Notes under the pieces: model-generated | The model's input: only the letters and a program-made list of their open reading frames with translations | Told to the model about the DNA's origin: nothing | Database searches by the model: none | Translations under genes and position numbers: made by a program | Source: Nanobdella aerobiophila | GTDB taxonomy: Archaea; Nanobdellota; Nanobdellia; Nanobdellales; Nanobdellaceae | Length of the DNA: 32,000 bases | Direction: 5' to 3' | Assembly: GCF_023169545.1 (NCBI RefSeq) | Contig: NZ_AP019769.1 | Coordinates: forward strand, 90,001 to 122,000 | Shown: piece by piece, positions 1 through 32,000 of the stretch | Layout of the letters: each line of letters opens with the position of its first letter | Position numbering within the stretch: the stretch's first letter is position 1

Positions 1-1
1 T

Positions 2-718
2 ATATGGATTATTTGTAAATTGCTCAAAATTTTGTGCACAAGTATTTATAAAATTATTATTTAAAGCATTAGCGCAATCTACGAAGGAACATTGAGAAAA
101 TTCTCCAGATTGTGAAAATTGAACGCCTTCATTATATAAATAAAATGCAGGATTATCGGATACTGTTTGATTAGCGCTATAAGGATATATATATTCTGAA
201 TTATTATTATAAACGGTTAAATATATACCAGTCACGTATACAGGATATTCATAATTATAATTACCAGCTTCTATATTATTACACGAACCTAAAACACCAG
301 CATAATAATTTGTTGAAATATTGGTTTCTATATTGTAAGGATAATAATATTGTAATTTTTCTAAATCATATATACTATTATATATATTTGTTGCTATACC
401 CTCTTCTGTTAAATTACTATAATAATTTAAAGCAGCCTGGCATGATTGTGGAGCACCGCAGGCTTCTGGATATGCCGCCCAATATTCTTTTCCCCACGAA
501 TTTAACCCCGCTATATAAGATTGTGTGTACGCTTGTTGTGTAATTAAAGTATTTATATAACCTAGAAAATAATCTGTTAGTGTTACTGAAGAAGTGAATC
601 TTATAAATATTTCATTTTGTTTGGAACTTAATGATATAGATACAAAAGATAGTATTATAATTACAGTTATAAAAGCTATAAATAATAACACATATATAAA
701 TTCTATTTGATTTCTCAT
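2..718 (-). CDS. Pilin-like/secreted surface protein, N-terminal 239 aa (gene runs off the left edge)
   Basis: Not in the ORF track because it is open-ended. I translated the minus strand by hand from the ATG at 718-716: MRNQIEFIYVLLFIAFITVIIILSFVSI... It stays open to position 2. The ATG lies 2 nt after the stop of the upstream gene (721). The N-terminus is M-R-x-Q plus a hydrophobic helix, like other operon members. The mature part is Y/N/S/C-rich (..AAYPEACGAPQSCQAALNYY..). Confidence 0.6.
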   Translation of the reverse strand, partial: MRNQIEFIYVLLFIAFITVIIILSFVSISLSSKQNEIFIRFTSSVTLTDYFLGYINTLITQQAYTQSYIAGLNSWGKEYWAAYPEACGAPQSCQAALNYYSNLTEEGIATNIYNSIYDLEKLQYYYPYNIETNISTNYYAGVLGSCNNIEAGNYNYEYPVYVTGIYLTVYNNNSEYIYPYSANQTVSDNPAFYLYNEGVQFSQSGEFSQCSFVDCANALNNNFINTCAQNFEQFTNNPY

Positions 719-720
719 TA

Positions 721-1926
721 TTATATCTTAGTATGTAAATATATAAGTGTTAATATTGATAATGTAACGATAACTCCATGAATTACACCTAAACTTAGTG
801 CAAGATTTGGTAAGCTAAATATTGGTAATAAGAAAGAATTCATTCCTGGAGCAATACCAAATATTTCATTTTCTAATAATTCGCCAGATACCAATTGGAA
901 TATTAATAAAATACCTAAAGTTATTCCTATAGATTTTTTCAATATATTAGTATTTTTTCTATTAAAAAAATAATGTATACCTAGAAAGAAAAATATAAAT
1001 GATATAATTATTCTTGTATGTAAGAGATACATTAGATAGCTATCATAAAATAAATATAAAACGCCAAAAAATATCTGTAAATTATATAAAAATAATAGTA
1101 TAATGCTATAAAATGATACAAATTTATTTTTTAATTTTTTATATATTAAATAAAATATTATATACTCATATATTGATATAAAAATCATTGATAAAGATAT
1201 ATATTTATAATATGGGTCATTTATATTTGGATGTTTTATATAAAATAATGATAAAATAATTGAATATATTAGCTGTATAAATATTATAATTTGAGTTGCA
1301 TATATAATTATTTTTTTATAATTATTTATTTTATTTAATTTTGATAAATCTATACCATTGTTTTTATTTAGATAATTATATAAAAATATAGGTATTAATG
1401 TTATTAATATTAAAAATTCAAATAAATACTCTGCTATATCTGTCTTATAAAATAAATAAGCTATATTTATAACTATTTGTGGTAATATAACATCAACATC
1501 AGTTCCAATTACATTTATTACAGTATTTATAAATAATAGGATAATAAAATAAGATAATAAGAATATATAAATTATTAATTGTTTTTTTGATATCTTTAGA
1601 TTATTTATTATTAATGATTGTCCAATAAAATACGCTAATAGATAAAAGAAAATATATAAATAAAATAATTCTGCTATAAAATTATGGAATGTATTTATTG
1701 AAAAAATTTCTAAAGGAAATAATAGATATATAATTTTATAATTATTATAAGTTGTTTTTGTATACTTTAGTAATAATAAAAGTATTGGTATATAAATTAT
1801 ACCAAATATAATATTAAATATGTTTATACCAAATAATATATAATTTTTATTCCATATCTTAATAAAAGAAAATGATAATAATATTATTAGATAATAAAAA
1901 ATAAATTTTTTATTATTGTCTACCAT
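721..1926 (-). CDS. Polytopic integral membrane protein (about 11-12 predicted TM helices), function unknown
   Basis: 401-aa ORF with an ATG start that overlaps the upstream gene by 7 nt. Almost entirely I/L/F/Y hydrophobic segments separated by short K/N loops. It has no cysteine and no motif I recognise. Confidence 0.6.
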   Translation of the reverse strand: MVDNNKKFIFYYLIILLSFSFIKIWNKNYILFGINIFNIIFGIIYIPILLLLLKYTKTTYNNYKIIYLLFPLEIFSINTFHNFIAELFYLYIFFYLLAYFIGQSLIINNLKISKKQLIIYIFLLSYFIILLFINTVINVIGTDVDVILPQIVINIAYLFYKTDIAEYLFEFLILITLIPIFLYNYLNKNNGIDLSKLNKINNYKKIIIYATQIIIFIQLIYSIILSLFYIKHPNINDPYYKYISLSMIFISIYEYIIFYLIYKKLKNKFVSFYSIILLFLYNLQIFFGVLYLFYDSYLMYLLHTRIIISFIFFFLGIHYFFNRKNTNILKKSIGITLGILLIFQLVSGELLENEIFGIAPGMNSFLLPIFSLPNLALSLGVIHGVIVTLSILTLIYLHTKI

Positions 1927-3488
1927 GTATCTAGCACTCCAACCAGATATCCGCCCAAGTTTAGTTTAGGAATTGGCAAATAAAAATAATATGTATATAA
2001 ATTTTGGTTTTTTGGTATTGGATATCCTAATGATATGCTATTTCCTTGCCCATTATATAAATATGCATTTAATTCATATACATTACCATTGCTTGTTGTA
2101 CAGAATACTCTTGGCATTGCGATTCCATTAGATCCAGGATGTGGATCCCAATATGCTGCAGATATAATTATATATGGATTATTTGGATCTCTATTAATTA
2201 TTGCCCATTTTGTTATATTAAATTCATATAATCCTGCGCTATTCTCATTTTGATTTATTTGATATACTAAAGGACATTGTTTTCCAACTATTATACCACT
2301 TACATTTTCTATATTTTGAAATACTCCTACAGGACATGTTAAGATGCCTCCATTTGTTGTAGATACTGTACAATATGGTGCTGCAGCTAAAAATATATAA
2401 TCGGGCTGTCCGGTTGAATTTAAATAAGATATATATAATCTTATAACTTCATGCCAAGGGTAATCTATATATACATCCTGACAAGATGGCGGTATATATA
2501 CTTTTCCTCTATAAAATGAACCGACTATCGAAGAACCAGAATTTATTAGACCAAGATCCTGCGCTAGTTGCGTTATATCTGTTGCAGTTTTATATATTGG
2601 TGGGTTTGGATAATAATATCCTTCGCCACTATATGCTCCGCCTACAACAATATATTGTCCATAAAAGAAAGATGGTAATGTATAGTTTGGTGCTACTGGA
2701 ACCATCCAACCATCATCAAGATCTTGAAATAATTCCCAATTACCATTCTGGCAAAATACAGATGCGTTTGTAAAATCCTCTCCAGGAAATAAGGTTGATA
2801 ATGATGTACAGAATCCACTAATTTCAGCTTCAGAGGTACAAAAATATGGGCCATATAATCCTCCCAAGCCCCATGAACCACAAGAATTATCTTCATGAAA
2901 TGGTGCAGTTGCATTTACCCAACCAGCACCATGTATATTTTCATATTCTGCTCCTTGATAAGCATATGATACGGAATATTCAGGAGAATATACAGTTTCA
3001 GTATAATCATTAATATAACTAGTATTGTAATTCCATTGATACCATTGAACTCCATTTGTATTATTTGGTGGATTTATTTCACAAGAGTCCCAATCATATA
3101 TATTTCCAGTAACTAAAAACATTTGAACGATCCATCCTGTTATAGATGGTAAATAATATATTGTTAAATTCCAGTTATTACCATATATACTATCGAAATA
3201 ATTATATAGATCCTGAGTTATATTTGTACATGTGTTATCATTTATACAATATTCATTATTTTCTGATGTAGATAAATAAGATAATAAAAATGAGTATGAT
3301 TGATTTACGCTATCATTATTAATATATGATAATAAATCTACACTATTTTGAATAGTCAATGAATATTGATTTTCTGGTATATATTTATTTGTTATATTAT
3401 TATATGTTATTATAAAATATAAAATAAAAGATAAAACTATTATTCCAGTTATAACTATAATTATTATATAATTTACTTGGCTTTTCAT
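1920..3488 (-). CDS. Large secreted or N-terminally anchored Cys-rich surface protein, orphan
   Basis: 522 aa. The N-terminus MKSQVNYIIIIVITGIIVLSFILYF is M-K-x-Q plus a hydrophobic helix. It forms an ATGA overlap with the upstream gene at 3485-3488. The mature part is rich in N/Y/G/S/C with many N-x-S/T sequons. I counted only about a dozen K+R in 522 aa. No recognisable domain. Confidence 0.65.
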   Translation of the reverse strand: MKSQVNYIIIIVITGIIVLSFILYFIITYNNITNKYIPENQYSLTIQNSVDLLSYINNDSVNQSYSFLLSYLSTSENNEYCINDNTCTNITQDLYNYFDSIYGNNWNLTIYYLPSITGWIVQMFLVTGNIYDWDSCEINPPNNTNGVQWYQWNYNTSYINDYTETVYSPEYSVSYAYQGAEYENIHGAGWVNATAPFHEDNSCGSWGLGGLYGPYFCTSEAEISGFCTSLSTLFPGEDFTNASVFCQNGNWELFQDLDDGWMVPVAPNYTLPSFFYGQYIVVGGAYSGEGYYYPNPPIYKTATDITQLAQDLGLINSGSSIVGSFYRGKVYIPPSCQDVYIDYPWHEVIRLYISYLNSTGQPDYIFLAAAPYCTVSTTNGGILTCPVGVFQNIENVSGIIVGKQCPLVYQINQNENSAGLYEFNITKWAIINRDPNNPYIIISAAYWDPHPGSNGIAMPRVFCTTSNGNVYELNAYLYNGQGNSISLGYPIPKNQNLYTYYFYLPIPKLNLGGYLVGVLDTW

Positions 3489-4342
3489 TTTATATAATAT
3501 AATATTATTATTAATAAGCCTATAATTATTATAATTACCGATAATATTGGTAATATATTATACTCATTATTATTATACTCCGTTTTAGTCAAATTTTCTT
3601 CATTATTTAAATATATATTATTTATAGAACTATTAGTCATTATCTGACTTGTCTGGTTATTATATATACATGTAAATACTCCATAACAATTTACTTCTAT
3701 ATTGTTTGGAGGTGGGCATTCTTTTAAAAATTCATTATATAATTTTTGTAAAGAATAATTATATGGGCATCTATACCAATCTCCATTAAAACTTTCATTT
3801 TCTGGGCAATAACCACATGATTGCTCTATATATAATGCAGAATATATATTATTATATTCCGTAGAATTATAATTTCCAGGTATATATGGAGGGTTAAAAC
3901 ATGGATATGGAACTTCTGAACAGGATTGAACAATCCATGGTGTATCTGAACAGCTTACTATATTATTACATGCAGATAATATAGGATATACATCTTGATA
4001 TGAGCTTTCTGGAACTAATGCTAAAGGATCTATCTCTGTTCCATTAGGATAAATACATAAGAACTGAGTTATTGTTGTATTATCTATGGTTAAATTTTGT
4101 ATTATGGAACTTAGATTATAGTGATAGCAGAAATTATATTTTTCAGGAACCTGTCCATAATAATAATTAAATGCATTAAATGTATTACCATCTACTATAC
4201 AATATTCTCCAGTTGAGTTCGCATAAAATACTCCACCTCCATATTGGCAAAATACTGCTACAGGATTTTTTAATGAATATATATTATATACAAATAATAA
4301 TGAAATTAAAAAAATTATAATATTACGATATATATGTGACAT
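3485..4342 (-). CDS. Cys-rich surface protein with DUF333-like N-terminal module and C-terminal TM anchor
   Basis: 285 aa with a Sec-type signal (MSHIYRNIIIFLISLLFVYNIYS). The next segment, KNPVAVFCQYGGGVFYANSTGEYCIVDGNTFNAFNYYYG, resembles the DUF333 pattern (NPA..yC...GG....G..C.l.dG...W.y..G). It has 14 Cys, about 11 N-x-S/T sequons and a C-terminal hydrophobic anchor (ILPILSVIIIIIGLLIIILYYIK). Confidence 0.55.
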   Translation of the reverse strand: MSHIYRNIIIFLISLLFVYNIYSLKNPVAVFCQYGGGVFYANSTGEYCIVDGNTFNAFNYYYGQVPEKYNFCYHYNLSSIIQNLTIDNTTITQFLCIYPNGTEIDPLALVPESSYQDVYPILSACNNIVSCSDTPWIVQSCSEVPYPCFNPPYIPGNYNSTEYNNIYSALYIEQSCGYCPENESFNGDWYRCPYNYSLQKLYNEFLKECPPPNNIEVNCYGVFTCIYNNQTSQIMTNSSINNIYLNNEENLTKTEYNNNEYNILPILSVIIIIIGLLIIILYYIK

Positions 4343-5831
4343 TGTTTATAGAAATAATATAATAAGGAAGGCTTTGGCCGTATGGTGTTGAATTATAAGG
4401 AACATATATATATCCATTATTCATCCAATATACTCCTCCACAGTTATATCCACTTCCAAGTACTTTTTGTACATAATAATTACAAAAATTTTGGTTTAAA
4501 AATAACTGACTGCACGATTGTATAGATATCATATTATTTGGTATAAGAAGTGGTGTTGTATCATAATAATTTGTTGTATTATATACTACTATGATGCATG
4601 CGGATTGTTGCCCCCATTCGTTTTGTATTATCCAACAACCAGGCTGATTATATTCTTCTTGGCATATATTTGAATTATCATTAAATCCTACTAATAATGT
4701 TGCATGTCCCGTTGCTTCTAGATAATAACTAGTATCTTGATTGGATAGACCACCTAAAAATCCACTTATACTTAATGGACCATAACATAGTAAATCTTGT
4801 TTTATTTGTTGGGTGCTTAAATCTCCTGATGGTGGCAGGGCTGCTAATTGTCCTCCTGGTCCTATAGCCTCTTCACTATCTAAAAATCCTGAAGCAAGAT
4901 ATTGTTCAGAATCTGGTACATAAATATTATTATTTGGTATACTATATGACTGTCCGCATACATCTCCTGGATAATTAGAAATATTTGTACTGCAGTCTGC
5001 CAGTTCTTGATAATATGTATTATAATTATTATCTGTTCCTATACCATATTCTTCTGAAAATTGTATTCCTTGATATGGTAATCCACCTAAACAACCCATT
5101 ACATCTTGGCAGTATCCTGGAGAATTTGGATTACCAACATTGCAGTTAACTGCAATTTCTGTTGGTGAAAGATACAAACTTAAATTTGGTAAATTATTAT
5201 ATATCATATAATTTGAGGCAATTGCATATGCAGCGCTCCATGCCCAGCAATCACCGCATGTACCTTGATTTCCAATGGGGGGTAAGTAACTATCTCCATT
5301 TACATCACCCCAGTTCCAAGAAGTTTGTCCTGTATAATTATATAAACAATCATTGCTTGATATTATATTATTTGAATTATTGGAATTAATTATCATATTA
5401 TACGTATTATTATCTATTAAATATTCAGATTCATTATAATTATTTGTTATATATATATGATTATTTGATTTTATAAAGTATATTTCATTTGGATATAATA
5501 AGTAATTTATTTCAGAATTATTATTATATAAGGATATATTATAATTATTAAATGTTATTGAATAATTATTGTTGTTATAATTTAATACTATTGAATTATT
5601 GGCATAATATATTATTACATCATTTGGAACACTTAATCTTATAAAATAGTTGCCTTGAAATGTGGTTATTGTATTTTCCAAATTTTGTATATTTTGGACA
5701 AAATTTTGAAATTCTATATTTTGTTGTGATGTCTTTAAATTATAAATATATATATAATATATACCTATTGCTAGTCCAACTATTACTAATATTATTCCTA
5801 CATTCAATAAATTGATTTGAACTCTCTTCAT
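4323..5831 (-). CDS. Papain-family (peptidase C1) cysteine protease with pilin-like/signal-anchor N-terminus and Asn-rich stalk
   Basis: 502 aa. The active-site block PPIGNQGTCGDCWAWSAAYAI matches the papain Q19..C22GSC25W signature (Q189, C195; the Cys195 codon is at 5247-5249). ATGHATLLVGFND supplies the His (H376) and IIQNEWG supplies the Asn of the N-S-W-G motif (N404). The N-terminus is MKRVQINLLNVGIILVIVGLAIGIYYIY. Residues about 70-160 form an N/Y/I low-complexity region. Confidence 0.8.
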   Translation of the reverse strand: MKRVQINLLNVGIILVIVGLAIGIYYIYIYNLKTSQQNIEFQNFVQNIQNLENTITTFQGNYFIRLSVPNDVIIYYANNSIVLNYNNNNYSITFNNYNISLYNNNSEINYLLYPNEIYFIKSNNHIYITNNYNESEYLIDNNTYNMIINSNNSNNIISSNDCLYNYTGQTSWNWGDVNGDSYLPPIGNQGTCGDCWAWSAAYAIASNYMIYNNLPNLSLYLSPTEIAVNCNVGNPNSPGYCQDVMGCLGGLPYQGIQFSEEYGIGTDNNYNTYYQELADCSTNISNYPGDVCGQSYSIPNNNIYVPDSEQYLASGFLDSEEAIGPGGQLAALPPSGDLSTQQIKQDLLCYGPLSISGFLGGLSNQDTSYYLEATGHATLLVGFNDNSNICQEEYNQPGCWIIQNEWGQQSACIIVVYNTTNYYDTTPLLIPNNMISIQSCSQLFLNQNFCNYYVQKVLGSGYNCGGVYWMNNGYIYVPYNSTPYGQSLPYYIISINNVTYIS

Positions 5832-5867
5832 AAATAGTTTTTTTATTAGTTTTATAATTTATATATT

Positions 5868-6290
5868 TTATGTAGATGAATATATCTCTATTGAGTTTGG
5901 ATTATTTTTATATATTGTTATTTCTATATTTTCTACATTATTATTTAGGTTAGCGTATTTATATAATGTATTATTATATGATATAGTACCTTCTATTATT
6001 ATATTACAACTTGAATTGTATTTTATATATTGATTATATATATAACAGGTTACTTCATTTCCATTAGATGATATATAATTTAGGTATTTTGATATTTGAA
6101 AATTTGTTGTTATACTGGTTCCATTGTTAGCATTACATACTTCTTCAATAGAATTAAATAAATTTTGGCACTGATTTATTTGATTTGATACAAGATAGAT
6201 TTCATTATTCATATAGCTAAATTTTAAATATAAGTACATTGAAATTCCAAATCCAATTACAGTTGCAATAAGCCAGAACCATTTTTCCAT
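5868..6290 (-). CDS. Small N-terminally anchored secreted protein (minor-pilin-like), unknown function
   Basis: 140 aa. It has an N-terminal hydrophobic helix (MEKWFWLIATVIGFGISMYLYL), then an N/I/Y/S-rich domain with 4 Cys. It sits in line with the pilin-like series. Confidence 0.55.
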   Translation of the reverse strand: MEKWFWLIATVIGFGISMYLYLKFSYMNNEIYLVSNQINQCQNLFNSIEEVCNANNGTSITTNFQISKYLNYISSNGNEVTCYIYNQYIKYNSSCNIIIEGTISYNNTLYKYANLNNNVENIEITIYKNNPNSIEIYSST

Positions 6291-6322
6291 TTTTATAAAA
6301 AATATTTATCTATATATAAAAA

Positions 6323-6730
6323 TTATTGTAATGATAAATATACATAATTTATATTTGAATTAATTAATATATAGTCACCTTGTTTTATATAATAATTACA
6401 ATTTTGAATCTGTACATTAGGATCTATACTTAATACATTATCTATTAATTGAGAACATGAAAAAGAATTTGTTCCATTATAATATACTAAATAACATAAT
6501 CCATTTTCTTTTTTATTATAACAAGAAATTATATCTAAAGATAATGTGTCTATAGATTGAACATTAGTTTCAACTACCGTGCTTGTACTATTAGGATGCG
6601 GAAGTGCAGTATTTATATAAGATACTAGATTACTTTTTATCATTAAGATTATACCAACGATTACTACTACTGCAATTATTCCTATAATTATTATAAATGT
6701 TAAATTTACGGGCATTTCTTGACCTTTCAT
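6323..6730 (-). CDS. Small pilin-like protein with class III-type signal peptide (MKGQ...)
   Basis: I prefer the second ATG (6730-6728) over the ORF-track start at 6736. It forms an ATGA overlap with the upstream stop (6727-6729) and gives MKGQEMPVNLTFIIIIGIIAVVVIV, a K-G-Q prepilin-like N-terminus. It has 4 Cys and the core motif DIISCYNKKENGLCYLVY, shared with the next gene upstream. Confidence 0.6.
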   Translation of the reverse strand: MKGQEMPVNLTFIIIIGIIAVVVIVGIILMIKSNLVSYINTALPHPNSTSTVVETNVQSIDTLSLDIISCYNKKENGLCYLVYYNGTNSFSCSQLIDNVLSIDPNVQIQNCNYYIKQGDYILINSNINYVYLSLQ

Positions 6731-7206
6731 TGCCATAATATTATATTTGTATTATTATAAATTATAAATATACTTTGATATGGTGTAAAATTTAATTGAT
6801 TATTTTCGTAATGAAATAATAAATTATTTGTATTAAAATTACTATATCTATTTAATATATATAATATATTTGTGGAATTAATGGATAAATTTTCATCAAT
6901 ATATACATCATAACAAACATTAAATAGGTTGTTTGTATTTATATTTTTATTATAGCAACTAATCACTAATCCAGCAATTGCATTTTCTATATAATCTTCT
7001 GTTTGGTTATTAAATTCTATGGTTTGCGTTTCTGGGTAGTATTTTAAACATGATGGAGAAAATGAGTCTGTGGATACTATACTTTCGCAATAATATTGTT
7101 TAGAGTTTAGAAAAAATTTATCATATATTATATATAAAAATATACTTATAGAGATTATTGCTACAATAATAATAAATGCCTGATCTATAGCAATATCATT
7201 TTTCAT
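6727..7206 (-). CDS. Small pilin-like/N-terminally anchored protein, paralog of 6323-6730
   Basis: 159 aa with the N-terminus MKNDIAIDQAFIIIVAIISISIFLYII. It forms an ATGA overlap with the upstream gene (7203-7206). It has 4 Cys and the motif LVISCYNKNINTNNLFNVCYDVY, parallel to ISCYNK..CYLVY in the neighbouring gene. Confidence 0.6.
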   Translation of the reverse strand: MKNDIAIDQAFIIIVAIISISIFLYIIYDKFFLNSKQYYCESIVSTDSFSPSCLKYYPETQTIEFNNQTEDYIENAIAGLVISCYNKNINTNNLFNVCYDVYIDENLSINSTNILYILNRYSNFNTNNLLFHYENNQLNFTPYQSIFIIYNNTNIILWQ

Positions 7207-7481
7207 ATATAACTTATATTTCCTTCATATATATATATTATTCTATTTCCTTCTGGAATTAGTAAATTATTTATTGTACAGTTTTGAGTTAAATATACTT
7301 TTATTTCTATTGTTTTATAATAGCTTTGGTTATATAAATTATTTAGTTCTTGGCAATTTATAGATCTTATATTATTATTTGTATCATTTACTTTATATAT
7401 ATAATAAAAAGAAAAACTAGCTGCTGCAATAATTAAGATAAAAGATATTAATAGTTCATATTGAATATTTTGAGCTTTCAT
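7203..7481 (-). CDS. Small pilin-like protein
   Basis: 92 aa with the N-terminus MKAQNIQYELLISFILIIAAASFSFYYIY: M-K-A-Q, an acidic residue, then a hydrophobic helix, as in class III signal peptides. It forms an ATGA overlap with the platform gene (7478-7481). Confidence 0.6.
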   Translation of the reverse strand: MKAQNIQYELLISFILIIAAASFSFYYIYKVNDTNNNIRSINCQELNNLYNQSYYKTIEIKVYLTQNCTINNLLIPEGNRIIYIYEGNISYI

Positions 7482-9445
7482 ATTGATATATTTGTTGGTA
7501 AATAAGGCCCGAAAACAGAAAAAATTACTATAATACCAATTATTGAAAATACAGTATATATTATAGTTCCTAATAATAAATTTTTTCCTATATAATAATC
7601 TATCATTGTATTATCAAATCCATATTTTATTCCAGCAGTCATATATGATGTTATAATTATAAATTCTATGAAAAATATACCAATTATAGCTTCAAAATAT
7701 GTTGGTGGTATTAAATTATATAAATTAAAAGTTTGTACTATTAATTGTTCTATCCCTGCAGAACCTGATATACCAATGGATTGATCAATTAGTTGGAAGA
7801 AGTATGCTAAAGCAAATAACATAGATATTATCCCATTATTAAAGACGGTTACTAGTGCAGATATAAATGGTATTAAATTTTTTGATGTAACATCTAACAT
7901 ACTTATTATTTCATTTAGAATCTTTCTTACATTATTTTTTATATTTATTACATTTTCTAGGTTATAGGAAATATTATATGTTATTTTTGATAATATCTCT
8001 GGACCTTTTGATATGGAATATATTATTAGTTGTAAACTTTCTCTTACTAGTTTTGATGGATAATAATTTATAGATCCATTATTAATATTGAATATAGAAT
8101 TTATTAAGTCGAAACCTTTTCTCAAATTATATATTGTTATCTTTAGGAAATTCTCCATTACCCCACTAGACTTTATTATCTTATAATTTTGATATGTTTT
8201 TTGTATTACAATTTCCATTGGATAACCATCTTCTAATAATGAGGCAAATTCATAAGTTACTATTGGAAATTCATCTTCTATTTCTTCTATTTGTTGTATT
8301 TTTTTTACTTTCTGATATGAATTAAGATAGAAATATGATCCTATACCAAGACCCAATCCTAAAGGTATTGTTAAAACAGTTAATATATTGTATAGGGCTC
8401 TATCCTGATATATTATTGATAAATATTGGCTATCTCCTGGTGGTATATATAATAATTGAATTGCTAAATTTATTATATGATAGAATCCTATAATGGATAT
8501 AGAAAGGAATATTAATGATATAAAGATTATTGGTAAATATTTACCATTTATCTTTATAGTTCCATTTCTTGGTAGGTCTTTTGATAATGATAAATCAGGT
8601 GTAGAAAAAGCAAAAGGGCTTTTAGACAATAAATTTTGGGCTATTAAGAATACTATTACTGGAAGAATAATTATATAACTAAATGCTATAAAGTAAAAAC
8701 TTACTGTATTTAATATAAATATTGATAATAATGGTAGCATAATTAATGTTATCATTGGCATCATTACTAAAAATGATACAATTGCAGTTGTTGGCTCTTT
8801 TAAATTTTCTACATATTCTTCTGATCTTTGTAAGGATTTTTTTAATGTCCATTCTAATATCCTATCAACTAATTTATTTATATCATCTATAGAACTTTTA
8901 TAGTTTATATTAATTAAATGGGTGATTGCATATACAAATTCAGGATTTATATAATACCATCTATATTGATAATATTCCAAAGCATCTTCTATTTTATTAA
9001 ATCTGTTTGTTTCTAAGTCATATATTATTTTTTTAAAATCATCTGCTAATATCCCATTCATATAATATGCTACATATTGTATTGCTTTTTCTAAATTTGG
9101 ATTTCTTTTAATATATAATGATAAATACAATAAGATCCAGACAGATTCAGAAGTTGCTTTAATCTTTACTATCTGAGTATAAAATATTGGATAATATATA
9201 AGATAAAAATTTAATATTAATAATGATATAAATAAAGAAAATGCGAATTGAAATGATATGATACTAAATATAAAATAAGTTATTATAGAAATTATAAATA
9301 AAGATATATTTGATGATAATATATTATTAGGATTTGTATTTAGCCTATTTAACCATAAATGAAATTTATAAAAATCATATATCTTCTTTGGAGCCTTTAT
9401 TTTTATTATTATAAATTTATTATAAAAATTTTCAAAAAAAGACAT
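7478..9445 (-). CDS. Putative type IV filament platform protein (FlaJ/TadC/PilC-like, two T2SSF-type repeats)
   Basis: 655 aa. The architecture is two TM helices, a soluble helical domain of about 130 aa (..IKRNPNLEKAIQYVAYYMNGILADDFKKIIYDLETNRFNKIEDALEYY..) and about four TM helices. A second soluble helical domain follows (..EDEFPIVTYEFASLLEDGYPMEIVIQKTY...KGFDLINSIF..), then three TM helices. That duplicated layout is the hallmark of T2SSF-domain platform proteins. The gene sits 2 nt downstream of a pilin-like gene. The call rests on architecture, not on measured sequence identity. Confidence 0.55.
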   Translation of the reverse strand: MSFFENFYNKFIIIKIKAPKKIYDFYKFHLWLNRLNTNPNNILSSNISLFIISIITYFIFSIISFQFAFSLFISLLILNFYLIYYPIFYTQIVKIKATSESVWILLYLSLYIKRNPNLEKAIQYVAYYMNGILADDFKKIIYDLETNRFNKIEDALEYYQYRWYYINPEFVYAITHLININYKSSIDDINKLVDRILEWTLKKSLQRSEEYVENLKEPTTAIVSFLVMMPMITLIMLPLLSIFILNTVSFYFIAFSYIIILPVIVFLIAQNLLSKSPFAFSTPDLSLSKDLPRNGTIKINGKYLPIIFISLIFLSISIIGFYHIINLAIQLLYIPPGDSQYLSIIYQDRALYNILTVLTIPLGLGLGIGSYFYLNSYQKVKKIQQIEEIEDEFPIVTYEFASLLEDGYPMEIVIQKTYQNYKIIKSSGVMENFLKITIYNLRKGFDLINSIFNINNGSINYYPSKLVRESLQLIIYSISKGPEILSKITYNISYNLENVINIKNNVRKILNEIISMLDVTSKNLIPFISALVTVFNNGIISMLFALAYFFQLIDQSIGISGSAGIEQLIVQTFNLYNLIPPTYFEAIIGIFFIEFIIITSYMTAGIKYGFDNTMIDYYIGKNLLLGTIIYTVFSIIGIIVIFSVFGPYLPTNISI

Positions 9446-9447
9446 AC

Positions 9448-10197
9448 TTATACGCTATTCAATTCATTATACTGGAAATCTAATAATGCTTGGCATAAAG
9501 GTGTCTGATCTTGATTTATATTTATTGATGGGCATATTCCATTTACATATATTTCTCCATTTTGTACAATTATGCTTAGATTTCCTGCGCAATAATTTTG
9601 ATTATAGTAATTTACTACATTTATTAAAGCTCCGAACACCTGGTTAGTTATCCAGGTTGGTATATTTCCATTACATGTAGATGGACCTGGATATAATATT
9701 GTGGAAGGTTGAGATATATATAATTCTACATTTCCATTTGAGACATTTATTTCTGTAGATGATGCATATTGACCAAATACATATTTTGTTGCTTGATTTG
9801 CATTATAATCTAGTGTATTTATATAATATTGACATTCTATATACATACAATCTAGAGGAGTTATGGAATATCCTTGATAACTACATGATTGACCATTATT
9901 AGAATTTCCATATAACTGATTTACTATTGTACATGGTACAGAATTTTCACATAAGTAATATCCAGGACTATTTTCAGTGTATCCATTTCCTATACTTACA
10001 TATTGGCTACAATAATCTATAGGATTAGAACATGCACTAGTGCATGTTGATACAGCCTGTTGAATTTCAGTATTTGATATAGTTCCAATTTTTGATGCTT
10101 GTTGAGTAAATAATTTTATTACTATTACTGCTACCACTAACATAATTAATATTACGAATATAAGTTCCACTGCCATGTCAATACCTCTTTTTTTCAT
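9448..10197 (-). CDS. Cys-rich pilin-like protein with class III (prepilin-type) signal peptide
   Basis: The ORF-track start at 10209 is a TTG; the first ATG is at 10197-10195. That gives MKKRGIDMAVELIFVILIMLVVAVIVIKLF: a basic stretch, G, an acidic residue, then a long hydrophobic helix. This compares well with archaeal pilins of the KKGQIAMELGIL type. The mature domain has more than 10 Cys and many sequons. Confidence 0.65.
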   Translation of the reverse strand: MKKRGIDMAVELIFVILIMLVVAVIVIKLFTQQASKIGTISNTEIQQAVSTCTSACSNPIDYCSQYVSIGNGYTENSPGYYLCENSVPCTIVNQLYGNSNNGQSCSYQGYSITPLDCMYIECQYYINTLDYNANQATKYVFGQYASSTEINVSNGNVELYISQPSTILYPGPSTCNGNIPTWITNQVFGALINVVNYYNQNYCAGNLSIIVQNGEIYVNGICPSININQDQTPLCQALLDFQYNELNSV

Positions 10198-10220
10198 ATA
10201 AATTAACAATTCTTTATAAT

Positions 10221-10631
10221 TTATAAATATTTAATTATTATGTATAGATCTTTATCTTCTTTTAATAAATTTATGATATCCCTTTTAATATCTATAGAAC
10301 TTTTATTTGAATATATTGCTAATGTTCTATCATCTATAAAATTACTTTTCCTTATAATAATACTGTTTTCTGATTTAAAACTTAAATTTTTTGACCCATA
10401 TGCAATAATTTTATCAATTAAATTATCTACTTTTATTATTATCTTTATCTTTCCTTCTGATAATAAATATTCTTTCAAATCTTCCGGAATTTCACTTGCC
10501 GAAAAATTCGCATTTATACCTATAATGCAATCACCTCTCTCTGTTAAAAAATCGTCTTTTGTAACCTCTAGAGTGGATTTGTGGGTTGCCTTTATTAATC
10601 TATTTCCTTTTGCTTTTATTTCAAATTTCAT
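10221..10631 (-). CDS. Small conserved archaeal protein, DUF371-like (tentative)
   Basis: 136 aa, soluble. The N-terminal block KATHKSTLEVTKDDFLTERGDCIIGINA matches my recollection of the DUF371 signature (..H.tT.E.Tk...LT.rGDCIigv.a). Its start overlaps the ATP-grasp gene stop by 11 nt. Confidence 0.45.
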   Translation of the reverse strand: MKFEIKAKGNRLIKATHKSTLEVTKDDFLTERGDCIIGINANFSASEIPEDLKEYLLSEGKIKIIIKVDNLIDKIIAYGSKNLSFKSENSIIIRKSNFIDDRTLAIYSNKSSIDIKRDIINLLKEDKDLYIIIKYL

Positions 10632-11460
10632 TTAAGTAATCTAAAATTCCTTTAACTAGATTTTTATTTAAATATTTTTCAAATCCTTCAAACTGGAATA
10701 TATTATGTATGTCAATTAAATAATAAGTATTTTCTTTTAATAATAGATCAAAAGCAAATATCTGTAGATCCATTTTTTCAGAAATTTTATATGATATTTC
10801 TTCTATTTCTTTATCAATTTTATATTCTTTTCCTCTACCGCCCTGGCTTATATTTGCTTTATAAGATTCGTTATTTATTCTTTGCATGGCACCGAAAGGT
10901 TTTCCTATGAAAATTACTCTTATGTCTTTTTCATAAGGTATATATTCTTGAAAAATTAGATGTTTTATATCCCTTTTATTTTCCAAATATTCGTCTAAAA
11001 AGTTATATAATTCTTCTTCATTATTTATCTTAAATACGAATTCACCCCTATGAATGAATTGATGTTTTACCATTATTGGAAAACTTAGCTTTTCGAGGAT
11101 GAATCTTATGTTTTTCACTGAATATATTTTATAAAATTTCGGTATCTTTATATATTTTCTTAATTTATCATAAAAAAATGTTTTACTTGCTATTTGGTTA
11201 TTTATATGTAGTTTATTTATGACATTTTTTCCATTATCATTTAAATAATTTGCTAAAATATTGGAATCATATGTGAATGTCATTCCAAGATAGAAATAAA
11301 AATTATCATATTCTAATATCTTTGTATTTTCATAAGGATATACTAGGTATTTATATGCCTCTACTATATCTATATTATTGTAACCACTTATTTCATCGTA
11401 AAATCTTTTTATTCTATAATCTTCTAAATTTTGTCTTATAAGAATCGCTATTTTTTTCAT
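10621..11460 (-). CDS. ATP-grasp ligase, RimK/LysX-like
   Basis: 279 aa. Typical RimK-type blocks are present: FPIMVKHQFIHRGEFVFKI, LIFQEYIPYEKDIRVIFIGKPFGAMQRI and SYKANISQGGRGKEY. The substrate cannot be assigned. Confidence 0.6.
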   Translation of the reverse strand: MKKIAILIRQNLEDYRIKRFYDEISGYNNIDIVEAYKYLVYPYENTKILEYDNFYFYLGMTFTYDSNILANYLNDNGKNVINKLHINNQIASKTFFYDKLRKYIKIPKFYKIYSVKNIRFILEKLSFPIMVKHQFIHRGEFVFKINNEEELYNFLDEYLENKRDIKHLIFQEYIPYEKDIRVIFIGKPFGAMQRINNESYKANISQGGRGKEYKIDKEIEEISYKISEKMDLQIFAFDLLLKENTYYLIDIHNIFQFEGFEKYLNKNLVKGILDYLNEI

Positions 11461-11511
11461 TTTTTATTTACTATGTAAAAAAGATATAAGCTTTTTTATG
11501 AATAAAGTTAT
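11461..11511. promoter_or_regulatory. Divergent promoter region (ATP-grasp/surface operon leftwards, RNA polymerase operon rightwards)
   Basis: This is the only noncoding gap (51 bp) between two long, oppositely oriented and otherwise gapless gene strings. It contains TATA-like A/T hexamers (aaagatataagc, ttttttatgaataaa). Individual boxes cannot be called in sequence this AT-rich. Confidence 0.35.
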
Positions 11512-11814
11512 ATGGCTTCTTCTAAGAATAGTCGAAAGTCTCATAAAAAATCCGTTCCTAAAAAAACAAGAGATCTAAATGAAGTAGATATATCAAAACA
11601 TTATTTGGTACCAAAACACGAAAAGATAGATGAGCAAGAGAAGCAAGAATTATTAAGGAATTATAATATAAAGCTATCTGATTTACCAAGAATAAAAATT
11701 TCTGATCCAGCTATAAGAAAATTAGAAGTTAAACCAGGGGATGTTATAAAGATTATTAGAGATTCACCTACTGCCGGAGAGAGTATATATTATAGGGTTG
11801 TGATTGAGGATTAA
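11512..11814 (+). CDS. rpoH: DNA-directed RNA polymerase subunit H (Rpo5)
   Basis: HYLVPKHEKIDEQEKQELLRNYNIKLSDLPRIKISDPAIRKLEVKPGDVIKIIRDSPTAGESIYYRVV matches the RpoH consensus. It heads the rpoB/rpoA operon as in other archaea. It carries a K/S/R-rich N-terminal extension of about 29 aa. Confidence 0.9.
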   Translation: MASSKNSRKSHKKSVPKKTRDLNEVDISKHYLVPKHEKIDEQEKQELLRNYNIKLSDLPRIKISDPAIRKLEVKPGDVIKIIRDSPTAGESIYYRVVIED

Positions 11815-11836
11815 ACTTATAAAAACGTATTATAAA

Positions 11837-13354
11837 ATGAATAATGTGGATAAAAATAAAGACAAGTATATACTTTTATATAAATACCTTGATGAAAACC
11901 AATTGCTGAACATACATCTCAGATCCTTCGAGTATTTCGCGGATGTAGAAATGACAGAGATAGGGAAAAAGTTGGGCGTATTCTCTCCAAGGATATTGCC
12001 TTCTGGTTTAAGAGATCTACAATTTAAGATAGATAAGATATGGTTGAGTAAGGCAGATTTTATGGAAAAAGAAGGAGTTCCAAGGTTAATATATCCAAAT
12101 GAAGCATTAATTAGGAATATAACCTATTCTGGAATGGTTTATATGGAATTTTCAGTATTTGAGAATGAATCGTATAAGACTAAATACCAGGTTAGTATTG
12201 GAAGGTTACCAATCATGATAAGATCAAAATATTGTAATACATATGGATTATCTGAAGAAGAATTAATAAAATTAGGTGAAGATCCTACAGACAGAGGTGG
12301 ATATTTTATAATAAATGGTAGTGAAAAAGTTATAATATTATCAGAAGAATTATCTACAAATAGATTTTATGTCCAAGAAGCTAATAGTCCAGTAAAATAT
12401 AGTGGATATTTACTATCGGAAGCTGTTACATTACAATCTTCACATAGGATGGAATTAATGAAAGATGGAATATTATATATCTCATTTGAAAGATATAAAA
12501 GAATACCATTAATTCCATTAATAAAGGCTTTAGGATTATCAAAAGATTCGGAAATTGCACAATTGATAAATGAGGATGACAATTTTGAAGAGACATTTAT
12601 TAATCTATTGGAATATCAAGATATGAATGAAATAGATGATAATATTAGATTCTTAGCAGATAGATTGAGATTAACAGGTAATTTTGATGTAAAAAAAGAG
12701 AAATTATTGGGAATTTTAGATTCAAAATTATTACCTCATGTAGGTACTGAACCAAAAGATAGATTATGGAAGGCATATAATTTAGCTAAGATGGCGAGAA
12801 AAATATTATTATTAGCCCACGGAAAGATAAAAGAGGATATAAAAGATCACTTTTCTAATAAGGTAGTGAGGACTCCTGGAGAATTATTAAGAGAAATGTT
12901 CCTTATAACATTAAAAACAATAATGAATGATGCGATGTACCAATATGAGAGGTTAATCAGAAGGGGAAGAGTGCCTCCATATAATTCTATATTTAGATCA
13001 AAGATATTTAGTGAAAGATTTGAGTCTGCTATGGGTACTGGAAAATGGACTAGGAATAGAAATGGTATAGCTCAATCATTAGATAGAACAAATAAAATTG
13101 CTGTTTTATCCCATCTTACTAGAGTATTTTCGTCCATATCCGAAGAAGCAGAATTATTAGAAGCTAGAATGGTTCATGGTACTCATTGGGGAAGATTAGA
13201 TTTAATTGAAACTCCAGAGGGTCATGAAACAGGATTAAGAAAGAATTTATCTTTATTGTCTAAGATTAGTTTTGAAGAAGTAGATAGAGATAATTTAATA
13301 AAGAGTTTGGAAAGTATAGGATTAAGGCCAATAGTTAAAAATATTTCTAAGTAA
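11837..13354 (+). CDS. rpoB2: DNA-directed RNA polymerase subunit B'' (N-terminal part of split Rpo2)
   Basis: The ORF-track start at 11804 is a TTG that overlaps rpoH; the first ATG, at 11837, gives MNNVDKNKDKYILLYKYL... Conserved blocks include GRLPIMIRSKYC, DRGGYFIINGSEKVII and HGTHWGRLDLIETPEG. The gene ends where split-B archaea divide the subunit. Confidence 0.92.
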   Translation: MNNVDKNKDKYILLYKYLDENQLLNIHLRSFEYFADVEMTEIGKKLGVFSPRILPSGLRDLQFKIDKIWLSKADFMEKEGVPRLIYPNEALIRNITYSGMVYMEFSVFENESYKTKYQVSIGRLPIMIRSKYCNTYGLSEEELIKLGEDPTDRGGYFIINGSEKVIILSEELSTNRFYVQEANSPVKYSGYLLSEAVTLQSSHRMELMKDGILYISFERYKRIPLIPLIKALGLSKDSEIAQLINEDDNFEETFINLLEYQDMNEIDDNIRFLADRLRLTGNFDVKKEKLLGILDSKLLPHVGTEPKDRLWKAYNLAKMARKILLLAHGKIKEDIKDHFSNKVVRTPGELLREMFLITLKTIMNDAMYQYERLIRRGRVPPYNSIFRSKIFSERFESAMGTGKWTRNRNGIAQSLDRTNKIAVLSHLTRVFSSISEEAELLEARMVHGTHWGRLDLIETPEGHETGLRKNLSLLSKISFEEVDRDNLIKSLESIGLRPIVKNISK

Positions 13355-13364
13355 GTAAAATAAA

Positions 13365-15167
13365 ATGTCTTACGAGGTTTATCTAGATAATATATTTATA
13401 GGATACGTGGAAGATTATGAAGATTTTATCAGAGATTTTAAAGAAAAAAGGAGATCAGGTATTATACCAGAATTTGTAAATATATCTTTAGATGAAGATA
13501 GGAAAATAGTAGAGATAAACACAAGAAAAGGCAGGATTTTAAGACCTTTAATTGTAGTAAAAGATAAAAAGCCATTATTAACTAAAGAAGATATTGAAAA
13601 ATTATCTAGGGGAGAGCTGTCATGGTCAGATTTGGAAAAGATGGGTGTTATAGAATGGGTAGATCCCGAAGAAGAAGAAAATTTAAAGGTAGCGTTATAT
13701 CCAGAGGATATAAAAGATGATACGACACATTTGGAAGTTTCTTCATTAATAATATTTGGTATAGCTACATCATTAAATCCTTTCTCTAATAAAAATCAGT
13801 CTGCAAGATTAAATAGAGGGGTTAGACCGTTAAAGCAATCTCATGCTATATATTCTTTAAATTACCATAATAGATTTGATACAGATATATCTATATTATA
13901 TTATCCTCAGCAACCAATTGTAAGAACATTTTCTAATAAGATATTTCAAAAAGAGAATTTAATTGGTCAAAATGTAGTAGTAGCAGTTATGACTCAAGAT
14001 GGATATAATATAGAAGATGCATTAATAATGAGTAAAAGTTCTATAGAAAGAGGAATATTTAGATCCGTATACTTTAGATCATATGAAGTAGAAAAATTGA
14101 GATACCCCGGTGGTCTGCAGGATGAAATAGGTATTCCGGATCCATCTATAGAACTATATAGGGGGAAAGATAAATATAAATATTTGGAAGAAGATGGTAT
14201 TGTATCATTGGAATCTTATGTTTCTGCTGATGATGTTATTGTTGGTAGAACTTCTCCACCAAGGTTTTTAGGTCTGAGCTCTGAAAGTATAACTACTGGT
14301 TTAAGGAAGAAAGACTCTTCTTTAACGATGGGCGGTGGAGAAGAAGGATATGTAGATTCGGTTGTAGTTACAGAATCTCCTGATGGTAATACTTTAATAA
14401 AAATAAGAGTTAGAGATCTAAGAATACCAGAACTTGGTGATAAATTTACTGTAAGACATGGTCAAAAGGGCGTAATCGGAATGATTGTAGAGGGAACGGA
14501 TGTACCATGGTCATCTTCTGGTATTAGACCTGATATAATATTTTCTCCAGCTGGTATTCCATCTAGGGAAACTTTTGGACTATTACTAGAATTATTAGGT
14601 GGTAAGGTAGGATCATTAAATGGCAGATATGTAGACGGTACTCCTTGGTATGGTGAAGATGAAGAAGAATTAAGGAAGGAGTTATTATCTTTAGGATTTA
14701 AAGATGATGGTACTGAAACCTTATATAATCCAATTACTGGAGATGAATTTAAAGCGAAAATATTTATAGGTAGCTTATATTACCTTAGATTAAAATATAT
14801 GGCTAAAAATAAATTACAAGCAAGAGCTACAGGTCCAATAACGCTATTGACGAAACAACCAACTGAGGGAAAATCTAAAAAAGGTGGTTTGAGATTTAGT
14901 GAGATGGAAAATGAGGTACTTGCAGCTCATGGTTCTTCTATATTATTAAGAGAAATGTTCTCTTCTGATGATTCTGTAATATTTGTATGTGAATCCTGTG
15001 GTTCGCTAGCTACAGAAGATAATATAAGAAATAGATTATATTGTCCCGTTTGTGGTGAAACTGAAAAAATTTCTAAAGTAAAAGTTTCATATGGTTTTAC
15101 TTTATTATTAAAAGAATTAATTTCTATAGGTATTTGGCCAAGATTAAAGCTTGATTATAAATTCTGA
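13365..15167 (+). CDS. rpoB1: DNA-directed RNA polymerase subunit B' (C-terminal part of split Rpo2)
   Basis: Conserved blocks include YNIEDALIMSKSSIERG, GDKFTVRHGQKGVIG, YYLRLKYMAKNKLQARATGP, GGLRFSEMENEVL and the Zn ribbon CESCGS...CPVCG. It starts 10 nt after rpoB2. Confidence 0.95.
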   Translation: MSYEVYLDNIFIGYVEDYEDFIRDFKEKRRSGIIPEFVNISLDEDRKIVEINTRKGRILRPLIVVKDKKPLLTKEDIEKLSRGELSWSDLEKMGVIEWVDPEEEENLKVALYPEDIKDDTTHLEVSSLIIFGIATSLNPFSNKNQSARLNRGVRPLKQSHAIYSLNYHNRFDTDISILYYPQQPIVRTFSNKIFQKENLIGQNVVVAVMTQDGYNIEDALIMSKSSIERGIFRSVYFRSYEVEKLRYPGGLQDEIGIPDPSIELYRGKDKYKYLEEDGIVSLESYVSADDVIVGRTSPPRFLGLSSESITTGLRKKDSSLTMGGGEEGYVDSVVVTESPDGNTLIKIRVRDLRIPELGDKFTVRHGQKGVIGMIVEGTDVPWSSSGIRPDIIFSPAGIPSRETFGLLLELLGGKVGSLNGRYVDGTPWYGEDEEELRKELLSLGFKDDGTETLYNPITGDEFKAKIFIGSLYYLRLKYMAKNKLQARATGPITLLTKQPTEGKSKKGGLRFSEMENEVLAAHGSSILLREMFSSDDSVIFVCESCGSLATEDNIRNRLYCPVCGETEKISKVKVSYGFTLLLKELISIGIWPRLKLDYKF

Positions 15168-15169
15168 TT

Positions 15170-17833
15170 ATGGCGGATATATTTCCAAAAAGAATTTCTG
15201 AACTACAGTATTCTTTATTAAGTCCGGATACAATGAGAAAACTATCTGTTGCAAAAATAATAGTACCAGAATTATACGACGAAGATGGTACTCCGATAAG
15301 AGGAGGATTGATGGACTTACGATTAGGAGTAGTAGATCCAAGTTATGTATGTGAAACATGCGGAAAAACTGTAAATAAATGTCCAGGACACTTTGGTCAT
15401 ATAGAATTAGCAAGACCAGTAATACATCCGGAATTTATATCTACAGTTAAAGAGTTAGTAAATGTAGTTTGTCAAAATTGTGGGAGAGTAAAATTAACTA
15501 AACAAGAATATGATTTTGCAATTAAAAAAGTTGAAAGATATAGAAATAATAGAAATTGGAATTTAATGTATAAATTTATAATAAAATTTGTTTATTATAG
15601 ATCTAAAAGAAGGAGTAAATGTCCTTATTGTTCATTTGAAAATAAGAAAATAGAATTTAGAAAGCCTTATAATTTTTATATTAAAGAGGAAAATTTAGAA
15701 AGAAAAGTATATCCTACAGAAATCAGGGCAATATTTGAAAAGATAAAGGATGAGGATTTATATATACTTGGTTTTCATCCTTCATTTTCTAGACCAGAAT
15801 GGATGATATTAACAGTTTTACTAGTTCCACCTGTAACTATTAGACCTTCAATAGTACTGGAAACAGGTGAAAGATCAGAAGATGATCTAACTCATAAATT
15901 GGTAGATATTGTTAGAACTAATCAAAGGTTAAAAGAAACAATTACAACAGGTGCTCCTCAAGTAATTGTAGATGATTTATACAGTTTATTACAATACCAT
16001 ATTATTACTTACTTCAATAATACAATGCCAGGAATTCCTGTATCTGAATATAGATCTGGCAAGCCATTAAAATCTTTAGTTGAAAGAATTGTTGGTAAAG
16101 ATGGCATAATAAGGCATGATTTATTGGGTAGAAGACTTAACTTTAGTTCTAGGGCTGTAATCTCACCTGATACAAAAATAAAATCGAATGAAGTTGGTGT
16201 CCCTATATATATTGCTAAGATGTTAACAATATCAGAGAAAGTAACTAAGTGGAATATAGAAAAGATGAAGGAATATATATTAAATGGTCCAAATAAATAT
16301 CCAGGAGCTAATTATGTAGCTTCTCCAGATGGAAGAAAGAGGATTATTACTGAAGAAAATAAAGAAACTCTCGCTTCATTAATAGAGCCTGGATGGATCG
16401 TAGAAAGACATTTAATGGATGGTGATATTGTCCTATTTCTAAGATACCCATCATTACATAGATTATCAATGATGGCTCATTATGTTAAAGTATTGCCTGG
16501 AAATACATTTAGGATAAGTCCTACAGTAGTCAAACCATATAATGCAGATTTTGATGGAGATGAAATGAATTTATTTGTTCCAAGAAGCGAAGAATCAAGA
16601 GCAGAAGCCGAATTATTAGTAGAAATATCAAATAATTTTATATCTCCAAGACATGGTAATTTCGTAGCAGGTATGACTCAAGAAATGATCACGGGATTAT
16701 ATTTGATAACTCAAGATGATGTAAAATTATCATTTGGTTTAGCATCTGAACTAGTCTATATATCTAATGCAGGAGAAGAAGACTTGAAAAAATTATCAAG
16801 ATTTATAGAAAATGCTAAAAAAGAAGGAAGGGATTATCTAACAGGTAAAGAGGTAGCATCAGTATTTTTACCGGATGACTTTACAATGCAATCGGATAAA
16901 ATAGATATAAGAAATGGTTTAATAGTTGGAGGATCATTAGATTCTAGTCTCACAAAAGCAGAAAAAGGGAAATTATTTGTAGTATTATATAATTTATATG
17001 GAAAAGAATATCTTGCATCCCTACTAGAAAAATATAGTTTACTAGGTATATATTATCAATATATATTAGGATTAACATTAGCAATTTCAGATTTCGATAT
17101 ATCAGAAGAAGGTAAGAAAGAGATAGAAGAGAATATTAAAAAGACCAAAGAAAGCATAGATAAACTATATAATAGCTTTAGAAATGGAACCTTGGAGAGA
17201 GTTAGAGGGAAATCATTATTAGAAACATATGAATTAGTTTCAATGCAGCAGATAGCATCTAGTATATCTTCCATACAAGATATATTAAGGAGAGATATGA
17301 AAAAGGATACTGGTACTTATATCATGTCTATTACTGGTGCAAGAGGAGATTGGGATAATGCTGTTAGAATGGCTGGATCATTGGGTTTTCAGGCTTTTAG
17401 AGGTAAATTCGTAAATTTTGGTTATAAAGGAAGAAATTTAAGTATATTTGAAAAAGATAAATATCATCCACTATATTATGGATGGGTAATTAGTAGTTAT
17501 AGAGAAGGATTAAAACCTTGGGAAATGTTTTTCCATGCATTGCCCGGTAGAGATGCACTTATGGATACTGCTATAAGGACTGCTCAGGCAGGATATTTCT
17601 ATAGGAGGTTAGTTTTAAGTCTATATGATATACATGTAAATTCAGATCTATCTATAAAGGATTCATATGGAAGAATTGTACAGTTTTTATATGGAGACGA
17701 TGCGATTGCAGTGCATAAATCTATAAGCGGAACTTTAGATGTGAAATTATTGGCCCAAATTTTAAAAACTTCAAAAGAAAATATAGGAGATGGATCTACC
17801 AAAAAGGATAAAAGAAGAAGTAGAAAAAAGTAA
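15170..17833 (+). CDS. rpoA1: DNA-directed RNA polymerase subunit A' (Rpo1N)
   Basis: Contains the Zn motif CETCGKTVNKCPGHFGHIEL and the catalytic NADFDGDEMN. The size (887 aa) and position are typical. Confidence 0.97.
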   Translation: MADIFPKRISELQYSLLSPDTMRKLSVAKIIVPELYDEDGTPIRGGLMDLRLGVVDPSYVCETCGKTVNKCPGHFGHIELARPVIHPEFISTVKELVNVVCQNCGRVKLTKQEYDFAIKKVERYRNNRNWNLMYKFIIKFVYYRSKRRSKCPYCSFENKKIEFRKPYNFYIKEENLERKVYPTEIRAIFEKIKDEDLYILGFHPSFSRPEWMILTVLLVPPVTIRPSIVLETGERSEDDLTHKLVDIVRTNQRLKETITTGAPQVIVDDLYSLLQYHIITYFNNTMPGIPVSEYRSGKPLKSLVERIVGKDGIIRHDLLGRRLNFSSRAVISPDTKIKSNEVGVPIYIAKMLTISEKVTKWNIEKMKEYILNGPNKYPGANYVASPDGRKRIITEENKETLASLIEPGWIVERHLMDGDIVLFLRYPSLHRLSMMAHYVKVLPGNTFRISPTVVKPYNADFDGDEMNLFVPRSEESRAEAELLVEISNNFISPRHGNFVAGMTQEMITGLYLITQDDVKLSFGLASELVYISNAGEEDLKKLSRFIENAKKEGRDYLTGKEVASVFLPDDFTMQSDKIDIRNGLIVGGSLDSSLTKAEKGKLFVVLYNLYGKEYLASLLEKYSLLGIYYQYILGLTLAISDFDISEEGKKEIEENIKKTKESIDKLYNSFRNGTLERVRGKSLLETYELVSMQQIASSISSIQDILRRDMKKDTGTYIMSITGARGDWDNAVRMAGSLGFQAFRGKFVNFGYKGRNLSIFEKDKYHPLYYGWVISSYREGLKPWEMFFHALPGRDALMDTAIRTAQAGYFYRRLVLSLYDIHVNSDLSIKDSYGRIVQFLYGDDAIAVHKSISGTLDVKLLAQILKTSKENIGDGSTKKDKRRSRKK

Positions 17834-18878
17834 TAATAAAGAATTATATAGCTTAGTAGAAAATTTTTATAATAAGATGAAAATAGATCCTGGAGAACCA
17901 ATAGGTATTATCACAGCACAGTCTATAGGAGAGCCAACAACTCAGATGATATTAAGGTCTTTCCATTTCGTAGGTATTGCTCAGTCACAAGCTTCTTTAG
18001 GTCTGCCAAGATTAGTAGAAATAACAGATGCTAGAAAAAAGATGAAAGGTAGATATATGATTATAAGATTATTAGATGAATACAAAAATGATATAAAAGT
18101 TGCAGAAGATGTTGCTAAAAAATTAAAGGAATTATTACTAGAGGATTTAATACAGGAGGTTTCTATTGATATATTTGAGAATAAGATTATAATAGAATTA
18201 GATGAAAATAAAATGAATATGGAGGATATAAACAAAACAGAACTGATAAAGTTATTAAAGAAGAGATTAAAAAGATATACAGTAAACTCAGATAACAATA
18301 TTGTGGAAGTTATTTTGAAGAAAGGGAAACCAAGTGAATTATATTTATTAAAAGACAATATTAAAAAAATGCTAATAAAAGGAATAAAAGGAATAAAAGA
18401 TGTAACTATTTCTCAGGAAAATAATGAATATATATTATATGCTATTGGGTCTAATCTACAGGAGGTTATGAAAATACCTGAAGTAGATTATACGAAAGTT
18501 TATACGAATGATATAAAAGAAATAGAAAAAATATTAGGTATTGAAGCTGCTAGAAATGCTATATTTAATGAGATAAAGAAATTATATAATGATCAAGGAT
18601 TAAATGTAGATAATAGGCATTTTATGCTATTAGCAGATGTATTGACATGGTATGGATCATATTTAGGAATAAATAGATATGGTTTACATGCGGAAAAGGA
18701 TTCTGTATTATCAAAGGCAGCTTTTGAGACACCAATACCTATATTTATGAGAGCATCAATGATGGGAGAATCTGATCCTGTATTATCTAGTATAGATAAT
18801 ATTATAATAAATCAGCCAATATTCTTAGGAACTGGTCTATATAATATATTTTATCAGGCTCCTAAAAATAAAGAATAA
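17790..18878 (+). CDS. rpoA2: DNA-directed RNA polymerase subunit A'' (Rpo1C)
   Basis: Contains PGEPIGIITAQSIGEPTTQMILRSFHF and the C-terminal NRHFMLLADVLTWYG...AAFETP blocks. The ATG at 17790 overlaps the rpoA1 tail by 44 nt, so a later start is possible. Confidence 0.93.
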   Translation: MDLPKRIKEEVEKSNNKELYSLVENFYNKMKIDPGEPIGIITAQSIGEPTTQMILRSFHFVGIAQSQASLGLPRLVEITDARKKMKGRYMIIRLLDEYKNDIKVAEDVAKKLKELLLEDLIQEVSIDIFENKIIIELDENKMNMEDINKTELIKLLKKRLKRYTVNSDNNIVEVILKKGKPSELYLLKDNIKKMLIKGIKGIKDVTISQENNEYILYAIGSNLQEVMKIPEVDYTKVYTNDIKEIEKILGIEAARNAIFNEIKKLYNDQGLNVDNRHFMLLADVLTWYGSYLGINRYGLHAEKDSVLSKAAFETPIPIFMRASMMGESDPVLSSIDNIIINQPIFLGTGLYNIFYQAPKNKE

Positions 18879-18903
18879 AAATATTTTTTGTAATTCTATT
18901 TAG

Positions 18904-19176
18904 ATGGTCAGTTTTGATGATATAAGAAGAGGGTTAAATGATATAAATAATAAAATAATTATAGGTACTGAAGAAACTATAAAGATGATAAAAAATAATA
19001 AAATAGAAAAGGTCTTTTTAGCTAAAAATGTACCAGAAGACACAAAGAAGGATATAGAATACTACTCGAAATTGTCGAATTTTGAAATAGAATATCTAAA
19101 CTATACAAATGAAGAGATTGGTATTCTATTGAAAAAGCCATTTAAAATTTCCGTTATATCTATAATAAATGGGTAA
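18904..19176 (+). CDS. rpl30e: Ribosomal protein eL30 (L30e)
   Basis: 90 aa in the canonical position after rpoA2. It has an L7Ae/L30e-type fold signature ([26 protein letters not shown]). Confidence 0.75.
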
Positions 19177-19597
19177 TGGTTTATATGCTGCAAAGAAATT
19201 AATAGAAAATAGGAAAAAATTTAGATGGAGTAAAAAAGATTGGAAAAAGAGAGTATTAAGATTAAAAGAAAAATATGATCCTTTTGAAGGATCTCCAATG
19301 GCATCTGGAATTGTACTAGAAAAGGTTCAAATTGAAAAAAGACAGCCATATTCTGGTATGATAAAATGTATAAGGGTTCAATTAAAGAAAAATGGTAAGG
19401 TAATTACTGCATTTGCTCCTGGAGATAAGGCTATAAAATATATAGACGAGCATGATGAAGTATTATTAGTCGGTATAGGAGGACCAAAAGGTAGAACTAT
19501 TGGTTCGATTCCAGGAGTTAGATATAAGGTTGTTCTAGTTAATGGACAACCATTAAGATTATTAAGATCTGGTAAAATAGAAAAAGCAAGAAGGTAA
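19169..19597 (+). CDS. rps12: Ribosomal protein uS12
   Basis: Blocks such as [52 protein letters not shown] and [13 protein letters not shown] are typical of archaeal S12. Confidence 0.93.
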
Positions 19598-19628
19598 AGT
19601 TTATATATGTTTTTTATAGTATTATCTT

Positions 19629-20438
19629 ATGGTAATTGATCTTTTGGTTAGTGTAGGATATTATATTGTTTTTATAATATTATCCGTAGTAATTGGATTT
19701 TTTATTGGCTGGATAGTATATATGATATTAAGTATGTATATTGGCAAATATATTGGAAAACTATACCAGGGTTTATCAGAAACATTCAGTAGTATTCCAA
19801 AAGTAGATATAGGTAAGGTATTATCATATTTAATAGCAATAGTAGTTGGTATATACGTATTTAATTCCGTATTTAATTTATTACCAAGTATATTAACTAC
19901 TACAGAATATAGTTATATATCTTCTTTAATTAGTGTGATTAATTTGGTAGCAAGTTATCTATTATCAATAGTTATAGTATTCTTTATAATAATTGTTGGT
20001 CTAGTATTTGCAGTATTAATTACTTCATATCTCTATCTATTAATAAGGGGGTATAATGAGGATATAGCTACATTATTAAGATTATTGTTATTTATCGGAT
20101 TTGTGTGGGTTGTTACAGTATATTCATTAAATTTACTTGGATTGACAAATACTTTATTTAAAAATATAATGGGAGTATTTGTAATATTATCTATTGCATT
20201 TATTATAATGAGATATATAACAAATAATATTGAAGAAAATGATTATTATAATAAGATAAAGCCATTTGTACAATTATTTATATATTCTATATTTATTATA
20301 AGTTCCCTATCTATACTAACAGTTGGTTACTCTACAGCATCTGCATCGGTTGAATATGTATTTGCTTTAGGATTTGTGATTTTATTTGTGCTTTTGTTAA
20401 TACCGCAACTATATAGAGTAATAAAGGAAGAGAAATAG
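19629..20438 (+). CDS. Polytopic membrane protein (about 7-8 TM helices), unknown function, inserted between rps12 and rps7
   Basis: 269-aa ORF with an ATG start, made of consecutive hydrophobic segments. It has no recognisable motif. Confidence 0.55.
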   Translation: MVIDLLVSVGYYIVFIILSVVIGFFIGWIVYMILSMYIGKYIGKLYQGLSETFSSIPKVDIGKVLSYLIAIVVGIYVFNSVFNLLPSILTTTEYSYISSLISVINLVASYLLSIVIVFFIIIVGLVFAVLITSYLYLLIRGYNEDIATLLRLLLFIGFVWVVTVYSLNLLGLTNTLFKNIMGVFVILSIAFIIMRYITNNIEENDYYNKIKPFVQLFIYSIFIISSLSILTVGYSTASASVEYVFALGFVILFVLLLIPQLYRVIKEEK

Positions 20439-20469
20439 ATTTTTAAATTATTTTTTGATAATTTTATCA

Positions 20470-21072
20470 ATGGTAGATATTAATGATTTAAAATTTCTTG
20501 GAAGATGGAAATATGAAATTGAATTAGAAGATGATACACTAAAAGCTTTTATGAATACTAGAGCATGGGTTGTTCCGAAAACAGGTGGTAGGTATCAAAA
20601 TAAAAGATTTGGAAGGAGAAATATACCAATAATAGAGAGATTTATCGGTAGAATGATGACTCCAGGTCATTTTGGTAGTAAGCATAGATTCACTTCTTAT
20701 TATGCTTCCGGAGAGTATTATAAAAATTTAAGTATATTAGTAAAAGTATTTGAAATAATAGAAAATGAAACAAAGCAAAATCCAATAAAAATCTTGGTAA
20801 AAGCGATTGAAAATGCTGCTCCAAGAGAAGAAATAACTAATATAGAAATGGGTGGATCTAGATATCCAAAAGCTGTAGATATATCACCCTTAAGGAGAAT
20901 AGATCTAGCTATAAGATTTATAATATGGGGAGCATATCATAATTCTAGAAATAAAAAAGATATGGTTAGTGCTCTTTCTAGAGAAATAATACTAGCATAT
21001 AAAAATTCTACAGATTCCTATGCCATCCAAAAGAAATTAGAGCTGGAGAGACTAGCTTCTTCTTCTAGATAG
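20470..21072 (+). CDS. rps7: Ribosomal protein uS7
   Basis: The ORF-track start at 20455 is a TTG; the first ATG, at 20470, gives MVDINDLKFLGRWKYEIE. The conserved block is AIENAAPREEITNIEMGGSRYPKAVDISPLRRIDLAIRFIIWGA. Confidence 0.9.
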   Translation: MVDINDLKFLGRWKYEIELEDDTLKAFMNTRAWVVPKTGGRYQNKRFGRRNIPIIERFIGRMMTPGHFGSKHRFTSYYASGEYYKNLSILVKVFEIIENETKQNPIKILVKAIENAAPREEITNIEMGGSRYPKAVDISPLRRIDLAIRFIIWGAYHNSRNKKDMVSALSREIILAYKNSTDSYAIQKKLELERLASSSR

Positions 21073-21104
21073 TTTTTTAAATATATAATATCAATTTTAA
21101 TTTT

Positions 21105-21590
21105 ATGCCTGAGCGGAGTCTGGTTCCAAAAAAAGTATTTTTTACTAAAGGTATAGGGGTAGCAGATGATGAATTATTAAGTTTTGAACTTGCATTAAGA
21201 AATGCTAAAATAGAGAAATTTAATTTAGTTCCTGTATCTAGTATTGCGCCTCCAAGAATAGAGATAGTAGATATTGATGAAGGTTTAAAATATCTAAATC
21301 CTGGACAGGTTGTATTTACAGTATTATCAAGATTTAGTTCTAATATAAATAATAAAGAAATATATTCTTCGGTTGGCGTTGCATTACCAAAGAATAAAGA
21401 TTATAATGGCTATTTTACCGAATATCATGGATATTATACTGGTAGGGAAGACAATTATGCAAAGAATAAAGCAAGATTTATGCTAGAAACAGCCTTTAAT
21501 ATTGATATTGATAGTAACTTTGAAATATTTAATAAGTCAATAGTGGAGGATTATACTACTGTTATATCCGCTGCTGTATTTATTTTTTAG
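21105..21590 (+). CDS. pdaD: Pyruvoyl-dependent arginine decarboxylase
   Basis: 161 aa. VPKKVFFTKGIGVADDELLSFELALRNAKIEKFNLVPVSSIAPP matches the PdaD N-terminus, including the Ser-Ser self-cleavage site (S45/S46). Confidence 0.85.
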   Translation: MPERSLVPKKVFFTKGIGVADDELLSFELALRNAKIEKFNLVPVSSIAPPRIEIVDIDEGLKYLNPGQVVFTVLSRFSSNINNKEIYSSVGVALPKNKDYNGYFTEYHGYYTGREDNYAKNKARFMLETAFNIDIDSNFEIFNKSIVEDYTTVISAAVFIF

Positions 21591-21626
21591 AAATATTTAT
21601 ATAATTTTAATAATAGTATTTTATTT

Positions 21627-22994
21627 ATGTTTCCTGTATATGATATAGATAGAGCTGTCTTTGCATCTTCACTTGCTGTTCATATTATAATATCATCATT
21701 AAGTATAGGTATGCCATTTGCATTGGGTACTATAGAACTGTACGGAGTATTAAAAAAAGATTCTAAAATAAATTATCTAGTAAAAAGGTTGAGTACTATT
21801 ATTTTAGCTTTATTTGCAATTGGTACCTTATCTGGAACTATAGTAGCTGTAGAAATGGCAACTTTATTTCCAAAATTTATGCAAATAATATCAAATACTG
21901 CTATAATATCTTTATATATAGAAGTAGGTGCATTTTTTATAGAATCTTTATTCTTAGGTTTATATCTATATTCTTGGAAGAAGTATGGAAATTCAATATG
22001 GCATCCAATATTTATGTATTTAGTAGGATTCTTTGCTGCAATGTCTGGAGTATTAATAATAACATTAAACTCTTTTATGAATTATCCTGTAGGGGTACAA
22101 TATATTAATGGACAAATAATTGATACAGATCCTTATGCAATATTTTTTACACCTATACAATTTATTGAAACAGGTCATGGAGTTTTAGCATCATTAACAT
22201 TTGGAGTTTCTTTTTTTATTGCTATAATAGCATATCATATATTAAGAGAAAAAGATCTAAATAAAATAGATATATACGGAAAAATTATGAAAATAGTCAC
22301 TCCAATATTTTTTATATCAATATTAGTTACAGGATTATATGGAATAAGTTCTATAGATACTTTATCTGTATATCAACCAACTAAGTATGCAGTCTTAGAA
22401 GCAAATGTTAATGGAAATATCTCGCATGCTTCTGAAAATCTGTTTGGATTTATTAGTCCTAATTATACATTAGAAAATTATATATCAGTACCAGATTTAC
22501 AAAGTTTATTATTACATGAGCATTTTAATCCAAATACTGTTGTTCCAGGTATTTTACCAAATGAATCTAATATAGCATCTCCTGCTGATATTACTGTATC
22601 ACATAATTCTTTTGATATTATGGCAATTCTAGGTTTTATAATATTCCTAGGAGCTGGATATATGCTATTATCTCAAATATTATCTAGAAAAGATAATAAT
22701 AAAGATAAAAAATTTACATTAAATCCTAGATATACATTTTATTTGAATAAATTAATATTGTATGCTTCTATAATATTAGCTTTATTTTCTATTATAGCTG
22801 TAGAAACAGGATGGATAGCTGCAGAAGTAGGTAGACAGCCATGGACAATATATAATATATTATTAACAAAGGATGCAGCGAATCTTAATCCCAGTGTTGT
22901 TCCAGTAGCAATTACATTTCAGATAATATATATTATATTATTCTTTTCAACATTATGGGCCATAAAGAAATATTTCATTGATAGATTAGAATGA
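21627..22994 (+). CDS. cydA: Cytochrome bd-type quinol oxidase subunit I
   Basis: 455 aa, polytopic. The hallmark GWIAAEVGRQPWTIY is present. There is an N-terminal His in TM1 (SLAVHIIIS), FFIESLFLGLYLY (conserved Glu) and ETGHGVLAS. Confidence 0.88.
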   Translation: MFPVYDIDRAVFASSLAVHIIISSLSIGMPFALGTIELYGVLKKDSKINYLVKRLSTIILALFAIGTLSGTIVAVEMATLFPKFMQIISNTAIISLYIEVGAFFIESLFLGLYLYSWKKYGNSIWHPIFMYLVGFFAAMSGVLIITLNSFMNYPVGVQYINGQIIDTDPYAIFFTPIQFIETGHGVLASLTFGVSFFIAIIAYHILREKDLNKIDIYGKIMKIVTPIFFISILVTGLYGISSIDTLSVYQPTKYAVLEANVNGNISHASENLFGFISPNYTLENYISVPDLQSLLLHEHFNPNTVVPGILPNESNIASPADITVSHNSFDIMAILGFIIFLGAGYMLLSQILSRKDNNKDKKFTLNPRYTFYLNKLILYASIILALFSIIAVETGWIAAEVGRQPWTIYNILLTKDAANLNPSVVPVAITFQIIYIILFFSTLWAIKKYFIDRLE

Positions 22995-23893
22995 TAAATT
23001 ATTTATTATATTTTTTTGTATTATTGGGCGCAATTATAGCAACTATAATATTATTTTTATGGTTGGAACTTGGATTATCTTGTTCTTATTTTATTAATAA
23101 GGATTTATTTAAGAAATATGAAAATTTGTTTTTATCATCATGGGAGATTACTGGAACTACAATTGTATTTTTAGTTGTACAATTTGAAGCAATAGCTCCT
23201 AATCTGTTAATTCCGGTTGCTTATTCTTTTTATATATTTATATTTTTAATATTATTTTTCTTTATATTTAGGAATATAAATATAGGAATATTTGAAGGAT
23301 TAACATTTAAGAATAAATATAATAAAAGTAGTTTAATAATTTATACAATAGCAACTTTATTTTTAGGAATAATAATGATTACATTGGTAAGTGCAGGTAT
23401 TACTGGTATAGGTATAATAGGATTATCGGGTAATATAATAAATTGGAATATATATATTATATTTAATTATTTTAATTTATTATTATTGATATCTACAATC
23501 TTATCTTCTCTTGGATTTTTAGGATATATATTTGGAATAGACAGTTATAAAAGATATTCTATAATAGGTTATATATTATTTATTATTGATCTAGCCTTAT
23601 TTACTAGATCTATATATGTTTATTACTTAATTATTCCTTTAGTATTATTTATATTAATGTTACTTGTTAAGGTTAGAATATATATACAAAGAATAATATA
23701 TGTATTATCACATTACTTTACTTCCATTATTGTAAGTATAATGATATTTCCTTATCTATTTAAAATTATTAATATACAAAATATAATTACTCAAAGTAAT
23801 ATATTATTATCTGCAGAATTTGTAGTGTCCATATTTATTATAGTTGCAATATTTTCTATATATTTATTTGAGATAAAATCTATATTAGATTAA
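22991..23893 (+). CDS. cydB: Cytochrome bd-type oxidase subunit II (divergent, short)
   Basis: 300 aa with about 8-9 TM helices. It forms an ATGA overlap with the cydA stop (22991-22994). The assignment rests on position and topology; I cannot align its sequence to CydB by eye. Confidence 0.55.
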   Translation: MINYLLYFFVLLGAIIATIILFLWLELGLSCSYFINKDLFKKYENLFLSSWEITGTTIVFLVVQFEAIAPNLLIPVAYSFYIFIFLILFFFIFRNINIGIFEGLTFKNKYNKSSLIIYTIATLFLGIIMITLVSAGITGIGIIGLSGNIINWNIYIIFNYFNLLLLISTILSSLGFLGYIFGIDSYKRYSIIGYILFIIDLALFTRSIYVYYLIIPLVLFILMLLVKVRIYIQRIIYVLSHYFTSIIVSIMIFPYLFKIINIQNIITQSNILLSAEFVVSIFIIVAIFSIYLFEIKSILD

Positions 23894-24723
23894 GAATCGA
23901 ATACTTTTTTATATATTTCTTTTAATTGGTTGGGTACGACATGAGTATATATTTGAGTTATGGATAAAGAACTATGACCTAATAATTCTTGTATATATCT
24001 TATATCTATTCCCCTAGATAATAATGTTGTTGCTAATGAATGTCTTAATACATGTGGAGTAACTTTTTTATTTATTCCTGCTTTTATTGCTGTTCTTTTG
24101 ATAATTCTCTCTACCTGTCTTGATGATAGTGGAAATATTATATTGGAATCTAAATCTTCTATATAATCTTTTATTCTATTTAATAACTCCTTTGGTATGG
24201 GTACTATTCTTTCTTTGCCCCCTTTTCCTAGAACTTTTACTAATCCCTCTTCAAATATTATATCATCTTTCTTTATTTTTACTAGTTCAGAAACTCTAAC
24301 ACCAGTATAGAATAAAAATTCAATTATTAGTCTATTCCTATAACTTTCGGCAGCATTGATTAGCCTTTGAAATTCTTCTAATGTTATAAATTTTGGTAAT
24401 CTTTTATCTACTTTTGGGGCTTTAATTTGTTTAGCCAGATTTTCATTATCCAGAAACCTTAATAAAGATGCTATACCCCTAATATATAATCTTAATGAGT
24501 TAGAATCTAGTTTTTTATTTATCTTTTCATCTGCTAAAAATCTAAATATTAAATTTTTATCTATATATGTATTTATGGTAAATTGATCTATATCATTTAA
24601 ATTTAAATACTTTTTTATAAAATTTAGGAAGGTTTTTACAATTATATTATATGTTTTTATTGTATTTTTTGATTTTCCTTGGATCTCCAACCAAACTTTG
24701 TATTGTTCTAATATGCTCTCCAT
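23890..24723 (-). CDS. xerA: Tyrosine recombinase, XerA/XerC/XerD family
   Basis: 277 aa. It has an N-terminal SAM-like core-binding domain and the catalytic blocks YTGVRVSEL (Arg), HVLRHSLAT (H-x-x-R) and LGHSSLSITQIYTHV (His and the Tyr nucleophile). Confidence 0.88.
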   Translation of the reverse strand: MESILEQYKVWLEIQGKSKNTIKTYNIIVKTFLNFIKKYLNLNDIDQFTINTYIDKNLIFRFLADEKINKKLDSNSLRLYIRGIASLLRFLDNENLAKQIKAPKVDKRLPKFITLEEFQRLINAAESYRNRLIIEFLFYTGVRVSELVKIKKDDIIFEEGLVKVLGKGGKERIVPIPKELLNRIKDYIEDLDSNIIFPLSSRQVERIIKRTAIKAGINKKVTPHVLRHSLATTLLSRGIDIRYIQELLGHSSLSITQIYTHVVPNQLKEIYKKVFDS

Positions 24724-24776
24724 ACAAAACTAAGAAACTTTATGATATAAAAATTTTAAATCAAAAATTTTAATAT

Positions 24777-24827
24777 CCCTACTTGGCATGCACTGGGGAT
24801 AATATGAACTAGTTCCTCACAGTAGGG
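24777..24827 (+). ncRNA. GC-enriched hairpin element of unknown class, directly abutting the C/D box sRNA
   Basis: The outer stem is CCCTACT (24777-24783) paired with AGTAGGG (24821-24827). A possible inner stem is GGGGA (24795-24799) paired with TCCTC (24814-24818). Local GC is near 45 percent in a region that is otherwise about 20 percent. The strand is assumed from the adjacent sRNA. Confidence 0.4.
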
Positions 24828-24889
24828 TATAAAAATGATGTAGTTGGCTTGAAACTGACTGGATGATGAAGACGACTGCTCTGATTATA
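24828..24889 (+). ncRNA. C/D box sRNA (2'-O-methylation guide)
   Basis: The boxes are in canonical order and spacing: C box AUGAUGU (24835-24841), a 13-nt guide, and D' box CUGA (24855-24858). After a 4-nt spacer come C' box AUGAUGA (24863-24869), an 11-nt guide and D box CUGA (24881-24884). A 5-bp terminal stem pairs TATAA (24828-24832) with TTATA (24885-24889). The element is intergenic. Confidence 0.7.
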
Positions 24890-25266
24890 AAATTTTATGA
24901 TTGATATCTTTTTTATTTTCCAATACTTTAGATAAATTTTAATATCATTAAGATTATTTTATCAATATACTACCTCTCCATCAAAAAGCACCGCAATATA
25001 TGTAAATTTCCTCTATAAATATATAGACTGATATTATAAAAATATTTCTATGAAGGCCATCTATTTTTATTATTTTTCAACACCTGGTAATATTTATTCT
25101 AATACGGTCTATAATATACCTCGATCTAATATATAAAATTTAAAAATAGAGTAATAAATTCTTTCCATAATTTTATATCTACTAATTTTTTGATATATTT
25201 ATATCTTTTTGCATTACCAAAAATATTTTATTAATTAATTAGTTTTAAAGAGGAATCTTCAAAAAA

Positions 25267-26127
25267 TTATTGTATATTTAATTTTTGCTTTAATTTATTT
25301 GCTATATTATATGTTCTTGATAATATGAATCTTACATTATCTTTTGATATTACACCCAGATTTAATGATAATTTTATACTATTTTTGTATGTATTCTCTA
25401 ATAATATATTGATATTTTCCTTAGTTGGATATCCTATATTAATAGACAATCCTAATGAGTACTTAAATGCCAGATTTAGTTCTTCTAAATATTTTTCTAA
25501 TGGAGTAGATAGTACTTCTTGATTATATAATACTTTTCCATCATAGAATAATAATAATCTTACTTTTACTGGAATTGGTGTTATATTGAACTTCTGTAGT
25601 AATGAAGCTAGACCTTCATCTACTTTAGTTCCTTTTTTTGCTACTATACAATCTTCTGCGATCGCTATCTTTCCATTCTCTACTTTTGTTTTTATATTAT
25701 ACTTCTTTAATTCTGTTAATACAGGACCTGGTGTTAAATTTGTTGGTCCGGCTTTTATCATTACATCATCTTCTAATATATCTCCTATCCTAGCTGCCCT
25801 ATAGGATCTATTTTCTTCTAATATTTTATTTAGTATAAATGGATTTATTTCTTTACTTGGTATTATCAATAATATTGTTATTTTTTTATTTTCTTCTAAT
25901 TCTTTTATTAAACTTTCTAAATTTTTATCATTTAGATTTTTTAATGTCCTTATAAATAGGTTTTTTCTTACAGTTTTTAAATAGAATCCTTGTGATTTTA
26001 AATTTTTTCGAATTTTTTGTAATGCACTTGTAGGTGTCTCTACTAGATTTGCTATTGCTAGTAAATGATTTTTGCTTAAAATATTATACAAATTTTCTAC
26101 ATACTCTAATTTTTGTTTAGCTACCAT
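25267..26127 (-). CDS. rpl10: Ribosomal stalk protein uL10 (P0), lacking the usual acidic C-terminal tail
   Basis: 286 aa, collinear by eye with archaeal P0 (..NPFILNKILEENRSYRAARIGDI..AGPTNLTPGPVLTELKKYNIKTKVENGKIAI..). It ends ..RTYNIANKLKQKLNIQ, with no Glu/Asp-rich linker and no GLxxLF-type tail. Its start overlaps the rpl1 stop by 7 nt. Confidence 0.85.
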   Translation of the reverse strand: MVAKQKLEYVENLYNILSKNHLLAIANLVETPTSALQKIRKNLKSQGFYLKTVRKNLFIRTLKNLNDKNLESLIKELEENKKITILLIIPSKEINPFILNKILEENRSYRAARIGDILEDDVMIKAGPTNLTPGPVLTELKKYNIKTKVENGKIAIAEDCIVAKKGTKVDEGLASLLQKFNITPIPVKVRLLLFYDGKVLYNQEVLSTPLEKYLEELNLAFKYSLGLSINIGYPTKENINILLENTYKNSIKLSLNLGVISKDNVRFILSRTYNIANKLKQKLNIQ

Positions 26128-26780
26128 TGTGATACTTTTATTGATTTACTCATTGTTTGCTTTAAATATATACTTTTAATACTATTTTTACCTCCGGGTA
26201 TTCTATTAATTAAAAAGCCTATTACAGCATTTATATTCTCCTTTATATCATCTGGGGACATATCCTCGCTTCCTACTATTATACCAAATGTAATATGGTT
26301 CTTTATTGTGATCCTTACCATCTTTTGCATCTTTTCATATAGATTTTTTAAAAATTCTGGAGTTATATTATCTGGAAATATCATTCCATATTTTGGATTT
26401 GGCATCTTATTTCTTGCAGCTAAATACCTTCCTAAGAATTTACCTACATCGGGCATAACAGAAGATTGGGCAACAAATATATAATATTTTTTAGCTATTT
26501 TCTTTATTTCTCTTTTATTTTGACCTAAATCCTTAATATTATCTTTAACTAAGACAAAGTCGAATATTTCTTTAGCAGATTTTTCTAATTCTGGGCCTAC
26601 GATTGCTGCTATCTTTGATTTCTTTCCTTTTCCTTTTGGCAATTCAAAATATTCTGTAAATTTATTTTCGGCTTTATTTAGATCATAACTTTTCTTTAGA
26701 TTTATTATTAACTCTATGGTTTGTTTAAAATTTCTTTTTTTGGATTTTTGTATCATTGCTTCTATCTCTTTAGCATCCAT
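26121..26780 (-). CDS. rpl1: Ribosomal protein uL1
   Basis: 219 aa. The N-terminus KKRNFKQTIELIINLK and its position between L11 and L10 are typical. Confidence 0.88.
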   Translation of the reverse strand: MDAKEIEAMIQKSKKRNFKQTIELIINLKKSYDLNKAENKFTEYFELPKGKGKKSKIAAIVGPELEKSAKEIFDFVLVKDNIKDLGQNKREIKKIAKKYYIFVAQSSVMPDVGKFLGRYLAARNKMPNPKYGMIFPDNITPEFLKNLYEKMQKMVRITIKNHITFGIIVGSEDMSPDDIKENINAVIGFLINRIPGGKNSIKSIYLKQTMSKSIKVSQW

Positions 26781-26815
26781 AAAAAAGAGAAATATAAAAA
26801 ATATTTAAAAGTTTA

Positions 26816-26980
26816 TTACGGGCCTCTCATAAACTTATTTATCAGGTCTTCAATACTAAAAGTACCTGCAAATGTTTTTCTTATATACCTTTTAATTATA
26901 TAAGTAATTAATAATAAAGATATTGCAACACCAGCAATAAATCCTATTACAAAAAATATAATATTATATAATAAAGACAT
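26816..26980 (-). CDS. Small single-TM protein (54 aa) between rpl11 and rpl1
   Basis: Below the ORF-track size cutoff, so I translated it by hand: MSLLYNIIFFVIGFIAGVAISLLLITYIIKRYIRKTFAGTFSIEDLINKFMRGP*. The ATG at 26980-26978 lies 1 nt after the rpl11 stop codon, which suggests translational coupling. Confidence 0.45.
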   Translation of the reverse strand: MSLLYNIIFFVIGFIAGVAISLLLITYIIKRYIRKTFAGTFSIEDLINKFMRGP

Positions 26981-26981
26981 A

Positions 26982-27461
26982 CTACTTCATTAAATTATCA
27001 TATTTATTTTCATTAACTTCTTTAATTACCTCTTTTGGATTCTTTCCATCAACAGTAAATCCTAATGATAAAGCAGTTCCTAGTACCAATTTTGCTGCAG
27101 ATTTTAGATCTATAGTATTTAAGTCTTTCATTTTTAATTTGGCTACATTTATTACTTGTTCTAATGTTATATTCCCTGTTATCTCTGTACCAGTAACTCT
27201 CTTTGCTACTTCAACCTTTGCTTCTTTTTTTAATAATGATGATGTTGGTGGTAGACCGACTTCAATTTCATATTTTCTTGTTTCAGTATCTACAATTATC
27301 TTTACTGGTACTTGTAGTCCTTTAAATTCTTTAGTAGCTTCATTTACTTTATTTATAATCTCTCCGACGTTTAATTTTAATTGACTTAGTTTTGGTCCTA
27401 TATTTGGTCCTGGTTTAGCATTTCCGCCTTCAATCAATAGTTCAATCGTTTCTTTTCCCAT
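26982..27461 (-). CDS. rpl11: Ribosomal protein uL11
   Basis: 159 aa. The blocks IELLIEGGNAKPGPNIGPKLSQLKLNVGEI and VGLPPTSSLLKK are typical of L11. Confidence 0.92.
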   Translation of the reverse strand: MGKETIELLIEGGNAKPGPNIGPKLSQLKLNVGEIINKVNEATKEFKGLQVPVKIIVDTETRKYEIEVGLPPTSSLLKKEAKVEVAKRVTGTEITGNITLEQVINVAKLKMKDLNTIDLKSAAKLVLGTALSLGFTVDGKNPKEVIKEVNENKYDNLMK

Positions 27462-27501
27462 TCAATTAGAATTTAAAAATATATTTTAAAAATTTAGTAT
27501 T
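27462..27501. promoter_or_regulatory. Divergent promoter region (rpl11 cluster / secE-nusG)
   Basis: A 40-bp AT-rich gap between divergent start codons. No individual box can be called. Confidence 0.3.
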
Positions 27502-27687
27502 ATGGATATTATTAATAATATTATGGAAATGAAAGAAATTTATGAAACTGCTACTAAACCCAGGTGGGAGGACATAAAAAAATTAACATATGTTACTTTG
27601 CTGTTCTTCTTCTTGGTTGCTTTAATATCCTTGGTTATATTTATAAGTCTACAGTATAGTATATTAGTATGCCAATTTACATTGTAA
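27502..27687 (+). CDS. secE: Protein translocase subunit SecE (Sec61 gamma)
   Basis: 61 aa. ..ETATKPRWEDIKKLTYVTLLFFFLVALISLVIFI is the K-P-x-x-x-E/D motif followed by a single C-terminal TM. It lies directly upstream of nusG, as in most archaea and bacteria. Confidence 0.75.
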   Translation: MDIINNIMEMKEIYETATKPRWEDIKKLTYVTLLFFFLVALISLVIFISLQYSILVCQFTL

Positions 27688-28106
27688 GTGTAACATCAGG
27701 AAAGGAAGAAGTAGTAGCGGATCTAATATCAAATGAGGCAAAAAAGAATAAATTGGAGATATATTCTATATTACAGATACCAGGAATAAAAGGTTATATA
27801 TTCGTAGAGGCGTTAAACTCTCTAGAAATACAAAGAGTTTTAGTAGGGCTAAGATATGCTAGAAAAGTAATTCCACAAGAGATATCCATGGATGAATTAA
27901 ATAAATATTTTGAGGAGGAAAAAGTAGAATTAAATCCAGGGGATATAGTAGAGATCTTAGCCGGTGCTTTTAAGGGCACGAGGGGGAAAATAATCAATAT
28001 AGATGATAAGAAGGAGGAAGCATCTATAGAACTGATAGATGTACCAGTTCCATTACAATTAAGTATACCTTTAAATAATCTAAAGATAGTAGAAAAATCT
28101 AAATAA
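27669..28106 (+). CDS. nusG: Transcription elongation factor Spt5/NusG
   Basis: 145 aa. It has an NGN domain (IKGYIFVEA) and the KOW motif GDIVEILAGAFKGTRGKI. Confidence 0.88.
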   Translation: MPIYIVSVTSGKEEVVADLISNEAKKNKLEIYSILQIPGIKGYIFVEALNSLEIQRVLVGLRYARKVIPQEISMDELNKYFEEEKVELNPGDIVEILAGAFKGTRGKIINIDDKKEEASIELIDVPVPLQLSIPLNNLKIVEKSK

Positions 28107-29181
28107 CTTCTATACCCAATTCATTCTCTATCTTTTTCTGTTCTTCTGGTTTTTCTACTCCTGGTTTATTATCAGTTTTTATTCCTAATATAAATGATGG
28201 CATATTTTTCAGTTTTGTTATAGTTATAGATACTTTTACATAATTTTTCTTATCATCCTCAAAGGAAATACCTTGTATTAATTTTGCTCTAGGATCTAGT
28301 ACAGATTTTATTGTATCTAGTATTTTGTTTATATCTGCTGGAGTTACATCTGGAGAACATACAACTCTTACCAAAGCAGCTTTGGCTCCGGTTGCATCCA
28401 CATCAATTAATGGATTGTTTAATGCTCTTTGTACGGCTTCTGTTGCTTTGTTTTCAGAATTCGACTCTCCTATTCCAAATATTCCATATCCAGCATTTGA
28501 TACTATAGATCTAAAATCTGCAAAATCAACGTTTATATATCCAGGTTTTGTTAATAATTCTGTTAAGTCTCTTAATGCATTAGATAATAATGAGTCTGCA
28601 ACTTTAAAAGCTTGCATTAATGGTATATTTGGATATAGTTGTTGCAATTTATCATTTGGTATTATTACTAGTAGATCTACATTCTTCTCTAATCTTTCCA
28701 ATGAATATAATGCATTATCCCATATATTAGAACCTTCTGCAGAAAATGGCCATGTACATATTGCAATTACTATCGATCCTAGTTTTTTAGCAACTTCTGC
28801 TACTACAGGTGCTACTCCACCTCCAGAACCTCCGCCCAGTCCGCATGTTAAAAATATTACATCTGAACCTTCAATTGCTTTCTTTATCTCTTGTTCAGAT
28901 TCTTTTGCTGCTTCTTCCCCGATTTTTGGATCTTTTCCAGCCCCCAATCCTTTCGTAAGTTGTTTTCCAACTAATATCTTTTTATGTGCTCTTGTAATTA
29001 GTAAATGTCTTACATCTGTATTTATTGCAATTAATTCTGGCCCTTCAATATTCATGTTATATAGTGTAGATATTGTATTGCTTCCTCCTCCACCGCATCC
29101 TATTACTTTTATCCTTTTTGTAGCTTGAGCAAGATATTCTTCTAGTTCTTTATCAAAAATCTCTGTACTATTATCAACCAT
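28099..29181 (-). CDS. ftsZ: Cell division GTPase FtsZ
   Basis: Blocks include IKVIGCGGGGSNTI, GLGAGKDPKIGEEAA, the tubulin signature variant GLGGGSGGGVAPVVAE and NVDFADFRS. Confidence 0.95.
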   Translation of the reverse strand: MVDNSTEIFDKELEEYLAQATKRIKVIGCGGGGSNTISTLYNMNIEGPELIAINTDVRHLLITRAHKKILVGKQLTKGLGAGKDPKIGEEAAKESEQEIKKAIEGSDVIFLTCGLGGGSGGGVAPVVAEVAKKLGSIVIAICTWPFSAEGSNIWDNALYSLERLEKNVDLLVIIPNDKLQQLYPNIPLMQAFKVADSLLSNALRDLTELLTKPGYINVDFADFRSIVSNAGYGIFGIGESNSENKATEAVQRALNNPLIDVDATGAKAALVRVVCSPDVTPADINKILDTIKSVLDPRAKLIQGISFEDDKKNYVKVSITITKLKNMPSFILGIKTDNKPGVEKPEEQKKIENELGIEVI

Positions 29182-29306
29182 TTAATTTTTTTGGTAATAA
29201 AGTTAATAAATTTATTCTTTTTCGATTATCTATTTTGAATATTTATGGCCTATGAATTATAAAATATTTATGTTTCATATATAAATTTTTTTATAAAATC
29301 TCTTTT
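29182..29306. promoter_or_regulatory. Divergent promoter region (ftsZ / FKBP gene)
   Basis: A 125-bp AT-rich gap between divergent start codons. No box is called. Confidence 0.3.
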
Positions 29307-29885
29307 ATGACTAAATGGGTTGAAATATTATATTCTATATATGATGAAAATGGAAATCTATTGGAAAGTACTCAGGAGGAAGTAATTATCCCATTAGGTT
29401 ATAATATATTGCATAAAGAAATAGAGGATAAATTAGCATCTTCAGAATATGGAAAAGAATATAATTTTTTATTAAAAAAACCGTTTGGGAGTAGAGATTC
29501 AAATCTAGTAAAAATAATTCCAGTCTCCGAATTTTACAATAGGAATATAAATCCAGTTATTAATTTAGTAGTAAATGTAGATGGTTCCATTGGTATTGTT
29601 AGGTCTGTAAATAGTGGTAGAGTGCTAGTAGACTTTAATCATCCTTATGCTGGTAAAGATTTATTATATGTTATAAAATTGAATAGAGAAGTTACTGATT
29701 TAAAAGAAAAGATTTCTGGATTATTGGCTATTATATACAATGTAACTAGAAAAAATATAGAAGTAAATATAGATGATAATAATAAAAAGATATCTATAAA
29801 TATAAAAGATCTCGACTTAAATAAAGAACAGAAAGAAATTATTAAAAAGTTTATATCAGAAATAAAAGACTATAATATAGAATAG
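29307..29885 (+). CDS. FKBP-type peptidyl-prolyl cis-trans isomerase (long archaeal/SlyD-like type)
   Basis: 192 aa. VLVDFNHPYAGKDLLYVIKL matches the FKBP C-terminal signature (vDfNHPLAGk.L.f.v.v). Upstream blocks are ..IPLGYNILHKEIEDKLASSEYGKEYNFLLKKPFG. Confidence 0.75.
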   Translation: MTKWVEILYSIYDENGNLLESTQEEVIIPLGYNILHKEIEDKLASSEYGKEYNFLLKKPFGSRDSNLVKIIPVSEFYNRNINPVINLVVNVDGSIGIVRSVNSGRVLVDFNHPYAGKDLLYVIKLNREVTDLKEKISGLLAIIYNVTRKNIEVNIDDNNKKISINIKDLDLNKEQKEIIKKFISEIKDYNIE

Positions 29886-29957
29886 GGCTCGTAGCTTAGT
29901 TGGTAAAGCGTCGGGCTCTTAACCCGAAGATCGGGGGTTCGAATCCCCCCGGGCCCA
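29885..29957 (+). tRNA. tRNA-Lys (anticodon CUU), no encoded CCA, no intron
   Basis: I folded the cloverleaf by hand. The acceptor stem is GGGCTCG/CGGGCCC (one G-U pair) and the D arm is GCTT-AGTTGGTA-AAGC. The anticodon arm is TCGGG-CT CTT AA-CCCGA. The variable loop is AGATC, the T arm is GGGGG-TTCGAAT-CCCCC and the discriminator is A. Its first base is the last base of the upstream TAG stop. Confidence 0.93.
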
Positions 29958-30026
29958 GAACTTTCTAAATAAGTATAGTAGTTTTTTACATAATGTTTAT
30001 ATATTACTAAAATATATATCTATATT

Positions 30027-31640
30027 ATGAGATCTATATCACCTATTATAGCTACTATATTAATTATTGTTATTACTGTAGCTATTGCAGGATTAACTTA
30101 TGCATTCTTATCCGGATTATTTTCTGGATTAACTTCTTCTACTAGTAATCAGGTAAGTAGACAATCACAATATATATCTTTCTCTATTACTAATTCTTAT
30201 TGTTCAAATAATATATTATATATATCTATATATAATAATGGTAATATACCAATAATAATAAATAATAATACTGTACTAACTATTAATAATGGAAATAATA
30301 ATATTGTTAGTATAAATGGTAATAATATTATATGTAATAATAACAATACTATATTACAAGGTAGTACAGATACATGTTATATAAATAATTCTTTATGTAT
30401 ATATAATCCTTCAAATAATAATAATCCACAAATTACCTTAGATTATCAAGGAGTGGGAAATAATAATAATCTAGGTAATGGATATCTTGTAGGATACTTT
30501 ACTAACCCTTTACCTATAATAATATACAATACTCAAAATATAAGTACTCCAACACCTTTCCAACAAGATATTGCTATATGTAATGGTAATCCTAATGTAG
30601 GTAATAATTTTGCTTATGTAGATAATGTTACTTTATATAATGAAATAAATTCTAATGGATCCAATATATTATTTTATTCTAATAACGGATTATTATATTC
30701 ATGGTATGAAGGTCAAGAAAATATAAGTACTGCTTCTTGTGATGTCTGGTGGGCAAATTTACCAAATGGAATTCCTGCAAATAATAATATAACTATTTAT
30801 ATGGAAATAAATAATAATACAAATTATTATTCTCAATATTACCCTTACACAGGTATTTCTGCATATTGGTATTGTTATTCGGAAGGATATACAAATATGA
30901 GTACATGTCCAAACTATGGATTATATGATAATGGACAATATGTATTTAATTTTTATGACAATTTTGCAGGAACGAGCTTAAACGTAAATAAATGGATAGA
31001 TGGTAACAGTATTCCATCAGGTGCTTCGGGTTATATTTCAGTAGATAATGGAATAACACTTGAATATTCAGGTTCTACATCAGGCGCAGGTGGGATTTGG
31101 ATTTATACAAAATCAACCTATACGCAATCAAATCCTTTTATATGGGAAACTCTTGAGAATATGTATGGTTCTAATAGTAGCGATATAAGATTAAGGCAGT
31201 ATATTCGGTTAAGTAGTGCAAATACCTCCTCAGATATAGCAGATAAGGAGGCATATTCTTGGCTTCATTTAGCTGGTGGTATTGATTATGGATATTTCTC
31301 TAATTCAAATTATGTGAACCAGGCACCTGTAAATTTTCAAACTTCAACCACAAATTTAGGTTTTGAATCATTTGTGGTTCCTGCTGCTAGTTCTTTATAT
31401 GATTATACATTTATAGATGAACAGATTCTAAACAGCTCAGGATTTTATTGGTATCAGCTTTCTCCATCTGGAGTAGTATTAAATTCAAATTCATATACTG
31501 GTAGCAATAACAATACTTTTGTTCTGCTTATACAAGCTTCTCAAGACCCCTACACGGGAACAACACAAGTTAATATAGGCTGGACTCTTGTCCGTGCATA
31601 TCCACCAAATGGAGTTATGCCTGAAATTTTTATACAATAA
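30027..31640 (+). CDS. Archaeal type IV pilin N-terminal domain protein with DUF2341-like and concanavalin-A-like (LamG/glucanase-fold) domains; putative adhesin
   Basis: 537 aa. MRSISPIIATILIIVITVAIAGLTYAFLSG matches the archaeal Pilin_N signature (r.vSPVIAtiLLIaITV). The middle section, PLPIIIYNTQNISTPTPFQQDIAI...NILFYSNNGLLYSWYEGQENISTASCDVWWANLPNGIPANNNITIYMEINN, follows the DUF2341 pattern as I recall it (..dirF.d..g..L.yW.E.w....a.vWvk.p....n.tiymyy.n). FYDNFAGTSLNVNKWID matches the start of ConA-like lectin/GH16-type domains. Confidence 0.6.
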   Translation: MRSISPIIATILIIVITVAIAGLTYAFLSGLFSGLTSSTSNQVSRQSQYISFSITNSYCSNNILYISIYNNGNIPIIINNNTVLTINNGNNNIVSINGNNIICNNNNTILQGSTDTCYINNSLCIYNPSNNNNPQITLDYQGVGNNNNLGNGYLVGYFTNPLPIIIYNTQNISTPTPFQQDIAICNGNPNVGNNFAYVDNVTLYNEINSNGSNILFYSNNGLLYSWYEGQENISTASCDVWWANLPNGIPANNNITIYMEINNNTNYYSQYYPYTGISAYWYCYSEGYTNMSTCPNYGLYDNGQYVFNFYDNFAGTSLNVNKWIDGNSIPSGASGYISVDNGITLEYSGSTSGAGGIWIYTKSTYTQSNPFIWETLENMYGSNSSDIRLRQYIRLSSANTSSDIADKEAYSWLHLAGGIDYGYFSNSNYVNQAPVNFQTSTTNLGFESFVVPAASSLYDYTFIDEQILNSSGFYWYQLSPSGVVLNSNSYTGSNNNTFVLLIQASQDPYTGTTQVNIGWTLVRAYPPNGVMPEIFIQ

Positions 31641-31681
31641 TTTTTGATAAAATATAAAAGATTATATGTTGAAAAAATTTT

Positions 31682-32000
31682 ATGTATAATTATTTATTAA
31701 GAATAAAGTATAATGGAGAGAATTATCATGGTATTGCATATCAAAAAGAGTTTAGAACAATATCTGGAGAAATAATAAAAAATCTTAAAATAAATGAATT
31801 TAAGTTATCTATATTATCAAGGACAGATAAGGGTGTAAGTGCAGAAGAGAATTATATATCAATATCTACTAATACTGAAATAAAATCTTTTAATATAAAT
31901 TTAGATAATATAAAAATATTAAATGCATATAAATTGACAGATTTCATAAATATTAGAAAATTTTCTTTGGGAAAATTATATCAATATAATTTACCAAAAG
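31682..32000 (+). CDS. truA: tRNA pseudouridine synthase A (TruA/Pus1 family), N-terminal part, continues beyond the window
   Basis: Hand translation from the ATG at 31682 gives MYNYLLRIKYNGENYHGIAYQKEFRTISGEIIKNLKINEFKLSILSRTDKGVSAEE... This carries Y-x-G-x-x-Y-x-G and the catalytic-Asp motif SRTDKGV(H/S)A. Confidence 0.7.
   Translation, partial: MYNYLLRIKYNGENYHGIAYQKEFRTISGEIIKNLKINEFKLSILSRTDKGVSAEENYISISTNTEIKSFNINLDNIKILNAYKLTDFINIRKFSLGKLYQYNLPK

What the first reader, a model, noticed from the sequence alone, without database searches (positions are those of the whole stretch)
1..10197. Gapless operon of at least 11 genes: pilin-like proteins, a FlaJ/TadC-like platform and secreted effectors, with no ATPase or prepilin peptidase
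Eleven consecutive minus-strand ORFs, from 10197 to beyond position 1, are separated by -20 to +36 nt.

Four junctions are ATGA start/stop overlaps: 7478-7481, 7203-7206, 6727-6730 and 3485-3488.

Gene order:
- a Cys-rich pilin-like protein (MKKRGIDMAVELIFVIL..);
- a 655-aa two-repeat polytopic platform-like protein;
- four small pilin-like proteins;
- a papain-type protease;
- a DUF333-like Cys-rich protein;
- a 522-aa orphan secreted protein;
- a 401-aa polytopic membrane protein;
- another secreted protein.

At least six of these start with M-[KR]-x(1-2)-Q followed by a hydrophobic helix (MKAQ, MKGQ, MKRVQ, MKSQ, MRNQ). That is the layout of class III (prepilin) signal peptides.

Known archaeal type IV filament loci (archaellum, Ups, Aap, Bas, Epd) pair the platform with a FlaI/PilB-type ATPase. 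I see no P-loop (GxxxxGK[ST]) protein, no KaiC-like FlaH and no GxGD aspartyl peptidase in the operon or elsewhere in the 32 kb.

The effector-like cargo (protease, DUF333-like protein, large Cys-rich proteins) is not part of any described pilus operon that I know of.

In a small-genome, probably host-dependent archaeon, this could be a surface fibre or attachment and envelope-breaching module.
Basis: partly seen in the sequence, partly recalled or inferred. Interest (0 to 1): 0.85.

Follow-up and report, generated by a model that had tools for sequence, protein, structure and literature searches.

The report
ATPase-less pilus-like operon in Nanobdella
A tightly packed operon in the tiny parasitic archaeon Nanobdella aerobiophila encodes a pilus-type membrane platform, several pilin-like proteins and a cysteine protease with a pilin-like front end. 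Its motor ATPase is apparently encoded elsewhere, and the operon is an untested candidate for one of this organism's unidentified host-contact structures.

Summary
Eleven minus-strand ORFs run from 10197 past position 1, spaced -20 to +36 nt, with ATGA overlaps at the four stated junctions. The window is Nanobdella aerobiophila MJ1 (G10 = MJ1_0106), and a twelfth gene follows off-window.

- **Platform.** The 655-aa protein is a real but divergent TadC/FlaJ-type platform. Its own Pfam T2SSF hit is sub-threshold, yet its family profile matches ATPase-adjacent haloarchaeal platform proteins (hhalign E = 2e-41). Three of five distant DPANN homologues examined lie next to, or one gene from, a T2SSE ATPase.
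- **Protease.** It is a genuine papain-family enzyme with its catalytic residues intact.
- **Pilin-like proteins.** This status is plausible, not proven. It rests on conserved M-[KR]-x-Q or KR[GA] leaders with a hydrophobic helix, on clear KK[GA] prepilin-like genes at the same position in homologous DPANN loci, and on a helix-plus-head model. No HMM or fold match is significant.
- **DUF333.** This label is not supported.
- **ATPase.** None lies in the window or in the same operon of three relatives. Sister strain YN1 encodes an ATPase of the matching family, with a second TadC paralogue, about 330 kb away.

Best reading: the platform, pilin and cargo half of a split type IV filament-like system. 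It is a new variant of a known kind.

The parts
9448..10197 (-). G1, 249 aa (by count from MJ1_0106 and MJ1_0112, about MJ1_0115). It is the best prepilin candidate: MKKRG|IDMAVELIF followed by a hydrophobic helix, then a domain with 12 Cys.
   Evidence: The ORF is. The leader is conserved in YN1 (MKKRAVDMAVELIF) and L067 (MRKRALDMAIQLVF). The first 40 aa are 82% identical to YN1 against 55% for the rest. The Class_IIIsignal hit is only E = 1.3. No PDB relative was found.
7478..9445 (-). G2, 655 aa, a divergent TadC/FlaJ (T2SSF-type) polytopic platform protein with no adjacent ATPase.
   Evidence: Own T2SSF hit E = 0.16, covering profile positions 3-124 of 125. Homologues are listed, and 4 of 22 hit T2SSF. 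hhalign against haloarchaeal ATPase-adjacent platform proteins gives E = 2.3e-41. The AF2 model has pLDDT 87 and is almost entirely helical. G2 is 73% identical to YN1, the most conserved protein in the operon.
7203..7481 (-). G3, 92 aa, a small pilin-like protein (MKAQNIQYELL... plus helix, 2 Cys).
   Evidence: Searches give orthologue starts MKSQ, MKNQ and MKGE. TIGR04205, a class III signal family, hits only at E = 0.054.
6727..7206 (-). G4, 159 aa (MJ1_0112), a small pilin-like protein (MKNDIAID... plus helix, 4 Cys) and a paralogue of G5.
   Evidence: G4 and G5 align with a shared SCYNK...CY motif. The family is restricted to Nanopusillaceae.
6323..6736 (-). G5, 135-137 aa, a small pilin-like protein ((MA)MKGQEMPVNL... 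plus helix, 4 Cys).
   Evidence: The AF2 model has pLDDT 82, with helix 8-42 and an alpha/beta head. Foldseek finds no match. GspG hits at E = 0.014. Orthologue N-termini hit Flp1_like at E = 9e-4 to 0.013, below the cut-off. JGI labels some orthologues 'UPF0333 family'.
5868..6290 (-). G6, 140 aa, a small N-terminally anchored protein (MEKWFWLI..., 4 Cys). In YN1 the same module forms the N-terminus of the protease.
   Evidence: Searches show 45% identity to residues 1-141 of the 579-aa YN1 protease. The L066 orthologue starts MRNQVEKFLWIG.
4323..5831 (-). G7, 502 aa: an MKRVQ leader and helix, a module of about 150 aa, and a papain-family cysteine protease domain (15 Cys).
   Evidence: Peptidase_C1 at E = 3.3e-17, 63.7 bits. 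The closest solved structure is cathepsin C. QGTCGDCW, GHATLLVG and QNEWG align with the Gln, Cys, His and Asn catalytic positions. A protease gene sits at this position in all four genomes.
3485..4342 (-). G8, 285 aa, with a Sec-type signal, a 14-Cys ectodomain and a C-terminal TM anchor. It is not a DUF333 member.
   Evidence: TM segments lie at 4-26 and 259-285. G8 has no DUF333 hit. A YN1 paralogue scores 14.4 bits over profile positions 3-21 of 47.
1920..3488 (-). G9, 522 aa, an orphan exported protein (MKSQVNYI... plus helix, 12 Cys, 13 NxS/T sequons).
   Evidence: No Pfam, NCBIfam, PHROG or PDB relative was found. Orthologues start MKSQ, MRAQ and MKNQ.
721..1926 (-). G10, 401 aa (MJ1_0106), an orphan polytopic membrane protein with four invariant His and two invariant Glu in its C-terminal helices.
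   Evidence: It is 100% identical to MJ1_0106. Only 6 relatives exist among 1.84 billion representatives. The invariant residues are H303, H318, E349, E352, H383 and H398, with no conserved Asp.
1..718 (-). G11, cut off by the window edge (410 aa in full): an MRNQIEFIY... leader and helix, then a Cys-rich exported domain.
   Evidence: Searches give the partial and full-length sequences. It is followed 1 nt later by a twelfth gene, MKSQFSIIF....
10221..11460 (-). Two co-directional upstream neighbours, DUF371 (10221-10631) and a RimK-type ATP-grasp ligase (10621-11460). Whether they belong to the transcription unit is uncertain.
   Evidence: Pfam E = 1.9e-45 and 3.5e-23. They lie 23 nt upstream of G1. 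The same adjacency occurs in all four genomes.

Best explanation
This is the platform, pilin and cargo half of a split type IV filament (TFF)-like surface-assembly system specific to Nanobdella and its Nanopusillaceae relatives.

**Proposed mechanism.**
- G2 is a functional TadC/FlaJ-type platform paralogue. This is shown by homology and strong conservation.
- G1 and G3-G6 are prepilin-like subunits with a very short basic leader (MKKRG|, MK[AGSN]|Q) and a hydrophobic N-terminal helix. This is inferred.
- G7 (a papain-type protease), G9, G11 and the off-window G12 carry the same N-terminus. They would be presented on, or released from, the assembled structure as 'functionalised pilins', much as the Sulfolobus bindosome presents sugar-binding proteins. 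This is inferred.
- Energy would come in trans from the single DPANN-type T2SSE ATPase. That ATPase is encoded with a second TadC paralogue elsewhere. This is shown for sister strain YN1 and inferred for MJ1. ArlI is a fallback.
- Even Cys counts suggest that the exported domains are stabilised by disulfide bonds.
- The likely role is a host-contact fibre or pseudopilus that displays adhesin-like proteins and a protease.
For: **Platform.**
- The G2 family profile against haloarchaeal ATPase-adjacent platform proteins gives hhalign probability 100%, E = 2.3e-41 over 557 columns.
- Relatives score 20-24 bits on T2SSF in either half of the protein.
- Distant G2 homologues sit directly after a 745-759-aa T2SSE ATPase in L004 and L062, and one gene away from it in L063.
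- G2 is the best-conserved protein of the operon (73% between MJ1 and YN1), so it is not decaying.

**ATPase in trans.**
- YN1 has the same operon and an ATPase-TadC2 pair about 330 kb away.
- That ATPase is 38-42% identical over its full length to the ATPases next to G2's DPANN homologues.
- Makarova et al. [quoted passage not shown] The L008 ATPase query retrieved mainly haloarchaeal loci, which suggests, but does not show, that this is the same clade.

**Pilin-like proteins.**
- The M-[KR]-x-Q start is conserved across orthologues in four genomes.
- The motif is absent from the 20 other genes in the window.
- The G1 leader KR[GA]|[ILV]DMA[VI][EQ]L is conserved.
- Homologous Woesearchaeota and Pacearchaeota loci carry strings of KK[GA]| genes, some K[GA]Q, directly after the TadC homologue.
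- The G5 model shows a 35-residue N-terminal helix and a globular head.

**Cargo.**
- The protease is confirmed. Its domain is joined to different pilin-like N-modules in MJ1 and YN1.
- Cys counts are even in every exported protein. The protease has 15, which is 14 plus the catalytic Cys.
Against: - No class III signal or pilin HMM is significant for any operon protein.
- The strict archaeal consensus ([KR][GA] followed by a hydrophobic run) fits only G1. N or V at position -1 (G7, G11) is not a known cleavage context.
- The G5 head matches no solved pilin. The linker between its helix and head has low confidence.
- Foldseek of the G2 model against the PDB gave nothing significant. The best relevant hit was a PilC model at E = 1.3.
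- The ATPase was not located in MJ1 itself. The genome scan hit YN1 but not MJ1.
- Makarova 2016 reports no recognisable prepilin peptidase in two nanoarchaea.
- No filament has been tied to these genes.
Confidence: 0.55

Rival explanations
1. An exapted platform with no filament. G2 has lost its coupling to an ATPase and serves as a membrane scaffold. The small MKxQ proteins are ordinary N-in signal-anchored (type II) membrane proteins. Together with the Cys-rich proteins they would form a static envelope complex, for example part of the cone or portal of the attachment organelle.
For: - G2 is unpaired with an ATPase in all four Nanopusillaceae genomes examined.
- No pilin HMM or fold match was found.
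- In the G5 model the head is not packed against the helix.
- Two nanoarchaea are reported to have no recognisable prepilin peptidase (PMC4858521).
- The cone of the attachment organelle is made of repeating units of unknown identity (PMC11104419).
Against: - Q at position 4 is conserved across unrelated proteins of the operon, which argues for a shared processing or recognition signal rather than a generic anchor.
- Homologous DPANN loci have clear KK[GA]| prepilin-like genes at the same position.
- G2 remains highly conserved over its cytoplasmic domains, where the ATPase would dock.
Confidence: 0.22
2. A type II secretion-like pseudopilus. G1 and G3-G6 form a short piston, assembled on G2, that pushes the protease and the Cys-rich proteins through the S-layer. 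There would be no long external fibre.
For: - One major-like and several minor-like pilin genes sit beside several large exported proteins, which resembles T2SS logic.
- G5 has a weak GspG hit at E = 0.014.
- An enzyme cargo is encoded in the same operon.
Against: - The large proteins carry the same N-terminal signal as the small ones. That makes them look like subunits or anchored cargo rather than free T2SS substrates, which use Sec or Tat signals.
- No archaeal T2SS has been described (my own knowledge).
- G8 alone has a Sec-type signal.
Confidence: 0.13
3. A coincidental run of unrelated lineage-specific surface genes. Tight spacing would simply reflect a compact 0.67-Mb genome, and the TadC-like gene would belong functionally to another system.
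For: - Tight gene spacing is usual in reduced genomes (my own knowledge).
- With SEG filtering and composition correction, BLAST detects no paralogy among the small proteins.
Against: - Gene order is conserved in four genomes whose G2 identity falls as low as 53%.
- The shared N-terminal motif is found only in this operon within the window.
- G4 and G5 are paralogues.
- Pilin-like modules are exchanged between the protease and the small genes.
Confidence: 0.05

Closest known systems
DPANN and haloarchaeal TFF loci that pair a long (about 745-aa) T2SSE ATPase with a TadC-like platform. This may be the halobacterial-type clade that Makarova et al. 2016 report in nanoarchaea; I did not test that assignment.
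   Same: G2 belongs to the same platform family (hhalign E = 2.3e-41; BLAST E = 1e-53 to 1e-71 to the DPANN members). In Woesearchaeota and Pacearchaeota the platform gene is followed by a string of small prepilin-like genes, as it is here.
   Different: - The platform gene here has no adjacent ATPase in any of the four Nanopusillaceae genomes.
- The family ATPase sits with a second, more divergent TadC paralogue elsewhere.
- Leaders are shortened to MK-x-Q.
- The operon includes a protease and large Cys-rich proteins.
Sulfolobus bindosome (Bas system), a functionalised TFF
   Same: The working principle is shared. Non-pilin functional proteins carry a pilin-type N-terminus and depend on a TFF core for surface presentation (bioRxiv 10.64898/2026.04.22.720090 and references therein).
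   Different: - The cargo here is a papain-type protease and orphan Cys-rich proteins, not sugar-binding proteins of ABC transporters.
- Here the cargo genes sit in the same operon as the platform, whereas the bindosome's sugar-binding proteins are encoded at distant ABC-transporter loci.
- The bindosome core locus includes the ATPase; this one does not.
- No sequence homology to the Bas system was tested or shown.
Methanococcus maripaludis Epd pilus (11-gene operon, with Gln at +1 of prepilins cut by EppA)
   Same: Both are long single operons with several pilin-like genes and one or more platform genes. The [KR]-[GAS]-Q start resembles the KGQ cleavage context of EppA substrates (my own knowledge; UPF0333/PF04021). 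JGI labels some G5 orthologues 'UPF0333'.
   Different: - The Epd locus has its own peptidase (bioRxiv 10.64898/2026.04.22.720090) and, from my own knowledge, its own ATPase.
- The leader here would be only 3-5 residues long.
- PF04021 does not match significantly.
Bacterial modular type IV pilins (for example Streptococcus sanguinis PilB and PilC)
   Same: A pilin N-terminal module is fused to a functional C-terminal domain (my own knowledge).
   Different: They come from a different domain of life. No homology was tested. The grafted module here is a papain-type protease.

Membership tests
T2SSF / TadC / FlaJ platform proteins (PF00482) | Match to the family HMM above the curated cut-off | tested here: not met
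   G2 scores 12.4 bits (E = 0.16) against a 25.2 cut-off, although the match covers profile positions 3-124 of 125. In the family, 4 of 22 members hit at E <= 0.01, the best at 2.4e-8. ATPase-adjacent relatives score 20-24 bits.
T2SSF / TadC / FlaJ platform proteins (PF00482) | Homology to platform proteins encoded next to a secretion ATPase | tested here: met
   hhalign of the G2 family against nine haloarchaeal ATPase-adjacent membrane proteins gives probability 100%, E = 2.3e-41 over 557 columns. BLAST to the ATPase-adjacent DPANN members gives E = 1e-53 to 1e-71.
T2SSF / TadC / FlaJ platform proteins (PF00482) | Polytopic protein with two T2SSF repeats | tested here: inconclusive
   The AF2 model is almost entirely helical with several TM spans. 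Relatives hit T2SSF in the N-terminal half (L004, L015) or the C-terminal half (L029). The internal N-half against C-half hhalign gives only E = 0.004, probability 8%. Foldseek against the PDB found no significant match.
T2SSF / TadC / FlaJ platform proteins (PF00482) | Gene adjacent to its T2SSE/FlaI-type ATPase | tested here: not met
   There is no ATPase in the window or in the syntenic loci of YN1, L066 and L067. Distant homologues are adjacent or near-adjacent in 3 of 5 cases.
Archaeal type IV pilins / class III signal peptide proteins | Short basic leader, a small residue (G/A/S) at -1, then a hydrophobic helix of about 20 residues | tested here: inconclusive
   G1 fits (KRG|IDMAVELIF..., conserved). 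G3, G5 and G9 fit a K-[AGS]|Q reading. G7 and G11 would have V or N at -1. G6 in MJ1 has no basic leader. A hydrophobic segment is present in all of them.
Archaeal type IV pilins / class III signal peptide proteins | Match to Class_IIIsignal, Pilin_N, Flp1_like or TIGR class III models | tested here: not met
   The best results are Class_IIIsignal E = 1.3 (G1), TIGR04205 E = 0.054 (G3), and Flp1_like E = 9e-4 to 0.013 (G5 orthologues). All are below their cut-offs. The test has low power, because obvious KKG| prepilin-like genes in homologous DPANN loci fail it too.
Archaeal type IV pilins / class III signal peptide proteins | Pilin fold: a long N-terminal helix and a globular head similar to known pilins | tested here: inconclusive
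Archaeal type IV pilins / class III signal peptide proteins | Cleavage by a prepilin peptidase (PibD, FlaK or EppA) | not testable with these tools
   No GxGD protein is encoded in the window. Makarova 2016 reports none recognisable in two nanoarchaea. The whole MJ1 genome could not be searched here.
Peptidase_C1 (papain family) | HMM match above the cut-off, with catalytic Gln, Cys, His and Asn | tested here: met
   63.7 bits against a 20.7 cut-off. In the alignment to cathepsin C, QGTCGDCW, GHATLLVG and QNEWG sit at the catalytic positions.
DUF333 (PF03891) | HMM match | tested here: not met
   G8 has no hit, either full-length or as a fragment, at E <= 10. The YN1 paralogue scores 14.4 bits over profile positions 3-21 of 47 against a cut-off of 25.
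Complete archaeal TFF system (ATPase, platform, pilin and class III peptidase) | All four core components present in the genome | tested here: inconclusive
   A platform and candidate pilins are here. An ATPase of the matching family is present in YN1 about 330 kb away. MJ1 is reported to have ArlBHIJ (bioRxiv 10.1101/2023.10.27.564410), but its non-archaellar ATPase was not located. No peptidase was identified.

The most novel reading that the evidence does not exclude
The operon builds one of the still-unidentified host-contact structures of Nanobdella, YN1 and YN4. Candidates are the 7-8-nm tube or filament that runs from the attachment organelle into the host, and the 15-nm 'rough' second appendage. 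A pilin-anchored papain-type protease would open the host S-layer. The MK-x-Q leaders would be removed by a non-canonical enzyme, since nanoarchaea are reported to lack PibD/FlaK. That enzyme might be the operon's own orphan His/Glu-rich polytopic protein G10.
Probability: 0.15. Interest if true: 0.85.

Novelty: new variant of a known kind. Interest (0 to 1): 0.58.

Why it matters
Nanobdella aerobiophila, YN1 and YN4 are among the few cultivated Nanobdellota. Cryo-ET has shown an elaborate attachment organelle, with a tube or filament reaching into the host, and a second extracellular appendage (PMC11104419, PMC11420986, bioRxiv 10.64898/2026.06.04.730037). Those papers leave the molecular identity of these structures open.

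This operon is conserved in all four family genomes examined. Its products are all listed as hypothetical proteins in the database records retrieved here. It is not mentioned in the MJ1 cell-surface survey (bioRxiv 10.1101/2023.10.27.564410).

It supplies a concrete candidate list of 12 to 15 genes for proteomics, antibody labelling and fitting into subtomogram averages.

It may also supply the pilins that Makarova et al. 2016 could not find for a nanoarchaeal ATPase clade. It would extend the idea of a functionalised type IV filament from nutrient binding to a protease. It is also a clear case of a platform paralogue encoded away from its presumed ATPase.

Tried and rejected
**Searches that found nothing useful.**
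- Foldseek of the G2 model and the G5 model against the PDB gave no significant matches.
- Pfam, NCBIfam, PHROGs and PADLOC gave nothing significant for any operon protein except the protease.
- PDB sequence searches for G1, G9 and the G2 family profile gave nothing.

**G10 as the missing prepilin peptidase: not supported.** Its family has no conserved Asp and no GxGD. It has four invariant His and two invariant Glu instead. It has only 6 relatives among 1.84 billion representatives. A non-aspartyl role cannot be excluded.

**Paralogy among all the small proteins: not established.** Unfiltered BLAST suggested it, but it disappeared with SEG filtering and composition correction. Only the G4/G5 relationship and the module relationships G6 to the YN1 protease N-terminus and G7 N-terminus to the YN1 141-aa gene survive.

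**Internal duplication of G2.** hhalign gave an in-register but weak result (E = 0.004, probability 8%).

**An ATPase or peptidase just outside the window: rejected for the syntenic YN1 locus.**
- Upstream lies the RNA polymerase operon.
- Downstream the operon ends at a convergent arginase gene.

**Locating the MJ1 ATPase failed.** The single genome-collection scan hit YN1, Nanoclepta and several MAGs but not MJ1. The original species description is not held.

**Mobile element or defence island: rejected.**
- There are no PADLOC or PHROG hits.
- The chromosomal context is conserved.

Full report
**Source and observation.**

The window comes from Nanobdella aerobiophila MJ1. The 401-aa ORF at 721-1926 is 100% identical to MJ1_0106, and the 159-aa ORF at 6727-7206 is MJ1_0112. 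GC content is about 25%.

Eleven minus-strand ORFs (G1 to G11) run from 10197 past position 1, separated by -20 to +36 nt. ATGA start/stop overlaps occur at 7478, 7203, 6727 and 3485. No Walker A motif (GxxxxGK[ST]) and no GxGD motif occurs in any frame of the 32 kb. The rest of the window is housekeeping: RNA polymerase subunits, ribosomal proteins, FtsZ, NusG, and cytochrome bd subunit I with an adjacent unassigned membrane ORF.

Three refinements apply:
- G5 probably starts 6 nt further upstream (MAMKGQ), as most of its orthologues do.
- G11 is 410 aa in full and is followed 1 nt later by a twelfth gene that starts MKSQFSIIF.
- Two co-directional genes, DUF371 and a RimK-type ATP-grasp gene, sit 23 nt upstream of G1.

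**Conservation.**

The same order is found in three other genomes: strain YN1 (AP031373.1) and two further Nanopusillaceae assemblies. G2 identity in these falls as low as 53%. The order is RimK, DUF371, G1, G2, three or four small genes, the protease, G8, G9, G10, G11. The cluster always lies divergent from the rpoH-rpoB-rpoA operon.

In YN1 the operon has 15 genes. It ends after a G10 paralogue, at a convergent arginase gene. No ATPase or peptidase lies in or beside it.

**The platform, G2.**

Taken alone, G2 only grazes Pfam T2SSF (E = 0.16), although the match spans the whole profile. The wider evidence is strong:
- Its 34%-identical homologue P0009 carries PF00482.
- Four of 22 family members hit T2SSF.
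- A profile of the family aligns with the membrane proteins encoded directly after the secretion ATPase in nine haloarchaeal loci. hhalign gives probability 100%, E = 2.3e-41, over 557 columns.
- Those proteins and the DPANN relatives score 20-24 bits on T2SSF, in either half of the protein.

The genomic context of distant homologues (26-29% identity) is as follows:
- Two lie directly after a 745-759-aa T2SSE ATPase.
- One is separated from it by a single gene.
- One has the ATPase about 9 kb downstream.
- One stands alone.

The AF2 model is confident (pLDDT 87) and almost entirely helical. Foldseek against the PDB returned nothing significant, and the larger fold libraries were unavailable. 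G2 is the most conserved protein of the operon, at 73% between MJ1 and YN1. That argues against a decaying remnant.

**Where the ATPase is.**

Nanopusillaceae carry a second, more divergent TadC paralogue that overlaps the end of a 741-747-aa T2SSE ATPase gene. G2 and this paralogue share about 25-28% identity. In YN1 the pair lies about 330 kb from the operon.

The ATPase is 38-44% identical over its full length to the ATPases next to G2's DPANN homologues. One ATPase family thus appears to serve two platform paralogues.

Makarova et al. 2016 (PMC4858521) described a halobacterial-type ATPase clade that is also found in nanoarchaea, for which no cognate pilins could be identified. They also noted that two nanoarchaea lack a recognisable prepilin peptidase. 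My ATPase query retrieved mostly haloarchaeal loci, which suggests but does not prove that this is the same clade. Jarett et al. 2018 (PMC6142677) counted four FlaJ/TadC homologues in Nanoarchaeota. MJ1 is reported to encode ArlBHIJ (bioRxiv 10.1101/2023.10.27.564410).

I could not locate the non-archaellar ATPase in MJ1 itself.

**The pilin-like proteins.**

Evidence in favour:
- G1 starts MKKRG|IDMAVELIF. This is conserved as MKKRA|VDMAVELIF in YN1 and MRKRA|LDMAIQLVF in L067.
- The first 40 residues of G1 are 82% identical between MJ1 and YN1, against 55% for the rest. This is the usual pilin pattern.
- G3, G5, G7, G9, G11 and G12 start M-[KR]-x(1-2)-Q followed by a hydrophobic helix. This start is conserved in their orthologues. 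It is absent from the 20 other genes in the window.
- In the homologous Woesearchaeota and Pacearchaeota loci, the TadC homologue is followed by strings of small genes with clear KK[GA]| leaders, some reading K[GA]Q.
- The G5 model (pLDDT 82) has a helix at residues 8-42 and an alpha/beta head.
- JGI labels some G5 orthologues 'UPF0333 family'.

Evidence against:
- No class III or pilin HMM is significant. The best results are Class_IIIsignal E = 1.3, TIGR04205 E = 0.054, and Flp1_like E = 9e-4 to 0.013, all below their cut-offs.
- This negative result carries little weight, because the obvious DPANN prepilin-like genes fail the same models.
- The G5 head matches no solved pilin.
- V or N at position -1 (G7, G11) is not a known cleavage context.

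I rate pilin identity as plausible but unproven.

**The other products.**

- **G7** is a papain-family protease (63.7 bits). The Gln, Cys, His and Asn catalytic positions align with cathepsin C. Its N-terminal module of about 150 aa corresponds to a free-standing 141-aa gene in YN1. The YN1 protease instead carries a G6-like module. The protease domain has therefore been exchanged between pilin-like front ends.
- **G8** has a Sec-type signal, a 14-Cys ectodomain and a C-terminal anchor. The DUF333 label is not supported.
- **G9 and G11** are orphans.
- **G10** is an orphan polytopic protein with only 6 relatives among 1.84 billion representatives. It has four invariant His and two invariant Glu, and no conserved Asp. 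It is therefore not a GxGD peptidase.
- **Cysteine pattern.** Every exported protein has an even number of Cys. The protease has 15, which is 14 plus the catalytic Cys. The two polytopic proteins have none. This points to disulfide-stabilised exported domains.

**Interpretation.**

The best-supported reading (about 0.55) is a split type IV filament-like system. This operon would supply a platform paralogue, pilin-like subunits and pilin-fronted functional proteins. The ATPase would be supplied from the ATPase-TadC2 locus.

In working principle it resembles the Sulfolobus bindosome, a 'functionalised' TFF. By ancestry it belongs with the DPANN and haloarchaeal ATPase-TadC loci.

The rivals are:
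- an exapted, filament-less envelope complex (0.22);
- a T2SS-like pseudopilus (0.13);
- a coincidental cluster (0.05).

**Novelty and interest.**

Multiple TadC homologues and T4P-like systems in Nanoarchaeota are already known. This operon, its conserved lack of an ATPase, the MK-x-Q leaders and the pilin-fronted protease are not described in the papers I could read.

The identities of the second appendage (15 nm) and of the attachment-organelle tube or filament (7-8 nm) remain open. This operon is a concrete but unproven candidate for either.

I rate it a new variant of a known kind, with interest 0.58.

Noticed in passing
window 30027-31640 (+): A 537-aa protein starts MRSISPIIATILIIVITVAIAG. 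Its N-terminal fragment scores 26.2 bits on Pfam Pilin_N, just above the 25.2 cut-off, while the full-length protein scores 24.0 bits, just below it. This is the only near-threshold archaeal pilin N-terminus in the window. It has a large N-rich C-terminal domain and could be another substrate of a type IV filament machinery.
   Followed up: partly
window 721-1926 (-) and alignment A4: The G10 family has only 6 members among 1.84 billion representatives. It has invariant H303, H318, H383 and H398, forming two His pairs each 15 residues apart, plus E349 and E352 in its C-terminal helices. It has no Cys and no conserved Asp. The spacing recalls di-heme or metal-binding membrane modules. YN1 has a second copy at the end of the operon.
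   Followed up: partly
window 4323-6290 (-) compared with L001 13201-16210: Domain shuffling has occurred. In MJ1 the protease domain follows the G7 N-module and G6 stands free. In YN1 the protease follows a G6-like module, and the G7 N-module is a free 141-aa gene, next to an extra G8-like 172-aa gene.
   Followed up: partly
window 1-10197 (-): Cys counts are even in all exported proteins: G1 12, G3 2, G4 4, G5 4, G6 4, G8 14, G9 12. The protease has 15. G2 and G10 have none. This suggests systematic extracellular disulfide bonding in an organism that grows at 65 degrees C and pH 2.5.
   Followed up: no
window 10221-11460 (-): A DUF371 gene and a RimK-type ATP-grasp ligase overlap each other by 11 nt and lie 23 nt upstream of G1. 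The same adjacency occurs in all four genomes. Whether they are co-transcribed with the operon, or modify its products, is unknown.
   Followed up: partly
window 21627-23893 (+): A cytochrome bd oxidase subunit I gene (Pfam E = 6.5e-86) is followed by an overlapping 300-aa polytopic ORF with no Pfam hit, possibly subunit II. The organism is reported to lack ATP synthase genes. Jarett 2018 flagged the bd oxidase as fast-diversifying in Nanoarchaeota.
   Followed up: no
L063 12272-17012 and L006 12153-17586: In Woesearchaeota and Pacearchaeota loci, the TadC homologue is followed by 10-11 small genes, most with clear KK[GA]| class III-type leaders. Almost none reaches any Pfam class III or pilin model. 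Standard HMMs therefore appear to miss many DPANN pilin-like genes.
   Followed up: partly
L013 8425-9955 (YN1) and L008 6317-7705: Upstream of the ATPase-TadC2 pair, on the opposite strand, lie three genes: two coiled-coil or Q-rich proteins (119 and 234 aa in YN1) and a small N-terminally anchored protein that is Cys-rich in YN1 (133 aa). Makarova 2016 describes a coiled-coil accessory protein for a halobacterial subclade.
   Followed up: no
window 23890-24723 (-) and 29885-29957 (+): A tyrosine recombinase (Phage_integrase, E = 1e-43) overlaps the end of the ORF downstream of the bd oxidase gene. The only tRNA in the window, tRNA-Lys(CTT), begins at the last base of the FKBP-type gene.
   Followed up: no
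window 11804-18878 (+): The RNA polymerase B subunit is split into two genes (516 and 600 aa). The A subunit is split into A' (887 aa) and A'' (362 aa), whose genes overlap by 44 nt.
   Followed up: no

What the first reader, a model, noticed from the sequence alone, without database searches (positions are those of the whole stretch)
4323..5831. Papain-family cysteine protease on a pilin-like N-terminus inside the filament operon
The catalytic set of peptidase family C1 is intact:
- Q189 and C195 in GNQGTCGDCWAWS;
- H376 in TGHATLLVG;
- N404 in QNEWG.

The enzyme domain maps to about 4572-5339.

It is preceded by MKRVQINLLNVGIILVIVGLAIG and an Asn/Tyr/Ile low-complexity segment of about 90 aa with many N-x-S/T sequons. 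That segment looks like a stalk rather than a papain I29 propeptide.

To my knowledge C1 peptidases are uncommon in archaea. I have not seen one fused to a prepilin-like leader and translationally embedded among pilin genes.

Possible roles are a protease displayed on a filament or the cell surface to digest a host S-layer or envelope, or to harvest peptides. The C-terminal region of about 80 aa (residues 420-502, 5 Cys) has no obvious homology.
Basis: partly seen in the sequence, partly recalled or inferred. Interest (0 to 1): 0.8.

Follow-up and report, generated by a model that had tools for sequence, protein, structure and literature searches.

The report
Papain-type protease on pilin-like carrier
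A tiny host-dependent archaeon encodes an intact papain-family protease tethered to a small anchor shaped like a pilus subunit, inside a pilus-assembly gene cluster, which makes it a plausible but unproven tool for cutting its host's protein coat.

Summary
The ORF (4323-5831, minus strand, 502 aa) is real. It carries a genuine C1 (papain-family) peptidase domain: Pfam PF00112 scores 63.7 bits, and Q189, C195, H376, N404 and W406 align with the catalytic residues of dipeptidyl peptidase I and are conserved in about 30 orthologs.

- Residues 1-135 are not a low-complexity stalk. They are the best-conserved part of the protein and model confidently as a 56-residue helix plus a beta domain, the outline of a pilin.
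- The true variable tether is residues 136-161.
- The number of glycosylation sequons is what chance gives.
- C1 peptidases are not rare in archaea.

The gene lies in a 10-gene membrane and surface cluster, with two unrelated cytoplasmic genes upstream. The arrangement is syntenic in all 11 sampled Nanopusillaceae loci with enough sequence. The cluster holds a TadC/FlaJ-type platform and five small proteins with one N-terminal helix each.

In strain YN1 the protease domain sits on a different small carrier (the homolog of the upstream gene), and the N-module is a separate 141-aa gene. Carrier and enzyme are therefore separable.

Membership as a true type IV pilin is unproven. The signal motif is non-canonical, no pilin family matches, and Foldseek found no match.

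The gene is already annotated "Peptidase C1A"; the architecture and context appear undescribed.

A DUF333-like partner gene is newly noticed.

The parts
4323..5831 (-). Whole gene: 502-aa N-module + tether + C1A peptidase (stop codon 4323-4325)
   Evidence: ORF listing. About 30 full-length orthologs at 40-48% identity.
5427..5831 (-). N-module, residues 1-135: the carrier with a pilin-like outline
   Evidence: AlphaFold2 pLDDT 88, helix 2-57 plus strands 62-129. Mean pairwise identity 85%. Occurs as a stand-alone 141-142-aa protein in YN1 and one other lineage. No Pfam or PDB sequence match.
5742..5816 (-). Hydrophobic N-terminal half of the helix (residues 6-30), preceded by MKRVQ, which holds the [KR]-x-Q motif
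   Evidence: Kyte-Doolittle maximum 2.55, the only hydrophobic segment in the protein. Identity 83% across the family. The motif is shared with three other cluster genes.
5349..5426 (-). Variable N/Q/G-rich tether, residues 136-161
   Evidence: Length 26-75 aa in the 29 same-architecture homologs (a 62-aa P/S-rich linker in the YN1-type P0030); poorly conserved.
4326..5348 (-). C1A peptidase domain with its C-terminal extension, residues 162-502; 14 non-catalytic Cys
   Evidence: PF00112 at 63.7 bits. PDB profile hits to dipeptidyl peptidase I, falcipain, cathepsin L and papain. Cys positions.
5265..5267 (-). Q189 codon (oxyanion-hole Gln)
   Evidence: Invariant in 31 sequences. Aligned to the Gln of the QxxCGSC motif of 1jqp.
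5247..5249 (-). C195 codon (catalytic Cys)
   Evidence: Invariant. Aligned to the catalytic Cys of dipeptidyl peptidase I.
4704..4706 (-). H376 codon (catalytic His)
   Evidence: Invariant. Aligned to the NHA motif of dipeptidyl peptidase I.
4620..4622 (-). N404 codon (Asn of the triad); W406 follows
   Evidence: N404 is kept in at least 90% of sequences and W406 is invariant. Aligned to KNSWG.
4440..4604 (-). Lineage-specific insertion, residues 410-464, between the NxWG motif and the terminal strands
   Evidence: Absent from P0061 and from the Altiarchaeales enzyme. Modelled at high pLDDT as strands plus a helical hairpin in an otherwise poor full-length model.
3485..4342 (-). g285: signal peptide, DUF333-like domain, C-terminal membrane anchor; start overlaps the protease gene by 20 nt
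   Evidence: BLASTP E 3e-10 to the DUF333 protein encoded directly after the Altiarchaeales C1 gene.
5868..6290 (-). g140: small protein with one N-terminal helix; the alternative carrier of the protease domain in YN1 and P0030
   Evidence: L014 ORF 9161-10900 is a g140 homolog fused to the C1 domain. The N-terminus of P0030 is of the g140 type.
6323..6736 (-). g137: small pilin-like protein, MAMKG|QE N-terminus
   Evidence: Weak GspG hit, E 0.014.
6727..7206 (-). g159: small protein with one N-terminal helix
   Evidence: hhalign to g137 gives 37% probability over 107 columns.
7203..7481 (-). g92: small pilin-like protein, MKA|QN N-terminus
   Evidence: Weak hit to a class III signal family, E 0.054.
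7478..9445 (-). g655: TadC/FlaJ-type membrane platform
   Evidence: 4 of 19 homologs hit PF00482 T2SSF, best E 2.4e-8. The N. acidilobi ortholog Nps_00520 is assigned to arCOG01814, named 'Pilus assembly protein TadC, subclade 4F'.
9448..10197 (-). g253: 249-aa Cys-rich protein with a canonical class III-type start MKKRG|IDMAVE. The conserved start is the ATG at 10197, not the TTG at 10209.
1920..3488 (-). g522: large Cys-rich surface protein with an MKSQ start and one N-terminal helix
   Evidence: hhalign of the N-termini of the C1 N-module and g522 gives 62% probability.
721..1926 (-). g401: polytopic membrane protein that ends the cluster
   Evidence: Syntenic in all loci. Four invariant His and no invariant Asp.

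Best explanation
**What it is.** The gene encodes an extracellular, catalytically competent papain-family (C1A) cysteine peptidase. A short flexible N/Q/G-rich tether grafts it onto a 135-residue carrier module. The carrier has the outline of a type IV pilin: a short basic N-terminus, a 25-residue hydrophobic helix that continues as an amphipathic helix to residue 57, then a small beta domain.

**How I think it works.** I propose the carrier is handled like a minor subunit (a "modular pilin", or a bindosome-type surface subunit). The handling machinery would be the TadC-type platform and the five other single-helix proteins encoded around it. This would hold the protease outside the symbiont's membrane at the host contact site. 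There it would cut host surface (S-layer) protein, and perhaps supply peptides. The overlapping DUF333-like membrane-anchored gene product is a dedicated partner, possibly an inhibitor or regulator.

**Shown:**
- the peptidase family and its catalytic residues;
- conservation of the architecture and of synteny;
- separability and swapping of the carrier;
- the TadC-family neighbour.

**Inferred:**
- processing of the N-terminus and assembly into a filament or surface array;
- the substrate;
- the role of the partner gene.
For: **Peptidase**
- PF00112 at 63.7 bits.
- The catalytic Q, C, H and N align to dipeptidyl peptidase I and are conserved in 31 sequences. They are also intact in YN1, P0057 and P0061.
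- 14 non-catalytic Cys and a single N-terminal helix with MKR on the cytoplasmic side fit an outward-facing enzyme.

**Carrier**
- AlphaFold2 pLDDT 88, helix 2-57 plus a beta domain.
- It is the most conserved region of the protein, including the membrane helix.
- The tether varies from 26 to 75 aa among the 29 same-architecture homologs.
- The carrier exists alone as a 141-aa gene in YN1, where the protease domain is fused to the g140 homolog instead. Two different small single-helix proteins of the same cluster therefore serve as carrier.

**Context**
- A 10-gene membrane and surface cluster, with RimK and DUF371 genes upstream, is syntenic in 11 Nanopusillaceae loci; a twelfth locus ends inside the protease gene.
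- Stop and start codons overlap along the cluster.
- g655 belongs to the TadC/FlaJ family.
- g253 has a canonical KRG| start.
- A [KR]-x-Q start occurs in only 4 of 32 window proteins. All four are cluster genes, the protease among them.

**Literature**
- Modular pilins, including predicted peptidase modules, are known in bacteria (PMC8179133).
- Non-pilin proteins with class III signals are assembled by a pilus-like system in Sulfolobus (PMC3387779).
- Relatives of this organism breach the host S-layer at an attachment organelle whose molecular identity is unknown (PMC11420986 and PMC11104419).
Against: - The N-terminus lacks the G or A at position -1 that defines archaeal class III signals. 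It is V here and Y, N, D or L in most orthologs.
- No pilin family matches the N-module.
- Foldseek against PDB found nothing: best E 0.044, TM below 0.3.
- hhalign shows only membrane-helix similarity to the neighbours.
- The neighbours themselves give only noise-level pilin hits.
- There is no secretion ATPase in the cluster.
- No prepilin peptidase is annotated in N. acidilobi, and Makarova et al. found none in two nanoarchaea.
- None of the ten cluster proteins (nor the adjacent DUF371 gene) was detected in the N. acidilobi shotgun proteome.
- A long helix followed by a beta domain is also what a plain membrane-anchored stalk would look like.
- The C1 fold could not be confirmed by structure. 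The full-length model is poor (pLDDT 55) and its fold search was meaningless.
Confidence: 0.45

Rival explanations
1. It is a plain membrane-anchored ectoprotease. The N-terminal helix is an uncleaved signal anchor and the helix plus beta module is a rigid stalk. The enzyme stays on the symbiont's own membrane. It shares an operon with surface and pilus genes only because all act at the cell surface.
For: - There is no canonical class III cleavage motif.
- No pilin family or fold match was found.
- Wurch et al. list the ortholog with one transmembrane domain and no signal peptide.
- No prepilin peptidase is annotated in N. acidilobi.
- The closest outside relative (Altiarchaeales) uses an ordinary Sec signal and a long T-rich stalk.
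Against: - A simple anchor need not be the most conserved part of the protein.
- A simple anchor would not be expected to persist as an independent 141-aa gene after losing the enzyme.
- The enzyme was re-attached to another small single-helix protein of the same cluster in YN1.
- The [KR]-x-Q start is shared specifically with cluster neighbours.
- An enzyme tethered about 160 residues from the membrane would act inside the symbiont's own envelope space (inference).
Confidence: 0.33
2. It is a maturation or processing protease for the cluster's own products. It would trim or release the neighbouring surface proteins, such as the C-terminally anchored DUF333-like g285, the large g522, or the small subunits, much as pilus operons in Gram-positive bacteria carry their own cysteine transpeptidase.
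For: - Tight translational coupling with g285, and conservation of the C1 + DUF333 pair in an Altiarchaeales genome.
- The stoichiometric operon position among structural genes.
Against: - No evidence of cleavage sites.
- C1A enzymes are typically broad endo- or exopeptidases rather than site-specific processing enzymes (established knowledge of the family).
- The Altiarchaeales pair occurs without the pilin-like genes. The pair's function therefore does not need them.
Confidence: 0.1
3. It is a secreted soluble protease. The N-terminus is a Sec signal that is cleaved, and the enzyme is released for extracellular protein digestion.
For: It has a basic N-terminus followed by a hydrophobic stretch. 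N. acidilobi has signal peptidase I annotated.
Against: - The hydrophobic stretch is about 25 residues, with no small-x-small site after it.
- It is predicted to be continuous with a helix running to residue 57.
- It is 83% conserved, unlike typical signal peptides.
- The 105 residues that follow are strongly conserved and fold with the helix.
Confidence: 0.07

Closest known systems
Peptidase family C1, subfamily C1A (papain, cathepsins L and C, falcipain-2)
   Same: - Pfam PF00112 is above its cutoff.
- The Gln-Cys-His-Asn(-Trp) catalytic set is present in the canonical order and motifs.
- The disulfide-rich extracellular domain is typical.
- The best solved matches are dipeptidyl peptidase I, falcipain-2, cathepsin L and papain.
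   Different: - No I29 propeptide.
- At most about 30% identity to any enzyme outside the Nanopusillaceae and Altiarchaeales group.
- A roughly 55-residue insertion after the NxWG motif.
- An extra conserved Cys pair around His376 (C390, C399).
- The N-terminal carrier module.
Bacterial modular type IV pilins (Streptococcus sanguinis PilB and PilC; predicted pilin-S74 and pilin-M26 peptidase architectures; Raynaud et al. 2021, PMC8179133)
   Same: A small N-terminal carrier with a roughly 50-residue helix and a beta head, then a short linker, then a bulky functional module. It is encoded among pilin-like genes and a platform protein.
   Different: - Those proteins carry the IPR012902 class III signal with Gly at -1 and Glu5; this one does not.
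- This case is archaeal.
- The module is a C1A peptidase, which that survey does not name among its predicted peptidase modules (only S74 and M26).
- Incorporation into a filament is untested.
Sulfolobus bindosome (sugar-binding proteins with class III signal peptides, assembled by the Bas pilus-like system; PMC3387779, PMC3047682)
   Same: A functional, non-structural surface protein carries a pilin-type N-terminus. It depends, by inference here, on a platform protein and small pilin-like proteins encoded nearby.
   Different: - The cargo is an enzyme, not a binding protein.
- Bindosome substrates have canonical PibD sites.
- No ATPase lies in this cluster.
Altiarchaeales C1 + DUF333 gene pair (L018, contig CAVVMY010000031.1)
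   Same: - It is the closest outside relative of the catalytic domain: 35% identity, with the same 'SxxCQxxYxxxGCWIxxNxWG' and 'NGYxYxPY' motifs.
- It is followed by an overlapping gene with a DUF333 domain homologous to g285.
   Different: - It has an ordinary Sec signal and long T-rich linkers, and the C1 domain sits at the C-terminus of a 730-aa protein.
- There are no pilin-like neighbours.
- The DUF333 protein lacks the C-terminal anchor architecture seen in g285.
Myxococcus Kil Tad pilus with interchangeable minor-pilin tips used for contact-dependent killing (PMC12075869)
   Same: A Tad or T4P-type machine whose minor subunits expose variable effector domains towards another cell. The carrier and effector combinations are interchangeable.
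   Different: - It is bacterial and experimentally shown.
- Its tips are multi-subunit complexes with no C1 peptidase.
- Here the relation to a filament is only inferred.

Membership tests
Peptidase family C1 (papain family), subfamily C1A | Significant match to the family profile (PF00112) above the curated cutoff | tested here: met
   63.7 bits against a cutoff of 20.7, E 3.3e-17. All 30 homologs carry PF00112.
Peptidase family C1 (papain family), subfamily C1A | Catalytic Cys and His, with the oxyanion Gln and the orienting Asn, in the order Q-C-H-N and aligned to those of a solved enzyme | tested here: met
   Q189, C195, H376 and N404 align to the QxxCGSC, NHA and KNSWG motifs of dipeptidyl peptidase I. 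Q189, C195, H376 and W406 are invariant and N404 is kept in at least 90% of 31 sequences.
Peptidase family C1 (papain family), subfamily C1A | Two-lobed papain fold with the triad superposable on papain | tested here: inconclusive
   The full-length AlphaFold2 model is poor (pLDDT 55, L-domain below 50). Foldseek with it gave only meaningless hits. No further prediction was available.
Peptidase family C1 (papain family), subfamily C1A | I29-type inhibitory propeptide (typical of eukaryotic C1A, not required in prokaryotes) | tested here: not met
   No Pfam hit other than PF00112 at E up to 1. The region upstream of the domain is the carrier module plus a variable tether.
Peptidase family C1 (papain family), subfamily C1A | Thiol-dependent, E-64-sensitive proteolytic activity | not testable with these tools
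   Needs expression and an enzyme assay.
Type IV pilin / archaeal class III signal peptide protein | Class III signal: a short basic leader ending in [KR]-[GA], cleaved before a hydrophobic stretch of about 20 residues | tested here: not met
   The basic leader and the 25-residue hydrophobic stretch are present. Position -1 is V here and Y, N, D or L in most orthologs, with G in only one or two. The shared [KR]-x-Q motif hints at a relaxed or different site but proves nothing.
Type IV pilin / archaeal class III signal peptide protein | Lollipop architecture: an N-terminal helix of about 50 residues, hydrophobic in its first half, packed on a beta-sheet head | tested here: met
   AlphaFold2 model of residues 1-135: pLDDT 88, helix 2-57, strands 62-129. 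This is a predicted outline only.
Type IV pilin / archaeal class III signal peptide protein | Sequence or fold similarity to known pilins or archaellins | tested here: not met
Type IV pilin / archaeal class III signal peptide protein | Genetic association with type IV filament machinery (platform protein, ATPase, prepilin peptidase) | tested here: inconclusive
   A TadC/FlaJ-type platform lies in the same cluster. No ATPase or prepilin peptidase is in the cluster, and none of the latter is annotated in N. acidilobi.
Type IV pilin / archaeal class III signal peptide protein | Processing by a prepilin peptidase and incorporation into a filament | not testable with these tools
   Needs N-terminal mass spectrometry and localisation in a co-culture.
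Modular pilins (pilin module + linker + functional module) | A separable N-terminal carrier joined by a short linker to an independent functional domain | tested here: met
   The carrier exists alone (P0058 = L014:11745-12170; P0059). The C1 domain sits on another carrier in YN1 and P0030. The linker is variable.
DUF333 (PF03891) for the partner gene g285 | Profile match above the cutoff | tested here: inconclusive
   The g285 family scores only E 0.004-0.05, below the cutoff. It is homologous by BLAST (E 3e-10) to a bona fide DUF333 protein (53.6 bits) in the same position next to the Altiarchaeales C1 gene.

The most novel reading that the evidence does not exclude
This conserved cluster (TadC-type platform, five small single-helix subunits, the carrier-borne C1A protease, the DUF333 partner and two further membrane or surface proteins) encodes part of the attachment organelle recently seen by cryo-tomography in Nanobdella aerobiophila and strain YN1. 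The pilin-like proteins would build the roughly 7-nm tube or portal. The protease would be the tool that opens the host S-layer so that the host membrane can protrude into the symbiont's cone.
Probability: 0.15. Interest if true: 0.85.

Novelty: new variant of a known kind. Interest (0 to 1): 0.6.

Why it matters
Nanoarchaeota and their relatives depend on hosts that are covered by a crystalline protein S-layer. Two 2024 cryo-tomography papers state that how the S-layer is passed, and what the attachment organelle is made of, are unknown.

This locus is conserved in cultivable strains (N. acidilobi, YN1, probably Nanobdella). It joins a pilus-type platform, candidate subunits and an extracellular cysteine protease, so it gives a concrete and inhibitable (E-64) candidate to test.

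It would also be the first archaeal example, and the first C1A example, of an enzyme grafted on a pilin-like carrier. [quoted passage not shown]

If the carrier is merely a membrane stalk, the finding shrinks to an ordinary surface protease with a lineage-specific anchor.

Tried and rejected
1. **Structural confirmation of the C1 fold.** The full-length AlphaFold2 model from 31 close homologs was poor, and Foldseek with it was meaningless.
3. **Sequence homology of the N-module.**
   - hhalign to g140, g137, g159, g92, g253, g522 and g285 showed only membrane-helix similarity.
   - A profile search against 1.84 billion representatives found only 7 hits, six of them in this family and one a weak repeat match (P0062).
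   - Pfam and PDB gave nothing.
4. **Curated-family support for calling the five small neighbours pilins.** Only scattered noise-level hits to GspG, ComGD and a class III signal family appeared.
5. **g401 as a hidden prepilin peptidase.** Rejected: it has four invariant His and no invariant Asp.
6. **N-glycosylation enrichment.** Rejected: the sequon count is at chance level.
7. **Exact-sequence look-up of the window protein.** It is not on record. Only the TadC homolog is, in Logan run DRR261008.
8. **Horizontal origin of the C1 domain.** This was not resolved. The nearest outside relatives are an Altiarchaeales enzyme (35%) and Syntrophobacteraceae enzymes (about 30%). No phylogeny was attempted on such distant sequences.
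9. **Literature on DUF333 and C1.** Nothing relevant was found; the one apparent hit was DUF3335.
10. **My recalled FlaFind regular expression.** It matched none of the proteins, not even the canonical-looking g253. I did not rely on it.


Full report
**The object.** The ORF at 4323..5831 on the minus strand encodes 502 aa. The window is about 25% G+C. It also carries split archaeal RNA polymerase genes, ribosomal protein genes, FtsZ and a cytochrome bd subunit. The closest relatives of its proteins are in Nanopusillaceae: Ca. Nanobsidianus stetteri, Ca. Nanopusillus acidilobi and strain YN1. The exact protease sequence is not on record. The neighbouring 655-aa protein is 100% identical to one on a contig from the DDBJ run DRR261008.

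**The peptidase claim holds.**
- Pfam PF00112 scores 63.7 bits against a cutoff of 20.7.
- Single-sequence and profile searches of PDB sequences return only C1 enzymes. Dipeptidyl peptidase I is best, followed by falcipain-2, cathepsin L and papain.
- The printed alignments put Q189 and C195 on QxxCGSC, H376 on NHA, and N404 and W406 on KNSWG. The residue numbering was checked directly.
- In an alignment of 31 family members, Q189, C195, H376 and W406 are invariant and N404 is kept in at least 90%. More distant members (P0057, P0061, the YN1 protein) also keep them.
- Fourteen further cysteines fit a disulfide-rich extracellular enzyme.
- I could not confirm the fold by structure. The full-length model was poor in the L-domain and its fold search was noise.

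**The N-terminal 135 residues are not a low-complexity stalk.**
- They are the most conserved part of the family: 85% mean pairwise identity, against 76% for the protease core and 60% for the C-terminal part. The hydrophobic helix alone is 83% identical.
- Modelled on their own, they give pLDDT 88, with one helix from residue 2 to 57 followed by eight or nine strands.
- The variable, N/Q/G-rich tether is residues 136-161. It ranges from 26 to 75 residues among the 29 same-architecture homologs.
- The sequon count is what shuffling gives.

**The C-terminal region is not a separate domain.** It keeps a conserved motif (GVYWMNNGYIYVPY here). In the shorter relatives P0061 and the Altiarchaeales enzyme this motif follows the NxWG motif almost directly. 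From my memory of the papain sequence, it corresponds to the GYIRI strand, which I mark as recollection. Residues 410-464 are a lineage-specific insertion.

**Carrier and enzyme are separable.** A profile of the N-module against 1.84 billion representative proteins finds only seven hits. Four are longer proteins with the C1 domain, one is a 66-aa fragment (P0060), one is a weak repeat match in a 3300-aa protein (P0062), and two are stand-alone proteins of 141 and 142 aa. The 141-aa protein is encoded in the complete genome of strain YN1 at L014:11745-12170. In that genome the C1 domain is fused instead to the homolog of the upstream small gene g140, through an extra beta-rich segment and a Pro/Ser linker (ORF 9161-10900). 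P0030 has the same g140-type N-terminus. Two different small single-helix proteins of one cluster can therefore carry the enzyme, and the original carrier persists without it. This is the strongest argument that the N-module is more than a membrane anchor.

**The gene neighbourhood is conserved.**
- On the minus strand the order is RimK, DUF371, g253, g655, g92, g159, g137, g140, the C1 gene, g285, g522, g401. Most stop and start codons overlap.
- RimK and DUF371 are cytoplasmic proteins that I take to be unrelated.
- The other ten genes, the membrane and surface cluster, keep the same order in 11 Nanopusillaceae loci. A twelfth locus (L013) ends inside the C1 gene, and L011 begins only at g253.
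- g655 is a divergent TadC/FlaJ platform. Four of 19 distant homologs hit PF00482, with best E 2.4e-8.
- Wurch et al. assign its N. acidilobi ortholog to arCOG01814. Makarova et al. name that group "Pilus assembly protein TadC, subclade 4F". The same paper says the cognate pilins of that system could not be identified in nanoarchaea, and that two nanoarchaea lack a recognisable prepilin peptidase.
- g253 starts with a canonical KRG|IDMAVE.
- g92, g137, g522 and the protease all start with [KR]-x-Q just before their single hydrophobic helix. Only these four of the 32 window proteins do so. The chance probability is about 1e-5, for a motif chosen after seeing the data.

**Limits of the pilin reading.**
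- Position -1 is variable, and a G or A there defines archaeal class III signals (PMC3387779).
- No pilin family matches the N-module or, convincingly, the neighbours.
- hhalign shows only membrane-helix similarity.
- Foldseek finds no solved pilin, and more sensitive fold libraries were unavailable.
- Membership as a type IV pilin is therefore not established. "Works like a modular pilin" is an inference from architecture, carrier swapping and context.

**A conserved partner gene.**
- The closest catalytic-domain relative outside the family is an Altiarchaeales protein (L018, 730 aa). It has a Sec-type signal, T-rich linkers and a C-terminal C1 domain.
- The gene that overlaps its stop codon is a DUF333 protein (53.6 bits).
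- That protein is homologous to the N-terminal domain of g285, the gene that overlaps the stop of the window's protease. Support: BLASTP E 3e-10, reciprocal hits to seven Nanopusillaceae loci, and sub-threshold DUF333 scores.
- None of about 40 other distant C1 loci shows this pairing.
- A C1 + DUF333 two-gene cassette therefore predates the pilin-like fusion. In Nanopusillaceae the Sec signal was replaced by the carrier.
- DUF333 has no known function or solved structure. An inhibitor or regulator role is my guess, by analogy with co-transcribed protease-inhibitor pairs.

**What is known and what is new.**
- The orthologs are already named "Peptidase C1A subfamily" in Nst1 and N. acidilobi (arCOG03611). 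They are listed with one transmembrane domain and were not detected in the proteome.
- C1A peptidases are reported in all major archaeal lineages, DPANN included. Multidomain forms were left unanalysed (PMC10380794).
- Modular pilins, including predicted S74 and M26 peptidase modules, are described for bacteria only (PMC8179133).
- I found no paper that discusses this architecture or cluster.
- Cryo-tomography of N. aerobiophila and YN1 shows a cone, a portal through which the host membrane passes the host S-layer, and a 7-nm tube. The components are unidentified.
- Linking this cluster to that organelle is speculation. I give it about 15%.

**Verdict.** My best explanation (0.45) is a surface-displayed C1A protease on a pilin-like, interchangeable carrier that is handled by the adjacent TadC-type system and aimed at host surface protein. 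The main rival (0.33) is a simple membrane-anchored ectoprotease. I rate it a new variant of a known kind, with interest 0.6.

Noticed in passing
window 3485-4342 (-); L018:10614-11258: g285, which overlaps the protease gene, has a DUF333-like domain. That domain is homologous to the gene overlapping the closest outside C1 peptidase, in an Altiarchaeales genome. A C1 + DUF333 two-gene cassette is thus conserved across two archaeal phyla. The function of DUF333 is unknown.
   Followed up: partly
L014:9161-12701 (Nanoarchaeota archaeon YN1, AP031373): The locus is rearranged. It reads: g140 homolog fused to the C1 domain, then g285, then a stand-alone N-module (141 aa), then a shorter g285 paralog (172 aa). 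This looks like a tandem duplication of the protease-partner pair followed by two deletions.
   Followed up: partly
window 30027-31640 (+): A 537-aa protein starts MRS|ISPIIATILIIV and matches Pfam Pilin_N (PF07790) at 24.0 bits, just under the 25.2 cutoff. It is a second large protein with a pilin-type N-terminus in the same window.
   Followed up: no
window 721-1926 (-): g401, the polytopic membrane protein that closes the cluster, has four invariant histidines (H303, H318, H383, H398) and no invariant aspartate. It is therefore not a GxGD prepilin peptidase. It may bind heme or a metal.
   Followed up: partly
window 21627-23893 (+): Cytochrome bd oxidase subunit I (PF01654, E 6.5e-86) is followed by an overlapping 300-aa membrane ORF with no family hit, possibly subunit II. 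Jarett et al. flagged the bd oxidase as fast-evolving in Nanoarchaeota.
   Followed up: no
window 23890-24723 (-): A XerC/D-type tyrosine recombinase (Phage_integrase, E 1e-43) lies next to the bd oxidase genes.
   Followed up: no
window 9448-10209 (-): The mechanical ORF starts at a TTG (MLIYMKKRG...). All orthologs start at MK(K/R)RG, so the real start is probably the ATG at 10197.
   Followed up: yes
N. acidilobi annotation (PMC4935971, Supplementary Data 1): No prepilin peptidase (A24, FlaK or PibD) is annotated in the symbiont, although archaellum genes are, and the host has one. How class III-type signals are processed in these organisms is unexplained.
   Followed up: partly
P0062 (3300 aa): A giant protein matches residues 65-108 of the N-module profile in seven stretches (E 9.7e-7). 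This may be a repeated beta unit or a composition effect.
   Followed up: no
window 6323-7206 (-): g137 and g159 align over 107 columns in hhalign (probability 37%), so they may be diverged paralogs.
   Followed up: no
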